DNA of 64,000 bases from an uncultured Chloroflexia bacterium (GCA_963765765.1 CAVXYC010000020.1:384001-448000), one strand, 5' to 3'. Shown: positions 1-64,000, numbered from the stretch's first letter. Program-made: numbers and translations. The notes: generated from the letters alone by a model not told the origin.

Positions 1-208
1 AGCCATGGTGGGCGAAACGGCGAGCCGTCTCCCGATAGAACTCGTCCCAGCCGGGCATGTGGTGAATGAGGACAATACCGGGAAACGGCCCCGGTCCTAG
101 CGGACGCGCCACGTAACTCATGACGTAGTCGCCGTTGTAGCCCTTGACCTTCGTCGTCTCGGCGATCTGTCCCTGATAGTCGCCAGTGTTGAAATCATTC
201 CACTGCAT
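1..208 (-). CDS. Dienelactone hydrolase family protein, 5' part (runs off window)
   Basis: Not in the ORF track. Manual translation gives MQWNDFNTGDYQGQIAETTKVKGYNGDYVMSYVARPLGPGPFPGIVLIHHMPGWDEFYRETARRFAHHG; GGAGGG RBS upstream. Confidence 0.85.
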   Translation of the reverse strand, partial: MQWNDFNTGDYQGQIAETTKVKGYNGDYVMSYVARPLGPGPFPGIVLIHHMPGWDEFYRETARRFAHHG

Positions 209-327
209 AGTTTCCCTCCACGCCAGCGTGCCCACTGAAGATGACGGACAATGCCGCGGTCTGTCAAGGCGCAACCAGCCTGAGACCCTGAACAGAGCCG
301 CATCCCGTGAGAGTGCGGCTCTGCAGA

Positions 328-852
328 TCAGGAAGCGTACGCGAGTAGCTCCGCGGACAGCGCGTCAAGCTGCTCATCCAGCTCAGACGGCAACGGATCA
401 TTGGGATATCCGCCCAGCTCCGGATCCGTGGCGTAAATCGCGCGCGCCGCTGAGATACCCGGCCAGACTGGCCACCAAGGGCGCAGTCCATGGTCCACCG
501 CCAGCATGTGCGCTGGCGAGGCTCCCGTGGCGATGAGTCCTACGATTGATCCAGCAAGGGCATCGCGCGGCAGAAGATCGAAGAATGCCTTGAGCTGTCC
601 CGTGTAGCTCGCACGATATATCGGCGTACCTACGACGAGAATTCGCGCGTTTGTGGCCTTTTCCAGGGCGGCAGCCACTTCCTCGTCTTTCGTGCGGTAG
701 AGAAGTCCGTCCGCGGAAAGCTTGGCCAGATCGATGAGCTCGGTTTCCGCGCCGCCCGCCCGTAAGCGATTCAGCAGATCGCTCACCAATGCTCCCGACC
801 GAGACGGCGAGCTTATGCTCCCGGCGAGTCCGATTGCCATCGCCCCGCTCAC
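328..852 (-). CDS. NADPH-dependent FMN reductase (SsuE-like)
   Basis: GSxSxPSRS and GTPIYRASYTGQLK motifs; 4-bp overlap with the LLM monooxygenase. The stretch PWWPVWP looks like a compensated double frameshift of PLVASLA. Confidence 0.88.
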   Translation of the reverse strand: MSGAMAIGLAGSISSPSRSGALVSDLLNRLRAGGAETELIDLAKLSADGLLYRTKDEEVAAALEKATNARILVVGTPIYRASYTGQLKAFFDLLPRDALAGSIVGLIATGASPAHMLAVDHGLRPWWPVWPGISAARAIYATDPELGGYPNDPLPSELDEQLDALSAELLAYAS

Positions 853-1928
853 CCGACGCTCCGGACGGCCGGCTGGCGAAGCCCCATGCGCTCCAGGCGA
901 GGCAGGACTTCCTGTGCGAACATGGGGAACTCGTCGAGATAATTCACGAAATGCAGCACCATTCCATCGAAATTGGCCGCGTGGACCTCAGCCAGACCTT
1001 CCGCGACTTTGTCAGGATCGCCAATCGCGCAGAAGTTGCCCCGCCCGAGAACCCGCTCGGCCAACGGCTTGGCGCCGCTTCCCCGCACTCCGCCAATCGC
1101 TTCATGATCGGCATGCGCCACGCAATAATCGGCAAACTCCTGGGCCTCAGAGGTGCTCGAGCGACAGATGACACCGACTGGCGTCCATACCTGAATGGTT
1201 CGGCCGGCCTCGGCAGCACGGCGTTTGGTGTCCGCGATTCGGTCTCCACTCTTGATACCGTCGAAATGCATGTCTGAAAGCCGAAGTGCGAAGTCACGAC
1301 CAACTTCCGACATACCAGCATTCATCATGAGCGGCGCCCGACCTCCATATGGGAGCGGTCGTCCCTCGATATTTCGAAGTTGGAAATACCGCCCATCGAA
1401 GTCAAATGGCTCATCCCCATTCCAGATTCGACGAACAATGCTCCACCATTCTTCCGCCTGGTCATAGCCAGCGTCGTGCCCCTGGTGCTCCACACCAAAC
1501 ATCCCGAATTCGTCTTCGTTCCAGCCGCACACCAGGTTCACGCCGAACCGACCACGGCCGATGTGGTCTGCCGTGGCCATCTGCTTTGCAGCGAGCACAG
1601 GCGGCACTAAAGGCACATGCACTGTGGAAAAGACGTTGATGTGTCGCGTTGCGGCCAGCAATCCACACGCCCAGGCCGTCGACTCGAAGCTCTCGCCGTT
1701 CGGATTGGTAATCCCGCCGTAGCCCTTCCAGCGAGCAATCGGCACCATCGCTTCAATGCCGGCTTGATCCGCACACTGGGCCAGAGCCAGGTTGTGCTCC
1801 CAGGTGGCATCCCAGCGCTCGGGAATATCGATGTACGTGCGACCGCTGGAGACATTGGCGCCAAAGATCCCGAGCTTGAGTTGGTTGCCGCCAATCAGGC
1901 CGGGATTTCGATCGAACATCTTCATCAT
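849..1928 (-). CDS. LLM-class flavin-dependent monooxygenase (SfnG/RutA-like)
   Basis: LKLGIFGAN, PIARWKGYGG, STVH and GRFGVNLVCGWN motifs. Confidence 0.9.
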   Translation of the reverse strand: MMKMFDRNPGLIGGNQLKLGIFGANVSSGRTYIDIPERWDATWEHNLALAQCADQAGIEAMVPIARWKGYGGITNPNGESFESTAWACGLLAATRHINVFSTVHVPLVPPVLAAKQMATADHIGRGRFGVNLVCGWNEDEFGMFGVEHQGHDAGYDQAEEWWSIVRRIWNGDEPFDFDGRYFQLRNIEGRPLPYGGRAPLMMNAGMSEVGRDFALRLSDMHFDGIKSGDRIADTKRRAAEAGRTIQVWTPVGVICRSSTSEAQEFADYCVAHADHEAIGGVRGSGAKPLAERVLGRGNFCAIGDPDKVAEGLAEVHAANFDGMVLHFVNYLDEFPMFAQEVLPRLERMGLRQPAVRSVG

Positions 1929-1936
1929 CTGGGCAC

Positions 1937-2028
1937 GCTCCTCGCCCCTGGAAGAGGGTTAGGGTGAGGGAGCACGATGTCCACCACCGCGAAACCCTCA
2001 CCCTAGCCCTCTCTCACGGGCGAGGAGC
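1937..2028. repeat. REP-like inverted repeat, CCCTCACCCTAxCCCTCTC family
   Basis: gctcctcgccc..gagggttagggtgaggg pairs with ccctcaccctagccctc..gggcgaggagc; related copy at 26914-26994. Confidence 0.85.
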
Positions 2029-2033
2029 CGGTG

Positions 2034-2657
2034 CTACCGCAGCGGCGAGAACGCCGCCGGCACCATATGCCGCACAAGCTGCACCATGGGCCGGGCCTCA
2101 CTGTGCGGTGGCCAGAGGTGCTTCTCTCGCAGCTCGGTGCGGACTTCGTCGCGATGATCCCAGTTCTTGTAAGGGAACAGCTGGTAGAGACGATTCAGAT
2201 TGCCGAGCTCGCTGGTCCAGATGCCGCCCACAGGGTACACATCGTTTCGAGCTGGATATGCCGCGGCAAAGGTCTCAGCCACACTCGTCGTTGCGCCGGA
2301 CCCGTAGGTGTACATCCGCAGCTCATACAGACCACCCAGCTCGTTCACACCCGTGTGATGGTGCATGCCCTTGATTGGCGTGATGATGTCTGACTCCTGC
2401 GAGATGAGCAGGTCGTTTGTGTCGGGCGGCCACTTCCCGCTGGGATCCTTCGACGCGGCGACACGCGTGTCGGCACGTTGCTGCAGCGTGTCATAGCCCC
2501 AGATGTGGACGATCTGATTCAACGGCCCAATCTCTGTGTGCCACATACCGTAAAGCTGCGAGTACTTGAGGCGCGTCTCCAACGCCTCGCCAAAGCGCTT
2601 CTCATACTCCGGCACGTTGCCCGGCTTCAGGGTGTAGGTTCGAATCTCGTAGATCAT
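2034..2657 (-). CDS. NIPSNAP family protein (two domains)
   Basis: Two YE(I/L)RxYT repeats with WxxE(I/L)GxLN. Confidence 0.9.
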   Translation of the reverse strand: MIYEIRTYTLKPGNVPEYEKRFGEALETRLKYSQLYGMWHTEIGPLNQIVHIWGYDTLQQRADTRVAASKDPSGKWPPDTNDLLISQESDIITPIKGMHHHTGVNELGGLYELRMYTYGSGATTSVAETFAAAYPARNDVYPVGGIWTSELGNLNRLYQLFPYKNWDHRDEVRTELREKHLWPPHSEARPMVQLVRHMVPAAFSPLR

Positions 2658-2763
2658 AAATCTCCCCTTTGAGCGTGTCAGAGCATTGTAGAACAGGGGT
2701 CAGGGGTTTGGGCGTTAGGGAAGAGTGAACGGCGGCTCTCGGTCACGTGGGTCCACTCATCAC

Positions 2764-3858
2764 TCAGTCAAAGACTACGACCCCTCGGGCCACCTGGCCG
2801 CTTCTCAGAGCGTCGAAGCCTTCGTTGATTTCGTCCAGGCTGTAGGTTCGACTAATGAGGGCGTCCAGCTCCAGCTTGCCGTCAAGGTAAAGATCGACCA
2901 GGATGGGGAAATCCAGGTTTGGCCGCACCGATCCGTACATCGTGCCCTTGAGAGTCTTCTCCAGGAGAGCCATGGAGTAGGGCTGCACTGGCGCGCGAAC
3001 GCTCATTGCGGCCATCCCGACGATGACGGCTGTACCGCCAGGGCGGATGGAGTCGAGAATTTGAATCGTCGTAGCTTCGCCGCCGATAGCGTCGAATGCG
3101 TAGTCAACGCCCCGTCCGCCCGTCAGGGCACGGACTTCTTTAACCACCTCATCACGCGAAGCGTTCAACGTGTGGGTGGCGCCGAACTCCTTGGCGTACT
3201 CCAATTTGTTATCCAGGAGATCGCAAGCAATGATCGTCCGCGCACCGGCAAGTCGGGCGCCCTGAACAACATTCAGACCCACCCCGCCACAGCCCACAAC
3301 GAACACGGATGATCCAGCCGGCACCTGCGCGCATCGTGTAACCGCGCCCACACCGGTTGGCACAGAGCAGCCTGTCAGCGCTGCCTGTGGAAAGGGCATC
3401 TCCTTGCGGATCGGCACCAGCATCTCCGCCGGGCAAACGACCTGCTCGGAGAACGTGCCAATGCGCGCCATCTGAAAGATCTCCTGGTCGCCCCGTCGCA
3501 GTCGCGTCGTTCCGTCGAGCATGCCCCAGCGGGGCGAGGTGTGCCCATCACAGAGAATTGACCGTCCCGTCGAGCAGTACAGGCAATGACCACATTGCGG
3601 GCGAAACGAAAAGATGACGTGATCGCCAACCGAGATGCCCGCAACATCAGGACCAACCTCTTCAACGATGCCGGCGGCTTCATGTCCCAGCACCATGGGC
3701 AAAGGCACTGTCCAGTCGCCATTCATGATGTGCCAATCGCTGTGGCACACTCCGGCCGCCTTCACACGCACTCGCGCTTCACCGGCCTTCGGCCCCTGCT
3801 GCTCGAGCTCGATGATCTCAAGAGGCGCGTTGGCCTCGTACAGAACGGCGGCTTTCAT
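2764..3858 (-). CDS. Zn-dependent alcohol dehydrogenase (class III-like)
   Basis: CHSD, GHE, CxxCxxC...C and GCGGVG motifs; start moved to MKAAVL after an AGGAGG RBS. Confidence 0.93.
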   Translation of the reverse strand: MKAAVLYEANAPLEIIELEQQGPKAGEARVRVKAAGVCHSDWHIMNGDWTVPLPMVLGHEAAGIVEEVGPDVAGISVGDHVIFSFRPQCGHCLYCSTGRSILCDGHTSPRWGMLDGTTRLRRGDQEIFQMARIGTFSEQVVCPAEMLVPIRKEMPFPQAALTGCSVPTGVGAVTRCAQVPAGSSVFVVGCGGVGLNVVQGARLAGARTIIACDLLDNKLEYAKEFGATHTLNASRDEVVKEVRALTGGRGVDYAFDAIGGEATTIQILDSIRPGGTAVIVGMAAMSVRAPVQPYSMALLEKTLKGTMYGSVRPNLDFPILVDLYLDGKLELDALISRTYSLDEINEGFDALRSGQVARGVVVFD

Positions 3859-4007
3859 GGTTACGGCCTCCTGTGTTGATGAGTGAGCGCATTGTCCACT
3901 GGGCTGGTCGATCTTAGCGCGATTCACACAAGATAGGCAGGCAAGGGCTGGCACCACCAGCCATCGATACATTCATCAAAGAGCATCGCGCTTTCAGGAG
4001 ACACCAC

Positions 4008-4412
4008 ATGCTGCGAGGATTCGCCACGATCAATCTATTCGCCGCCGACCACGAGGCCGCAAAGGCCTGGTACACGGAGTTTCTAGGCGTCGAGCCCTAT
4101 TTTCAGAGGCCCGGGTACGTCGAGTTTCGGATTGGCGACTATCAACATGAGCTCGGAATCATCGACAGCAAATACGCCCCACAGCTCAACTTCAAGGCCG
4201 GCCCCGCTGGGGCCATCACGTATTGGCACGTTGACGATCTGCAGGCGACGCTCGAGCGGCTTATCTCACTGGGCGCCAAAGAGCTCGAAGGGATCAAGGA
4301 ACGAGGCGAGGGATTCGTGACCGCGTCAGTTGTTGATCCGTTCGGGAACATTCTGGGCATCATGTACAACAAGCACTATTTGGAAGTGGTAAGTAGGCAG
4401 GGATCCGCCTGA
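4008..4412 (+). CDS. VOC/glyoxalase family protein
   Basis: AKAWY..LG, YWHVDD and VDPFGN motifs; AGGAG RBS. Confidence 0.9.
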   Translation: MLRGFATINLFAADHEAAKAWYTEFLGVEPYFQRPGYVEFRIGDYQHELGIIDSKYAPQLNFKAGPAGAITYWHVDDLQATLERLISLGAKELEGIKERGEGFVTASVVDPFGNILGIMYNKHYLEVVSRQGSA

Positions 4413-4490
4413 GCTGACGACCTGGCGATGGGTCTTCTGGGCTGCTCGCCACGGCCCTGGGCCGGAGACTCCCCCATCATCAGGACTCCT

Positions 4491-4577
4491 TGTCATCCTG
4501 GAGCGCAGCGAAGGATCTAGCCCGCCGGTGCTCAGGACTCCGGTGGGGAAGATCCTTCGCTGCGCTCCAGGATGACA
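4491..4577. repeat. REP-like 28-bp perfect inverted repeat
   Basis: tgtcatcctggagcgcagcgaaggatct (4491-4518) pairs with agatccttcgctgcgctccaggatgaca (4550-4577). Confidence 0.92.
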
Positions 4578-4719
4578 GGGAGCCAGCTATTAGATGCGTT
4601 GGCTCTCTTGTTAGATTCCTAACCAGCCCGCCCAGCGCTAGTGCAGCGCCGACTGCACCGCATCGTACGTGTACCGAGGCGCGTAGTCGGGGTTCAGCGA
4701 CGAGGCTCTGATTTGCCGC

Positions 4720-5046
4720 TCCGCCGGCGGAATTCGGTCCGCCGTCCAGACGGAGCACTCACCCAAGGCCTCCCTTGCTTGCAGCACCCACAACATTGTC
4801 GAGGTGGTTCGGCTCGTCCCGCTCCCAGGGGAAGCGGCCTCGGGACTGATCGATCGACTTCCATTCCAGCGTGTGGCGCATATACCCACAGCCCGCGGCG
4901 CGGGCCTGTTCAACGCTCCAGGAGCTAATCCCTGAAACGCTCACCCCAACAGCCAGGTCCTGACGCACGCCCTGGGCGAACGAGGATTGAGGCGAAAGAC
5001 AGAGCAGCAGAACGATAAGCGCACTAATCCGCGGGAAATGACGCAA
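4720..5046 (-). pseudogene. Truncated secreted glycoside-hydrolase-like (clan GH-A) N-terminal fragment
   Basis: Signal peptide, then AGCGYMRHTLEWKSIDQSRGRFPW...LDNVVGAASKGGLG*VLRLDGGP; in-frame TGA at 4759-4761 and no recognisable continuation. Confidence 0.55.
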
Positions 5047-5107
5047 ATGGATACATCAAATATGCGCAATCATCGATCGGAAGGCCGCACCGTTGATTAT
5101 CAGGCGG

Positions 5108-5761
5108 CTATGCCGCGAGTCGTCGTTTTCGGTACCAAACGGCGGCGCGGACCCCCAGAAGGATTGCTAGCACCAGCGCGTACGTGAACGGTTGCGACAC
5201 GTCGATCTTCACGCGCCAGATGAAATGAATGACTGCCAGGATACCCGCAATATAGGCCAGTCGGTGAAGTAGCTGCCAGCGCTTAAAGCCCAGCTTCCGA
5301 ACCCACGCCGTCGTCGATGTGATTGCCAGCGGGATCATCAGCACGAGCGCCAGCATGCCAACAGTAATGAACGGCCGCTGAATGATGTCCTCAACGATGA
5401 CACGCCAATCGAACACCTGGTCCAACACCATGTACGTGAAGAAGTGAACCAGCGCATAGAAGAACGCAAACAACCCAAGCTCACGGCGCACTGCAATCTG
5501 CCAGGTCCACCCGAAGATGTAGCGCGCCGGAGTGCAGGCTAGCGAAGCCATGAGAAAGATCAACGCGGTGAGTCCAGTCTCATTCTCAACCAGCGCGATT
5601 GGATCTGCTCCGAGCTGTCCCTGTGATCCGCGCACGATCAGCGAGACAAGTGGCATGAGAGCGCCCAGGAAAATGCCAGGTTTCAGCCAGGGACGTGCCT
5701 CACGACGCGACGGCGTTCGCTTCCGCGAGGCCGCCTCGGATGGAGCTGCTTCGCTTGCCAT
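5108..5761 (-). CDS. msrQ: Methionine sulfoxide reductase heme-binding subunit MsrQ
   Basis: RRELGLFAFFYALVH and WQLLHRLAY...H heme ligands; downstream of msrP. Confidence 0.93.
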   Translation of the reverse strand: MASEAAPSEAASRKRTPSRREARPWLKPGIFLGALMPLVSLIVRGSQGQLGADPIALVENETGLTALIFLMASLACTPARYIFGWTWQIAVRRELGLFAFFYALVHFFTYMVLDQVFDWRVIVEDIIQRPFITVGMLALVLMIPLAITSTTAWVRKLGFKRWQLLHRLAYIAGILAVIHFIWRVKIDVSQPFTYALVLAILLGVRAAVWYRKRRLAA

Positions 5762-5762
5762 C

Positions 5763-6751
5763 CTAGAAGTAGGTCCGTAGATCCATACCGGCGTAGAGCC
5801 CAGCCACCTGCTCACCGTAGCCATTGAACGGAAGCGTTGGCCGACGACCGAAGTCGCCAATGCGTCGCTCGCTGGCCTGACTCCAGCGTGGATGGTTCAC
5901 TTCAGGATTCACGTTGGCGTAAAATCCGTACTCCCGAGGCGCCGCGATGGCCCACGTATTCTCCGGCCGTTTCTCAGTGAAGCGAATCTTCACGATCGAC
6001 TTCACGCCCTTGAAGCCGTACTTCCACGGCACAACCAGTCGCAAAGGTGCGCCACTCTGGTTTGGCAGCATCTCCCCATACAGGCCCGTGGCGAGGATAG
6101 TGAGGGGATGCATGGCCTCATCCATCCGAAGACCTTCCACGTATGGCCACTTCAGAACTCGTGAGCGCTGACCCGGCATCTGCTCGGGATCCTGTAGCGT
6201 GACCATCTCCACGTATTTCGCGTTTCCCGTGGGCTCTACGCGGCGGATTAGATCACCGAGCGGGAAGCCCATCCAGGGGATGACCATTGACCAGGCCTCT
6301 ACGCAGCGCATGCGATAGATCCGCTGCTCCTGGGGAAACCAGCTTAGAAGCGTATCGATATCGATCGTCTGCGGCCTTGCCACCTCGCCTTCGATCTCGA
6401 CCGTCCACGGACGAGGTCGAAGCGTGTGGGCGTTACGCGCAGGATCGTCTTTATCGAGACCGAATTCGTAGAAGTTGTTGTAGGTAATCACGTCCTTCTG
6501 CAATGTGAGCGGCTCGTCCGTGTCAAATGAGGATCGTCGCCACGGGCTTCGGCACGTCAGCCCCGGGCAACGCTGCCACCTCTGGTAGATCGGGCGGAGG
6601 TCCCATCCCCACAAGCAAGGACAAGCCTCCGCTCACCACGGCCGCGGTACCCAGCGTGAGCGCGCCGTTCTTGATGATCTCGCGACGGTTGACGTAGAGC
6701 GCCTTTGGCGTGATCTCGCTGCTGGGTGGCTCAAGAGGTGAAATTCTTCAT
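5763..6751 (-). CDS. msrP: Methionine sulfoxide reductase catalytic subunit MsrP (two apparent frameshifts in 5' part)
   Basis: [20 protein letters not shown] and PWKYGFK motifs; [14 protein letters not shown] Tat-type N-terminus in another frame near 6680-6730. Confidence 0.92.
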
Positions 6752-6871
6752 GTCGCGTATCATCGCACTACTCAGCCAACAATTCGAAAAAAGCTTACGT
6801 GACCTGGTGGCAATATCCGCACGTGCCGCTCGGCCTCCGTACCAGGAGCTCCGATTCACGGGACTCGCCTC

Positions 6872-6894
6872 GTAGTGCGGAAATTATTCCGCAC
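6872..6894 (+). repeat. GTAG-type REP-like palindrome
   Basis: GTAG followed by tgcggaa-atta-ttccgca hairpin. Confidence 0.5.
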
Positions 6895-6942
6895 GACAAG
6901 CATTGGCACGCTCAGATGGCGAACGTAATGATGAACGCGCTG

Positions 6943-8434
6943 CTAACCGAGCGCCCAGTCCCTGGACCGCGCCACCGCGCGCAGCCAGCCAGCATAGAGC
7001 GCCTCTCGCTCGTCCTCGGACGCCTTGGGCTCATACGTCTTCTGGCTCGCCCATTGGGTAGGTAACTCTGCTTGAGATTCCCAGAGTCCCACGCCCAATC
7101 CTGCCAGACAGGCAGCTCCAAGTGCGGTCGTTTCCTGCATGCCGCTAACCTGTATGGGGACGCCGAGTATGTCCGCCTGAAACTGCATCATGAATCCGTT
7201 GGCAGTACCGCCCCCATCAACGCGGAGTGTACGGATAGACTGGCCCGCCTGGCTCATCGCGCCAATGAGATCGCGCGTTTGATAGGCGATGCTCTCCAGT
7301 GTCGCCCGAGCGATGTGCTGGCGCGACGTGCCGCCGGTGAGCCCGATCATAAGGCCACGCGCATACATGTCCCAATACGGTGCACCCAGGCCAACGAATG
7401 CTGGAACGAAATAGACCCCACCGTTGTCCGTAACGGAGCGCGCCAGCGCCTCGGATTCTGCCGCGGTACGAATGATGGCCAGGCCGTCACGAAGCCACTG
7501 CACGGCGGCACCTGCCGTGAAGACGCTGCCCTCGAGCGCGTAGGTACGGTGATCGCCGACGTTACACGCGATCGTAGTAAGCAGGCCTCCGTCCGATCGA
7601 CGCGACTCAGAACCGATGTTGGCAAGCAAAAAGCATCCGGTGCCGTAGGTATTCTTCGCCTCACCGGCCTGGAAGCACGCATGACCAAAGAGGGCTGCCT
7701 GCTGATCACCGGCCATACCACTGATCGGTATCGGAGCACCGAACATTTCGGGCTCAGTCTCACCGTAAGTCTCAGCGCTCGAAACAATCCGAGGCAGCAT
7801 GGACGGCGGCACATTGAGAATGTTCAGCAGATCTGAATCCCATTCAGCAGTAGATAGATTCAGGAGCAGCGTGCGGGAGGCATTGGTCACGTCGGTGACG
7901 TGTGCTCGTCCGCCGGTCAGCTTCCAAACAAGCCACGTCTCGATGGTGCCGAAAAGGAGCTCGCCCGATTCGGCACGCTCCTGCGCCCCATCAACTCTAT
8001 CGAGGATCCAGCGAATCTTCGTGCCGGAGAAATAGGCGTCGAGGACGTAGTCCGGTGCGCTCACGAAAGAGCGGCTCTAGTCCATCCGTGCGTAGTCGGT
8101 CGCAAATCTCCGATGAGACCCGACTCTGCCACACTACGGCGGGGTAGATTGGCCGCCCGGTGGCTCGTTCCCAAACTACGGTGGTCTCGCGCTGATTGGC
8201 AATGCCGATAGCCGCGACATCCTCCGCTCTTGCTCCCGACAGCTCCAGCGCCATACGACCGACTGAGACAGTTGTGTTGAATATCTCCAGCGGATCGTGC
8301 TCAACCCAGCCCGGCTCGGGGAAATGTTGCCTGATCTCGCGATCGGCCGTAGCAATGACCCAGCCGCCAGCGTCGAACACGAGCGCCGCGGAGCCGGTTG
8401 TACCTTGATCAAACGCAAGGATGAAGCGCTGAAT
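6943..8434 (-). CDS. glpK: Glycerol kinase (frameshift near 8050)
   Basis: DQGTTGS, NQRETT, YFSGTK, GDQQAAL and KNTYGTG motifs spread over two frames; start codon uncertain. Confidence 0.93.
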
Positions 8435-8463
8435 GAGAACACCTCAGCGGCGTGGGGAGCGGA

Positions 8464-8510
8464 TACGCCCGCGGGATTTCGAAGCCTCGACCGACGGTTA
8501 GAAGCCCGTT
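8464..8510 (-). pseudogene. Degenerate tRNA-Arg(TCT) 3' fragment (att-like, fragment A)
   Basis: Minus strand AACGGGCTTCTAACCGTCGGTCGAGGCTTCGAAATCCCGCGGGCGTA aligns with the 3' part of the tRNA at 23275-23347. Confidence 0.7.
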
Positions 8511-8860
8511 GGGAAAGTCATCCAAAGAGTAGCATAGCCGTCCATTTAAGACGGCCCATGGCCACGGCTAATGTCGTTCACTCGGGCTTGCTACAGCAGC
8601 ACTTGGTACGTCGATGTGCCCGGTGCAGCCCTCGACATCATCGTGTGCGTGGCTTAGTGGCCGAGAGGCTGGCAGTGAAGGCGCTGTAGGCGGGTCGGCG
8701 ACAGAGGACATGGCCGGAGTATGCCAACTGACATTGGGCACGGGGCGAGCTCTTGCTACGCTGGTGGGGCCGGCCATGCTGCGCCGATGCGGGCGCTCGG
8801 ACTAGAACAGCATTGTCTGGGCCAGTGCGGAATTTTGCTAGGGTGAGGCGAGAATACGAC

Positions 8861-9796
8861 GTGCGCGTGACGTTCTACGGCGTCCGTGGCTCGGTGCCGA
8901 CTCCCGGACCGTCGACCGTGCGGTATGGCGGAAACACTTCCTGCGTCGAGGTGCGCCTGGCTGACGGCTCGCTCATCGTCTTGGATGGCGGGACCGGCAT
9001 TCGCGAGCTCGGCAAGAAGCTCATTCAAGATTGCTTCACCGATCGAATCCATCTACTGGTCACGCACCCGCACCTGGATCACATCATTGGGCTGCCTTTC
9101 TTCGGGCCGATCTATCGCAAGGAGACCCACGTCGTGCTCTACCCGTTCGGAAGCCGCCGGGCCGACCGATGGAGCCGGCCCATCGTCTTCGACGGCGAGC
9201 ATTTCCCCGTCCAGTTCGCCGAGCTCCCTTTGCGGCTCGAATATGTGCACTCAGACGGAGATGAAGTCCGCATCGGCTCGGCGAGTGTCCGCCGCATCCG
9301 GCTGAATCACCCCGGCGGCTCGAACGGCTTCCGTATCGACGACGAGGATGGCGCATCGCTGTGTTACATGACGGACAACGAGCTTGACTCGCCGGGCATG
9401 GTAAACGCGTCGCCCACGGACCTGGCGCGGTTCGCCCTCGGAACGGATCTACTCATCCACGATGCGCAATTCCTCCCCTCGGACCTTCCAGCCAAGAAAG
9501 GGTGGGGCCACTCGCTGGTCGGAGAAGCCCTCGAGCTAGGCCGCGATACCGAAGCCCGCGGGGTTGCTGTCTTCCATCATGACCCCGAGCGCGACGATGA
9601 TGCGATGGACCGAATCGGCGTCGATGCCGCCCGCTGGGCGCGGGCACACGCGCCCGCGATGCAGACGTTCGTCGCGCGCGAAGGGCTCACGCTCGAGGTT
9701 TCGTCTCGGGGAGCGACTATTCACCATCGCGTCGCCCGAAGCGTTGTCCGGCAGCGAGACTCAGAACGTGGCGCCCTCGGTCAACGTCCAGCTTGA
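8861..9796 (+). CDS. MBL-fold metallo-hydrolase
   Basis: FYGVRGS.P, YGGNTSCVE, THPHLDH, WGHS and FHHDP motifs. Confidence 0.9.
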   Translation: MRVTFYGVRGSVPTPGPSTVRYGGNTSCVEVRLADGSLIVLDGGTGIRELGKKLIQDCFTDRIHLLVTHPHLDHIIGLPFFGPIYRKETHVVLYPFGSRRADRWSRPIVFDGEHFPVQFAELPLRLEYVHSDGDEVRIGSASVRRIRLNHPGGSNGFRIDDEDGASLCYMTDNELDSPGMVNASPTDLARFALGTDLLIHDAQFLPSDLPAKKGWGHSLVGEALELGRDTEARGVAVFHHDPERDDDAMDRIGVDAARWARAHAPAMQTFVAREGLTLEVSSRGATIHHRVARSVVRQRDSERGALGQRPA

Positions 9797-9902
9797 ATCA
9801 CAGGTGCTCACTCGAAATAACACTTGCACACCGAGTGCCGAGGCGACAACCCCACCAACCGTGAAAACGACGGGTGCCGAACTCAGATTCAGTCGTTTTC
9901 GC

Positions 9903-9946
9903 GGTACGCCCCGGTGGATTCGAACCCCCGACCAACGAGGTAGAAG
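9903..9946 (-). pseudogene. tRNA-Arg(TCT) 3' half starting at the anticodon loop (att-like, fragment B)
   Basis: Minus strand CTTCTAC CTCGT TGGTC GGGGG TTCGAAT CCACC GGGGCGT ACC; no D arm or 5' acceptor strand. Confidence 0.8.
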
Positions 9947-10024
9947 TCCGATGGATAGCTGTCCATAGTCGTCCAGAACAATGCGCTGCTACTCGAAAGC
10001 AGTCGTTACGAACGCTTTAGGTCC

Positions 10025-11256
10025 CAGGGTCTTTTCGTTGTTCGATTGTGACGATGGGGCCACGAGGAAGGAGTGTCGACCGGCGAGGCTGGGGATCTCC
10101 CCTCGAGCGAGGTGGGGAATTCTCCGGGAGGGGACGCATGGACGCGGTCATTCCATCGTTACTCGAAGCCTTGGCCCCGGTGCCGGATCCACGCCATCGC
10201 CGCGGCTGCCGGTACTCCGTGGCGGCGATCCTGATGTTCGCCGTGTGCGCCATGGTGTCGGGGGCCCGCAGCTTGTATGCGATCGCCCAGTGGGGGCGGG
10301 ATCAGGGCTCGGCCCAGATCCGCGGGGCGTTCGGCATCACCCGGGCCACTACCCCGAGCGTGGCGACGGTGTTTCGGGTCTTTCGCGATCTCGACCGCGA
10401 CGCCTTCGAACGGGTTCTGGCCGAGTGGCCCGCGTCCAGGGGGCCGTTTCCACGGGGGCGGTGGCGCTGGACGGCAAGCACCTCCGCGGAATCCACGGCG
10501 AACAGATTCCGGGCGTGCATCTGGTGGCCGCCTTCGCGCATCGGGATGGGCAGGTGCTGGGCCAAAAAGGGGGACGCTGAAGGAGCACGAGCTGCGCCTG
10601 GCGGAGGCGCTGCTGGCCGATCTCGACCTCCACGGCGTCACGGTCACCGGTGACGCCCAATTTTGCGAGCGTGCCCTAAGTCATCAGGTGGTCGCGGCGG
10701 GCGGCGCGTATTTCTGGGCGGTCAAAGACAACCAGCACCGGCTCCTGGAAGCGTTGGTGGCGCTGTTTACCCTGGAGCCCCCACCCGGTGACGTTCGCTC
10801 GGCGGCGCAGCGCGGCCGGGACGGCGATCGGCAGGAAGAGCGCACGCTGCGGACATCGACGCTCCTGAACGACTACCTCGATTGGCCGCATGTGGCCCAG
10901 GTCTGCACCATTCGACGGGTTGTCACGCGGCACGGGCGGACCACCCGGAAGCCGGGTATGCCCTCACGAGCCTCCACCCGGATCAGGCCGACGCCACCAG
11001 CCTGGCCGCCCTTTGGCGGGGCCATTGGAGTATCGAGAACTGCTTGCATTGGGTGCGCGACGTCACCTTCGATGAAGATCGCAGCCAGATTCGCACGGGC
11101 CATGCGCCCCAGGTTGTGGCCGCCCTGCGCAATACCGCCATCGGGATCCTGCGCCGCGCCGCCATACCAACATCGCGGCGGCACTGCGCACCTATGCCGC
11201 AAGGCCGCTCGCCATCTTGGCGCTCACCGGGGTCACGTGACAATGAAAAGACCCTG
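10025..11256 (+). mobile_element. ISAs1-family insertion sequence, 1232 bp
   Basis: Terminal inverted repeats CAGGGTCTTTTC(G/A)TTGT; 10-bp target duplication CTTTAGGTCC at 10015-10024 and 11257-11266. Confidence 0.95.
10138..11240 (+). pseudogene. ISAs1 DDE transposase, about four frameshifts
   Basis: VPDPR..RG.RY, ALDGK.LRG, VTGDA, VKDNQ and RGHWSIEN.LHWVRDVTFDED motifs in successive frames. Confidence 0.88.
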
Positions 11257-11436
11257 CTTTAGGTCCGCCGTGTATTGCCACAGTCCAGCAGGATTGCTAC
11301 AAATTACACGATCCTGCAGGGCTACCACTGAATCTGTTCCTGGCCTTTATCCGATTGGCTACCCTACTGATGGAAGCAAGGCAATGAGCAGCGCGATCGG
11401 AACGGTCCACACCGGCCGCGCCAAGGCCGTCGTCAC

Positions 11437-12306
11437 CTAGACCTCGAAGCAGTCCGGCCCGGCCGTCACCTGACCATCGAACCGCTGGCCATGCCAGTCG
11501 GCGAAACAGTTGGACACGACCCGCCGGGGCTGGGGCGCGTTGACGCCCCACTCGTACTCGTCCACGTAATCGTCGTCGGTGTCGTGGTCGCTGTCGACCT
11601 TCACGGTGGTGCAGAATTGGCCGGATATCGTGACGAGATAGCGGCTCTCGATGCGGGCAGAGTCGAAATCGTGGCCCCAGGTCTCGATCTCCGCACCCAT
11701 CGACCAGTAGAGCGCATAGCGCTTCTTCCACGCCTTGAACCGCAAGTGATCACCACTGTGGAAGAAGTCCCGCTGAGACGGGTTGGTCGACGCCAGCGCC
11801 ATGACTTCGCCGGTGCATTCGACCAGCGCAAAGTCGCCCTGCCCGAGCGCGGCCTGCGCGGCCTGCAGGTCGCGAATCGCGCCGGAGAGCACTCCGAGAT
11901 CCATCCGGCCGATCCCGCCGGGCCGCCGGGCGGCGGACTCCAGCTCTGCCGCCGCCAAGTCAACTCGCCGGCCGCCGAGGACCAGCCCCCCGGCGGGGTC
12001 GGTGATCAGGTCGAGGACCGGGTCGCCGAAAGTGAACGCGGGGTCCCCGTCGGAGCTGCGGCGATCGTACTTGCCGAAGCGCACCGCGGTGCCTTGCAGT
12101 CCGCCGCCCGCCACCTCCAGTGACAGGAGCCGCGCGAGGTACTCGACGAGCTCCTCCGGGTCGCGGAACTCCCAGCGGGCCGGGGTTAAGAAGCCGCCCC
12201 GTTCGGGGAAGCGGAACTCAAGCCGCGCCTGATCGCGCTTGACGAGTTCGCAGTTGGACGGTGCAGTGAGGTCAATCGGCCTAGCCCTTCCGGCGCGGTT
12301 TGGCAT
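11437..12306 (-). CDS. Hypothetical protein, 289 aa
   Basis: Long ORF with natural composition; AAGGAG RBS before ATG 12306; no family recognised. Confidence 0.8.
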   Translation of the reverse strand: MPNRAGRARPIDLTAPSNCELVKRDQARLEFRFPERGGFLTPARWEFRDPEELVEYLARLLSLEVAGGGLQGTAVRFGKYDRRSSDGDPAFTFGDPVLDLITDPAGGLVLGGRRVDLAAAELESAARRPGGIGRMDLGVLSGAIRDLQAAQAALGQGDFALVECTGEVMALASTNPSQRDFFHSGDHLRFKAWKKRYALYWSMGAEIETWGHDFDSARIESRYLVTISGQFCTTVKVDSDHDTDDDYVDEYEWGVNAPQPRRVVSNCFADWHGQRFDGQVTAGPDCFEV

Positions 12307-12673
12307 GGTGAAACTCCTTTTTCTCCGGCCAACGCTCTCAGTCGGTGCATCGAAGGTCGTCAATCGCGTCGTGAAGCCGCGGAGGAAAGCGCGGCGCAGT
12401 TTACGCTAGCTCTCGCGCCGTGATGGTCAATCCCCCAATCTGACTACGACGCTGTCGAGATTCTGAAACGCCTGAGCCTACGACGATGGCGAATGTCTGC
12501 GTCCGAGCAGGGGAAACTGGTCCGACTTGCCCATCGAGAAGGCCGCCTAAGGGGCCCGTGTGGGCGGTGAATGGTTCGCTGGTCAGGGGCCGGAGCTAAT
12601 TCAGCCGATCAGCTCGGCGTGATCGCAGAATCTCCGCTGGTCCTGGTCGTCGATGCTTATACTCTTCGTCGAA

Positions 12674-12859
12674 ATGACAAACGCCCAAACTACGCAAGCG
12701 CTTGCCTGCTTTCACTGTGACGCCGCCATCAGCACCCGGGGCAGGACGGCTGTCATGCTCGAGGCGATCGCCAGCGGAGTGGCGCTCAAGCAGCGCCAGG
12801 ACCGGGGCGCCTGGGCCGACCCGTGGGTCTGTTCGATGCACCGAACCAAACGCACGTGA
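12674..12859 (+). CDS. Small hypothetical protein with CxxC...CxxH
   Basis: CFHC and CSMH pairs in 61 aa; no clear RBS. Confidence 0.4.
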   Translation: MTNAQTTQALACFHCDAAISTRGRTAVMLEAIASGVALKQRQDRGAWADPWVCSMHRTKRT

Positions 12860-13135
12860 CGGTGAAACACACACTCCCCAATCCGTAATGATCTCGATGG
12901 ATTAACCCCATACCGTTGTCGTTGGTATAGGGGCTTCCCCGGAGCCTCGGCGTGCGGGTGTGCGGACGGTGTGGAACTGACCGTCCCCGCTCTAGCTTCG
13001 CCGTTCGGCGCCCGCCTACAGCATGCATGGACGCATGCACGCCGAATGCGCGAAAGACCGCACGCCCCGACGAGCATGAATGCATACAGACGCGCCTGTC
13101 ATCACTTCAACACGATCCAATCAGGAGAGAAAAGG

Positions 13136-13436
13136 ATGAAATCACGCGATCACGATGCGCTGGAGACCAAGCTCCGTGAGTTGGTGAGTAACGCGAACCA
13201 GGACAGGGACGAACTGCTGCTGACGCTTCCGGGTGGCGCTTCACACCGTTGAGCGGAGCCCGTCGGAAGAGGCGGTCAGGGCGCTGCGATTGGCCGCGGC
13301 TCCCATCTTGGACAAACTCCGAGCGGAGTATCGGGCTGCCGACACACGGACGGCGATGGCCTCGCGATGTTCCGCTGGCTGCGTGCCAAGCTGGCGAACC
13401 GCGACTCGGCGGCAGCACGCGACTCGGGTAATGTGA
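13136..13436 (+). pseudogene. Small helical hypothetical protein, frameshifted near 13230
   Basis: AGGAGA RBS; MKSRDHDALETKLRELV...LLTL continues as VALHTVERSPSEEAVRALRLAAAPILDKLRAEY in another frame. Confidence 0.45.
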
Positions 13437-13793
13437 CGGGAAGGCATGAACCATAATGCACAGCTCGCTGAATTCGGCGATGTTCAGCTCGGCCGAGTTG
13501 GGTGCTCCGGCAGCGAACCTCAGGACATCTCCCGGGCTCTGCGCCGGCATATCGCTCTTTCTCTGCCGATCACCTGACGGATGAAGAGCTCGGCGTCCGG
13601 TACGATCTAAGAGGTGTCGTCTGACCGAGCTGGTTGGCTCGACTCTGCTCGATCGAGCTGGTCTCGCAACCTGAGGTCGTGTTTGAGGCTCACGAGTTCG
13701 ACGCGATCTCCATAGTGGGAGGGCCGTACTTCCTCATGGAGCCATCGAGGTGCATCTTACCCCTGTCCTACCGAACGGTAGCGTCGACGACCC

Positions 13794-15296
13794 GTGATGA
13801 ACTCCGCCCGTATTGCCATCGGTCCGTTGTTAATTGCCGTAGGCGTACTGATAGTTCATCTCGCTACCAGCCATCAGTACGGGTTTCATCGCGATGAACT
13901 GGGATTTCTGGAAGATTCCCGATTTCTCGATTGGGGCTACGTCTCGTATCCGCCGGTGACACCACTCCTGGCTCGCGTAGCCAGCGAGCTGTTTGGCGCC
14001 TCCCCCGCGGGCATGCGGATGCTTCCTGCGATTGCACAATCAGTGGCGGTTCTGCTGTCCGGATTGATCGCGCGAGAGCTTGGGGGCGACCGATGGGCTC
14101 AAACGGTCGCGGCCGCCGCGGTGGCCATTGCTCCTTTCGCTGTTCTCACGGGCGGCCTATTCCTGTACGTCTCGTTTGAGTACGTCATCTGGGTGGCGAT
14201 CGGCTACTGCGTCGTCAGACTTCTGAAGTCGAGCGATCCGCGGTGGTGGGTGCCGATTGGTGCTCTCGTGGGACTCGGACTGATGACCAAGTACACCGTC
14301 GCCGTGTGCGCGATCGGGCTAGGAGTCGGTCTCCTATTGACCCAGGCGCGAGGCATCATTCGATCACCGTGGTTGATCGCTGGAATCTTGATCGCTGTGG
14401 TGACGATCACCCCCAACCTGATCTGGCAGGTGCAGCACACCTTCGTCTCGCTTGAGTTCTTACAAAGCATTCGCGAGCGCGACGTGCGGATTGGTCGAAC
14501 GCAGGGATTCCTGCCCGAGCAGCTCTACGTTGGCGCGAGCGTGGTGACGCTCCCTCTCTGGCTCGGAGGACTCTGGTTCTACTTGCGGTCTGCCTCCGGG
14601 GCTCCATTCCGCACATTGGGGTGGATGTATCTCGTCTCGTTTACCGTGTTCCTGGTCTCTCAGGGGCGCTCCTACTATCTTGCACCCGCGTATCCCACGT
14701 TGCTTGCGGCTGGAGCTGTAGCTCTGGAAGGACTGATCGCTCATCGATCGCGTCAGTTCCGACGAATCACCACTACTGGGGTCGGTTTCACCCTGGTAAT
14801 CGGGGGGCTGGTCAGTGCCGGGCTGATGCTGCCGATTGCGCCCATCAACTCTCCGCTTTGGGAGATTTCGTCAAAGGTTCACGATAACTTCACCGAGCAA
14901 ATTGGCTGGGATGAGCTGGTGGAGACGGTGGCGGCCGTCTATCACGCGATTCCTGAAAATGACCGCGCGGGAACCGCGGTTCTCGCGGCGAACTACGGCG
15001 AGGTGGGTGCTCTCAATCTGTACGGTGCCACGCATGGATTGCCGAGCCCGTTGAGTGGCGTCAATACATCCTAGTATCGAGGTCGCAGTAGTCCAGAGCC
15101 GACGCAGTTCATCGTCCTCGGCTATCGCCGGGACGCGGCGATGACGTTCTTCGAACACTGCGAGCCTGCGGCGATGCTCTCCTTTCGCTCGGGACTGAAG
15201 AACGAAGAGAGCCGTGACCATCCGGACATTTTCCGATGTGACGGGTTGCTTCGGCCCTGGCCGGAGACATGGATGGCACTCCGACACTTCGGCTGA
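13794..15296 (+). pseudogene. GT-C (GT39/PMT-like) membrane glycosyltransferase with in-frame TAG at 15072-15074
   Basis: YGFHRDEL, WGYV.YPP and GLGLMTKYT motifs; frame stays open for 73 more codons (..NEE...DIFRC..PWPETW..LRHFG) after the TAG. Confidence 0.85.
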
Positions 15297-15350
15297 TCAC
15301 CAGTCTGCGGATCGCCGAAATCCGTTCGAGTGGATTGGGTGCCCGACTCT

Positions 15351-15470
15351 GACCCCGTGATACCCTGACGTTCAGCATGTATGGACGCTACTCACTGGGT
15401 GATCCCTGCGACCCCCGTGATACGCTGATGTGCAGGATGTGCGGTCGCTCTATCCTCGGCGATCCCAGCA
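15351..15470. repeat. Two diverged 60-bp tandem repeats
   Basis: ccccgtgatac.ctga.gt.cag.atgt..gg.cgct.....ct.gg.gatccc.gc shared by 15351-15410 and 15411-15470. Confidence 0.8.
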
Positions 15471-15520
15471 GACTGAAAGGATCAAAACGCCTTCAACGCG
15501 GCGATTGAGAGGGATCGAAA

Positions 15521-16024
15521 ATGTCCACGTCTGCTCTCGCGCAAGTCATCGAGGAGTATCACCGAGCGCTGGATGCCTTTGTAAAGGGAGACCCGGAGCC
15601 CGACAAGCGGCTGTATTCGCGGCGTGACGACGTCAGTCTCGCCAACCCTCTGGGCCCGCCTGTCCGTGGGTGGAGCCAGGTGGAAGCAACCATAGACCGC
15701 GCGGCTGCCCCGCTCCGTGAAGGCGAGGTCCGCGGCTTCGAACGGATCTCAGAGTACGTCACGGAAGACGTGGCCTATATCGTCGAGATCGAGCGATACC
15801 GTATGAAGATCGGCGGCGCCGACGCTGTCACCTCCGTGTCTCTTCGCGTGACGACGATATTCCGACAGGAGGATGGTGAGTGGCGTATCGTACATCGTCA
15901 CGCCGACCCCATCACCGGTCCGAGACCAGCGGAGTCTGTCTCAGAGCTGGTGCAGTCCCAACGACCCCAACCAGTCTCGCAGCCCGCCGAGAACGACCCG
16001 ACAACTGGACCAGTGTCGCCTTAG
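15521..16024 (+). CDS. SnoaL/NTF2-like family protein
   Basis: LANPLGPPVRGW and LRVTTIFRQEDGEWRIVHRHADP motifs. Confidence 0.88.
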   Translation: MSTSALAQVIEEYHRALDAFVKGDPEPDKRLYSRRDDVSLANPLGPPVRGWSQVEATIDRAAAPLREGEVRGFERISEYVTEDVAYIVEIERYRMKIGGADAVTSVSLRVTTIFRQEDGEWRIVHRHADPITGPRPAESVSELVQSQRPQPVSQPAENDPTTGPVSP

Positions 16025-16284
16025 CAACGGAACGAAGCCGTTATTGCTGAGTCGGCTCGGCTGCACTCGGGAATGAACTACGGCGCACCGCCTGACCGCC
16101 CCAGCGTGGGACTGGCTTTGTGAACTTAAATCGACCCAGGATGAGCCCCTGGCCGCTGTCTGAAAGCTCCGACAGCGGTTGGATCCATGGCGGTCGAAAT
16201 AGACGGAGCTGTGCCCGGATTTCGTTTCGCGCCAAAACGACCAAGGTGTGGCTCCACCATACGATCTAGATAAGCCGAGCTGGC

Positions 16285-16578
16285 TCAGGCCTTGCGAACG
16301 AGGCCATCTTCCACGGTGCGCACCTCAATCTTGGCGATATGCGGGCTAGTCTGGCCCGAATAGGCGGCCCGCTCGGGCGACGCTTCGTAGACGTTGAGGG
16401 TCTCTTCCGTCTCGAACTGGCGCACCCATATGAACTCGTTCTGCGGCCGGTTGACCCAGGCCGACAGGACGGAGACCCTGTAACTCGCGCTGGTCGGTAC
16501 GATCTTCTCGTTGAAAATATCGATCCAGGAATCCATCATCCCGCGGTTGATCGTGTAAATGCGAACTTGTGTAATCAT
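16285..16578 (-). CDS. NIPSNAP family protein (single domain)
   Basis: QVRIYTINRG.MDSW and NEFIWVRQF motifs; GGGAG RBS. Confidence 0.8.
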   Translation of the reverse strand: MITQVRIYTINRGMMDSWIDIFNEKIVPTSASYRVSVLSAWVNRPQNEFIWVRQFETEETLNVYEASPERAAYSGQTSPHIAKIEVRTVEDGLVRKA

Positions 16579-16636
16579 GGCGCCAAGACTACTCCCAGGC
16601 AATGAGAAGCGTCAATGTGTGACCGCTTTCAAGATG

Positions 16637-16677
16637 TGGCGGAGGAGGGATTTGAACCCCCGACCAAGGGTTATGAG
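16637..16677 (-). pseudogene. tRNA(CAT) (Met/Ile2-type) 3' half starting at the anticodon loop (fragment C)
   Basis: Minus strand CTCATAA CCCTT GGTC GGGGG TTCAAAT CCCTC CTCCGCC A; no 5' half. Confidence 0.8.
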
Positions 16678-17068
16678 TCCGATGGATGTCCGTCCGTAGC
16701 TGTCCGTACTGGGCCTGGAATTCAGGCGGCGAAGATCACTGTGTGTTGCTACAGTGCGGCGGGGTTACGACATGGGTCGCTACAAAACTGCGTTCTCGCG
16801 GGCGGGGGCGGCGCAGATACCCCTCCGCATTCTGAAGCTGGATCATCGTAGGGCTAGCCGAGCCGTGTGTTGCCTTGCTCGTCATTCCGTCGTGGGTGGC
16901 ATTTCACCACCCGGCCCGAGACCTAAGGGACACATCCTCGATCATTCGCACGCTAGTTACCCAGCCTGAAAGAGGAGTCAGCTTTCAGACGGCGCAGGCG
17001 ACGTGCAAGTTTTGTTGACGCAGGGCCGCGCTAACACGATCATCAACGTGGGCTGACCAACTGGGCCG

Positions 17069-17305
17069 TTACTTCCACAGGTGGTGGAGGACCAGCCCGA
17101 TTTCAACTACCTCACCGACCGCGGTTGCCCACCAATCACGCCGAGACAGTTGCTGTTCCCATCCCAGCCTTGGTCCTACGAGCCCGTGCACCAGCAGCCA
17201 CGGCGCGTAGAGCGCGTAGTATCCAACTAACAGCAGCCCGACTATGAAGTCGGTCCTATGCTCGTTGGCGCTGCAAAGCCCGGGCATCGGCGAGGGTTCA
17301 TTCAT
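17069..17305 (-). CDS. Small hypothetical membrane protein
   Basis: Hydrophobic segment; ATGA overlap with the upstream ORF. Confidence 0.45.
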   Translation of the reverse strand: MNEPSPMPGLCSANEHRTDFIVGLLLVGYYALYAPWLLVHGLVGPRLGWEQQLSRRDWWATAVGEVVEIGLVLHHLWK

Positions 17306-17526
17306 TCACGCGTGAACTCTGCAGGATCCCTTAGGGCGCCATCAACGATGGCAACGGTGGCGAGTGTGGAAAAGGCGACCCATCCGACTATTAGGATCGG
17401 GACGACGACGGCGCTTGCGCCGTTCCAGCGCATCCACAGGACGAGCGAGCGAATCCGGTCAGGTCGTGCTTCGAACGATCCAGGCATCTCAACTCACCCC
17501 ATAGCCAGCACCGCGAGTATTACCAT
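17302..17526 (-). pseudogene. Membrane protein remnant with in-frame TGA at 17494-17496
   Basis: MVILAVLAMG*VEMPG...AVVVPILIVGWVAFSTLATVAIV reads in one frame. Confidence 0.35.
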
Positions 17527-17574
17527 TGAATCTAGGACTGTCAAATGCGTCAATGTGGACCCGCTTTCAAGAGA

Positions 17575-17614
17575 TGGCGTAGGGGGCATTGAACTCCCGA
17601 CCAAGGGCTTAAAA
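17575..17614 (-). pseudogene. Degenerate tRNA 3' fragment (fragment D)
   Basis: Minus strand TTTTAA GCCCTT GGTC GGGAG TTCAATG CCCCC TACGCCA; related to fragment C; anticodon ambiguous. Confidence 0.6.
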
Positions 17615-17714
17615 TAGACCACGCTTCCCGACCAAGGGATTCGGTGCCTTCGGCCAGTTTCTTCGTCCGGATCGCCCGGCTCTGTCCCGCAGTCCCTTGG
17701 TCTGGACCTCGAAC

Positions 17715-17813
17715 GTCGGCGAGGACGGACTCTAGCGTCGCGAAGTCCTGCTTGACAATCGCTTCCATCTGCTTCTGATACCGGGCGATGATTGCGTCTT
17801 CGTTGCCTGGCAT
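17715..17813 (-). pseudogene. N-terminal remnant of an NTF2/SnoaL-like protein
   Basis: AGGAG RBS then MPGNEDAIIARYQKQMEAIVKQDFATLESVLAD; similarity ends abruptly. Confidence 0.45.
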
Positions 17814-17939
17814 CTCGGGCTCCTCTCACCACACGCTCGGAGCGTGGCGCCTGGTACGTCGCACTCGCGGTGCAGGAGGCACTGTAGCCGCCATAATCGG
17901 GAGCGCATCTTCAGGATGCTCTACGCGCGCGAGGGGACC

Positions 17940-19115
17940 ATGTCAGGAACGATCAACCGCGACGTCGCCTACGGCCAGACCACCATCCCCGTCGGGATTC
18001 GCTCCCGCTTCGTGGACAACAACAACGGCATCACCATGCACATCCTGGAGGCCGGCTTCGAGGAGGCCGGGCGGCCACTCGTGCTCCTGATGCACGGCTA
18101 TCCGGAGCTGGCGTATAGCTGGCGCAAGGTGATGCTGCCGCTGGCCGAGGCCGGCTACCACGTGGTGGCACCGGATCATCGCGGCTACGGACGCTCGGGC
18201 GGCACCGACGTCACCTTTGACGATAGCCTCTGGCCGTGGCGGCCCATGGAGCGCGTGCGCGATACCCTCGGGCTGGTCTACGCGCTCGGCTATCGCAGCG
18301 TGGCGATGATCGTGGGGCATGACTTCGGCGCGGGAGTCACGGGCTGGTCCACGCTGATCCGGCCGGACGTGTTTCGCTCGATGGTGCTGATGACGGCGCC
18401 GTTCGAGGGCGCGCCAGCGTTCCCGTTCAATACCGCGAACGAGCCGCCGAAGCCCTCAGCCCCGGCGGGCCCGAGCGTCCACGACGACCTGGCGGCGCTA
18501 CCCCATCCGCGCAAGCACTACCACTGGTACAACGCGCGGCGCGAGGCGAACGACGAGTGGATGGGTGCGAAGCAGGGCATCCACGATTTCCTGCGCGCCT
18601 ACTACCACGTGAAGAGCGCCGACTGGAAGGGAAACGCGCCGCACCCGCTGACGGCGTTCAGCGCAACCGAGCTCGCCAAGATGCCGCGCTACTACGTCAT
18701 GGACCTTGACAAGACGATGCCGGAGAACGTGGCGCTGGACATGCCCACGCCCGAGGAGATCGCGGCGAATCGATGGCTCACGGAGGAGGAGCTGCGCGTG
18801 TGCTCTGATGAGTACACGCGCACGGGCTTCCAGGGCGGACTCAATTCGTACCGCGTCCAAACGGACCCTACCTATTCGGCTGAGCTGCGGGTGTACTCCG
18901 ACCGCACCATCGACGTGCCCTCGTTGTTCATCAGCGGTACGAGCGACTGGGGTGTGTACCAGCGGGCCGGACGTCTGGAGGCGATGCGCGACACGATCTG
19001 CACCGATCTGCGGGGCATCCACCTGCTGGAAGGGGCCGGGCACTGGGTCCAGCAGGAACAGCCCGAGGCCGTCAACCGACTGCTACTGGAGTTCCTCCAG
19101 GGTCAGGCGGGCTGA
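17940..19115 (+). CDS. Alpha/beta hydrolase, epoxide hydrolase-like
   Basis: HGYPE.AYSWR, GHDFG and GAGHWVQQE motifs. Confidence 0.92.
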   Translation: MSGTINRDVAYGQTTIPVGIRSRFVDNNNGITMHILEAGFEEAGRPLVLLMHGYPELAYSWRKVMLPLAEAGYHVVAPDHRGYGRSGGTDVTFDDSLWPWRPMERVRDTLGLVYALGYRSVAMIVGHDFGAGVTGWSTLIRPDVFRSMVLMTAPFEGAPAFPFNTANEPPKPSAPAGPSVHDDLAALPHPRKHYHWYNARREANDEWMGAKQGIHDFLRAYYHVKSADWKGNAPHPLTAFSATELAKMPRYYVMDLDKTMPENVALDMPTPEEIAANRWLTEEELRVCSDEYTRTGFQGGLNSYRVQTDPTYSAELRVYSDRTIDVPSLFISGTSDWGVYQRAGRLEAMRDTICTDLRGIHLLEGAGHWVQQEQPEAVNRLLLEFLQGQAG

Positions 19116-19246
19116 GAGCAGGCGCTGCCGGAGAAGGGGCCGGAGCGCGGCTATCCCCCGGGGAGCGCGTCGATCCTTGCCGCTTCGTTCCGGTATCCGC
19201 ACCACCTACGAGAATTGACCCATCGAGTACCGAAGGAGCACTAGCC

Positions 19247-19894
19247 ATGTCACTTGTCCGCGTCCACAACTTCTCCATATCGCTCGACGGCTTCGGCACT
19301 GGCGAAGGTCAGAGCCACGACGCACCTTTCGGTCACGCCGGCGAACGGCTGCACGAGTGGATGTTCGCCACACGGTTCTGGAGCGAAATGGTTGGTCAGC
19401 CCGGCGGGAGCAGCGGCATCGACCACGCCTTCGCCCAGCAGCACGGTCCGGGGATCGGCGTCGAGATCATGGGCGCAGGAAAATACGGCTACCCCGGTTG
19501 GCACGAGGATCCGGAGTGGAAGGGCTGGTGGGGTCCCAACCCGCCGTTTCACACACCGGTCTTCGTCCTCACCCATCAACCGCGCCCTTCGATTGAGATG
19601 GAGGGCGGTACGACGTTCCACTTCATCGACGCTTCTCCTGCCGAGACGCTCAAGATGGCCCGCGAGGCGGCGGGCGGCCAGGACGTACGCCTCGGTGGGG
19701 GTCCGACCGTGATCCGCGACTTCCTTGCTGCTGGGCTTATCGACCACATGCATATCGTGGTGGTCCCGATCCTGCTCGGCCGAGGCGTACGCCTCTGGGA
19801 CAGACTGGAGGGCGTCGAGAAGGACTATCAGGTCGAGGCCATCTCCTCGCCCAGCGGAGTCACGCATGTGACGTTCACCCGTGCGGGCGTCTGA
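19247..19894 (+). CDS. Dihydrofolate reductase/RibD C-terminal family protein
   Basis: SISLDG, IMG, PVFVLTH, GGG and VPILLG.G motifs; AAGGAG RBS. Confidence 0.9.
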   Translation: MSLVRVHNFSISLDGFGTGEGQSHDAPFGHAGERLHEWMFATRFWSEMVGQPGGSSGIDHAFAQQHGPGIGVEIMGAGKYGYPGWHEDPEWKGWWGPNPPFHTPVFVLTHQPRPSIEMEGGTTFHFIDASPAETLKMAREAAGGQDVRLGGGPTVIRDFLAAGLIDHMHIVVVPILLGRGVRLWDRLEGVEKDYQVEAISSPSGVTHVTFTRAGV

Positions 19895-19969
19895 CCCGAC
19901 TCGGTCGAGAACTGAGGGCGCGGGTAGGGCTCGAGCCGTGTTTCATATGCTCAATGAGGAGGTATCTAC

Positions 19970-20443
19970 ATGGCCGACGATAGTGTCAGCGCGACCATGG
20001 TCATCAACTCGCCGGCGGAGGCAATCTTCGCGGTTTTAACCGATCCAGCAAAGCACGCCGCGATCGATGGCACCGGCTGGGTCTGCGAAACCGTCGACAG
20101 CAAGCCGTTGACTGCCGCCGGGCAGATTTTCCGGATGTCCATGTACCACCCGAACCACCCGGACGGGAACTACCAGACGGCCAACCAGGTCCAAGTGTTC
20201 GACCCGCCGAGCGCCATTTCCTGGAAGACAGGCTACGACCCCGGCGACGGTACCCTGCGCTTCGGCGGCTGGTTCTGGCGCTATGACCTCACGCCAGCGG
20301 GACCCTCGAGCACCTCAGTCACGCTCTCTTATGATTGGTCAGCATGCTCGGACTCCGTCAGAGAGCTCATCGGATTCCCGCCGTTCCCTCCGGACCATCT
20401 GGGCAACTCGCTCGCCCACCTCGCCGAGCTGGTTACCTCATGA
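19970..20443 (+). CDS. SRPBCC family protein
   Basis: INSPAEAIFAVLTDP..H..IDG and WRYDLTP motifs; GAGGAGGT RBS. Confidence 0.88.
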   Translation: MADDSVSATMVINSPAEAIFAVLTDPAKHAAIDGTGWVCETVDSKPLTAAGQIFRMSMYHPNHPDGNYQTANQVQVFDPPSAISWKTGYDPGDGTLRFGGWFWRYDLTPAGPSSTSVTLSYDWSACSDSVRELIGFPPFPPDHLGNSLAHLAELVTS

Positions 20444-20581
20444 GCAGCCCGCACTCCCAGAGCCCATAGCCTGACTCCTGGTCCAGCGCCCAGATGAGTC
20501 GCGACCGGTAGAAGTCCGTCTCGGCAGGGAACGGATGTACGCTTGCAGTGGCGGCCGGACGCGGGCTAGCAAGCCCGATGG

Positions 20582-21130
<549 letters not shown>

Positions 21131-21213
21131 TCCGTAAGGGTACGGCGGATGGGCTAGCGTAGCAAACTATGCCGTTCACGCCAGCCGCGGTCCATTTTTT
21201 CGATGCTCGTTGC

Positions 21214-21328
21214 GTCTAACGGAAACGCGTTCAGATAGGGGGCATGATCATAAATGCGGCCGGCGAGCGTAGCGAGCAAGGCCGCTTCAGCAGTGATCGC
21301 CCCGACAGCAGCAACGCGGTGTTAGAAC
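21214..21328 (-). mobile_element. Solitary integron attC site
   Basis: Minus strand TTCTAAC-accgc-GTTGCTGC ... gcggcc/ggccgc stem ... CTGAAC-gcgtttcc-GTTAGAC; matches the R''-L''...L'-R' layout. Confidence 0.7.
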
Positions 21329-21660
21329 TCACAACGCCCTGTGCGCTGACTAAAGATCAGATGGGGTCGGAGAAGCCAGCGAACTCAGCTGGGTGCCGAC
21401 CGCGACGGCGCACTCGCGCCGGAGTTCGGTGAGCAGTAAGCGCGGACGGACGACCGGCGTGAGCAGCTCCGCGACGCCGCGGTAGCCATCATCTGATGCT
21501 TTCGGCCAACCAGCTGCAAAATGCTGGACGCGGCGAGCGACGGACCGTACAACTGGAACGACTGATCGCGTGGTCAGTCGAGAGCTCTGGTGGGACTGAG
21601 ATTTCGCCCGCCATCGCAAACCCCGCTCAAGGCGGGAGGGTAGTGCCAAGGAGGTAAGAA

Positions 21661-22509
21661 GTGGCTGAGCACATCAACGGACCTCTCTACTGGGAGCAGC
21701 TGGGCAAGAGTGGACTGCCGGTGGCGTTCGTACATCCCAATCCGATGGACCACACCTGCTGGATCTACCAGATGGCGCACCTCTCGACCTGGTTCCGCTG
21801 CATCGGCATCGATCTGCCTGGCTACGGCAAGTCTCCGAAGGCCTTGCCTGGCTTGACGATGCAGGACATTGCGCAGGCATGCTGGGAAGCGATCGAGGAT
21901 GTCACGACCGACCCAGCGATCATCGTCGGCGAATCAGTCGGATCGAGCGTGGTCCAGCACATGGCCAACATGCGGCCGGAGCAGACCCTGGCCGTAGTCG
22001 TTTCGGGTACCGGGTTTGGCGGAAACAAGGATTTCACGATCAAGCGTCGCCGCGAGTACAGCGCCCGCGGAGTCGCCTTCCGCCACGACCACACCTTCCA
22101 GGACTACAGCCCCGGGTTTCGCGCCAACCCGCTGGCCAGCTACTTCGCGCGCATCTTCGTTGAGCGCAACCGCTGGGCAGATGCGGACACCATCGTGGAG
22201 ATGTTCCGCGCGCTCGGCGAGCCCGACCCTGAGTGGCTCCATTCCGGCATCAAAGCGCCGATGCTCGTCATCACGGGGAGCGAGGACAACTCACACGACT
22301 CGACGTGGGAGCTACAGCGCAACGTACCCGACTGCGAAGTCGTCAGCATCGGAGGCGCCGGCCACGCCTGCAATATGGAGCAGCCCTGGGAGTGGGACGC
22401 GATCTTCCTGGAGTTCCTGGAGCGGCGGGGCCTCTTCGAGGGCGTCGGCGCCGACATCGCCTCCACGGGTGCGCCTATCCTTGGAGGGAAGGTGCCCGCC
22501 CGAGCCTAA
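21661..22509 (+). CDS. Alpha/beta fold hydrolase
   Basis: DLPGYGKS, GESVG, G.ED and GAGHACNME motifs; AGGAGGT RBS. Confidence 0.9.
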   Translation: MAEHINGPLYWEQLGKSGLPVAFVHPNPMDHTCWIYQMAHLSTWFRCIGIDLPGYGKSPKALPGLTMQDIAQACWEAIEDVTTDPAIIVGESVGSSVVQHMANMRPEQTLAVVVSGTGFGGNKDFTIKRRREYSARGVAFRHDHTFQDYSPGFRANPLASYFARIFVERNRWADADTIVEMFRALGEPDPEWLHSGIKAPMLVITGSEDNSHDSTWELQRNVPDCEVVSIGGAGHACNMEQPWEWDAIFLEFLERRGLFEGVGADIASTGAPILGGKVPARA

Positions 22510-22558
22510 ACCCGGCTCGGAGCGACAGTGCAGCGCAAGGGGCGATCTGCGCAAGGGC

Positions 22559-22680
22559 TCATTCTTCGAAGCAGGCGCGCAGACAGCGAAGCACTTCCTC
22601 GAGCCGCTCGGTTGGGATCGCGCCGTACCCCAGGACGAGGCCCAACCGCGTCGACCTGATCGCTATCGATGAGAGCGGAC
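22559..22680 (-). pseudogene. C-terminal remnant of a MocR/GntR PLP-dependent regulator
   Basis: Manual translation PLSSIAIRSTRLGLVLGYGAIPTERLEEVLRCLRACFEE*. Confidence 0.6.
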
Positions 22681-23274
22681 GGACCCGACGGGCCAGGCGT
22701 GGGTTACGTTGGACCCGACCGCAAAGGCCAGCACCCACGGGAGTGTCCAGGCCTGGCTTCCAAGGGACTTAGTTGGTCCACTCACCGGATACCAAGCTGC
22801 CGGGTTCGGCGCGGCCGTTATCCGGAGATAATTCTGCTCTTTACGCTTACAGCGTGGTGTCGGGCCAAGAGCAGGCATTGACTTCGCCAGCCGATTTATC
22901 GGCGCTTGCAAACAACATCCTGGGAAGCAAGGCCGTCCGCGACCGCGCAAACATCCAACGTGTATATCGCGAGACTGAACAGTGCCCTCTACCCCGATGC
23001 GCTTGCTACCGTCCCGGAGTCCCGGATACATGGGGAGCGATGATTACGGCCATCGGATCCGGTGGATCCGAGATCGAGCGAAAGGGCAAAGCTCGGAATA
23101 GAACGCCCTCGATGTCGGGACGGACGCTTTGAGTTCGTTGGTCAACCATCGAAAAGTTCTTAGGTCCGACCAGAGACCATGATTCTCTTGCCAGATTTGA
23201 AGCCAAGGAAGAAAAAGTCCGTTGGTCTAGAGCCGTAAATGGAGGCAGAAACGCGCCGATCCTGAGTTTGGGGG

Positions 23275-23347
23275 CGCGCCCGCCGAGATTCGAACTCGGG
23301 ACCAACGGCTTAGAAGGCCGTTGCTCTATCCACTGAGCTACGGGCGC
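23275..23347 (-). tRNA. tRNA-Arg(TCT)
   Basis: Full cloverleaf GCGCCCG TA GCTC AGTGGATA GAGC A ACGGC CTTCTAA GCCGT TGGTC CCGAG TTCGAAT CTCGG CGGGCGC G; CCA not encoded. Confidence 0.97.
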
Positions 23348-23358
23348 GGAATGTCGGA

Positions 23359-23367
23359 ATTATAACA
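23359..23367 (-). promoter_or_regulatory. Extended -10 promoter of tRNA-Arg
   Basis: TGTTATAAT 11 nt upstream of the tRNA 5' end. Confidence 0.7.
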
Positions 23368-23401
23368 GTGGCTTAGAGGGCGCCCGAGGTACGCTGAGCT
23401 G

Positions 23402-24019
23402 ATGACAGTCTGGGGATTTCTGTCCGATATCCATGGCAATCTGCCAGCGCTGGAGCGTGCTCTTTCGCAATGCCGCGAACGTGAAGTGGAGCGGTACGCA
23501 TTCCTGGGCGACTTTCTGGGTCGCGGCAATCCCGATGGCGTCATCGATCGCGTGCGTGAGCTTGGTAGCGTCGTGATCACGGGTAATCGAGACATCGATT
23601 GGGCCGATCGAGTCAGTGAACGGACACGCGAGTACGTGAGCGCACTTCCCCACCGACTCACCTGCAAGTCATTCGTCGTGGCTCATGGGGATCCCAAACT
23701 GGACAAGCAGCTTAACGTCAACGATCTTCGCCGCGGAGCGCCAAAGACCTATGACCTGATGCACGACCTTGGCGTTCGCCTCTACTTCTTCGGGCACACG
23801 CACTATGCCAGGACGTGGACAAAGGAAAGCCGCACTTCGCCGCCTTGTCTCGCACCGTCTTCTCGACTTCAGCTGGCTGAGGTCCAGGATAAGGCCGTGG
23901 TCATCGTGAATGTGGGCACTACGGGATTGCCCTTCCCCGGGAAGGGGCCGGCGTCATTCGTCATTCTGGATGACTCGATTGATGGTTATGTCGAGCATGT
24001 AGTGATTTCGAAGTCGTAA
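23402..24019 (+). CDS. Metallophosphoesterase family protein
   Basis: SDIHGN, LGD, GNRD, HG, GHTH and NVG motifs. Confidence 0.9.
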   Translation: MTVWGFLSDIHGNLPALERALSQCREREVERYAFLGDFLGRGNPDGVIDRVRELGSVVITGNRDIDWADRVSERTREYVSALPHRLTCKSFVVAHGDPKLDKQLNVNDLRRGAPKTYDLMHDLGVRLYFFGHTHYARTWTKESRTSPPCLAPSSRLQLAEVQDKAVVIVNVGTTGLPFPGKGPASFVILDDSIDGYVEHVVISKS

Positions 24020-24077
24020 CACGTTTGCTCCCCCTCTGGCACTGTAGCTCCCGCAAGCTCGATGATCAGAAGCCACT

Positions 24078-25139
24078 ATGAGAACACTTGTCATCGGCGG
24101 GACCGGTTACATGGGTCACCGCATGCTCGAGCAGCTACTGGAGCGCGGCCACGACGTTGGCGTGGTCTCGCGGGGCAAGCTGCAGCCGGCGGTTCTTCGG
24201 GACGTCCAGCTTTTTCAGGTGGATCGAAAGGACCGCGATGCATTCGACGCCATGCTTGGCAATGAACAGTTTGATACGGTCATCGACAACATCGCGTACG
24301 ACAGTGCCGATATCGAAGCGTCAGTGCGCACGTTCGGCGGGCGAATCGGCCAATACATCCTTACCAGCACGCTCGGGGTGTATCACGACATCACTCCACT
24401 AGCTCCGTTGCCTGAGCCGGCGGCGGACCTCACGTTTGTTACACCGGAGGGCTACACGAAAGGCGGCGCCGGACACGTAACACTCGGGCATGCCTATGCG
24501 GACCAAAAGCGCCGCTGCGAGTGGCTTCTAACCGAACTCGATCCAGAAGTCTTTCGATTCACCATCATCCGGCCACCAATCGTCGTCGGCCGTGATGACC
24601 GAACCCGGCGGATCTGGTGGTTTGTTCAACGCGTGCTGGACGGCGGACCATTCGTGATTCCTGATTACGGCCCGGGACACTTATTCCGACTCGCTTACGT
24701 GGACGACCTGGCTCGCGCTTACGTCGTAGCGGCTGGAAATCCGGCGGCGATGGGCAGGATTTACAACGTCAACAATCCGGAGATTTTCTCCGCCGAAACG
24801 TGGATCGAGGCACTTGGGATAGCGTTGGGTCGCGAAACGTCGTCCGAACGGATCCCAGTTGATCGGCTCGCCAGCGTAGGACTCGAAGGTTATGCGATGC
24901 CCATCGCGGCCCGCCCCTACGGGAACAACATGGGTGATGTCTGTGCGATTCGTTCAGACCTGGGATTCGAGTTCACGCCCCAGGAAGAATGGATTAAAGA
25001 CACGGCTCAGGGCTGCGCGGACAACCCACCTGCTGGAGATTCCGATGGCTACGACCGGCGCTCCGCTGAGCTAGCTGGCGGCCAGAGGATCAGAGCCGCG
25101 CGCGAGCGGATGCTACAGGAGCTTTCGAACGGGACCTAA
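24078..25139 (+). CDS. NAD-dependent epimerase/dehydratase family protein
   Basis: GGTGYMG, YxxxK (YADQK) and IIRP motifs. Confidence 0.88.
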   Translation: MRTLVIGGTGYMGHRMLEQLLERGHDVGVVSRGKLQPAVLRDVQLFQVDRKDRDAFDAMLGNEQFDTVIDNIAYDSADIEASVRTFGGRIGQYILTSTLGVYHDITPLAPLPEPAADLTFVTPEGYTKGGAGHVTLGHAYADQKRRCEWLLTELDPEVFRFTIIRPPIVVGRDDRTRRIWWFVQRVLDGGPFVIPDYGPGHLFRLAYVDDLARAYVVAAGNPAAMGRIYNVNNPEIFSAETWIEALGIALGRETSSERIPVDRLASVGLEGYAMPIAARPYGNNMGDVCAIRSDLGFEFTPQEEWIKDTAQGCADNPPAGDSDGYDRRSAELAGGQRIRAARERMLQELSNGT

Positions 25140-25210
25140 AGGACGAAAGGGACATCGGGACACCAATCGACGAAGAGGCGTCCCTGATGTCCCTTTCGTC
25201 CTTTAGGTCC
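25132..25210. repeat. 25-bp perfect inverted repeat built of ~9-bp GGAC units
   Basis: ggacctaaaggacgaaagggacatc pairs with gatgtccctttcgtcctttaggtcc; lies between convergent genes. Confidence 0.9.
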
Positions 25211-25217
25211 TTGCTAG

Positions 25218-26885
25218 TTACAGGGCCCGCAGCTCGCGCTCTTCTCCCCATACATTTCGTAGAGCGTCAGAGATCTCACCGAGGGTGCACAGCGCTTCCA
25301 CGCACTCGACAATGATCGGCATTGTGTTGTCACGGCCTCTTGCAGCAGTCTCAAGCTTTGCTAGCAGTCGCTGCGCGCCCGCGGAGTCTCGCTTCGCTTT
25401 GACAACCTCTATACGGTCGATCTGTCGCTGGCGAGCGGCCGGATCCGGTCGCAGCAGTTCGGGCTCAGCTTCGGGCTCTTCTTCCTGAAATGCGTTGAGC
25501 CCCACGATCACCCGCTCGCCCGACTCGACCTCACGCTGGAAACGGTAGGCGCTTTCTGAAATCTCGGCCTGGATGTAGCCCCGCTTGACCGCTTGAAGCG
25601 CACCACCCATGTCATCGATGCGCTGAATATAGTCACGAGCGTCCGACTCGAGCCGATCGGTGAGCCACTCAACGTAGTAGGATCCGGCGAGAGGATCTAT
25701 CACCTCACCCACACCACTCTCGTGCGCCAGGATCTGCTGCGTCCGGAGGGCTGTTCTGGCCGATTCCTCAGTGGGTAGCGCGAGGGCCTCATCACGGGCG
25801 TTCGTGTGCAGCGACTGCGTACCGCCAAGCGCCGCGGCCAACGCTTGCACCGTCACGCGGACGACGTTGTTCTGAATCTGTTGAGCCGTAAGGGTGACGC
25901 CGGCAGTCTGGGTATGGAAGCGAAGCATCCATGACCTCTGGTCATTCGCCTTATATCGATCGCGCATGATGTGCGCCCATAGCCGCCGAGCCGCTCGAAA
26001 CTTAGCCACTTCCTCGAGCAGATCGTTGTGCGCATCGAAGAAGAAGGCCAGCCTGGGCGCGAAGGCGTCGATCTCGAGCCCCGTTGCTAGAGCAGCGTCC
26101 ACATAACAGATTGCATTCGCCAGCGTGAAGGCGAGCTCCTGTACAGCCGTGGCGCCGGCTTCGCGCATGTGGTAGCCGCTGATGCTGATTGGGTTCCAGC
26201 GCGGCATCTCGGCGCTGCAGTACGCGAACGTATCTGAGATCAAGCGAATGGACGGCTCAGGTGGATAGATGTAGGTCCCGCGAGCAATGTACTCCTTGAG
26301 GATGTCGTTCTGGGTCGTTCCCGATAGCGCTTCCGGCGATACCCCCTGACGCTTACCCACCGCGATGTACAGCGCCAGGAGAATCGGCGCAGTGGCGTTG
26401 ATCGTCATAGACGTGCTGACCTTATCCAGCGGAATACCGTGGAATAGCATCTCCATGTCTTCCACGGTATCGATGGCAACGCCAACCTTACCGACCTCCC
26501 CTTCCGCCAGGGGATGGGAAGAGTCGTAGCCCATCTGCGTCGGCAGGTCGAACGCTACCGAGAGGCCAGTTTGCCCTCGATCCAATAGGTAGCGATACCG
26601 AGCGTTGGATTCCTCGGCTGTGGCATACCCCGCGTACTGGCGCATGGTCCAGAAGCGGCCGCGATACATGGTCGGCTGGACGCCCCGTGTATATGGGAAC
26701 TCGCCCGGAAATCCCAGTTGCTCTTCCGGACTCCATTGCGCCAGGTCTTCAGCCGTGTAGAGCGGCTGAACCTCGATATCCGAGCCCGTACGGAAGCGCT
26801 TACTGCGCTCCTTGGAGCGCTGCACGGACGGGTCGTAGCGGCGCTGCTTCCACTCCTCAGGGGATTTGGATTGGTCGTCGGTCAT
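25218..26885 (-). CDS. Methylmalonyl-CoA mutase, substrate-binding subunit
   Basis: [33 protein letters not shown] and SISGYH; the Tyr and Arg determinants are those of true MCM. Confidence 0.95.
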
Positions 26886-26913
26886 TGGCTAATGCGTGTC
26901 GGGCGTTAGCGGA

Positions 26914-26994
26914 TCCCTCACGCCAACCCTCTCCCAGGGGAGAGGGAGCGGTGCTCGCCTCGATCGCAATCTCCCTCTCTCCCTGGGGTGAGGG
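26914..26994. repeat. REP-like palindrome, same family as 1937-2028
   Basis: ccctcacgccaaccctctcccaggggagaggg ... ccctctctccctggggtgaggg. Confidence 0.75.
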
Positions 26995-27013
26995 AGCCAC
27001 GAAAAAGACATGA

Positions 27014-28256
27014 TCAACTCGCCTTCGCTCGCGCCTTCAATCCCTGCCAGAGCATGTTCAAGCCGTCCATCACCGCGCGGCGCTTTACTTCCATGCGCGT
27101 TGTTGACCACACGGCGCTCTCAACCGACACTTCGCCCTGGAAGTCCATAGCAACAAAGCAGGTTCCGGGCCGCTTGTCCTCGAGAGCGTCAGGACCGGCC
27201 ACCCCCGTGGTTGAAATACCGACGTCCGTGCCTAGAGCAAGTCGGACGGCGGAGGCCATTGCGCGCGCGCACTCCTCGCTCACCACACCGTACTTCTCAA
27301 TGGTCTCAGCGCGGAACGCCGTACTGCATTTTCAGCTCGGGCGTATACGTGATAAGCGAGCCCTTGAAATACGCCGAGCTTCCCGCGGCGTCAGTGAAAT
27401 ACGAAGCCAGCAAGCCGCCGGTGCAGGACTCCATGGTCCCCACGGTGAGCCCGGCGTCCTTCATCAGCTTGCCGACCACGGCTGACAAGGTCTCGTCCTC
27501 ATAGCCGTACACCCAATCGCCAATCAGCTCGCGAACCTCGACCTCGAAATCGTCGATGAGCTTTTCCGCCACGTCTCGACTCTCCGCCTTGGCGCCCATC
27601 CGGAGATGCACACCGTCATTCTTGGCGTACGTCGCCAGCGTGGGGTTCGTTGATCGAATGAGCGGCTGTACTACTTCCTCGGCCGCCGATTCGCCCAGCC
27701 CAACCGTCTTGAGCGTGCGGGTGGCGATGACGCCCGTACCGGCAATGATTTGCAGCTTCGGGAGAATCTGCTCCTCCCACATTTTCCGCATCTCCACCGG
27801 TACGCCCGGCATGGTGGCGATGTACTTGCCGTTGGTCTCAACCCACCAGCCCGGTGCAGTACCGATGGGATTCGGAATCGTGGTGGCGGAAGGGATAAGT
27901 GTTGCCTGCTTGATGTTGCGCTCGGGCATCGGACGGTTGCGGCGGAAATACCACGTTCGCAGGTGATTTTCGAGATCCGCCTGCACTTCCATCGTCTCGC
28001 CAAGAGCAGCGGCAATCGCCTCGCGGGTGAGATCATCCTCAGTTGGCCCGAGACCGCCAGTCATGATAAGTAAGTCTGACCGATCGAGCGCCTGCAGCAC
28101 AGCGTTGGTAAGCCTGGTGTGGTTGTCACCGATGTGCGAGATGTAATAGAGATCGATACCGAGGCCGGACATCTGCTGCGACAGGTATTGTGAGTTCGTA
28201 TCCAGGATCTCTCCGAGCAGGAGCTCAGTTCCTACCGCGATGATCTCCGCCTTCAT
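27014..28256 (-). CDS. cinA: Competence/damage-inducible protein A (frameshift near 27310)
   Basis: VGTELLLG..DTN, TGGLGPTEDDLT, ESCTGG and STTGVAGP motifs. Confidence 0.92.
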
Positions 28257-28807
28257 CAGGACTCCCCCTCCACCGTAACCAGGACAAAGCCCTGCTCCAC
28301 GGTCTGCGCCTCCTCGGCGTGGACCGCGGCGACGCGACCATCGCGTGGGCTCGTCAGCTCATTCTCCATCTTCATAGCCTGAAGCACCACGAGTCGCTCG
28401 CCGCGCTTCACAGCCTGGCCAACCTCGACAGGAATTGCCACGATCAGTCCCGGCATCGGTGCCTTTACGTCAAGCTTGGATGCGGAGCCACCCGCCGCAC
28501 GCGTAAGCGCAGCAAGCTGGCGAGCCCGCTCGTCAACCACGCTAACCGAGTACTGCCGTCCCCCGACGACGATGCGTCCTTCGCCACCACGCACCTGCCC
28601 GAAGACTTCGTGCCAGCGATTGCCTAACCGCACCATCCAGCGATGCGGCCCGAGCTTCCGAACTGTCGCCGGCTCGTCTGAGTCGTCAGAACTAACGAGA
28701 AGCTGAATTCCGTCCGTGGAAATGGCAACTTCGACATCTTGATCATCAATAGTGACACTTGCCCGTCGGACGAGGCGGGCGGTCATGGACGTCTCGAACC
28801 GACGCAC
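28256..28807 (-). CDS. Biotin carboxyl carrier protein
   Basis: APMPG and AMKMENE biotinyl-lysine motif; start uncertain (28807 or 28786). Confidence 0.9.
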   Translation of the reverse strand: MRRFETSMTARLVRRASVTIDDQDVEVAISTDGIQLLVSSDDSDEPATVRKLGPHRWMVRLGNRWHEVFGQVRGGEGRIVVGGRQYSVSVVDERARQLAALTRAAGGSASKLDVKAPMPGLIVAIPVEVGQAVKRGERLVVLQAMKMENELTSPRDGRVAAVHAEEAQTVEQGFVLVTVEGES

Positions 28808-28820
28808 GAGTTGGAGAAGG

Positions 28821-30348
28821 TCATCGAGTTTGCAGGCCCGCGAGGCGGCCAGCCTTTGCCCAGGCGCTCATGCCGTCGGATGACTCCGACGGAGCGCTGT
28901 TCGGCTTGGCCGCCTCGGACCGCTGGTCCTCGACCAGAACTGCCAGCACACCGACTGTGGGATCGACAACTTCATCGTACTCCGTGGGCCAGACGCGCTC
29001 CAGCCAGCCCGTATCCACCGCACCCTGTTGAAAATCAGCTCGACCGAGGATCCACTGATGCAGAGGGGTATTGGTAGTGGGCCCCAGAACCACGAGCTCT
29101 TCCAATGCTCGCCGCATCCGCGCCAGCGCCTGTGCGCGGTCGGCCCCCCAGGTACACAACTTCGCCAGGAGCGGATCGTAGTAGACGCTCACTTCGAGGC
29201 CCGGACTCCAGAGCACCATCTATCCGCACACCTGGTCCCGACGGCAATCGAGCTTCCAACACCGTGCCAATTGAGGGAAGGAATCGGTTCCCCGCATCCT
29301 CGGCATAGATTCGACACTCGATGGCCGCGCCACGATGATCTATTGCCTCCTGGCCATAGCCGAGCGGTTCGCCAGCCGCGATACGAAGCTGCTCTCGCAC
29401 CAGGTCAATTCCGGTGACTAGCTCCGTGACGGGATGCTCCACCTGCAGGCGAGCATTGACCTCCAGGAAATAGAAGTCGCCATTGGCGTCGAGCAGGAAC
29501 TCCACGGTACCGGCATTCCGATAACCCGATGCCAGCGCCGCGTCAACGCCCGCCTGTCCGAGCCGTGCGCGCAGCTCGGCATCCACGACCGACGACGGCG
29601 ACTCTTCGATGACCTTCTGGTGCCGCCGCTGAATACTGCACTCGCGCTCCCCGAGGTGCACCGCGTTTCCGTGGTGGTCGGCCAGAATTTGGACCTCCAC
29701 GTGACGCGGCCGCTCTAGGTACCGCTCCACGTAGAGCGATCCGTCACCGAACGCGGCGGTGGCCTCGCTGGCAGCAGTTCGGAACGCGGCCTCGATCTCT
29801 TCGGGTCGATGCACCACACGCATGCCCTTGCCGCCGCCGCCTGATACAGCCTTAAGCGCAATTGGATAACCGACATCCTCGGCGGCTTCTGCCGCGAGTT
29901 TGGGCGTGGCCAGCGCCTCCAGCACACCGGGCACGACCGGAACGCCTGCCGCCTGCATGACTTTTCGTGCTGACGTCTTGCTGCCAAGCAGCCGCATCGC
30001 TTCCGGCGTTGGGCCAATGAACGTAAGTCCGGCATCTCGGCACGCTTCAGCAAAGTCGGGATTCTCTGAAAGGAAACCATAGCCGGGATGGATGGCGTCT
30101 GCTCCCGATTCCCGTGCCGCGGTGAGAACCTTCTCAAAGCTCAAATACGACTCGGCCGCCGTGGCACCCTGAAGCGGAATCGAAAGGTCGGCCATGCGAA
30201 CGTGCGGCCATTCGATGTCCGGTTCGCTGTAGACGGCCACACTCTCGATGCCCGCATCGCGACAACCGCGTATGACGCGAACGGCGATCTCTCCTCGGTT
30301 GGCAACTAGCACCCGACGAATCGGGCGCTTAGAGGGGGATGTTGCCAT
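28821..30348 (-). CDS. accC: Acyl-CoA carboxylase biotin carboxylase subunit (frameshift near 29200)
   Basis: [35 protein letters not shown] and YYDPLLAK motifs. Confidence 0.9.
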
Positions 30349-31924
30349 GCTTCTTGGGCGGGTTTTGATCGCGTTTGTTTCGAATCATCTCGAGCGCCGC
30401 AATGAGCTTGGGGCGGGTCTCGGCGGGCTCAATGACTTCATCAATGTAGCCTCGAGAAGCTGCGACGTAGGGGTTCGCCAGTCGCTCACGATAATCAGCT
30501 TCGAGCCGACGACGCTCTGCTTCGGGGTCAGATGCATTGGCAAGCTCTTCGCGGAAGATGATGTTCACGGCACCTTCAACGCCCATGACAGCGATCTCCG
30601 CTGTGGGCCAGGCGTAGTTGATGTCACCGCGAATGTGCTTGCTGCTCATGACGTCATAGGCGCCGCCGTAGGCCTTCCGCGTGATGAGCGTTATCTTCGG
30701 AACCGTGGCTTCACAGTAGGCGTACAGCAGCTTGGCGCCGTGACGAATGATGCCACCCTGCTCCTGCACCAGTCCTGGCATGAAGCCCGGCACGTCCACG
30801 AGCGTCACAATTGGAATGTTGAAGCAATCACAGAAGCGGACGAACCGCGCGCCCTTCACCGACGAAGCGATGTCGAGGACGCCGGCGAGCGACAACGGTT
30901 GCTGCGCAACGATGCCGACCGTTCGACCACCGAGCCGAGCGTACCCCACAAGCAAGCTCTTACCGTAATCGGCCTGCACTTCGAAGAACTCGCCATCGTC
31001 GACCACCGACTGTATGACCTCGCGCATGTCATACGACCGTGTTGGCTGATCGGGAATGATCGAGCTGAGCCGGTCGTCCTGCCTATCGATCGGATCGGAG
31101 GCAGGCAACGCAGGCGGGTCTTCTACGTTATTGGATGGGATAAAGCTGAGCAGTCTTCGAACCTGAAGCAGACACTCGACCTCGTTATCCGCGGCAAAGT
31201 GCGCGACGCCGCTAATGCTGTTATGCGCGTCCGCTCCGCCCAGGTCCTCAAAGGTCACGTCCTCATGCGTCACGGCTTTTACTACGTTTGGCCCGGTGAC
31301 AAACATGTGGCTCGTCCCACGGACCATGAAAATGAAGTCCGTGAGGGCGGGCGAATAGACAGCGCCGCCAGCGCACGGCCCCAGAATGGCGGAGATCTGT
31401 GGAATCACGCCGGAAGCCATCACATTGCGCTGGAAGATGTCCGCGTAGGCGCCGAGACTCACAACGCCTTCCTGAATGCGGGCGCCGCCTGAATCGTTCA
31501 GTCCGATCACCGGTGCACCGGCCTTCATGGCCAATTCCATGACCTTGCAGATTTTCTCGCCATGGGCCTCGCTCAGCGAGCCACCAAAGACGGTGAAGTC
31601 CTGGGAGAACACGAAGACTAATCGACCGTCGACCTTCCCGTATCCTGTGACAACGCCATCGCCAAAGTAGCGCTCATCCGCGAGACCAAATTCCGTAGAG
31701 CGATGCGTAACAAATGCATCGAGCTCCTGGAAACTTCCAGGATCGAGGAGGAGATCTAACCGCTCACGCGCCGTGAGCTTGCCGCGCTCATGCTGTTGCA
31801 TGACACGTCGCTCACCGCCGCCGGCGAGCGTTTGCTCGCGCAGTCGCTGCAGCTCCTCGATCCGCTCAGCGGTCGTCAGAGGAGTCCACTCCTTCGGCGT
31901 CGACCGCCGATCACGAATCGCCAT
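30329..31924 (-). CDS. pccB: Propionyl-CoA carboxylase carboxyltransferase (beta) subunit
   Basis: [26 protein letters not shown] and C-terminal KKHGNIPL. Confidence 0.92.
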
Positions 31925-32095
31925 CTATGCTGACCCTAACGTTGGTTTACTGGAGCCAGTCTCTCGCGCCCCCGAAACGGGGTCGGCACCGGCCAAAGTC
32001 CGATCGCATCCTATCATCGCACGTCCCCGGGGACCAGTCGGCGACGCGCGGAGCCCATCGCCAGGCAAGTAATTCGAATGCCGTAGAAACGTCCT

Positions 32096-33088
32096 CTAGG
32101 CATTGGATCTAGTTTTTATCCGCTCGGCTACGCGATCCAAAACCTTGCTCACCGTTGCTTCGGCGCCGCCTGAGTCCCGAATCAGCTCGATTAAGGCCTC
32201 GGATTCCAGCTCATGGCGGAGTGCTGCCTGGAAACGCTGTGTCGTAATCATGCGGACTCGTTCCGTCGTTCGCGCTGTCCGCCGCCGAGCTCCTTCGTCG
32301 CTGGAGGTCAACCACGCCCCGTGCTCATCCAGAGCTTCAATCAGCGCGTCGGTTCCTTCGTCCCTGAGAGCCGATGTGGCAAGGACGGGCGGCGACCAGG
32401 CTCGTGGCTGGTCAAGCTCCAGCATCGCGCGCAACGTTGCCTCGGTTGCTCGTGCCTCAGGACGATCCGACTTGTTTACGACAAAGATGTCGCCGGTCTC
32501 GAGGACTCCCGCTTTGAGCGCCTGGATATCATCACCGAGCCCCGGCACAACGACAACGACGTTTGAGTCCACCACCCGCGAGATGTCAGTCTCCCCCTGA
32601 CCAACACCGACCGACTCGATAAAGACCATCTCGAATCCGAACGCGTCGAGTAAGTCGACCATGTCTAGCGTCCGCGCCGCGAGGCCCCCGCTGACCATGC
32701 CGCTGGCCATGCTCCGAATGAAAACCTTTGGATTTGAGTGCAATTCTTGAAGTCGGATCCGATCGCCCAGAACAGATCCCCCGGACAACGGGCTCGTTGG
32801 GTCTACAGCCACGATTCCTACCGACCGCTCGCGAGCAAGACAGCCTTCGGCGAGTCGCAGCAACAGCGTACTCTTGCCGCCACCGGGTGGCCCGGTGACA
32901 CCGACGAGGTGCGCGCGGCCCAGCCGATCCTGGAGGCCTGCGATCGCTTCATTCACGCCCAGCATATCGCGCTCGGCAGCCGTCATCAGCCGCGCGAGTG
33001 CACGACGATCACCTTTGCGGATGCCGTCTGCCAGCTCTGAGCGAGATGCTCTTCGAGTTGAGCTCTCAGGCGATGGCTCGCCGCTCAC
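32096..33088 (-). CDS. meaB: Methylmalonyl-CoA mutase-associated GTPase MeaB
   Basis: [16 protein letters not shown]...[17 protein letters not shown] and NKSD motifs. Confidence 0.93.
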
Positions 33089-33516
33089 GCTCGCGCCGAT
33101 GTGGAGCGCTCGTTGACGAGGGTATGAACCAGCTCAACAGTGGCCTTGAGCGACGCACCGGGTCGAAAGACTTCTCGAACGCCCATCTCTTTGAGGATCT
33201 CCACGTCCTTCTCAGGAATGATGCCACCCGCCCACACAGGCACATCCTCGAGCCTTCGCTCGCGAAGGGCCGCGAAGATTCGTGGAAAGAGCTCGAGATG
33301 CGCGCCCGAGAGGATGGAGAGACCGATGGCGTCAACGTCCTCCTGGAGCGCTGCCTCGGCGATCATCTCCGGTGTCTGACGAATGCCCGTGTAAATGACA
33401 TCGCAGCCGGCGTCTCGAAGCGCGCGAACGATGACTTTCGCACCGCGGTCATGCCCATCTAATCCGGGTTTCGCGATGAGCACCCGGGGGCGGACGGCAG
33501 ACGGCGATTCAGACAC
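33085..33516 (-). CDS. Methylmalonyl-CoA mutase cobalamin-binding subunit
   Basis: GLDGHDRG (DxHxxG), SILSGAH and GGII motifs. Confidence 0.95.
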
Positions 33517-33524
33517 GGTTTCGG

Positions 33525-34004
33525 TTAGCCTTCCGTGCCAGCAGAACCGGACGAAGTCACCACAACGCCAGCGGTAGGGTCTGTAGCCGCATATTCGGCC
33601 AACGGATCGTCCTCCTGGTTGATCTCGACCAGCACTCCGCCCGTTGACGACGGGGGCATGAATGCTACCTGTCCAACAGCGCCGGGTCGAGGCTCAGTGT
33701 CGGTGAATTCCGCGCCGCGAGCTTTTAGTGTTTCCATCGAGCCCGCGATGTCGTCCACCTCGAAACAGATGTGATGGAGTCCAGGTCCCCAACGATCGAG
33801 ATAACGGCGCACCGTGTTGTCCTGGTTCAGCGGCTCGAGGAGCTCGAGCTCCGTGTCACCGATCTTGATAAAGGCGATCTTGAGCTGCCGATCGTCCAAC
33901 GTGACCGTGCGCGTGACCTCCAGACCCAGCACGTCGCGATAGTACTTCACCGCCTCATCGACATTTTCTACGGCGATGCTCACATGACTCAGTTTTTTGA
34001 GCAT
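33525..34004 (-). CDS. mce: Methylmalonyl-CoA epimerase
   Basis: [20 protein letters not shown] and GVLVE motifs; operon context. Confidence 0.9.
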
Positions 34005-34018
34005 TCAATCTCCCAAAA

Positions 34019-34102
34019 GAAGTGATGAGTGATGGGTCATTGAGCGATGAGTAGACATCATGAAATCCATACACTCATCGCTCACACCACACTCATCACT
34101 TC
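34019..34102. repeat. Inverted repeat built of 7-bp (tgatgag-like) units
   Basis: gaagtgatgagtg pairs with cactcatcacttc; tgagcgatgagt pairs with actcatcgctca. Confidence 0.8.
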
Positions 34103-34105
34103 GAT

Positions 34106-35284
34106 TCATACGGCTTCGAAAGACATGGCGACCGCTCCACCGCCACCGTGGCAGAGCCCTGCCAGGCCACGACGAGCCCCGCGGGCCTGCATGGCATTGA
34201 GCAACGTCACGACGAGCCGGGCGCCAGTTGCGCCCAGCGGATGTCCGAGCGCAATCGCCCCGCCATTCACATTGACCTTTGACCAGTCCCAATTGAGCAC
34301 TCGGCCGTTTGCAACAATCTGGGCCGCGAATGCCTCATTGATCTCCAGGAGATCGTAATCGTCGAGGTCCGTTTCGGTGCGCTCCATGACCTTGCGCGTC
34401 GCGTCCACCGGGGCGTCGAAGAGCCACAGGGGCTCGATGCCTGTTGCCGCGTGGCCAACCACGCGAACCAGCGGTATCAAATGATGTTTCTCTACGGCTC
34501 GCTCACTCACCACGACAAGCGCGGCTCCGCCATCGGTCAGCCCCGGCGCATTGCCAGCGGTGACAATGCCATCGGGCGAGAACGCAGGCTTGAGCTTACG
34601 CAGGGCCTCCAGTGACGTGTCCGCACGCGGCGCTTCATCTCGCCCAACTGTCGTCACCCGACGACCATCGCTGACCGTTATCGGGACGACCTCGGCATCA
34701 AACGCGCCGGACTCCCAGGCCGCGGAGGCACGCCGGTGGCTCTCGAGCGCGTATTCATCCAGCTCATCACGGGTCAGGCCATACTTTTCGGCGATCGCCT
34801 CGGCTGAATTGCCCATATGGTGATTCTCAAAGGCGCACCAGAGACCGTCTTGGATGATCGAGTCCTGGAGCGTCTGGTTCCCAGCGCGCAATCCCTGCCT
34901 GGCGCCCGGAACCAGGTATGGCGCGGTGCTCATGCTCTCCATGCCGCCGGCGATCACGACGTCCGACTCATCTTCCCGGATGGATCGAGCAGCCAGGTGA
35001 ATTGCCTCAAGTCCAGAAGCACATACCTTATTGATGGTCATCACGGAGGCTGACTCCGGCACGTCGGCCCGAATGGCTGCCTGACGCGCAGGAGCCTGGC
35101 CAAGGCCGGCGCTGATCACGTTGCCCATGATCACTTCGTCCACGTCCGCCGCATCAAGCCCGGCCTTTTCGAGAGCCCCGCGAATTGCCGTGGCACCAAG
35201 CTCAATCGCGGGCGTGGCAGCGAGTCCGCCCATGAACTTGCCAATCGGCGTCCGCGCTGCGCCTGCAATGTAAACGTTGGTCAT
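34106..35284 (-). CDS. Acetyl-CoA C-acetyltransferase (thiolase)
   Basis: NKVCASG, NEAF, GHPLGATG and CHGGG motifs. Confidence 0.95.
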   Translation of the reverse strand: MTNVYIAGAARTPIGKFMGGLAATPAIELGATAIRGALEKAGLDAADVDEVIMGNVISAGLGQAPARQAAIRADVPESASVMTINKVCASGLEAIHLAARSIREDESDVVIAGGMESMSTAPYLVPGARQGLRAGNQTLQDSIIQDGLWCAFENHHMGNSAEAIAEKYGLTRDELDEYALESHRRASAAWESGAFDAEVVPITVSDGRRVTTVGRDEAPRADTSLEALRKLKPAFSPDGIVTAGNAPGLTDGGAALVVVSERAVEKHHLIPLVRVVGHAATGIEPLWLFDAPVDATRKVMERTETDLDDYDLLEINEAFAAQIVANGRVLNWDWSKVNVNGGAIALGHPLGATGARLVVTLLNAMQARGARRGLAGLCHGGGGAVAMSFEAV

Positions 35285-35300
35285 CCGAAATCAACTTTCT

Positions 35301-35406
35301 TTGGACTGCGGCGGTTTTCGCCGCTTTCACGTCGGCTGGAAGCCGAGCTCACTATCACTGCGTCGCTCCGCTCTGTGCGAAAGCGGCGAAGGCCGCCGCA
35401 GTCCAA
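35301..35406. repeat. REP doublet, TTGGAxTGCGG...CCGCTTT family
   Basis: ttggactgcggcggttttcgccgctttc pairs with gaaagcggcgaaggccgccgcagtccaa; relatives at 48513-48622 and 49991-50036. Confidence 0.88.
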
Positions 35407-35428
35407 AGATCCGCGGGCATCGACATTT

Positions 35429-36577
35429 TCATTCCGATTCCAGCCCCAGTGCTCGCCCGATGACCATTTTCTGGATTTCAGAGGTGCCTTCGCCGATCGT
35501 CAGGATCTTTGCATCACGATAGTGGCGCGCTACGGCGGTCTCCTCGATGAATCCCAGACCACCGTGAACCTGCACGGCCGCGTCGGCCGCGCGTACCGCG
35601 ACTTCAGAGGCAAACAGCTTCGCCATCGCTGCTTCCATTGTAATGCGCCGTCCGGCGTCCTTGGATATTGCCGCTCGATACGTCAACAAGCGAGCCGCCT
35701 CGATCTCCGTGGCGAGCTCCGCCAGTCGAAATTGGACCGCTTGCTTCCGTGCAATCGGAGCCCCGAACGCGATCCGCTGCTTGGCATATTCCATCGACAG
35801 ATCGAGGCATCCCTGGGCCAGCCCAACGCTGAGTGCCGCCACACCAATTCGGCCGCCGTCCAGGACTTCAAGAAACTGAGCAACCCCGCGCCCACGGGTG
35901 CCAACAATGTTCGCGACTGGCACTCGGCAATCCTCAAAGATTAGCTCTCGTGTGTCGGATGCGTGCCAGCCGATCTTTCGGTATGGGCGACCGACGGTGT
36001 ACCCGGATGTACCCGTCGGAATCAGGACGTTGCTGTACTCGCGCGGGGTATCACCAGTGATAGCAACGATCGTCACGAAGGAGGAGATCTCGGTCCCCGC
36101 ATTCGTAATGAACGCTTTCGTGCCGTTGACGACCAGATCCTTGCCATCGGTTCGAGCGGTCGTAGTCATCGCCTGAACATCTGAGCCGCCTGAGGGCTCA
36201 GTCGTTCCAAAGGCACCCAGCGTTTCACCGCGTGCCAGCGGCGTCAGCCATTGTTTTTTCTGCTCTTCGGAGCCGAAGAGATTGAGCGGACCGCCACCAA
36301 GTGATACCGACGCGCCAACGGTGATCGCCGTGGATGAATCAATGCGCGCAAGCTCCTCGATGGCAACGGCGAATGACAACGTGCCGGCCCCGAGTCCACC
36401 GTACTCCTCGGGGAATGACAAGCCCATAACTCCGAGGTCACCGAGCTTGCGGACCACGTCCAGCGGGACCTTCTCTGCCTGGTCCCAGGCTTCGGCGTGT
36501 GGCGCGATCTCTGCCTCTGCGAATTCGCGGATCGTGCTCCGAAGAGCCCGCTGTTCATCGCTAAGCCCGAAATCCAC
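35429..36577 (-). CDS. Acyl-CoA dehydrogenase
   Basis: TEPSGGSD, NGTKAFITN, QVHGG.G and IGEGTSEIQ motifs. Confidence 0.95.
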   Translation of the reverse strand: MDFGLSDEQRALRSTIREFAEAEIAPHAEAWDQAEKVPLDVVRKLGDLGVMGLSFPEEYGGLGAGTLSFAVAIEELARIDSSTAITVGASVSLGGGPLNLFGSEEQKKQWLTPLARGETLGAFGTTEPSGGSDVQAMTTTARTDGKDLVVNGTKAFITNAGTEISSFVTIVAITGDTPREYSNVLIPTGTSGYTVGRPYRKIGWHASDTRELIFEDCRVPVANIVGTRGRGVAQFLEVLDGGRIGVAALSVGLAQGCLDLSMEYAKQRIAFGAPIARKQAVQFRLAELATEIEAARLLTYRAAISKDAGRRITMEAAMAKLFASEVAVRAADAAVQVHGGLGFIEETAVARHYRDAKILTIGEGTSEIQKMVIGRALGLESE

Positions 36578-36591
36578 GATCCCTCCTCATT

Positions 36592-36629
36592 AGCAGCCGC
36601 GACTGACATCAGCAGCCGCGACTGACATC
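36592..36629. repeat. Exact 19-bp tandem duplication
   Basis: agcagccgcgactgacatc x2, just upstream of the acyl-CoA dehydrogenase RBS. Confidence 0.92.
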
Positions 36630-36640
36630 ATTCTAGCCGC

Positions 36641-36771
36641 CTCCTGGTGAATACGGAGGGACCGGCAGAGACGCCCAATACCGTTGAGTTAACGACGCCA
36701 GTGGCTCGTCAGGATGCCACCGGTCCCTCAATGCCTTTACTAAACAAGCATGGTCCGCGCGTATCCAGGAG
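36641..36771 (-). promoter_or_regulatory. Candidate structured 5' leader of the acyl-CoA dehydrogenase-MCM operon
   Basis: Nested stems ctcctgg..atacg/cgtatccaggag and gagggaccgg/ccggtccctc. Confidence 0.4.
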
Positions 36772-36877
36772 TCAGGCCATTTGCTAGACTTGATCCGCTG
36801 GCTCGCCGTCATCTGCGGCGCTCTTAGCACCGCACTGGAGCCCCCAATTTGATGCTTACCGTGCGAACGAACGCTTT

Positions 36878-38158
36878 GTGATCGAGCGTAACGTCGCAAA
36901 GCTCAAGGCAATCCTCACATCAGAGATTGCTCTGTCGCTGTATTTGCCGGCATTCACCTTGGCACTTGGGCGGGGAATCGCCGCCCCGGCCTTACCGGTG
37001 TACGCGAAATCGTTCGACATTCCATTCGAGCAAGCATCCTGGGTCATCATCGTCTACTTGCTTGGCACGGCGATTTCCACCGTACCCACAGGGATGTTGA
37101 TTGATCGAATTGGGCGACGAAGAATTGTCCTTGCGGGGCCAATACTCTCCGCTGCCGCCTCGCTCCTTATTCCGTTCGCACACAACTTTCCCGAGCTGCT
37201 CGTACTCCGCTTCATCGGCGGGTGGGCACAGGGCATGTGGGTGTTGGCGCGACTTACCATCATCGCCGACCAGGGGGGCGATAAGCGCGGACGACTCATC
37301 ACCGCCATGGTGGCCATGGAAGGCGCTGGTAGCTTGATCGGCCCAGCGGTCGGTGGTCTCATCGCTTACCTGACTGACGTACGGGTGCCGTTCTTCATCC
37401 ACGGCGGTCTTGCGCTTTTATCGGTAATCCCTAGCTTCAAACTCATTCAAGACCCTAAAGCCGAGACAATACGAGCCCAAAAGGCAAAAGAGGGTCCCGG
37501 ATTCGCATGGCTTCGAGAAGTCATGGTCTTTCCGGTCATCATCATCTGCATCGTGCAGGTTTTCGTGCAGATGTCCCGAGCGAGCGTCGGGAATGGCATC
37601 CTCGATCTGTACGCTGTCTACGCGTACGGCGTGGGACCGGCGCTGTTGGGCGCTATGGCTGCGATTGCCACGGCGGTGAGCCTTCCGATCACGTTTATGG
37701 CGGGGCACGTCATGGACCGATTTGGAAGACGGAAGACCATCATCCCAGGTTTTACTCTCGTTGGTAGCTCGATGGTCTTCATGGCGGTCATCGCCGCGGC
37801 AGACTTGCCTCTCCCTGTGTATGTGCTTGCCTTAGTCGTGGCACAGATGAGTCAGGCGGTCACTCACGGATCCATGCAGACATTAGCCGCGGATATCGCC
37901 CCAGCCAATGCACGCGGGAAATTCTTCGGCCTGTGGAGGTTGATTGGCGAGACGAGCACGTTCATCAGTCCAGTGATGTTTACGTTCTTTTCGTCCCATG
38001 GCGGCTTTCCCGCATCGTTCATGTATCTCGGGATTAGCGGGTTCATGGCCGCGGGTATCACGCTGTTCTTCGTGAAGGAGACGCTGAATCGGCCCGCGCC
38101 AAGGTCTGCGCCCGCACCGGCGGCTGAGGCGGTTGTGACCGTGGCGCAAACGCGCTGA
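36878..38158 (+). CDS. MFS transporter
   Basis: G.LIDRIGRR and GHVMDRFGRR motifs; about 12 hydrophobic segments. Confidence 0.93.
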   Translation: MIERNVAKLKAILTSEIALSLYLPAFTLALGRGIAAPALPVYAKSFDIPFEQASWVIIVYLLGTAISTVPTGMLIDRIGRRRIVLAGPILSAAASLLIPFAHNFPELLVLRFIGGWAQGMWVLARLTIIADQGGDKRGRLITAMVAMEGAGSLIGPAVGGLIAYLTDVRVPFFIHGGLALLSVIPSFKLIQDPKAETIRAQKAKEGPGFAWLREVMVFPVIIICIVQVFVQMSRASVGNGILDLYAVYAYGVGPALLGAMAAIATAVSLPITFMAGHVMDRFGRRKTIIPGFTLVGSSMVFMAVIAAADLPLPVYVLALVVAQMSQAVTHGSMQTLAADIAPANARGKFFGLWRLIGETSTFISPVMFTFFSSHGGFPASFMYLGISGFMAAGITLFFVKETLNRPAPRSAPAPAAEAVVTVAQTR

Positions 38159-38258
38159 AGCTGAATGCACCGTTCGGCAGTCGTTCCCAGAGCACTGCGT
38201 TGGGCTCGCATCTGCATCTCCCCAACGCGACAGATCGCGTCGGCTGGTTGATTGACCG

Positions 38259-38846
38259 ATGATGTTCGACAAGCTGCGCGCCTGGCTGGCGCTCCGGAGA
38301 ACCGAGAAACGGGAGACGGAGAGCTCCATTCCAGCCGCCGCACCACAGTCCTTCGAACCACAAGAATCGCGGTCGGCGGAGCCGGCCCTCTTCGAGCATC
38401 CGACTGACCCGCGCACCGAGCGTTTGGCTGAACGCCTGATGGAAGATGAGACGTTGCGTGGCAACCTTGAGGACGTGGCCTGGCAGCCCATCCAGGACTG
38501 GGCGCTTGAGATCCTTGGCGATCTAGCGCGCCGGACGAAGGATCTGGATGACCCCGAGGCTGCGCCGGTGCTTGATCGGGCGTACTCGTCCCTCCGCCAA
38601 GCAATCGGTGCGTTGGCGGACATTGCTGAGCACGGACCTGAGTCGTCGGAAGTGTCGAAACCGATGGAGACTTTGCGAGCGACACTGGTGCCCCCATTGA
38701 TGGACGCCCGCACGGGCTCAGTCCGGGCGGACCGGGCGGCGGCAGTGGCTGCGCGTCTAAAAGCAGACCGCGCGACAAGCGCACATGCGGCCAACCGACT
38801 CATTTCCGCTCTACGCGGATCCGCGTCAGAGCAGCACACCCCATGA
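38259..38846 (+). CDS. Hypothetical helical protein
   Basis: Natural composition; ATGA overlap with the PLD gene. Confidence 0.7.
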   Translation: MMFDKLRAWLALRRTEKRETESSIPAAAPQSFEPQESRSAEPALFEHPTDPRTERLAERLMEDETLRGNLEDVAWQPIQDWALEILGDLARRTKDLDDPEAAPVLDRAYSSLRQAIGALADIAEHGPESSEVSKPMETLRATLVPPLMDARTGSVRADRAAAVAARLKADRATSAHAANRLISALRGSASEQHTP

Positions 38847-39973
38847 ACCGCTCTCAGGGCCTGCGGATCGCCGCTGTGCTCGTTCTCATACTGCTCCTGG
38901 CCGCTGGGGCACTCTACGTACTCCGCCAGCGGCCCGGTATACCGCCTACTACTACACCTGGCGCGCCGACTTCCATCGAGCAGGGTGCGCCGTGGGAAGT
39001 GGCGTTCACTACACCAATCCGGCCGCCCGACGATCCCAGCCGCCACGTGGGCGGGATCGATACACGCCTGGTGAGACTAATGGACACCGCGACTCGAACG
39101 CTGGACGTAGCCTCGTACGACTTCGATTTAGCAAACGTGGCCGACGCCATGGCCCGAGCAGTCCGCCGCGGCGTGAGGGTGCGCATGGTGACCGATACGG
39201 ACACTGTCGAGAACACTCGCGAGCCCGCTGTCCAACCCGCGCTGCAAACCGTTCGACAGGCTGGCATAACGATCGTGGAGGATCGGCGGGGTGCCATCAT
39301 GCATCACAAATTCACGGTCGTGGATGACGAATTCGTGTCAATGGGCTCCTGGAACTACACCGACGGTGACACTTACCGCCTGAACAATAACGTCGCGATC
39401 TTTCACTCACGCGAGCTGGCAGAGAACTACACCGCCGAGTTTGAAAAGATGTTCATTGGCGGGAAATTCGGTCCTTCCAAGTCGGGCGGAGCTCAGTACC
39501 CAGACGTCTCTCTGGGCGATACCAGGGTCACCACGTTCTTTGCGCCACAGGACCAGGTGGCCGATCACCTTGTGGAGCGCATCAACGCCGCTCAAGGTCG
39601 CATTCACTTCCTGGCCTTTAGCTTCACTCACAATGCCATGGGTGACGCCATGATCCGCAAGCATGCGGACGGCATCGAGGTGCGCGGCGTCTTCGAGACA
39701 ACAGGGTCCAACACGCAGTTCAGCGAGTTTGGAAAGATGCGTCGGGCCGGCATGGATGTTCTGCAGGACGGCAATCCGTACGTGATGCACCACAAGGTCA
39801 TATTGCTGGACGATCGTACGACCATTTTTGGCAGCTTCAACTACTCTGCGGCAGCGGACGAAGACAACGACGAAAATCTGCTGATCATAGATGATCCGCT
39901 CATGACAGCGCGATTCGAGCAGGAATTCCAGCGGGTCAGGGACGTGGCCCGCGCCGCACCGGCGCGGAAATAG
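38843..39973 (+). CDS. Phospholipase D/nuclease family protein, N-terminally anchored
   Basis: Two HKD motifs (HHKFTVVD..GSWN, HHKVILLD..GSFN). Confidence 0.92.
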   Translation: MNRSQGLRIAAVLVLILLLAAGALYVLRQRPGIPPTTTPGAPTSIEQGAPWEVAFTTPIRPPDDPSRHVGGIDTRLVRLMDTATRTLDVASYDFDLANVADAMARAVRRGVRVRMVTDTDTVENTREPAVQPALQTVRQAGITIVEDRRGAIMHHKFTVVDDEFVSMGSWNYTDGDTYRLNNNVAIFHSRELAENYTAEFEKMFIGGKFGPSKSGGAQYPDVSLGDTRVTTFFAPQDQVADHLVERINAAQGRIHFLAFSFTHNAMGDAMIRKHADGIEVRGVFETTGSNTQFSEFGKMRRAGMDVLQDGNPYVMHHKVILLDDRTTIFGSFNYSAAADEDNDENLLIIDDPLMTARFEQEFQRVRDVARAAPARK

Positions 39974-39979
39974 TCTCGG

Positions 39980-40221
39980 CCACAGAGTTGCGTCCGCTAA
40001 GGGTGCGGTTCCTCCGTGAACGCCAATTACCCGAAATCGCCATCAAGATCAACAGAGCCGCGCACGTGAGTAAGCGATTCTTCTCGCGATATCTCTGGCC
40101 TCTGGTGCTCGCGAGAGGCACCGCTTACTCACGTGCGCGGCTCTGAGGCTGGCTGATGAGTGTGATCGGTTTTAAGGTGTTCGCGGGAGGAACCGCACCC
40201 TCATGGGATGCGACTTTGTGG
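39980..40221. repeat. ~240-bp nested inverted repeat (REPIN/MITE-like)
   Basis: Inner 24-bp perfect arms 40053-40076/40122-40145; 16-bp perfect arms 40000-40015/40186-40201; outer arms with G-T pairs. Confidence 0.9.
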
Positions 40222-40244
40222 GCTAGGAGTTTCGCACTAGTTGC

Positions 40245-43200
40245 TTAACCGGCTTTGACGAGCGTAGGAAGAACCTCGCGGAGATACTCGCCGGTGTACG
40301 AGCGTGGGTTCTCAGCGAGCTCTTCGGGAGTGCCGACACCGATGATCTCACCACCTGCGTCGCCGCCCTCAGGGCCGAGATCGATGAGCCAATCGGCCGT
40401 CTTGATCACGTCAAGATTGTGCTCGATGACGACGACGGTATTGCCGCCTTCGACAAGTCGATTCAACACGCGCAGGAGATGTGCAACATCGGCAAAGTGC
40501 AATCCCGTTGTCGGCTCATCCAGGATGTAGATCGTTCGGCCCGTGGCGCGCTTGGAGAGTTCTGTGGCCAGCTTTACTCGCTGTGCTTCACCGCCCGAGA
40601 GCGTCGTCGCCGGTCTGCCCCAGCCGAACGTAGCCCAGGCCGACGTCGAACAATGTCTGGAGCTTTTGCCGAATGGCGGGAATGGCGCCGAAGAACTCGA
40701 CCCCTTCCTCCACGGTCATGTCCAGCACTTCTGAGATGTTCTTGCCCTTGTAGTGCACTTCGAGCGTCTCGCGGTTATACCGTCGCCCTTTACACACCTC
40801 GCACGGGACATACACGTCGGGCAGGAACTGCATTGCTATCTGCAAAATGCCATCGCCCTCGCAGGCTTCACACCGACCACCCTTTACGTTGAACGAGAAC
40901 CGTCCAGCCTTGTAGCCGCGGACCCGCGCCTCGGGCACCGTGGCAAATAATTCCCGTATTGGCGTGAAGAGCCCCGTATATGTCGCCGGATTTGACCTCG
41001 GCGTACGCCCAATGGGCGATTGGTCAATATTGACGACCTTATCCAGATGCTGCAGCCCTTCGATACGATCGTGCAAGCCTGGCCGCTCACGGTTGCGATT
41101 GATCGTTTGAGCAAGCGCTTTGTGCAGGATCTCGGTGACCAGCGAGCTCTTGCCGGAGCCCGATACACCGGTGATGCAGACGAACTTACCCAGCGGAATG
41201 CTCACATCCACATTCTTGAGATTGTTCTCGCGCGCCCCAATGACCTTGATCTCATTGCCGCTGCCAGGACGACGGCTCTCTGGACTCTCGATTGTGATCG
41301 CGCCGCTGAGATACTGCCCCGTGACAGAGGCTGGCACCGCCAGAATCGACTCGAGCGGACCACTTGCCACAACCTCGCCGCCGTGCTCCCCGGCACCTGG
41401 ACCAATGTCGATGATCCAGTCGGAAGCGCGCATCATCTCCTCGTCGTGCTCAACGACGATCAACGTGTTTCCAAGTGTTACCAGCCGCTCCAGCGTCTTG
41501 ATCAGCCGCCCGTTGTCACGCTGATGGAGGCCAATGCTGGGCTCGTCAAGGATGTACAGCACGCCCATCAGCCCCGAGCCAATTTGCGTCGCTAACCGAA
41601 TGCGCTGCGCTTCGCCGCCTGAGAGCGTGCCCGCGGTGCGATCCAGCGTCAGGTAGTCCAGTCCCACGTCAAGCAAGAACCCAATCCGGGCCTGGATCTC
41701 CTTGAGGATCTGCCGCGCGATCGTCAACTCGCGATCGGAGAGTGTCAGGTTGCGTTCGTCCGCGTATGGGACCGCCGTCCCGTTCCGACCCGACTTTGCG
41801 CTTCCGTTACGTGACGACGCTCGGACTCGCACTGACTTTGACTTGACCGAGCCATTCGCGGCTCCGTTCGTCGAAATGCTTCGAGGATCCGTCGTCGAAC
41901 ACTTCGCGTTTGGCCAGCGCGTCGAAGAATTGAGCTGAACGATTGATTGGTAGGTGGGTAACCTCGTTAATCGATCGTCCCGCGATCGTCACGGCAAGAG
42001 ATTCGGGCTTGAGGCGCGCGCCATTGCAAGTCGGGCAAGGGCGCTGAGCCATGTACTGCTCAATCTCAGTACGAACGGCCTCCGATTCAGTTTCTCGGAA
42101 TCGGCGCTCGAGGTTCTTCACTACGCCTTCGTAGGAAACGCGATATTCGTGCGTACGACCATGCCTGTTGGTGTGTCGCATGGTGACTCGCTGCTTGCCG
42201 AGGCCGTAGAGAATCGATTGGACGGCTTCTTCGGGGTATTCCTCGATCGGCACATCGGGAGAGAGGTCCAGGGTCTTGAGCAGAGCTGAAAGCACCGCCT
42301 GGTAATAGGTGCTGACGGTATAGGACCGATACCAGGGCACGATCGCACCCTTGTTGACCGAGAGCTTGGGATTGGGGATCACCAGGTCGGGGTCCACCTC
42401 CAGCCGGTGACCCAATCCGGTGCAGTCGGGACACGCCCCATGAGGGCTATTGAATGAAAACGTCCGTGGCTCAATCTCGCCGAGACTGATGTTGCAGAAG
42501 ACACACGCAAACTGCTCGGAGTAAACGTGCTCCTCACCATCCACGACGGCCACATGCACCGTTCCATTGCCCAGCTTGAGCGCCTGCTCCACCGAGTCAG
42601 CGATGCGACCGCGCTCTTCACTGATGCCAGCTACGCTCGACGCCTGGTCTGGAACCGTAAGTCGATCAACAACCACATCGATGGTGTGCATCTTGTAGCG
42701 ATCGAGCTTGATCTCGTCATTGACGTCGTGAATCTCTCCGTTCACGCGTACCCGGACGAAACCGGCCTTTCGAACATCGTCAAAGACGGACTGGTACTCA
42801 CCCTTACGCGCTTTTACTAGCGGAGCCAGCACCATGATCCGTGAGCCGGCGGGAAGCGCGAGAACCGCGTCTACGATCGACTCCGCGGATTGGGCCGTAA
42901 CCAGACGGCCGCACTTGGGGCAGTGTGGATGGCCGATGCGGGCGTACAGCAGTCGCAGATAGTCGTAGATCTCGGTCACCGTACCCACGGTGGAGCGAGG
43001 GTTATGACTCGCGCCCTTTTGATCGATCGAGATGGCGGGAGAGAGGCCCTCGATGAGATCGACATCAGGCTTGTCCATCTGCCCGAGGAACTGGCGCGCA
43101 TATGCAGAGAGCGACTCTACGTAGCGCCGCTGCCCTTCCGCGTAGATAGTGTCAAACGCGAGCGACGACTTCCCCGACCCCGATAACCCGGTAATGACTA

Positions 43201-43285
43201 CCAGCTTGTCGCGCGGGATGGTGACGTCGATGTTCTTGAGGTTGTGCTGGCGAGCGCCGCGGATAACTATCTGGTCTTGAGCCAT
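40245..43285 (-). CDS. uvrA: Excinuclease ABC subunit A (frameshifts near 41860 and 40615)
   Basis: GARQHNLK, two Walker A motifs ([18 protein letters not shown]), LSGGEAQR and zinc fingers across three frames. Confidence 0.95.
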
Positions 43286-45288
43286 TCGCGCGGTACCACG
43301 GATTCTTCCTCGCCCTGCATGGTGCGGCGTAGCTCCACAATCTGGTCGCGCAAGAGCGCGGCCTTTTCAAAATTGAGCTCTTTCGCCGCTGTCTTCATTT
43401 CTATCTCGAGATCCTTTACGACCCGAAGAATATCTTCCTTGGGGAGCCGATCGGCAGAGCCGACTCGATACGCCTCAGCCGCCTCGGCAACGGCCCTGAC
43501 GCGGGTGGAAATATCGCGAATGGCCTTCTTGATTCCCACTGGCGTGATGTTGTTCCGATTGTTGTACGCGATCTGCTTCTCGCGACGACGATACGTCTCA
43601 CTGATCGCACGCTCCATAGAGCCCGTCATGTTGTCGGCGTACATGATGACGTGCCCCTCGATGTGACGAGCCGCGCGCCCAATGGTCTGGATCAGCGCGC
43701 TTTCGGAGCGGAGATAACCTTCTTTATCCGCGTCCAGGATCGCAACCAGCGAGACTTCCGGGAGATCCAACCCTTCGCGGAGCAGGTTTATTCCCACAAC
43801 GACGTCATGCACGCCGAGGCGAAGATCGCGCAGGATTTCGATCCGCTCCATCGTGTCGATCTCAGAATGGATGTGGTGTACTTTGACGCCCATCTCGCGC
43901 AGATAGTCGGTGAGATCCTCAGCCATGCGCTTGGTGAGCGTCGTCACCAGCACGCGCTCACCTCGTCGCGTGCGGTCCTGCACCTGTTCCATAAGATCGT
44001 CGATCTGCCCTTTGGTGGGTTTGACCTCGATCGTCGGATCGGGGATGCCAGTTGGGCGAATGAGCTGCTCGACACGCGCTTCTTCATGCTCGGCCTCGTA
44101 CGGCCCCGGGGTAGCAGAGACAAAAAGGACCTGGTTCAGATGCTTCTCAAACTCGTGGAAGATGAGCGGTCGATTGTCCAGCGCTGAGGGGAGTCTGAAC
44201 CCATAGTCCACCAGGACCTGCTTGCGTGCCCGGTCGCCATTGAACATGCCGCGCACCTGAGGGAGTGTCATGTGCGATTCGTCAACGAACATCAGGTAGT
44301 CGTCTGGAAAGTAGTCCAGCAGCGTCCACGGCGTGGAGCCCTCAGCGCGGCGTGCCAGATGGCGTGAGTAGTTCTCGACGCCCGTGCAGAAGCCCGTCTC
44401 ACGCATCATCTCGATGTCGTAGCGCGTGCGCTGACCGAGCCTGGCAGCCTCGAGAAGCTGGCCCTCCTCCTCGAACTTCTTCAGACGCTCCTCGAGCTCT
44501 TGCTCGATGTCGCGAATGGCCTCTTCCATTTTCTCGCGCGTCGTCACGAAGTACTTCGCGGGATAGATGTCCACCGCGGCCCGCTCAGCAAGGATCTCGC
44601 CGGTGAGCGGATCGACCTCGGTAATTCGCTCGACCTCGTCACCCCAGAATTCCACCCGTATGGCGATCTCCTGGCCCGCTGGGTGAATCTCGAGCGTATC
44701 GCCGCGCACGCGAAATTTCCCGCGCGCGAAGTCATAGTCGTTCCGCTCGTAATAGATCTCGGTCAGGTGCCGAATCACACGATCGCGCTTACGTGTTTCA
44801 CCGCGCTTCAGTGAGACGACGGCCTTGCCATAGTCCTCCGGCGCGCCCAGGCCGAAGATGCACGAAACGGACGCGACGATAATGCAGTCGCGACGTGTCA
44901 GGAGTGACTGCATGGCCGAGTGACGCAAGCGGTCGATGTCCTCGTTGAGTAGCGAGTCCTTCTCGATGTACGTGTCTGTCCGAGGCACATAGGCCTCGGG
45001 CTGGTAATAGTCGTAGTAGCTAACGAAGTACTCGACCGCGTTCTCGGGAAAGAAGTCTCGGAACTCAGAGCAAAGCTGGGCGGCCAGCGTCTTATTGTGG
45101 GCGATCACCAGCGAAGGACGGTCCACCTGCTGGATGATGTTGGCCATGGTGAACGTCTTGCCCGAACCAGTGACGCCGAGGAGGGTTTGGTGCTTCTTAC
45201 CCGCCTCGATACCGCGCACCAGCTCGTCGATCGCCGATGGCTGATCGCCGGTTGGCTCATAGTCAGACACAAGCTTGAATGAAGACAT
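43267..45288 (-). CDS. uvrB: Excinuclease ABC subunit B
   Basis: [27 protein letters not shown] and C-terminal FEKAA.LRD. Confidence 0.97.
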
Positions 45289-45457
45289 GGGGACGGCAAA
45301 TTATACGCGCTGGCTCGGAGTGGCCGAGTTAAGAGTGACGAGTTGAGCTCTGGATATATCTAGCGAAAATACGGAATCCGCCGAAATTGGCGCGAGCGAC
45401 AGTCGGCACGCCAACTATCACTCCGCACTCTAAATTCTTCACTGCGCGAGAGCGCCC

Positions 45458-45463
45458 TATAAT
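45458..45463 (+). promoter_or_regulatory. -10 box of a probably leaderless miaB transcript
   Basis: TATAAT 6 nt before ATG 45470, no RBS; a divergent TATAAT at 45300-45305 serves uvrB. Confidence 0.65.
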
Positions 45464-45469
45464 CTTCCC

Positions 45470-46795
45470 ATGCCCAACTACCACGTCTGGACGATTGGCT
45501 GTCAGATGAATACCTCGGACGCCCGCAATGCGTCCGACGAGCTCGAGCAGCTCGGTTATTCCGAGTCGGCAACGATGCGCGATGCGGACGTGGTGATCCT
45601 GTACTCGTGCATGGTCCGTCAGCACGCCGAGGACAAGGTCCATAGCCAGCTTGGCGCACTCAAGAAGCTCAAGCTGGAGAAGCCCAACCTGCGCGTGGCA
45701 CTCGCCGGATGCATTGGTGAAGTGGGCGGCTGGCAGAAGCGCTATCCGTTTGTGGACTTCTTCCTGGAGCCCGGCCAGGATTTGAGCGTCCAGGACAAGC
45801 TCACGGACCTGATCGAGCTGGATGAGCTGTATCGGATTCAGCCCGAGGATGCCGTCCGTATGGGTCGCGTTTCAGAAGGCGTGACGATCCAGCAGGGGTG
45901 CAATCGAAGCTGCACTTACTGCATTGTCCCATCCACTCGCGGCGGCGAGCGCAGTCGGGTGCCATTCGACATTCAATATGAGGTGGAAGGTCTGATCCAC
46001 CGTGGCACGCGCGAAGTCGTGCTTCTCAGCCAGATCGTCGAGCGGTACGGCCGCGATCTACGCCCTCGCGTTAGTCTCGCACAGCTCTTGTGCCAGCTCA
46101 ACGAGGTGCCGGGATTGGACCGAATTCGTTTCCTCACCAGCTACCCGGGTGATTTCGGTGCCGATCTCATCGAAGCCGTTGCCACGGTACCCAAGGTGTG
46201 CGAGGACATCAACCTGCCGGTGCAGAGCGGCGACAACGATGTCCTACGCGCGATGAAGCGCGGCTACACGATTGAGTTCTATGCGGAGCTCGTCCAGCGC
46301 TTGCGCGCCGGCATCCCAAACCTCAGCATGAGCACCGATATTATCGTTGGCTTCCCAGGTGAGACCGTCGCCCAGTTCGAGAACACACTGCGAGCCATTG
46401 AGAACATCCAGTGGGACGTCATTCATGTGGCCGCGTACTCCACACGCGCAGGCACTCCCGCCGCCGTGTACGAAGACCAGCTACCGCTGGAGGAGAAGCG
46501 CCGACGCCTGCACCTGGTAGAGGAGCTTCAGAAGGAGATCGCCACCCGCCGCAACGCGGCGTTCCAGGACCAGACCATGGAAGTTCTGATCGAAGGCCAG
46601 TCCAAAGGCAAGTGGTACGGCCGCTCACGAAACAACAAGCTGGTCCACGTCGCACACCCGTCCGAGCTCGCCGGACACCTCGTCAACGTGCGAATCACCC
46701 AGACCAGCCCCTGGTCGCTTCAGGGAGAAGTTGAGTCGATCAATCGACCGACTAATGCATCCTCGTCCGTAACTCTGCCAGTCCTGGCGTTGTAA
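45470..46795 (+). CDS. miaB: tRNA methylthiotransferase MiaB
   Basis: TIGCQMN, CNRSCTYC radical-SAM motif, VGFPGET and C-terminal TRAM domain. Confidence 0.9.
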   Translation: MPNYHVWTIGCQMNTSDARNASDELEQLGYSESATMRDADVVILYSCMVRQHAEDKVHSQLGALKKLKLEKPNLRVALAGCIGEVGGWQKRYPFVDFFLEPGQDLSVQDKLTDLIELDELYRIQPEDAVRMGRVSEGVTIQQGCNRSCTYCIVPSTRGGERSRVPFDIQYEVEGLIHRGTREVVLLSQIVERYGRDLRPRVSLAQLLCQLNEVPGLDRIRFLTSYPGDFGADLIEAVATVPKVCEDINLPVQSGDNDVLRAMKRGYTIEFYAELVQRLRAGIPNLSMSTDIIVGFPGETVAQFENTLRAIENIQWDVIHVAAYSTRAGTPAAVYEDQLPLEEKRRRLHLVEELQKEIATRRNAAFQDQTMEVLIEGQSKGKWYGRSRNNKLVHVAHPSELAGHLVNVRITQTSPWSLQGEVESINRPTNASSSVTLPVLAL

Positions 46796-46934
46796 GTAAC
46801 CGGTTCTCCTTCAAACCACCAGCTCCTTGTCAGTGGTAGTGAGGCAACCCACGTAGCGCCCGCATTCTCCGAAGGTTCCCAAAGCCTCAAATGGCTGTTA
46901 GCATGCCTCTCGAGAAAAGGCGGGGAGCGTCGCC

Positions 46935-48501
46935 ATGCGGCTATTTGATCTTCTCGATTTCCACGCCCGAGAGCATCCTGATGTTGAGTTTGCCGCACAG
47001 GGCGATAGGCAGATCACCTATGCGGAGGCAGCCCAGGAAACTCACCGCCTGGCCCACGCGCTAGTCGACAATGAGTCTGCAGCAGGGTGACCGCGTAGCG
47101 ATTATCTCCAAGAACAGCATTGAATATGTCCTGCTGTACTTTGCTGCCGCCCGCGCCGGCGTGGTTCCGGTGCCGCTCAATTACCGGCTGGCACCGGCCG
47201 AATGGCGATACATCATCAACGATGCCGGCGCTACAGCCGTCCTCGCCTCGGCCGAATACGCCGCCGCGGTGGATGGCATCCGCGCCGAGCTTGGCACAGT
47301 TCGCCAGGTGCTCTCAATCGGGTTGCAAACAGCTGCCGGCTGGCCCGACCTTCATCGCCAGGCGGTCGAAATGCCCAATACCCCCGTCGATCGCGACGTC
47401 ACGCCGGACGACGACGTCTATCAGATGTATACGAGCGGCACAACGGGGCATCCCAAAGGCGCGGTCATCACGCACCGGGCCCTCACCACCAACATGGCCC
47501 AGAACGCCCTCTACTGCCAGGGGCCGATCGGTGAGCGCAGCTTGATCGTTACGCCGCTTTTTCATGCCGCCACTGTGCCCAATACGTTCAGCCCCATCTG
47601 GTGGGGCGGCTCGCTGCTCATTCACGAACAGTTCGAACCAACGGCGGCGGTGAGATCGCTGGATGAGGAGAGGGTCGGCTTTGCCCTGCTCGTACCGGCA
47701 ATGATTCTTGCCTGTGTGACGGGCGTTCCTGGTGCCGCGGAGAGGCGATTCAATCAGCTCCGTCTCATTTACTACGGGGCTTCTCCCATCTCAGAGCAGA
47801 CGCTCCGTCAGGGGCTCGAGGTCTTCAAGTGCCGATTCGTCCAGACCTATGGCTTGACCGAGGCCACCCAGGCCGTGACCTTCTTGACGCCCGAAGATCA
47901 TGATCGCGCGCTGGCCGGTGAGCCAGATCTGCTGCTTTCGGCCGGACGCGCGGCCCCGGGCACGGAAGTGCGCATCGTGGACGCCGAGGGTGCCACGCTG
48001 CCGCTGGGCGAGATCGGACAGCTCGCCGTGCGCGGTCCACAGCTCATGCGCGGTTACTGGCAGCTTCCTGCGGCTACCAGCGAATCACTTCGCAATGGCT
48101 GGCTCTTCACTGGAGACGCCGGAACCATGGATGCGGAGGGATACGTCTACGTCCAGGACCGCGTGAAGGACATGATCGTCTCGGGCGGAGAGAACATTTA
48201 CCCCAGGGAAGTGGAGAACGTGCTCTTCAATCACCCCGCCATCGCCGACGCCGCGGTGATCGGGGTTCCGGACGACCGTTGGGGCGAGACAGTGAAGGCA
48301 TTTGTCGTCTTCCATCCTGACGTGAGTGCCACGCAGGAGGAAATCATTACGTTCTGTCGATCCGAGCTCGCGGGCTTCAAACTGCCGCATACGGTGGACG
48401 TGATCAAGACCATTCCTCGCACAGCTACCGGCAAGGTTCTCAAGCGCGAGCTCCGCGAGCCATTCTGGACCGGCCGGCAGCGTCAGGTGTCAGGCGCCTG
48501 A
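46935..48501 (+). CDS. Long-chain acyl-CoA ligase (frameshift near 47070)
   Basis: YTSGTTGHPKG, YGLTE, TGD and GKVLK motifs; true N-terminus MRLFDLLDFHAREHPD..ITY lies in another frame after a GGGAG RBS. Confidence 0.9.
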
Positions 48502-48512
48502 CATCCGGCCCC

Positions 48513-48622
48513 GCGCAAAGCGCCTTGGAGTACGGTGTGCGAAGAGCCACTTTTGGATTATCGCTGACGTTCAGAATGAGCTTGAAGAATGGAAAGCGGT
48601 GCTGCCGCACACCGCACTCCAA
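48513..48622. repeat. REP doublet, same family as 35301-35406
   Basis: ttggagtacggtgtgcg pairs with cgcacaccgcactccaa; between convergent genes. Confidence 0.8.
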
Positions 48623-48639
48623 TGAGCTCGTGCTTCTCT

Positions 48640-49403
48640 CTACCTCTGGGTTGCTTCATGCCGCCCGCGCCACGCCGACCGAGCGGCAGCAACCTCTGGT
48701 GAAGCCAAACACGCTTCCAACATTGGAAGTGACGCGTCGTGGACGTCGGCATAGCCAGCGGTCTCAGAAAGTCGCATCAGCCGCTTTGACGCAGCCGCGG
48801 CGGCGGGCGGTGCCTGAGCGTATCGTTGAGCGATTTCGCTGAGCCCCGACTCGAATTCGGCTGACGGCACCACATAGTCCACCAGCCCAAGTCGGAGTGC
48901 TTCGTCAGGCGGAATCACCTCACCCGAGAGAATCAGCCGGCGTGCGGGACCGAGCCCAATGAGCCTCGGAAGACGGTACGGCGCCATGCCTGGGAAGAGC
49001 CCTCGTTCACGGCCGGCAGGCCGATGTTGCAATCATCGCTTGACACCCGAATGTCGCAAGAGATCGCAAGTTGCACTCCCCCGCCAAGGCAATGCCCGTG
49101 GATCCCCGCGATGGTGATCGCGTTCAGCATCTCGAGCGCTCGGAACGCGCGCTCCTGTCCTTCGTAAAACCCGTCCGGCATACCCTCACGGCTCAACATC
49201 TCGAGATCAATCCCGGCACAGAAAGCTCGCCCCGCACCGCGCACCACAACCACCCGTACAGCGACCGCCGCCGCAATCTCGCCAACAGCCTCATCCAGAG
49301 CCTGAATCCACGCCAAGTTCTCCGCGTTTAGCACATCGGGTCGGTTCAACGTAATCCACGCTATCGCACCATCAATACGCAGCAAGACGGGAGAGTTATT
49401 CAA
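48640..49403 (-). CDS. Enoyl-CoA hydratase/isomerase family protein (frameshift near 49000)
   Basis: ITLNRP..LNA, AFCAGID, GHCLGGG and EALRLGLVD motifs. Confidence 0.88.
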
Positions 49404-49533
49404 GATTTACTCCGAGCAGATACCGCGGCGGACCAATTCTAATCCGAAAGTAGACGGAGAAAAGCGTCCTCGCCCCGTGAATAGTCAAAAACGGGAGGTA
49501 CCATGACAATCACGATGGCACCCTGATGACGAA

Positions 49534-49941
49534 TTGACTCAAACATTCCATCCTGCTTATTTCGAGACACGGTTCCGTACTCCTGTAGCGATTCACGACT
49601 GGCCCGCGGAGTTTGCGATCATCACCGCCTGGCCGACCACAGATGAGAACTGGTCAGACGACCTGAGTCGGGCCGCGGATCAGCGATTCGCGGCAGAGCT
49701 TCAAGCCCTCGGCGTGTGGATGGTTCGCATCACCGGCTACTCTCCTACCACCGATCATGCAGAGCCTGGGTGGGCAGCCACGCTCCCATTTCATCAAGCC
49801 TGCGACATCGGACTGAGATTCCAGCAGGACGCCATTTATTACGTAAGTGAGAACGTACTCTGGGTCAGCCATTGTGATTCTCGGGAGGAACGCATGCTCG
49901 TGGGTGAGTTCCGCGAACGGGTTGAGGTGGAATCGTGCTGA
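49534..49941 (+). CDS. DUF3293-like protein
   Basis: AYFET.F, FAIITAW, HAEP and G.RFQQDAIY pattern. Confidence 0.7.
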   Translation: MTQTFHPAYFETRFRTPVAIHDWPAEFAIITAWPTTDENWSDDLSRAADQRFAAELQALGVWMVRITGYSPTTDHAEPGWAATLPFHQACDIGLRFQQDAIYYVSENVLWVSHCDSREERMLVGEFRERVEVESC

Positions 49942-49990
49942 TCGATGAGCGACTCAAGTGTTCCGCCTCTGAGAGCGATTTCGCCATTCA

Positions 49991-50036
49991 TCCAAAGCGG
50001 CGCTTCCGCACGCCGCACTTCAAGGCGCTTCGCGCG
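49991..50036. repeat. Single REP arm, reverse-complement relative of 48513-48557
   Basis: tccaaagcggcgcttccgcacgccgcacttcaaggcgcttcgcgcg. Confidence 0.7.
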
Positions 50037-50051
50037 ACCAAGATGACCATG

Positions 50052-50501
50052 TCACCGCCGATCATCAGAATCCAGCATGATCGTCACGGGGCCGTCGTTC
50101 AGAAATTTCCACGACCATATGGGCGCCGAAGTGACCCGTCTCAACCTTAGCCCGAGATCGCGGAGGCGCTGGGCGAAGCGATTGACGAGCGGATCGGCCT
50201 GATCGGGCGGCGCTGCTTGGACAAAGCTTGGGCGGCGGCCTCGCGCTGTGTCGGCGTAGAGGGTGAATTGAGAGATCACCAGCATCTCTGCCTGGATGTC
50301 GAGCGCTGAGAGGTTCATTTTCCCATCGTTATCCGAAAAACAGCGGAGATTGGCTGCGCGCTCTGCCAAACGATCTGCTGTGGCCTCTGCATCCGTCGCC
50401 GTAACGCCCACCAGAACGATCCAGCCCAGCCCGATCTGGCCTATTACGTCGTGGTCCACGGTCACAGCTCCGCGCTGAACCCGCTGCATAAGCGCCCGCA
50501 A
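50052..50501 (-). CDS. dtd: D-aminoacyl-tRNA deacylase
   Basis: QRV, SQFTL, GRRPSF and NDGPVT motifs; compensated double frameshift near 50105-50146 hides VETGHFGAHMVVEI. Confidence 0.93.
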   Translation of the reverse strand: MRALMQRVQRGAVTVDHDVIGQIGLGWIVLVGVTATDAEATADRLAERAANLRCFSDNDGKMNLSALDIQAEMLVISQFTLYADTARGRRPSFVQAAPPDQADPLVNRFAQRLRDLGLRLRRVTSAPIWSWKFLNDGPVTIMLDSDDRR

Positions 50502-50599
50502 TGAGGACTCCTTTCAGTCTTCAGTGAAGAGTTAAAGGTTAAGAGTTAAAAATGAGGCAGTACTCTCGCCTCGCCTCTCGCCCAATTGTCTATCATCCC

Positions 50600-52190
50600 G
50601 TGGACGTGGCTGCCATAACTCTCCCGCTGCGCCGCGCAGTCGGCGCACGCCAGATTGCGCTCGCGGTCATCACCCTCGGACTTGCTGCACTACTGGCCTG
50701 GTACCTCATAGCCATCTGGTACGACCTCGCGCCCTGGCTGCGTGGCTGGAAGAAGTATCCCGATGGTTGGTCATGGCGATTCCTCGAAACGGTCCCTCGT
50801 CTGGATCGCTTCATCACCGCCGGACTGGGAGTCACGGTCATTGTGACAGCACTCCTCTGGCTTCTCCGAGGTCCACAGCGTAACGCCCATTGGCATACTG
50901 CGCTGGGGCTCGCGGTTCTTGTTATCGGCGTCCACGTGCTCGAGGTTGGTACGCTGGCCCTGAAGTTGAGCAGCCCACATGCCTTGCTGGTGAACCGCGT
51001 TCTGAACGAGGACTTCACCGGCTACTTCAAAGCCGCTCAATCGGTCGAGTCACCGGCCGAGTTCTTTACAGACTGGCGCAGGCTGATGAAGGCTTGCGGG
51101 CACTGCACCAGTCATCCAACCGGCGCATCAGCAATTTACTGGCCGGTCATCGTCGCCGCCGAAGCGCTGCCGCCCGAGACGGCGCAGTCGGTCGCCTCCT
51201 GGCTCGATGAGACGCTGCGGCTGCGCATTCGCAATGTTCCCCCGGCCTCGGTGATCGCCGCGACGGCACTGGGCCATCTGAACCTTTTGTTTGCCGCTGT
51301 CAGCGTAGTACCGTATTTCTTTCTCGGACGCATCATCAGCGGTTCGGTGGTGGGTGGTGTCCTGGCCGCTGGGCTTGTTGCAACAATGCCCGGACTCATT
51401 CTCATGAGTCCCGAGCTCGATCAAATCTATGTGCTCATCAGCGGTGCAGCGATGCTCGCTCTGCTCCTGAGTATGCGAGCGGAGCGCTGGAGCATGCAGG
51501 CCGCGATGGGCCTGACATGCGGTTTACTCGTGGCACTTGGGCCTGTTCTTGACCTGGGGCCTACTCGTCTGGATCCCAATGCTGGCCTGCCTCAGCATTG
51601 CATCACTGTTGGGCCTTCACGTTTATGACAAGTCCCACACCGTTTCTCCCACTCAACGTATTCTTCGCACGGCAATCGCCTGGGTAGCGGCAATCGTCGG
51701 CCTGGTGGGTCCGTACTGGCTGCTTGGCTCATTTACACCGTATGACGTTCGCGACGTGGCGCGTCAGGGGCTGAACCATTACCAGACGTTTGAAGCCATT
51801 GGGCGGCCTGGTGAAGATATCTGGCTCTTCCATGGACCGCTGGACACAACGCAATTCATCGGCCTGCCGCTCACCATCGCCAGTCTGGCCGTCATGTTCG
51901 GGAGTGCAGGCAAAGCATGGCTTCCTGCGCCCTCTGCCTGGACACAGCGGCTGGGCAGCATCAACGTATACACCGTCGCCCTGGTAGGCATCATCGCCGT
52001 GACGTTCCTCGGTGATTACATGAAGGCGGAAAGCGGTCGACAGCTCCTCTTTATCATGCCGCTCGCAGCCGTCGCTCTGGCCGCTTCCGTTCGCGCGGCA
52101 AGCTATCATCTGCGCCCCTGGCATTGGGCCCTTATCACCACGCAGACACTGGTGACAGTCATCATCGGGGCACGCTGGATAACCCCTTAA
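50600..52190 (+). CDS. Polytopic membrane protein, probable GT-C glycosyltransferase (frameshift near 51540)
   Basis: Many TM segments, loop motif TSHPTG, late ESGR..LF; start uncertain (50552 or 50600). Confidence 0.65.
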
Positions 52191-52218
52191 GCTCCGAGTC
52201 TCTGAGCCACTGAACGAC

Positions 52219-52250
52219 AAAACCGCCCGTCCAGTATGGAGGGGCGGTTT
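52219..52250. terminator. Bidirectional intrinsic terminator
   Basis: aaaccgccc.tcca-gta-tgga.gggcggttt between convergent genes. Confidence 0.7.
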
Positions 52251-52270
52251 CTAATCGGTCGGTCCACAGC

Positions 52271-52642
52271 TCAGGTCTTGGAGGTTGAGCTCGGCGTCGC
52301 TGTGCTGGACTCGGTCTTAGCTGGCGTCGCTGCTGAAGATGACGAGCTATCGGCCGACGTGGGCGTGGTCGACTTCTCACTTTCGCTGGACGACTTACCA
52401 GCCTCACCGTTCTCGCCGTTGGACTTTGCACCATCAGCGTTAGTGCCGGCCGCCGCAGCGCCGCCCTTGCGATTGTCAGTGTTGTAGAAACCGCTGCCCT
52501 TGAAGACAATTCCCACCGGGTGCAGCACGCGACGAAGCGATCCGCCACACGTTTCGCACGTGGTCAGCGGGTCATCGTGGAAGCTCTGGCGCTTTTCCAC
52601 CTCAGCACCACACGCGTTACATCGATATCCGTAAATCGGCAC
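52271..52642 (-). CDS. FmdB family zinc-ribbon protein
   Basis: PIYGYRCNACG, CETCGG, FKGSGFY.TD and Ser/Thr-rich tail; GGGAGG RBS before GTG. Confidence 0.9.
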   Translation of the reverse strand: MPIYGYRCNACGAEVEKRQSFHDDPLTTCETCGGSLRRVLHPVGIVFKGSGFYNTDNRKGGAAAAGTNADGAKSNGENGEAGKSSSESEKSTTPTSADSSSSSAATPAKTESSTATPSSTSKT

Positions 52643-52728
52643 GCAGAACCGCCTCCCTTCCTTGTTGGTCAGGAAATGTGAAAGAGTGAACGGCGAATTA
52701 TAGCGTGGATTGGCGACTGGCTGGACCT

Positions 52729-54063
52729 TTAGGCCACAAGCGTCGTTGGAGTCACCGGCCGGCGGTTCGCCTTGGATGAATCGAAGCCGCACCACTTCGG
52801 CGCCACAAATAAGACCGCCGTCCAGCCAGCCAGAATCAGCAAGTTTAGCCATGAATCCATGATCTGCAGACTGTGTCGAGGACCGGTGGATAGGACATCA
52901 CTCGTCTCAGCAATGATGGCCGGGTCATGCAGCACCATGTTGGCCAGGAGCGTGCACGAAATGAGCGCAAGAAGCACCCTTGCAGCGATGGATATCGGTG
53001 CGGCCATCACAAGAAGTGGCAAAACGAAGAACGAATGATTCTCGTGCGCTTGCGTTGTGAAGCAGAACCAGCCGAACGCCTGGTACGCCGAGAGCAAGAA
53101 GATGGACATTGACGGCGCCGCAATAAGTCGCCAGAGCGTCACGCCAGCCACCCCCAGCACTAGCGGCAACGCCGCCATTCGATACGTGAGCGGTCCAAGA
53201 ACCCGCTCGCTATCCAGGACCACCGGATCCGGATTGTTCGTGACAATCCACCAGAGATTGTGAGCATTGGCCGAGGCCACCGGCATGACGCCGGCGATCT
53301 GAGCGGGCAGGGTCAAAAAGTCAGTAAGCCGTCCGTGAATGATGAATGGAGCCAGTACCGCCATCATCACTACTCCAGCGATCAGAGCGCCCAGAACAAC
53401 CCGTACGAGCCCGGTCCTGCGAAATTGCACGATCAGGTAAAGCGGCACCAGCGCCCAGGCCTGCGGTTTCGTCATTGCGGATAGGCCAGCCGCTATCCAG
53501 CTTCCTTGCCACCAACCGAGGAGCGTCATACCAAGCGCCGCAACCGCGAACATCGTGTGCGCGGCATCAGGCGCTCCCCAGTAGGCGACGTCGAAGATGA
53601 CCGCCGGGTTGAGCAGATATACCGTGGACCCAAGCGCACCTGCGCGGACCCCATAAAGAAGCCAGAGTAGGCCGAATATCACAATGCCCAGTGCAAGGTG
53701 GAAGGCAACGGAGACGCCTTTGATGGCCGTGCTGAGAGACTCGCTGGTGAGCATCCGATCGGTCGCCCACGGATTCCTGTCAGTCAGCCTGTCATAGACC
53801 TTGCCCACAAACCCATAGGCGTACAGCGTCACCGGCGGATAAATCGCGTAAGTCTCCGGATACTGCCCGTGGTAGATGTTGTGCATCCCTTCGGTAACAA
53901 TGACCCGGGTCCAGTATTTATAGTGACTTACATCGCCGGCGTAGCCTGGCAAGAAGATGAGCTTGAGCGAGATCGCGGCGCTCAGCAGCCACGCAGCGGC
54001 AAAGAGGGCGATCCAACGCGCCTGTCCTGCTTTAGGAGTTACCACTGCGTGCCCGTCCGCCAA
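52729..54063 (-). CDS. GT-C membrane glycosyltransferase (GT87/ALG6-like)
   Basis: GD...Y..W, IYPP, LLNPA...D...WG..D, KPQ, NAHNLW and HE motifs. Confidence 0.8.
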   Translation of the reverse strand: MADGHAVVTPKAGQARWIALFAAAWLLSAAISLKLIFLPGYAGDVSHYKYWTRVIVTEGMHNIYHGQYPETYAIYPPVTLYAYGFVGKVYDRLTDRNPWATDRMLTSESLSTAIKGVSVAFHLALGIVIFGLLWLLYGVRAGALGSTVYLLNPAVIFDVAYWGAPDAAHTMFAVAALGMTLLGWWQGSWIAAGLSAMTKPQAWALVPLYLIVQFRRTGLVRVVLGALIAGVVMMAVLAPFIIHGRLTDFLTLPAQIAGVMPVASANAHNLWWIVTNNPDPVVLDSERVLGPLTYRMAALPLVLGVAGVTLWRLIAAPSMSIFLLSAYQAFGWFCFTTQAHENHSFFVLPLLVMAAPISIAARVLLALISCTLLANMVLHDPAIIAETSDVLSTGPRHSLQIMDSWLNLLILAGWTAVLFVAPKWCGFDSSKANRRPVTPTTLVA

Positions 54064-54081
54064 GCCCAGGGGTTCGGGCCA

Positions 54082-54948
54082 CTAGACCTTCTGCGCGATC
54101 ACCACGTTATGGGCGCACAAGAGGTTCACCACCGGCGCAATTTCCGCAAGGCGCTCCACGCGCGTCCAGGCCGGCATGAGGCCCTCCGGCATGAAGTCGG
54201 GCACCAGTCCGGCGCGCTTACGACTCCGCACCCGCAGCCCAGCCGCGCGACACGCCGCGGTGAGCTCACCCATGCTGACCAGGCGCTCCTCGCCGGAATC
54301 TTGTGGTACGCGAGCCATGAGAATTGGCCAATACGGGTTCAGCGGATTGTGATCCCAGATGAGGACGAAGCCGCCCCACCGTACCACTCTGGCCATCTCC
54401 GCAATGGTGCCGGCGACCCGCTCGGGCGTCTCGAGATGGTGCATGGTCGCCACACTGTACGCGAGATGAAACGTGTTATCGGCAAACGGCAGCGAATTGG
54501 CAAAACAGCCTGCCCCGCCCAGCAGGCCACGGGCCGAGGCCTGTGCCAACATGCCCGTCGAGGCGTCTGCCGCCACTACGCTATACCCTGCATCGGTCAC
54601 CCACTCGGCGAGCGCGCCGGTGCCGGCACCGACATCCAGGACGAGACCGTCGCGAATGAGACCCCGAATGACCTCCGTGCGTCGACCCAGATAGTGGTTG
54701 GCCACGTGTGGAGAAAAGACGTCGTCATACTCGTGCGCGACTTCGTCGTAGAGACCCTGCTGTCGGTCTGTCGTCTCGCCCATCTCTTCGGTGACGAACA
54801 ATCGGGGAATGCCGTTCGCGGAGTCATATTCGATGCCGCAGGAGGGGCAGCTGAGTGAGTCAATATCGCCACTGAGCGTTCCCTTGCAGCGAGGGCATGC
54901 CAAGATGTCGCGTAGGTTTACGGCCGTCGGTGCCAGTACATTAGCCAC
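54082..54948 (-). CDS. Class I SAM-dependent methyltransferase with N-terminal Trm112-like Zn domain
   Basis: LACPRC..CPSC..GIP, VLDVGAGTG, LPFADNTF and DHNPLNP motifs. Confidence 0.9.
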   Translation of the reverse strand: MANVLAPTAVNLRDILACPRCKGTLSGDIDSLSCPSCGIEYDSANGIPRLFVTEEMGETTDRQQGLYDEVAHEYDDVFSPHVANHYLGRRTEVIRGLIRDGLVLDVGAGTGALAEWVTDAGYSVVAADASTGMLAQASARGLLGGAGCFANSLPFADNTFHLAYSVATMHHLETPERVAGTIAEMARVVRWGGFVLIWDHNPLNPYWPILMARVPQDSGEERLVSMGELTAACRAAGLRVRSRKRAGLVPDFMPEGLMPAWTRVERLAEIAPVVNLLCAHNVVIAQKV

Positions 54949-55699
54949 GGGTGACCGCCCGAGCGGGTGTGCGAGGCAGACCGGGTGCTCCCAGCCAGCT
55001 TTTTATTCGGTACAGCCATACAAGTCTGATCATTTCTATTCCAAGCACAAAGGCCTTCATACGGTCGCCGGTCACGGAGGACTCGCCGACTCGTGGCAGG
55101 TAATTCACGGGGATTTGAACGACACGATGCCCCTGGAGAACACTTACCAGCATCATCTCAGGGCCAAAGTGACTCCCACCAATGGTGAAGTAGGGCTCCA
55201 TTTGCTGGTAAGCGTCTCGTCGAACGAGGCGCATGGTGCAGCCGACATCCGTCAGGTTTGTAGTATTGAAAAGAAGCTCCATCATTTTGGCCACGGCCCA
55301 ATTTCCCCATCGTAGAAACAGGCCCATGTTTGCCCCATGCCAGATGAACATGCGCGCCGTGCGGCTGCCGTAGACCACATCGAAATCATCCGAGTAAGCC
55401 AACAGCTTCAGCACATCGCGTGCGAGAAAGGTCCCGTCCGGCTCCGCCAGAATGAGATACTCGCCAGTGGCATCCTTGAGGCCGCGTTGAATAGCACAAC
55501 CGTAGCCCTGGCGTGGCTCGTGAATCTCCCGGGCGGATGTTTGGGCAACCTCTTCCGAGGTCCCTGGGGCGGCATTGTTATTGACGACGAGGATCTCGTC
55601 AACAATGCCCAACGCCTCAAATCCTTCGATACACGCGCGGATCGAGTCCTTCTCGTTATACGTCGGAAGGATGACGGAAATCGTACTGCCGTGCCACAC
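54941..55699 (-). CDS. GT2 glycosyltransferase (polyprenol-phosphate sugar synthase-like)
   Basis: VILPTYNE, QGYG, EPD, GSR, TDVGC and PR.GES motifs. Confidence 0.9.
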   Translation of the reverse strand: MWHGSTISVILPTYNEKDSIRACIEGFEALGIVDEILVVNNNAAPGTSEEVAQTSAREIHEPRQGYGCAIQRGLKDATGEYLILAEPDGTFLARDVLKLLAYSDDFDVVYGSRTARMFIWHGANMGLFLRWGNWAVAKMMELLFNTTNLTDVGCTMRLVRRDAYQQMEPYFTIGGSHFGPEMMLVSVLQGHRVVQIPVNYLPRVGESSVTGDRMKAFVLGIEMIRLVWLYRIKSWLGAPGLPRTPARAVTRG

Positions 55700-55823
55700 G
55701 CGGCATTCTATGCACCCGACGAAAGGCGAGTCAACGAACGGAGCGCCGTAAGTGGGATGACGTCAGCAGTGTCTGAGGTGTCCGGTGGGGCTTTTTAGGT
55801 GTGTTATCCTTCAGGTCTGAATC

Positions 55824-56291
55824 ATGAGCCCAAGACAGGGTCGACCCCGCTTCCATCGCCCCGGACCGCGCCGCAAATGCGTCCTCATCGTTGAAGACAA
55901 CGCAAGTATTGGCGGTCTCATCGCGGGGTTATTGCGCGAAGAAGGCTATCGTGCTCTTCGAGCCTGGGACGGTCGCGAGGCTCTTCGGCTGGCGCGCGAC
56001 CGCCGCCCCGATCTCATCATGCTGGACCTCGACTTGCCCCACAAAGACGGCGTCGAGGTGCTCTATGAGCTCAAGCAGCACAAGGAGACTCGCCAGGCTC
56101 CCATCGTCGTCGTCTCCGGCAACACGATCGTGCTTTCTAATGAGGATCGCGAACAGCTCGCGGACGCTATCACGAAGCCCTTCGATATTGACGTGCTGCT
56201 CAACGTGGTACGCAAGGCTGTCGGTGATCCGGAGCAAGAAGTGATGGCCAAGGAATACGATCTAACAGACTCCCACCTGAACAGCTATTAG
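55824..56291 (+). CDS. Single-domain response regulator
   Basis: LIVED, LDLDLP.KDG and KPF motifs. Confidence 0.92.
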   Translation: MSPRQGRPRFHRPGPRRKCVLIVEDNASIGGLIAGLLREEGYRALRAWDGREALRLARDRRPDLIMLDLDLPHKDGVEVLYELKQHKETRQAPIVVVSGNTIVLSNEDREQLADAITKPFDIDVLLNVVRKAVGDPEQEVMAKEYDLTDSHLNSY

Positions 56292-56299
56292 AGGTGTCC

Positions 56300-56376
56300 G
56301 GTGGGACAGACGTCTCGACTGTCCATAGACTCACGGATTCGATCGGGGACGGGACAATCGAGACGTCTGTCCCACC
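56300..56376. repeat. GTGG-type REP doublet
   Basis: ggtgggacagacgtctcgactgtcc pairs with ggacaatcgagacgtctgtcccacc. Confidence 0.88.
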
Positions 56377-56495
56377 GATTCACGGGCGATCTCTAGTCCT
56401 TAACTAACCGCATTGGGCGTTTCTGCCTGTCCAGTGAATGGCTCCGAGTTACAAGGACTGTACAGGCATCGACACCACTCCCTGTCGCACACCAA

Positions 56496-56537
56496 AAGCA
56501 AAGAGCCGAATCGCTGACGCGATTCGGCTCTTTGCTT
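56496..56537. terminator. 19-bp perfect hairpin, likely bidirectional terminator
   Basis: aagcaaagagccgaatcgc-tgac-gcgattcggctctttgctt. Confidence 0.7.
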
Positions 56538-56539
56538 GA

Positions 56540-56854
56540 ATGGCTTTTCTAGATCTACGGCTTCGGCAAAGGCGCCCGAGCCCGAACGTCCATCCGCGTG
56601 GCAAGAGCCGTGGTATCAGCCTCCAGATCAGCGCCCACTTCTTCGAGCCCGACAACAATGCCCACGAGAGTCGAACGCTGGAAGGGCACGATATGCATCG
56701 TGAGGCCGTTGTCATCTTCACCGTAACCTCAGACGGCCCTCTCACCCAGGGTGAGGATCTCGTTTTACTCAGTGCTTGGAAACTTCTCAGGGAGCGTATC
56801 GAGGAACGCGCCGCCAACCTGGTGCGCCATTCTTCGGTAGAGCGGAGTAAATGA
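56540..56854 (+). CDS. Possible hypothetical protein or remnant
   Basis: C-terminal half has protein-like composition; no RBS seen. Confidence 0.3.
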   Translation: MAFLDLRLRQRRPSPNVHPRGKSRGISLQISAHFFEPDNNAHESRTLEGHDMHREAVVIFTVTSDGPLTQGEDLVLLSAWKLLRERIEERAANLVRHSSVERSK

Positions 56855-57184
56855 TCTGCTGAATCACTGCCCGCCCATTGCGTATAGACGAATTGCATTG
56901 AGGAGCACGGGATTGGCCGTCAATTGGACGGAGTCCGCCATTCGCTGATATCCGCGTGGCATCTCGGCAAGGTCGTTCGCATCGGTTGGCAAGGCGATGA
57001 CGCTGGATGGCCCGAGCAGAAGAGAAACCACTATAAAAGACTTCAACTAAAAGTCGCAGGCATACACATTCCCGATATTGTGCGATAGCCAATTCAGGGG
57101 TGCGGCGCGGCGCGAGTATCGGAGGGAGCCGAACGGGTCAATCTAACGGATCAGATGTGCTCAGCCGTTCAGCAGTGACCAAAA

Positions 57185-57212
57185 CTTTCGTATAAGGCGC
57201 GTATGCGCTAGT
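57185..57212. other. dif-like (Xer) site candidate
   Basis: CTTTCGTATAA-GGCGCG-TATGCGCTAGT, one T short of the ATAA-N6-TTAT layout. Confidence 0.35.
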
Positions 57213-57565
57213 GAGCGACTGGCGCAGCGGATCCATTTCGAAGCATCAGACGCGCAAGTCGCACGGCATCATCCGGAGATTCTACATGCCTGTCCCCGAT
57301 AATTGATGTTGTCTACGAAGTTGCGGGGAGCAAACTCAGAGCTGAAGACGCGAGCGCGTGCATCGAGCCGCCATGGCGGCGTTTACCCGAGAACCTAATC
57401 CGTGGGTACCCGAAATCCCCAGGCGGCGCGGTGTGGTGCTCCGACGCAGCCGAACCGCGTTCCGGACGTTGTTCCCCGTTTCGAGCCCCGTAAACATGGC
57501 GCGCGGGACCTCGACCGACCCAGGTGAACGCTCGCTACGGGGCCGGCCATAGCCCGGTTGGGTGG

Positions 57566-57593
57566 TTGACAGGGATGGGCCGCGGCCTAGACT
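57566..57593 (+). promoter_or_regulatory. Sigma70-type promoter of the oxidase/peroxidase genes
   Basis: TTGACA-16 bp-TAGACT, about 145 nt upstream of ATG 57738. Confidence 0.6.
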
Positions 57594-57737
57594 AGGCGTA
57601 TCGTCGGACGAGTCGAGCCCCGGCCGCAGCAGTCCGAATCTTGGACGCGAACCGCGGGCGGAACGCGAGCGTCTCGGCGGCCCGAGGCCGAGCGGCCACT
57701 TGAGCTGCCCGCCCTCATCGGTACTAGGAGGTGCTCG

Positions 57738-59105
57738 ATGGGATTCTGGGAAGTCCTCCCCGAAGATTCCGAGGTAGCCGCGGTCCACGCGGCGCTCCTG
57801 CCGACTGGCGACGTTGCCTACGTCTCGGGCAACACTGGCCAGGACATTCCGGCCGACACGCGCATCTGGAGCCCGGCCATGCGTGAGGTGCGCACGGCGC
57901 CCAATGCCCCGGAGACAGACCTCTTCTGCAGCGGCCTCACCCCATTGCTCGACGGACGACTCCTCGTGGTGGGCGGCACGACGCTGTACCCCACGGACGA
58001 GAGCCCGACGTTTACCGGCAGCCACGCGTCCTACGTGCTCTATCCGTTCGATGGCTGGGAGCGCATGCCGGACATGGCCTTCGGCCGCTGGTATCCGTCC
58101 GCCATCATGCTGCCGGACGGCCGCGTGCTGGTCGTCTCCGGCCTGGGGGACGACGGCGGGATCGTTCCCAATGTCGAAATCTTCAACCCGTTCTCGGTGG
58201 AATGGGAGATCCTTCCGGGCGGTGCCGATCGATTCCTGCCGCTCTACCCACGTCTGCACCTGCTGCCGAACGGCGAGGTGGCCTGTGCCGGCAACGGTGC
58301 CGACTCCGCGATTCTCAACCTGGACGCGATGGAGTGGCGCGACATCGGCGGACACAGCGAGGCGGCCCATCGCCACGATGATCTGTGCGTGCTGCTGGAG
58401 CTCGACGGAGGGGTGCGTTTGCTGCACACCGGCGGGGCGATGGACGATGAGCCGGGCCACCCCGGGGCGGCTGACGCGCGGATGCTCGACCTGAATGATC
58501 CCGATCCGGCGTGGCGCGAGATCGCGCCCATGCATCACCCGCGCTGGTTCCCCAATTCCGTCCTGCTACCGGACGGTCGGTTGTTCGTGTGCGGCGGCGG
58601 TCGCTTCGAGAATTTCGACCCGGTGCTCGAGTCGGAGATCTTTGACCCGGCCACGGAGTCCTGGACGCAGGACGCGTCCATGGAGGTGGGGCGGCTGTAC
58701 CATTCCACGGCGCTGCTCCTGCCGGACGGCCGCGTCTGGATGGCCGGGACCGACGGCGAGACCCGCATGGAGGTGTACACCCCCGATTACCTGCTCATCG
58801 GCGATCGCCCGGTCATCTACGCCGCGCCCGAGACCATCACCTACAACCAGGTGTTCAGTATCCCGATGAGCGGCGCCGAAGATGTGTCGCGCGCCGTGTT
58901 CATCCGGCTGTCCGCAGTCACGCACGCCTGGAACATGGGCCAGCGCTCGATCCCGATGGCATTCGGGGCGTTGGGTCCGGAAGAGCTCGAGATCGTGGCG
59001 CCGCCGGACATGATGACTGCGCCACCGGGCCACTACATGCTGTTCGTTGTCAACGGCGCCGGCATCCCCGCGGTCGCGCCGATCGTCCAGATCATCGCCG
59101 TATGA
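57738..59105 (+). CDS. Copper-radical oxidase (galactose/glyoxal oxidase, AA5-like; kelch + DUF1929)
   Basis: DLFCSG, RWYP, RLYHS, VTHAWN and APPGHYMLF motifs; AGGAGGT RBS; no signal peptide. Confidence 0.9.
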   Translation: MGFWEVLPEDSEVAAVHAALLPTGDVAYVSGNTGQDIPADTRIWSPAMREVRTAPNAPETDLFCSGLTPLLDGRLLVVGGTTLYPTDESPTFTGSHASYVLYPFDGWERMPDMAFGRWYPSAIMLPDGRVLVVSGLGDDGGIVPNVEIFNPFSVEWEILPGGADRFLPLYPRLHLLPNGEVACAGNGADSAILNLDAMEWRDIGGHSEAAHRHDDLCVLLELDGGVRLLHTGGAMDDEPGHPGAADARMLDLNDPDPAWREIAPMHHPRWFPNSVLLPDGRLFVCGGGRFENFDPVLESEIFDPATESWTQDASMEVGRLYHSTALLLPDGRVWMAGTDGETRMEVYTPDYLLIGDRPVIYAAPETITYNQVFSIPMSGAEDVSRAVFIRLSAVTHAWNMGQRSIPMAFGALGPEELEIVAPPDMMTAPPGHYMLFVVNGAGIPAVAPIVQIIAV

Positions 59106-59219
59106 ATCGTCCGCCGCACGTGGGGAACGGCGCTCCGCATCCTCTTCAAATCCGTCGTGGGCACACCACGGCTCCGATGCGGTCCGATCATAGTGACCGC
59201 GCCAGGAAGGACTCGAAAT

Positions 59220-60942
59220 ATGCCCGATGACGCGCCACCATTCATTCACGGCCTCACGGTGCGTTCCGGAGAGGACACGCCTCGGGGGCCTTTCGCGCCG
59301 ACGGGCAAATTCGGGCGTATGTATCCCGAGCTCCTGGCGTTCGAGCCACCTGACGAGGACCTGGAGGCCCTGGGCGACGCGATGTCCGAGCCACCCGTGG
59401 CGGTCGATGGGGTCGATGATCCGACCGGCGACAACGACGGAGTCCCGGTCGGCTTCACCTATCTCGGTCAGTTCATCGATCACGACATCACCTTCGATAC
59501 GACCTCGCTGAAAGAGACGCTAGTGGACCCACTGGCGCTCCACAATTTCCGCTCGCCGGCGCTGGACCTGGACTGCCTCTACGGCGGCGGCCCCGCCGTG
59601 CAGCCCTACCTCTACCGACGCCGACCCGACGACCCGGACCTTTTCGAGGTGGGGCGAACCGTCCCGGGCAAGAGCGCGGGCGATCCGGAGCTCGCCGGGC
59701 AAACCGGCCTTCCCAAACGATCTGCCGCGCGCGGCCAGCGGGCTGGCGGTCATCGGCGACCCGCGCAATGACGAGAACCTCGTGGTTGCCCAGCTTCACC
59801 TGGCTTTCCTCAAGTTCCACAACGAGGTGGTGGCACAGATCAAGGCGGGGACCATCGAGCCGCAGTCCCCAATACGAAAGTCGCCGTTCGAGGAAGCACG
59901 CGACCTGGTGGTCTGGCACTACCAGTGGATCGTCCTGCACGATTTCCTCGGCCGGATCCTGGACCCGGCGCAGCTCGATCACGTGCTGGAGCACGGATCG
60001 AGCGTGTTCCGCGATGCCGTCGACCCCTTCATGCCAGTCGAGTTCTCCGTGGCCGCGTACCGCCTGGGTCACAGCATGGTCCGTGGAATCTATGACTTCA
60101 ATCGCGTCTTTCGACCAGGGGGCGTTTTCCCGGCCACGCTCGAGCTCCTCTTTACGTTCTCCGGTCGCTCATCGGTGCGCGGCTCGTCCGAGCCGAGCGA
60201 CGATCCTGTGCCGATCCCGAGCGACTGGATCATCGATTGGCGGCGTTTCTTCGAGATCGACCCGACGGTCACGCCGGGACTCAGCCGCAAACTGAATCCG
60301 TTCCTGGCCGACCCGCTCGGCAACCTCCCGAATGTGCCGCCTCCCAGCAGCCTCGCGGTGCGGAATCTCCTACGCGGGAAGCGCCTGGGCCTGCCGCCCG
60401 GGCAGAGCGTGGCCCGGCACCTCGGATTCGAGCCGCTCTCTCCCGATCAGATCGCCACGGGCTCGGATGGGCAAGTGGCTGCCGCGCACAATCTCCATGT
60501 GGAGTCACCGCTCTGGTACTACATCCTCAAGGAAGCCGAGATCCAGGGTGCCGGCGCACGACTCGGGCAGGTCGGCAGCCGCATCGTCGCGGAAGTGCTT
60601 GTCGGCCTTCTCCAGAAGGATCCGCACTCGTACCTCGTGCGCCGACCGAACTGGGCGCCCAGCCTGCCATCCGAGACGGCGGGCGACTTCACCATGGCGG
60701 ATCTGCTGCGCCTGGTTGGGGAGCTCAACCCGATCGCCGACTCCGCCGCGGACATTGCCGACCGCACGTTCGCGGAGCTCCGTCAGGAGAACCCCAACAT
60801 CGGCGACCAGCTCGCCGAGTGGCGTGACCTGCGGCGACAACGCGGCGAGGATCGCAACGACTACCGAGCGTTCCGACGCCACCTTCTTGCCATCGGCGCG
60901 CCGGACCCCGGCGAGCAGGAGTTTGTCGGGTTCAGGAGTTAG
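59220..60942 (+). CDS. Heme peroxidase, peroxidase-cyclooxygenase superfamily (frameshift near 59716)
   Basis: GQFIDHD, NDLPR..IGDPRNDEN (across the shift), AAYRLGHS, LWYYIL.EA and LGQVGSRIVAE motifs. Confidence 0.9.
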
Positions 60943-61284
60943 AAGGGCAAGCGCGCGACCACGCACACTGGATGGTCCGGGATCTCCCAGGTGGGCGGGA
61001 GGACGTCGCTGGAGAGGCTCGCGCGGACCTTACGTCGATATTAACCTTGAAGTGCACGAGCGATCGCGGATGCGATCCGGGCGAGGCCTGCGGTGCTCGC
61101 ATCAGGAGATCTGACAGTCGAACACGACGTCCACACGACGTGCGGGCGCTGAATATCAGCGTGAACGACCACGAACGCGACCATGCCAATCCGAAGCGCC
61201 GTCAAATGCAATGTCTGTAAAGCTATCGACATAGCCGACGAAGACGATAGGCGATCGGTACACGCGGTGAGTCTCAATCCCGCT

Positions 61285-61675
61285 GGTATCGCAGACCCTC
61301 TGGAAAGGCACTCCGGTCGTGGCCGCGCGCGTGGGCGGTATCGCGCTCCAGCTGCACGACGGTGTGGGCGCCTTTCTGGTGGACTCCGTTGAAGAGTGCG
61401 CTGAGCGCACGCTCTGGCTGCTCCAACACCCGAGTCGAAGCACGGCGCTGGCCGCACGGGGGCGAAAAACGGTGCGCGAACGCTTCCTCCTGACCCGGCT
61501 CATCGCCGACGAGCTGCGGCCCTATGGAGCTCTACTCGGATCAATTCCAACCCCCGTCGAGCAGAGCTTCGCGCCGCGCCGCGTTCGAGCAGATTCAACC
61601 ACTGCAGCCGCGTCACCAGCGGCCCGCGCTTCGGCGAGCCGTGTGACCCCGCCCCACGGACCGGCTGATTGCTGA
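61285..61675 (+). pseudogene. C-terminal remnant of a GT4 glycosyltransferase (TreT-like)
   Basis: [23 protein letters not shown]...[12 protein letters not shown]...[15 protein letters not shown]; no 5' part. Confidence 0.75.
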
Positions 61676-61738
61676 CTCGCGGAAGCTGCGCCACGGGCCT
61701 TCCCATACCAGTTAACGTTGTGACACACTGGGGCTCCC

Positions 61739-61942
61739 ATGCCGACACCGTTGCATGAGCGCCGCGAATTCCGCGAACTCTTCCTCGCGCGCATCGAGCG
61801 GCTGCTCGCCCTCAAGCGCGCGCAGCCGGCGATGGACATCGAGACGCAGCGGCTGATTGCGTGGGCGTTGATTTCCGCCTACCGGGATTGTGTGCGGCTT
61901 GGCGTCGGATCTGTGGCGGAGGCGGAGCTGCGCGACTGGTAG
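61739..61942 (+). CDS. Small hypothetical protein
   Basis: 67-aa helical ORF ending AYRDCVRLGVG..AE..L. Confidence 0.55.
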   Translation: MPTPLHERREFRELFLARIERLLALKRAQPAMDIETQRLIAWALISAYRDCVRLGVGSVAEAELRDW

Positions 61943-62189
61943 CGGAACCTTCGCGCTCTGCGGCACACACCTGGAAGGCGGTTCGAACGATCTCTGCCGG
62001 ACAATGCCACCCTGGCCGTTCCACCGGCCACCACGGTGATCGGAGCGGAGACCAAGTGCCTCAACCACTGCAAGACCGTGTCACCGGCGCGCCGCGTTGG
62101 TCCTGCTCGAACTCACCGCAAGCGCTGGCATGCGGTCTGCTGGATGGGCGTGCAGGGTCAGGCGATGTAGCCTGCCCGGGAGGTTGTTC

Positions 62190-62486
62190 ATGCTCTGGCA
62201 ATGCGAGTTCACGTGGTATTCCCATACCACTCGGCACCAGGTCGCGGAGCGGATCATCCAACAGCACGACGCGGGGCTCAACCACCCGGAACGCATCCGC
62301 GGCTGGTACAACCTGGCCGGTGGGGGCGCGGGATACTTGCTGATCGAAACCGACGATCCGCGCGAGCTGACCGCCTTTCTACAGCCGTATATGGATCTGG
62401 TGAGCTTTGACGTGCGGGCCGTGTACGAGCTGAACTATGACGAGCAGATCGACGAGCTGCGAAGGGTAGTGCAGGAGGGCAGTTAG
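62190..62486 (+). CDS. DUF3303-like protein
   Basis: GWY...GG.GY.LIETDDP..L...LQPY.DLV.FDV..V pattern; GGGAGG RBS. Confidence 0.75.
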   Translation: MLWQCEFTWYSHTTRHQVAERIIQQHDAGLNHPERIRGWYNLAGGGAGYLLIETDDPRELTAFLQPYMDLVSFDVRAVYELNYDEQIDELRRVVQEGS

Positions 62487-63188
62487 CTCGCCGTTCCGAG
62501 GCGCCCAGGTCGAAACAGCGCCCGCTTGACAGGCCCCGTCCCCGCCAGCGCTAGTCTGAAGGCACGAACGCAAGCTGACGAGGACGAATGGATGCCCGGC
62601 ATTGGCTCATCGACGACTCGTGCACGCCATGGCGATCGGCCTCGCCATACTCCAGCTCGCGCCCGGCCTCGCCGAGGACCAGGCGCCCACGGCATCGACA
62701 ACCTGGTTCGCGAAGGCGTAGTTGGGCAATCCCAACGCCGACCGCGCGGATAGAGATCACGTAAAGGCCCGTCGCTGGCAGTGATAGGGGCCACTGTGAT
62801 TAGGCCCGTCCGGGCATTCGACTGTGACCTCAGACTATCGGGCCCGGACGACTCATCGACTCTCCGGTGGTGCGGAATCCGTCCCGGTCGCATCTCGCGA
62901 CGGTGCGCGCCGCGGCCGCTGGAGTTGCCGCACACGCGAGGCTTGAACTGCGTCGCCTGACTGTTGGGCAGGTCTGATCTCCGCATGATTGCAGGTGACA
63001 TTTCATCCTCGCGTGGGCGCGGGCCTGACATCCACTAGCAACCCTAGCAGGTGCCGTAGAACGCCCACCACGTGGCCGAGCGCTCGCCATTGCCTGCACG
63101 ATCGGCATGTCCATGGCGGCGTTTCGGTTCGACCGACCCAATTTCTTGTCAATACGTTTCACTAATTACGATGAGTGACAGAGTTACG

Positions 63189-63461
63189 ATGCACGACATT
63201 GTGTGGCCGGAAGCGGAGCGCGATATCGATCCCGACGGACGGGTCCGGGCAGCAGCAGCCAGAGACGATGAGCTGATGCACCCGCCCGTGTCATGTCGGG
63301 CCCTAGAGGCTACTTCTCGTCGCGGTGCGCGCGTAATGAATCCCCGCCGCCAACCGCCACCGGTCATCCCTGACGGTCTCTGTATCCCATGCTTCGCTGA
63401 ACTCATCGCGTGCGGACGCTACACGCTGGGGGATCCCAGCCCGGAACCAGCGACTCCCTGA
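63189..63461 (+). CDS. Small hypothetical protein
   Basis: 90-aa ORF with GLCIPC; AT-rich sequence upstream. Confidence 0.35.
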   Translation: MHDIVWPEAERDIDPDGRVRAAAARDDELMHPPVSCRALEATSRRGARVMNPRRQPPPVIPDGLCIPCFAELIACGRYTLGDPSPEPATP

Positions 63462-63671
63462 CCCATCGATGTCGTGCGCGCGTGAATCAGTGCAACCAGG
63501 CGGTGCTCAGGCCCGCAGTTTACCCAGCAGGACGTACCCATTATCGATGCTCGAGCCGGCCCTGCATCGACCCTCAGTTGCCCCAGCCTCGAATACGTCG
63601 GACCTAACGGCACGGTATCTGAGACCTCGATGGTGATCTGGCAATCCCTGCAGGCGTGAGACAGAGCGTCT

Positions 63672-64000
63672 CTATCGGGGGGCGAGTGCCCGCGCCCATA
63701 CGGACCACTCATCAGGGCGGACTCGTCCGAGCAACATAGGCGCCCCGTGCTCCATTCGAAACACCGCCGCGCCACCCTCCTCGGGCAGATCGACATCCGC
63801 AGCCAGGCGGATGTTCGGCGAGTGCGCGACCAGGAAGGTGCTCGTCCCTGCTTGCGGTGGTCGCGCCAGGATGAGCTTGAACGTCTCGGTGTTCTGAGTC
63901 CGTTGCTGCTCCGTGAGCGGGTCCGGCAGAGCCATGCTGGATTCCACTTCGGGGTCAATATTGAACAGGAGCCGCGCGTATTCACGAGCGCGGCAATATC
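63672..64000 (-). CDS. Histidine phosphatase family protein, 3' part (runs off window)
   Basis: YCRARE at the window edge, LVAH and LLGRVRP.EW. Confidence 0.75.
   Translation of the reverse strand, partial: YCRAREYARLLFNIDPEVESSMALPDPLTEQQRTQNTETFKLILARPPQAGTSTFLVAHSPNIRLAADVDLPEEGGAAVFRMEHGAPMLLGRVRPDEWSVWARALAPR

Follow-up and report, generated by a model that had tools for sequence, protein, structure and literature searches.

A probable decayed tandem array of tRNA-targeting integrative elements without integrase genes beside a tRNA-Arg gene of a soil Chloroflexota bacterium

The window, meaning the whole 64,000-nucleotide stretch of DNA analysed here, belongs to a metagenome-assembled genome (G000, estimated contamination 6.85%) of a soil Chloroflexota bacterium. 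An ARAGORN search of the whole window found one tRNA gene, a tRNA-Arg(TCT). Beside it lies a 14.8-kb array without integrase genes, on a contig of 893 kb, in which tRNA 3' pieces (A to D) alternate with segments (S1 to S4). The features are listed below, with RE1 and RE2 standing for the type-1 and type-2 right ends and C14 for another contig of the same genome that holds a tRNA-Met island.

6943-8442, minus: glpK, ancestral downstream neighbour of the tRNA (Pfam), divided between two frames by a frameshift near 8046-8048
8464-8511, minus: piece D, a decayed, displaced ancestral tRNA-Arg(TCT) 3' half (synteny with the G001 tRNA)
8512-9902: S4, 1,391 bp, one gene and a degenerate RE1-like end
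8753-9796, plus: S4, metallo-beta-lactamase-fold hydrolase gene (Lactamase_B_2, E = 7e-12)
9903-9951, minus: piece C, an Arg(TCT)-type 3' half, foreign allele
9952-16635: S3, 6,684 bp, containing ORF105, cargo, a repeat, an IS and RE1
9952-9997, minus: proximal part of the RE1 upstream of C, continuing at 11257-11301 beyond the IS (similarity to the C14 right end, pattern match)
10025-11256, plus: ISAs1-like IS inside the RE1 preceding C (17-bp terminal inverted repeats, transposase pieces)
11437-12363, minus: S3, unknown ORF
13196-13427: S3, non-coding multi-copy repeat, at least 12 copies
13794-15074, plus: S3, PMT_2 glycosyltransferase (Pfam)
15521-16024, plus: S3, SnoaL-like (Pfam)
16285-16602, minus: S3, ORF105, gene for a small conserved protein, promoter-like stretch immediately following B
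16636-16680, minus: piece B, a tRNA-Met(CAT) 3' half with one base deleted (match to the genome's own tRNA-Met)
16681-17574: S2, 894 bp, no recognisable gene, RE1 at its end
16681-16786: RE1 of S2, about 105 nt, upstream of B (similarity to the C14 island right end)
17575-17611, minus: piece A, apparently a decayed tRNA-Met 3' half (33/37 to tRNA-Met)
17612-23271: S1, 5,660 bp, cargo only (Pfam; composition)
17612-17702, minus: RE2, directly upstream of A (similarity to G001 L004 and G002 L009)
17844-19115, plus: S1, alpha/beta hydrolase (Pfam)
19247-19894, plus: S1, RibD_C (Pfam)
19970-20443, plus: S1, SRPBCC/polyketide-cyclase-like (Pfam)
20765-21130, minus: S1, RibD_C piece (Pfam)
21661-22509, plus: S1, alpha/beta hydrolase (Pfam)
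23272-23348, minus: tRNA-Arg(TCT), intact, on the attL side of the array (ARAGORN; Rfam 74.7 bits)

The segments carry from zero to about five genes each, on both strands, and S1 has a G+C content of 63-67%, higher than the roughly 58-61% of the flanks. On both sides of the ISAs1-like element stands a clean target duplication of 10 bp (10015-10024 and 11257-11266). Five full-length copies of it (96-97%) occur elsewhere in the genome, and target duplications were also found at four other copies.

The intact minus-strand tRNA-Arg(TCT) and the four 3' pieces lacking the D arm were correctly placed by the original prediction. All four pieces lie on the strand of the tRNA and also lack the 5' strand of the acceptor stem. 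Piece B matches the tRNA-Met(CAT) at G000:C14:106364-106438, on another contig, in 45 of 45 aligned bases (97.8% over 46 with one gap; BLAST E = 1e-14 genome-wide). B and C had been said to start exactly at the anticodon loop, which needs correction for B, as its identity with the tRNA begins at position 28, 3 nt inside the anticodon stem, and extends to the 3' end. Piece A is 72% identical over 65 nt to B together with the downstream flank of B; its anticodon loop is decayed and a duplicated partial core precedes it. We take A to be, in all likelihood, a decayed copy of the same tRNA-Met half. Piece C has a TCT anticodon, and its best match is the tRNA-Arg(TCT) of G002, a genome of the neighbouring genus g2 (40/47), which marks it as an Arg(TCT)-type half from a foreign allele. 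The T arm of C resembles that of tRNA-Met and that of the g2 tRNA-Arg(TCT). B and C share a 20-nt core with 95% identity (19 of 20 nt). Piece D matches the tRNA-Arg(TCT) of G001, one other species of the same genus, at 41 of 50 positions and is syntenic with the 3' half of that tRNA. At least two anticodons are represented, as predicted, namely TCT in C and the CAT type of tRNA-Met in B. C and D are cognate to the anchoring tRNA-Arg and A and B are not, so the halves are not all cognate.

In G001, glpK directly follows tRNA-Arg(TCT) and the array interval is absent (contig L003, tRNA at 103-177), giving an empty site that comes from one genome of another species with a glpK 70.5% identical. 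Window positions 8511-7095, comprising D and glpK, align to G001 L003:127-1544 at this identity. As the G001 tRNA abuts glpK and D is aligned with the 3' half of that tRNA, the interval 8512-23271 (14,760 bp) is an insertion, with tRNA-Arg(TCT) at one end and its displaced ancestral half D at the other. Contig L003 starts 102 nt upstream of the tRNA, so that upstream synteny is not visible in G001. A methylmalonyl-CoA mutase gene adjoins tRNA-Arg(TCT) in the window and likewise in all three genus g2 genomes examined. Comparison of the present tRNA with that of G001 revealed no difference in the 46 positions of the 5' part and six in the 27 positions of the 3' part (Fisher p = 0.0017), and the 3' changes include two compensatory T-stem pairs. 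The 3' part, from position 47 onwards, is thus a replaced, foreign allele other than that of G001.

A right end lies upstream of each of the four halves and a left-end-like trailer lies downstream of A, B and C, the one after C with a hairpin; what follows D is native flank. Every member is closed by a target-fragment copy of its own with element arms, as in accretion. Counted over the 70 nt upstream of 12 halves in the genome, the motif GGAC appears 19 times where 3.8 are expected, and none of 20,000 resamplings reached 19. RE1 was found in exactly three places, at B, at C and at the attR of the C14 tRNA-Met island. At B, 16633-16705 is 90.5% identical over 74 nt and 16743-16786 is 88.6% identical over 44 nt to the right end of that island; at C, the corresponding values are 80.7% over 83 nt (9916-9997) and 82.2% over 45 nt (11257-11301). 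The degenerate RE1-like end of S4 was read from the sequence. A search of 38 further genomes from the order, allowing up to 3 mismatches, did not find RE1 in any of them, and nothing points to its spread. RE2 is 77.6% identical over 76 nt to G001 L004:352-427 and 78.6% over 98 nt to G002 L009:6742-6839. By eye, G001 L004 has a full run of 14-nt repeats containing the inverted tRNA-Met core, and the RE2 of the window is a diverged homologue. In an alignment of six junctions, the tRNA-Met half is the sole block common to all. Upstream of it stands either RE1 or RE2, and on the downstream side B, the G001 junction and the metagenome contig L067 are collinear.

No integrase was found in the array, in agreement with the prediction. 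None of the 27 PF00589 matches of the genome scan (E <= 0.1) lies within the island, and none of the 80 listed ORFs (>= 70 aa, 8176-23305) has a recombinase domain in Pfam, the only related matches being two IS transposase pieces. When 20 integrase ORFs and relics from this genome were compared by tblastn with 8001-24000, no integrase relic came to light (best E = 0.03). The cargo ORFs are intact although every integrase is gone. With the IS transposase excepted, S1 to S4 are att-flanked units without recombination and transfer genes, which is the definition of a CIME. Indirect signs speak against their att sites still being recombined by a related integrase, namely the decay of A and D, the IS in the arm of C and the broken state of the cognate integrases. 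CIMEs and accretion were reportedly treated by Pavlovic et al. in 2004.

Integrases or their relics beside such sites elsewhere, which the prediction had proposed to look for, occur in this genome. The array architecture and broken integrases of one family recur at other tRNAs, with about 11 tRNA-associated integrase relics that are cut down or split. The relics and one full-length gene are 30-60% identical to one another; this sole full-length gene encodes 400 aa and is located at a tRNA-Lys on contig C15. The island on C14 has the order tRNA-Met, integrase in pieces, cargo, RE1 and tRNA-Met half, and two of the integrase pieces match PF00589 (L001:6528-7013 and 6880-7305). It is a less decayed state of the same architecture. 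On contig C1, 236797-237255 comprises an Arg(TCT)-like half, a left end and an integrase relic with an open frame of 104 codons; no tRNA-Arg(TCT) was found on that contig. Non-cognate halves form a second cluster at C20:607889-608670.

Comparison of the interval between glpK and tRNA-Arg among relatives had been suggested as a check on segment gain and loss at the pieces. The interval is empty in G001, and a unit of about 935 bp, S2 plus one half, is present in G000 and absent from G001 with its boundary exactly at the tRNA-Met half. In G000, G001 and L067 alike, ORF105 stands downstream of the tRNA-Met half, while the upstream partners at this half are different in all three. In L067, ORF105 forms a one-gene unit of 0.55 kb between two tRNA-Met halves. 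ORF105 homologues (61-78% identity) at nine other Chloroflexota loci have neither tRNA-Met nor its half nearby. A circularly permuted order is seen on contig L002 of G001, in which ORF105 and S1 sequence are joined and a tRNA-Arg 5'-like piece of 14 nt lies where they meet; this joint is left unexplained by the accretion model.

Based on these observations, we propose that 8512-23271 is probably a decayed tandem array of tRNA-targeting integrative elements, CIME-like, which kept its cargo and lost its integrases. The supports for this are the empty site, the ancestral half D, the foreign C and tRNA 3' part, the ends at the junctions, the lack of integrases and the presence or absence of the S2 unit. 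The attP of one tyrosine-integrase family would consist of a right end with paired GGAC repeats, a tRNA 3' copy starting at the anticodon stem-loop, and the left-end trailer. Crossover may take place between the anticodon loop and the T stem. Upon integration, the tRNA would be rebuilt with the copy brought by the element and the old 3' half displaced downstream. Repeated events would have stacked the segments from S4, the oldest, to S1, the newest. Later deletions would have removed every integrase and an IS would have landed in one right end, with the cargo genes remaining intact; the present segments would then resemble CIMEs, which have flanking att sites and lack recombination genes. We infer from the present arrangement in what order the events took place, where the crossover lies and that deletions removed the integrases.

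Simple accretion at tRNA-Arg accounts for C and D and does not account for the tRNA-Met halves A and B. Three candidate routes for their entry are off-target integration of tRNA-Met-type elements into the Arg half, whose core is alike at 19 of 20 nt, arrival of S1-S3 as one composite element with internal tRNA-Met junctions, and rearrangement between two arrays. Under the accretion model, an Arg half would be expected at each junction, but two of the four halves are of tRNA-Met. Intact cargo without integrases would also be seen in a system that had no integrase of its own from the start.

The idea that the pieces merely resemble tRNA by chance and that the region is ordinary chromosome has next to no probability, even though the pieces score unequally. 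With the Rfam tRNA model, none of the four pieces A-D is matched at E <= 10, and the sole Rfam match there is an 18-nt piece of the tmRNA model inside B. A generic tRNA-3'-half HMM was built from 34 other tRNAs of the genome. Applied to the window alone, it gave 5e-5 for the intact tRNA, 6e-5 for C, 3.7e-4 for B, 0.23 for A and 0.48 for D, and a likely chance match at 2617-2650 (E = 0.13) outscored A and D. Genome-wide, C (E = 0.006) and B (E = 0.038) were reported, and A and D were not at E <= 10. Scoring by model, by which the prediction could have failed, therefore sustains B and C with the half HMM and neither A nor D. The generic model gives A and D no significance, and the case for them is made by specific homology and synteny: A and B have 65 nt in common with the flank counted in, D is syntenic with the intact G001 tRNA, and the interval is absent at the G001 site. 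Chance resemblance is refuted for B, C and D by the BLAST match to tRNA-Met, the genome-wide HMM and the G001 synteny, respectively. It is also very unlikely that the tRNA-Met halves came from rearrangement between arrays, whether homologous, IS-mediated or illegitimate, or from a chimeric join in the metagenome assembly. Array pieces away from their cognate tRNA do exist, such as that on C1, and S3 contains the IS and the repeat, both of which have copies elsewhere and are possible mediators of recombination. However, the junction of B and ORF105 is seen independently in G001 and L067, and random rearrangement would not keep the same strand and the order of right end, half and left end. The estimated contamination is in favour of an assembly join, against which the halves, at 37-49 nt, are probably short for joining sequences wrongly on a contig of 893 kb.

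The original prediction had offered a graveyard of serially integrated elements or a cassette-like array using an integrase in trans. The former gains support from the empty site, D, the replaced tRNA 3' allele, the element ends and the broken integrases of one family. We consider the latter, a working gene-collection platform in which integrase-less att-flanked cassettes (CIME- or satellite-like) are moved in trans by the family integrase across tRNA identities, rather unlikely. It is favoured by the order of right end, half and left-end trailer kept at the junctions (trailer at A, B and C), by the S2 unit varying exactly at the tRNA-Met half, by the one-gene unit of ORF105 in L067 and by one tRNA-Met half with three upstream partners in three genomes. 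The full-length integrase on C15 and the second non-cognate cluster on C20 point in the same direction, but that integrase is located at a tRNA-Lys, and the tRNA-Met-type integrase on C14 and the Arg-type relic on C1 are broken. In addition, A and D are decayed, the arm beside C is split by the IS, RE1 is absent from the 38 other genomes of the order, and S1 and S3 are multi-gene, of mixed orientation and with their own spacing, unlike cassettes. It also seems improbable that one tyrosine integrase family docks on any tRNA 3' half with a similar core, displaced or of another tRNA, and moves integrase-less units in trans between tRNA-Met and tRNA-Arg arrays. The moved units would be as small as one gene (ORF105 in L067; S2; S4). 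If true, this would be a tRNA-based, integron-like shuffling of genes with sites not tied to a single tRNA.

Read as a decayed array, the region illustrates clearly how an island anchored at a tRNA can come to lack an integrase. Successive insertions may be recorded in the ancestral half, the foreign-allele half and the present tRNA 3' part, and the same genome keeps a less decayed stage at tRNA-Met. In soil metagenome-assembled genomes, such regions would escape island finders that insist on cognate fragments or an integrase. Of wider interest are the tRNA-Met halves with the same right-end family in a tRNA-Arg array, together with the second mixed cluster. If look-alike cores were indeed used off-target, this would give integrases a natural route to change tRNA targets.

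Integrons carry intI, attI and Pc at the head of an array of mostly promoterless single ORFs in one orientation, with attC hairpins between them. Similar to integron cassette arrays, the present locus is a row of gene-bearing units with recombination sites of one orientation between them. Unlike integrons, it has no intI, attI or Pc beside it and no tyrosine recombinase within or next to it, its segments hold zero to about five genes, and its sites are tRNA halves with arm-type flanks rather than attC.

A closer likeness is found with the tDNA islands of Islander/TIGER (Hudson, Lau and Williams 2015, PMC4383910), whose ends are marked by a regenerated tRNA and a displaced cognate 3' fragment. 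Among the 3,919 islands in the part of that study considered here, only 4 arrays reach three members or more, and one integrase is demanded for every member. The tRNA and a cognate fragment in the same orientation, with several fragments behind one tRNA, are also seen here, as is the empty site. The identity block starts at the anticodon arm as in the anticodon-centred attP class of that work, with a crossover probably between anticodon loop and T stem. Two of the four fragments here derive from another tRNA (Met), unlike Islander islands, and no array member has an integrase, so the integrase filter of Islander would reject the array. In Chloroflexota, the ssrA islands of Dehalococcoides (McMurdie et al. 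2011, PMC3146451) are likewise tandem, with direct repeats of the target 3' end and a conserved motif just upstream, and 15 of them without an integration module were proposed to be cis-mobilizable or fixed. There, as far as the sections considered go, the target is ssrA, the enzyme a serine recombinase and all repeats are cognate; here we find a tRNA, a tyrosine recombinase family and mixed halves.

In the tycheposons of Prochlorococcus (Hackl et al., preprint 10.1101/2020.12.28.424599), every island comes with a tRNA of its own and a matching integrase, newcomers push older elements inward, and broken integrases, extra partial tRNAs and kept cargo resemble the present locus; halves of other tRNAs inside an island are not mentioned in the portion of the preprint considered. 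CGI48 of Shewanella (PMC8978831) and the secondary-site and tandem integration of SGI1 (PMC2297512) come with intact recombination genes and experimental excision data, whereas the present array is read from relics alone. The tRNA-Met halves may have entered by similar routes, through nested islands or look-alike secondary sites. The parts of PMC4383910, PMC3146451 and 10.1101/2020.12.28.424599 considered here give precedent for islands in tandem, partial tRNAs, broken integrases and members lacking an integrase, and the array is a known kind of genome scar, ordinary except for its two tRNA-Met pieces.

Within the window, ARAGORN and Rfam report a single tRNA, tRNA-Arg(TCT) at 23272-23348 on the minus strand. 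When the minus strand was read at the four downstream sites of the original prediction, the fragments were confirmed, each site holding a tRNA 3' part that lacks the acceptor 5' strand and the D arm:

17575-17611, minus strand: half A, decayed, 33/37 to tRNA-Met
16636-16680, minus strand: half B, equal to the 3' part of the tRNA-Met(CAT) encoded on contig C14 of the same genome (45/45 aligned; 97.8% over 46 when one gap is included)
9903-9951, minus strand: half C, TCT anticodon, best match to a tRNA-Arg(TCT) of the neighbouring genus, 40/47 to genome G002
8464-8511, minus strand: half D, 41/50 to the tRNA-Arg(TCT) of G001, another species of the same genus

The two anticodons expected were confirmed, as C carries TCT and B is a tRNA-Met(CAT) half. 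The proposed start at the anticodon loop was not exact for B, whose identity with tRNA-Met begins at tRNA position 28, 3 bases ahead of the loop. A and B are 72% identical over 65 nt, including about 30 nt past the tRNA end; by eye, the left part of A is about equally distant from Arg and Met. The full tRNA model of Rfam matched none of the four fragments at E ≤ 10. In its place, an HMM of half tRNAs was trained on 34 other tRNAs of the genome; genome-wide it recovered C (E = 0.006) and B (E = 0.038), and A and D were not recovered. In a search of the window alone, A (E = 0.23) and D (E = 0.48) both ranked behind a match at 2617-2650 that is likely due to chance. Therefore, A and D, being weak under this model, rest on specific homology and synteny and not on tRNA-likeness.

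The empty site was defined by one genome, G001, the sole other species of the genus compared, in which an intact tRNA-Arg(TCT) (L003:103-177, on a contig starting 102 nt upstream of it) is immediately followed by glpK. Window positions 8511-7095 align with L003:127-1544 at 70.5%. Therefore, D is the counterpart of the G001 tRNA 3' half, and glpK is the native neighbour. On the other side, tRNA-Arg(TCT) adjoins a methylmalonyl-CoA mutase gene in 3/3 genomes of the neighbouring genus g2; the window shows the same neighbourhood, except that it has two additional genes. With the tRNA anchored on this side and D as the counterpart on the other, 14,760 bp (8512-23271) lie between the anchored tRNA and the displaced ancestral half, and sequence comparison identifies this stretch as an insertion. 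The first 46 bases of the present tRNA-Arg are identical to those of G001, and 6 of the last 27 differ (Fisher p = 0.0017), with two compensatory T-stem pairs among the differences. Such a replaced 3' part is expected if the incoming element supplied it, with a crossover upstream of position 47. At the two g2 loci searched for an intact element at this tRNA (L006 and L007), no integrase was found within about 16 kb downstream, and no tRNA-half repeats were present. The glpK gene (6943-8442, minus strand) spans two reading frames, the shift falling near 8046-8048; this reflects either a pseudogene or an assembly error, and the G001 orthologue is a single open frame.

Every half sits in an element junction. 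Two types of element right end, RE1 and RE2, were found to precede the halves. Contig C14 carries a 4.5-kb island with a displaced tRNA-Met half; RE1 precedes this half as well as B and C, with identities to the C14 copy of 90.5% over 74 nt (B) and 80.7% over 83 nt (C) and more homology about 40-60 nt upstream. A 30-nt RE1 pattern occurs at exactly these three sites of the studied genome (G000); at ≤ 3 mismatches, it is absent from all 38 other genomes searched in the order. Upstream of C, the RE1 homology picks up again at 11257-11301, because an IS has inserted into RE1:

10025-11256: ISAs1-like IS with 17-bp inverted ends and a 10-bp target duplication

Five other full-length copies of this IS are present in the genome at 96-97% identity; the transposase of the window copy is spread over three frames. 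A degenerate RE1-like stretch is seen at D. RE2 precedes A and is homologous to stretches of G001 (77.6% over 76 nt) and G002 (78.6% over 98 nt), the copy in G001 being made up of a repeated 14-nt unit with an inverted tRNA-Met core inside it. In the 70 nt upstream of 12 halves of the genome, GGAC occurs 19 times versus 3.8 expected, a count reached in 0 of 20,000 resamplings, and mostly as two copies one helical turn apart; by sequence, these pairs look like putative arm-type integrase sites. Downstream of A, B and C, a trailer resembles the left ends at sites where a half precedes an integrase relic (on C14, on C1 and at C20:608671), and D is followed by native flank.

Gain or loss of a segment was observed at a tRNA-Met half. 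Contig L002 of G001 has the order AbiEi/AbiEii, RE2, tRNA-Met half, trailer and ORF105, the latter a small conserved gene; the order in the window is RE2, A, segment S2 with RE1, B, trailer and ORF105. Thus, G000 has a unit of about 935 bp that G001 lacks, and the difference falls precisely at the half. When metagenomes were scanned with a pattern for the B/ORF105 junction, a single contig was returned, L067, which has a third right end followed by a tRNA-Met half, the trailer and ORF105 and then, after about 130 nt, another tRNA-Met half. When six junctions were aligned, the half was the only block common to all. The predicted gain or loss at fragment boundaries therefore holds at the tRNA-Met sites, with this 935-bp unit, whereas the Arg sites show a difference of the whole array only. 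ORF105 was rejected as a native neighbour of tRNA-Met, as 0 of 9 more distant Chloroflexota homologue loci have a tRNA-Met or half nearby. Just upstream of the RE2/tRNA-Met-half junction, G001 carries genes for an AbiEi antitoxin and an AbiEii toxin, the latter truncated (L002:1115-2696). Right after the ORF105 stop, G001 (L002:3853-3880) and L067 (minus strand, at about 457-475 when the contig is reverse-complemented) have sequence resembling the 5'-most 14-27 nt of tRNA-Arg; the G001 stretch is fused to sequence that in the window adjoins the intact tRNA-Arg side of segment S1.

The segments between the halves carry the following:

17612-23271: S1, two alpha/beta hydrolases, a RibD_C protein and a fragment of another, and an SRPBCC protein
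16681-17574: S2, no recognisable content
9952-16635: S3, ORF105, a SnoaL-like protein, a PMT_2 glycosyltransferase, repeats and IS
8512-9902: S4, one metallo-beta-lactamase-fold hydrolase

The cargo ORFs are open, and the G+C of S1 is higher than that of its flanks. The alpha/beta hydrolase gene at 17853-19110 has a 96.8% identical copy at G000:C19:221639-222899; on each side the homology breaks off only a few bases from the end of the ORF, with unrelated flanks, and gene conversion between paralogues is our guess at its origin. A repeat of about 230 bp (13196-13427) has at least 12 copies in the genome at 77-89% identity, often with a 44-bp companion repeat (12581-12624 in the window) 0.6-1.6 kb away. 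A 147-codon ORF at 13107-13550 was rejected as a gene family since its copies match across shifting frames, which indicates that the repeat is non-coding; Rfam gave no match to it. Between the PMT_2 and SnoaL-like genes, two adjacent 57-nt direct repeats (15353-15469) are 74% identical and 60 nt apart. The window is positions 384001-448000 of contig C20 in G000, a genome that comprises 6.49 Mb in 33 contigs, with 91.8% completeness and 6.85% contamination. A protein-anchored scan placed soil Chloroflexota MAGs as the nearest named relatives, and all eight public runs containing part of the stretch (shares 0.05-0.21) are labelled soil metagenome.

The earlier observation that no integrase is visible in the island was upheld. 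None of the 27 PF00589 matches of the genome lies inside it, and the 80 ORFs of at least 70 aa in the interval 8176-23305 yielded no recombinase domain except for two IS transposase fragments. Searches of the island ORFs against Pfam, NCBIfam and PHROGs revealed no integrase relic, and tblastn of 20 integrase ORFs from G000 against the island gave nothing below E = 0.03. The C14 island shows a less decayed state of the same arrangement, in the order tRNA-Met, integrase in pieces, split dehydrogenase gene, RE1, tRNA-Met half and another integrase relic. The tRNA-associated integrases of the genome belong to one family whose members are 30-60% identical: the member at tRNA-Lys is full length (400 aa, SAM-like and catalytic domains), and about 11 others are truncated or split.

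Of the two readings originally offered, a graveyard of serially integrated elements is supported, and an active cassette platform with an integrase acting in trans is not. Accretion at tRNA-Arg would leave D as the native half and C as the allele brought by the first element, and would likewise account for the present 3' part. Under accretion, every half should be of the Arg type, and A and B therefore call for a different route.

Three candidate routes were considered. Off-target integration into a look-alike core is one candidate, as the 20-nt cores of B and C share 95% identity and RE1 elements occur with CAT-type and TCT-type halves alike. Outside the window, C20:607889-608670 (L013:3889-4670), at the far end of an island of about 60 kb at tRNA-Thr(CGT), has same-strand non-cognate halves within 800 bp: a truncated tRNA-Leu(TAA) half of 26 nt, a truncated tRNA-Lys(CTT) half of 23 nt and a full tRNA-Thr(CGT) half, with GGAC repeats before each and an integrase relic after the cluster. 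The truncated Leu and Lys halves (C20:607889-608162) look like off-target products. Alternatively, S1-S3 may have arrived as one composite with internal tRNA-Met junctions; on G001 contig L002, ORF105 runs into S1 sequence in an order that is circularly permuted relative to the window, and a 14-nt piece resembling the 5' part of tRNA-Arg lies where the two meet (E = 0.001 with one of the queries). Rearrangement between arrays is the other candidate. At G000:C1:236797-237255 (L014), an Arg(TCT)-like half (46/54) is found with the left-end trailer of the family and an integrase relic that has an open frame of 104 codons, and neither of two tRNA searches found a tRNA-Arg(TCT) on contig C1; this locus represents part of an array detached from its tRNA.

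Similar cases have been described. The process reported for tDNA islands and tandem arrays (PMC4383910) is the same as here. The process in the Dehalococcoides ssrA islands also matches that of the window array, and 15 of those islands, without an integration module, are called possible CIMEs, att-flanked units without recombination genes, in PMC3146451, which cites Pavlovic 2004. According to a preprint (10.1101/2020.12.28.424599), tycheposon islands contain scattered partial tRNAs and fragmented integrases, matching the process here, and composite islands and secondary sites have already been published (PMC8978831, PMC2297512). A brief literature search, over main texts whose supplements may list cases, turned up no account of second-tRNA halves within an array of this type. 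The array is of a known kind, with one twist, the halves of a second tRNA (Met).
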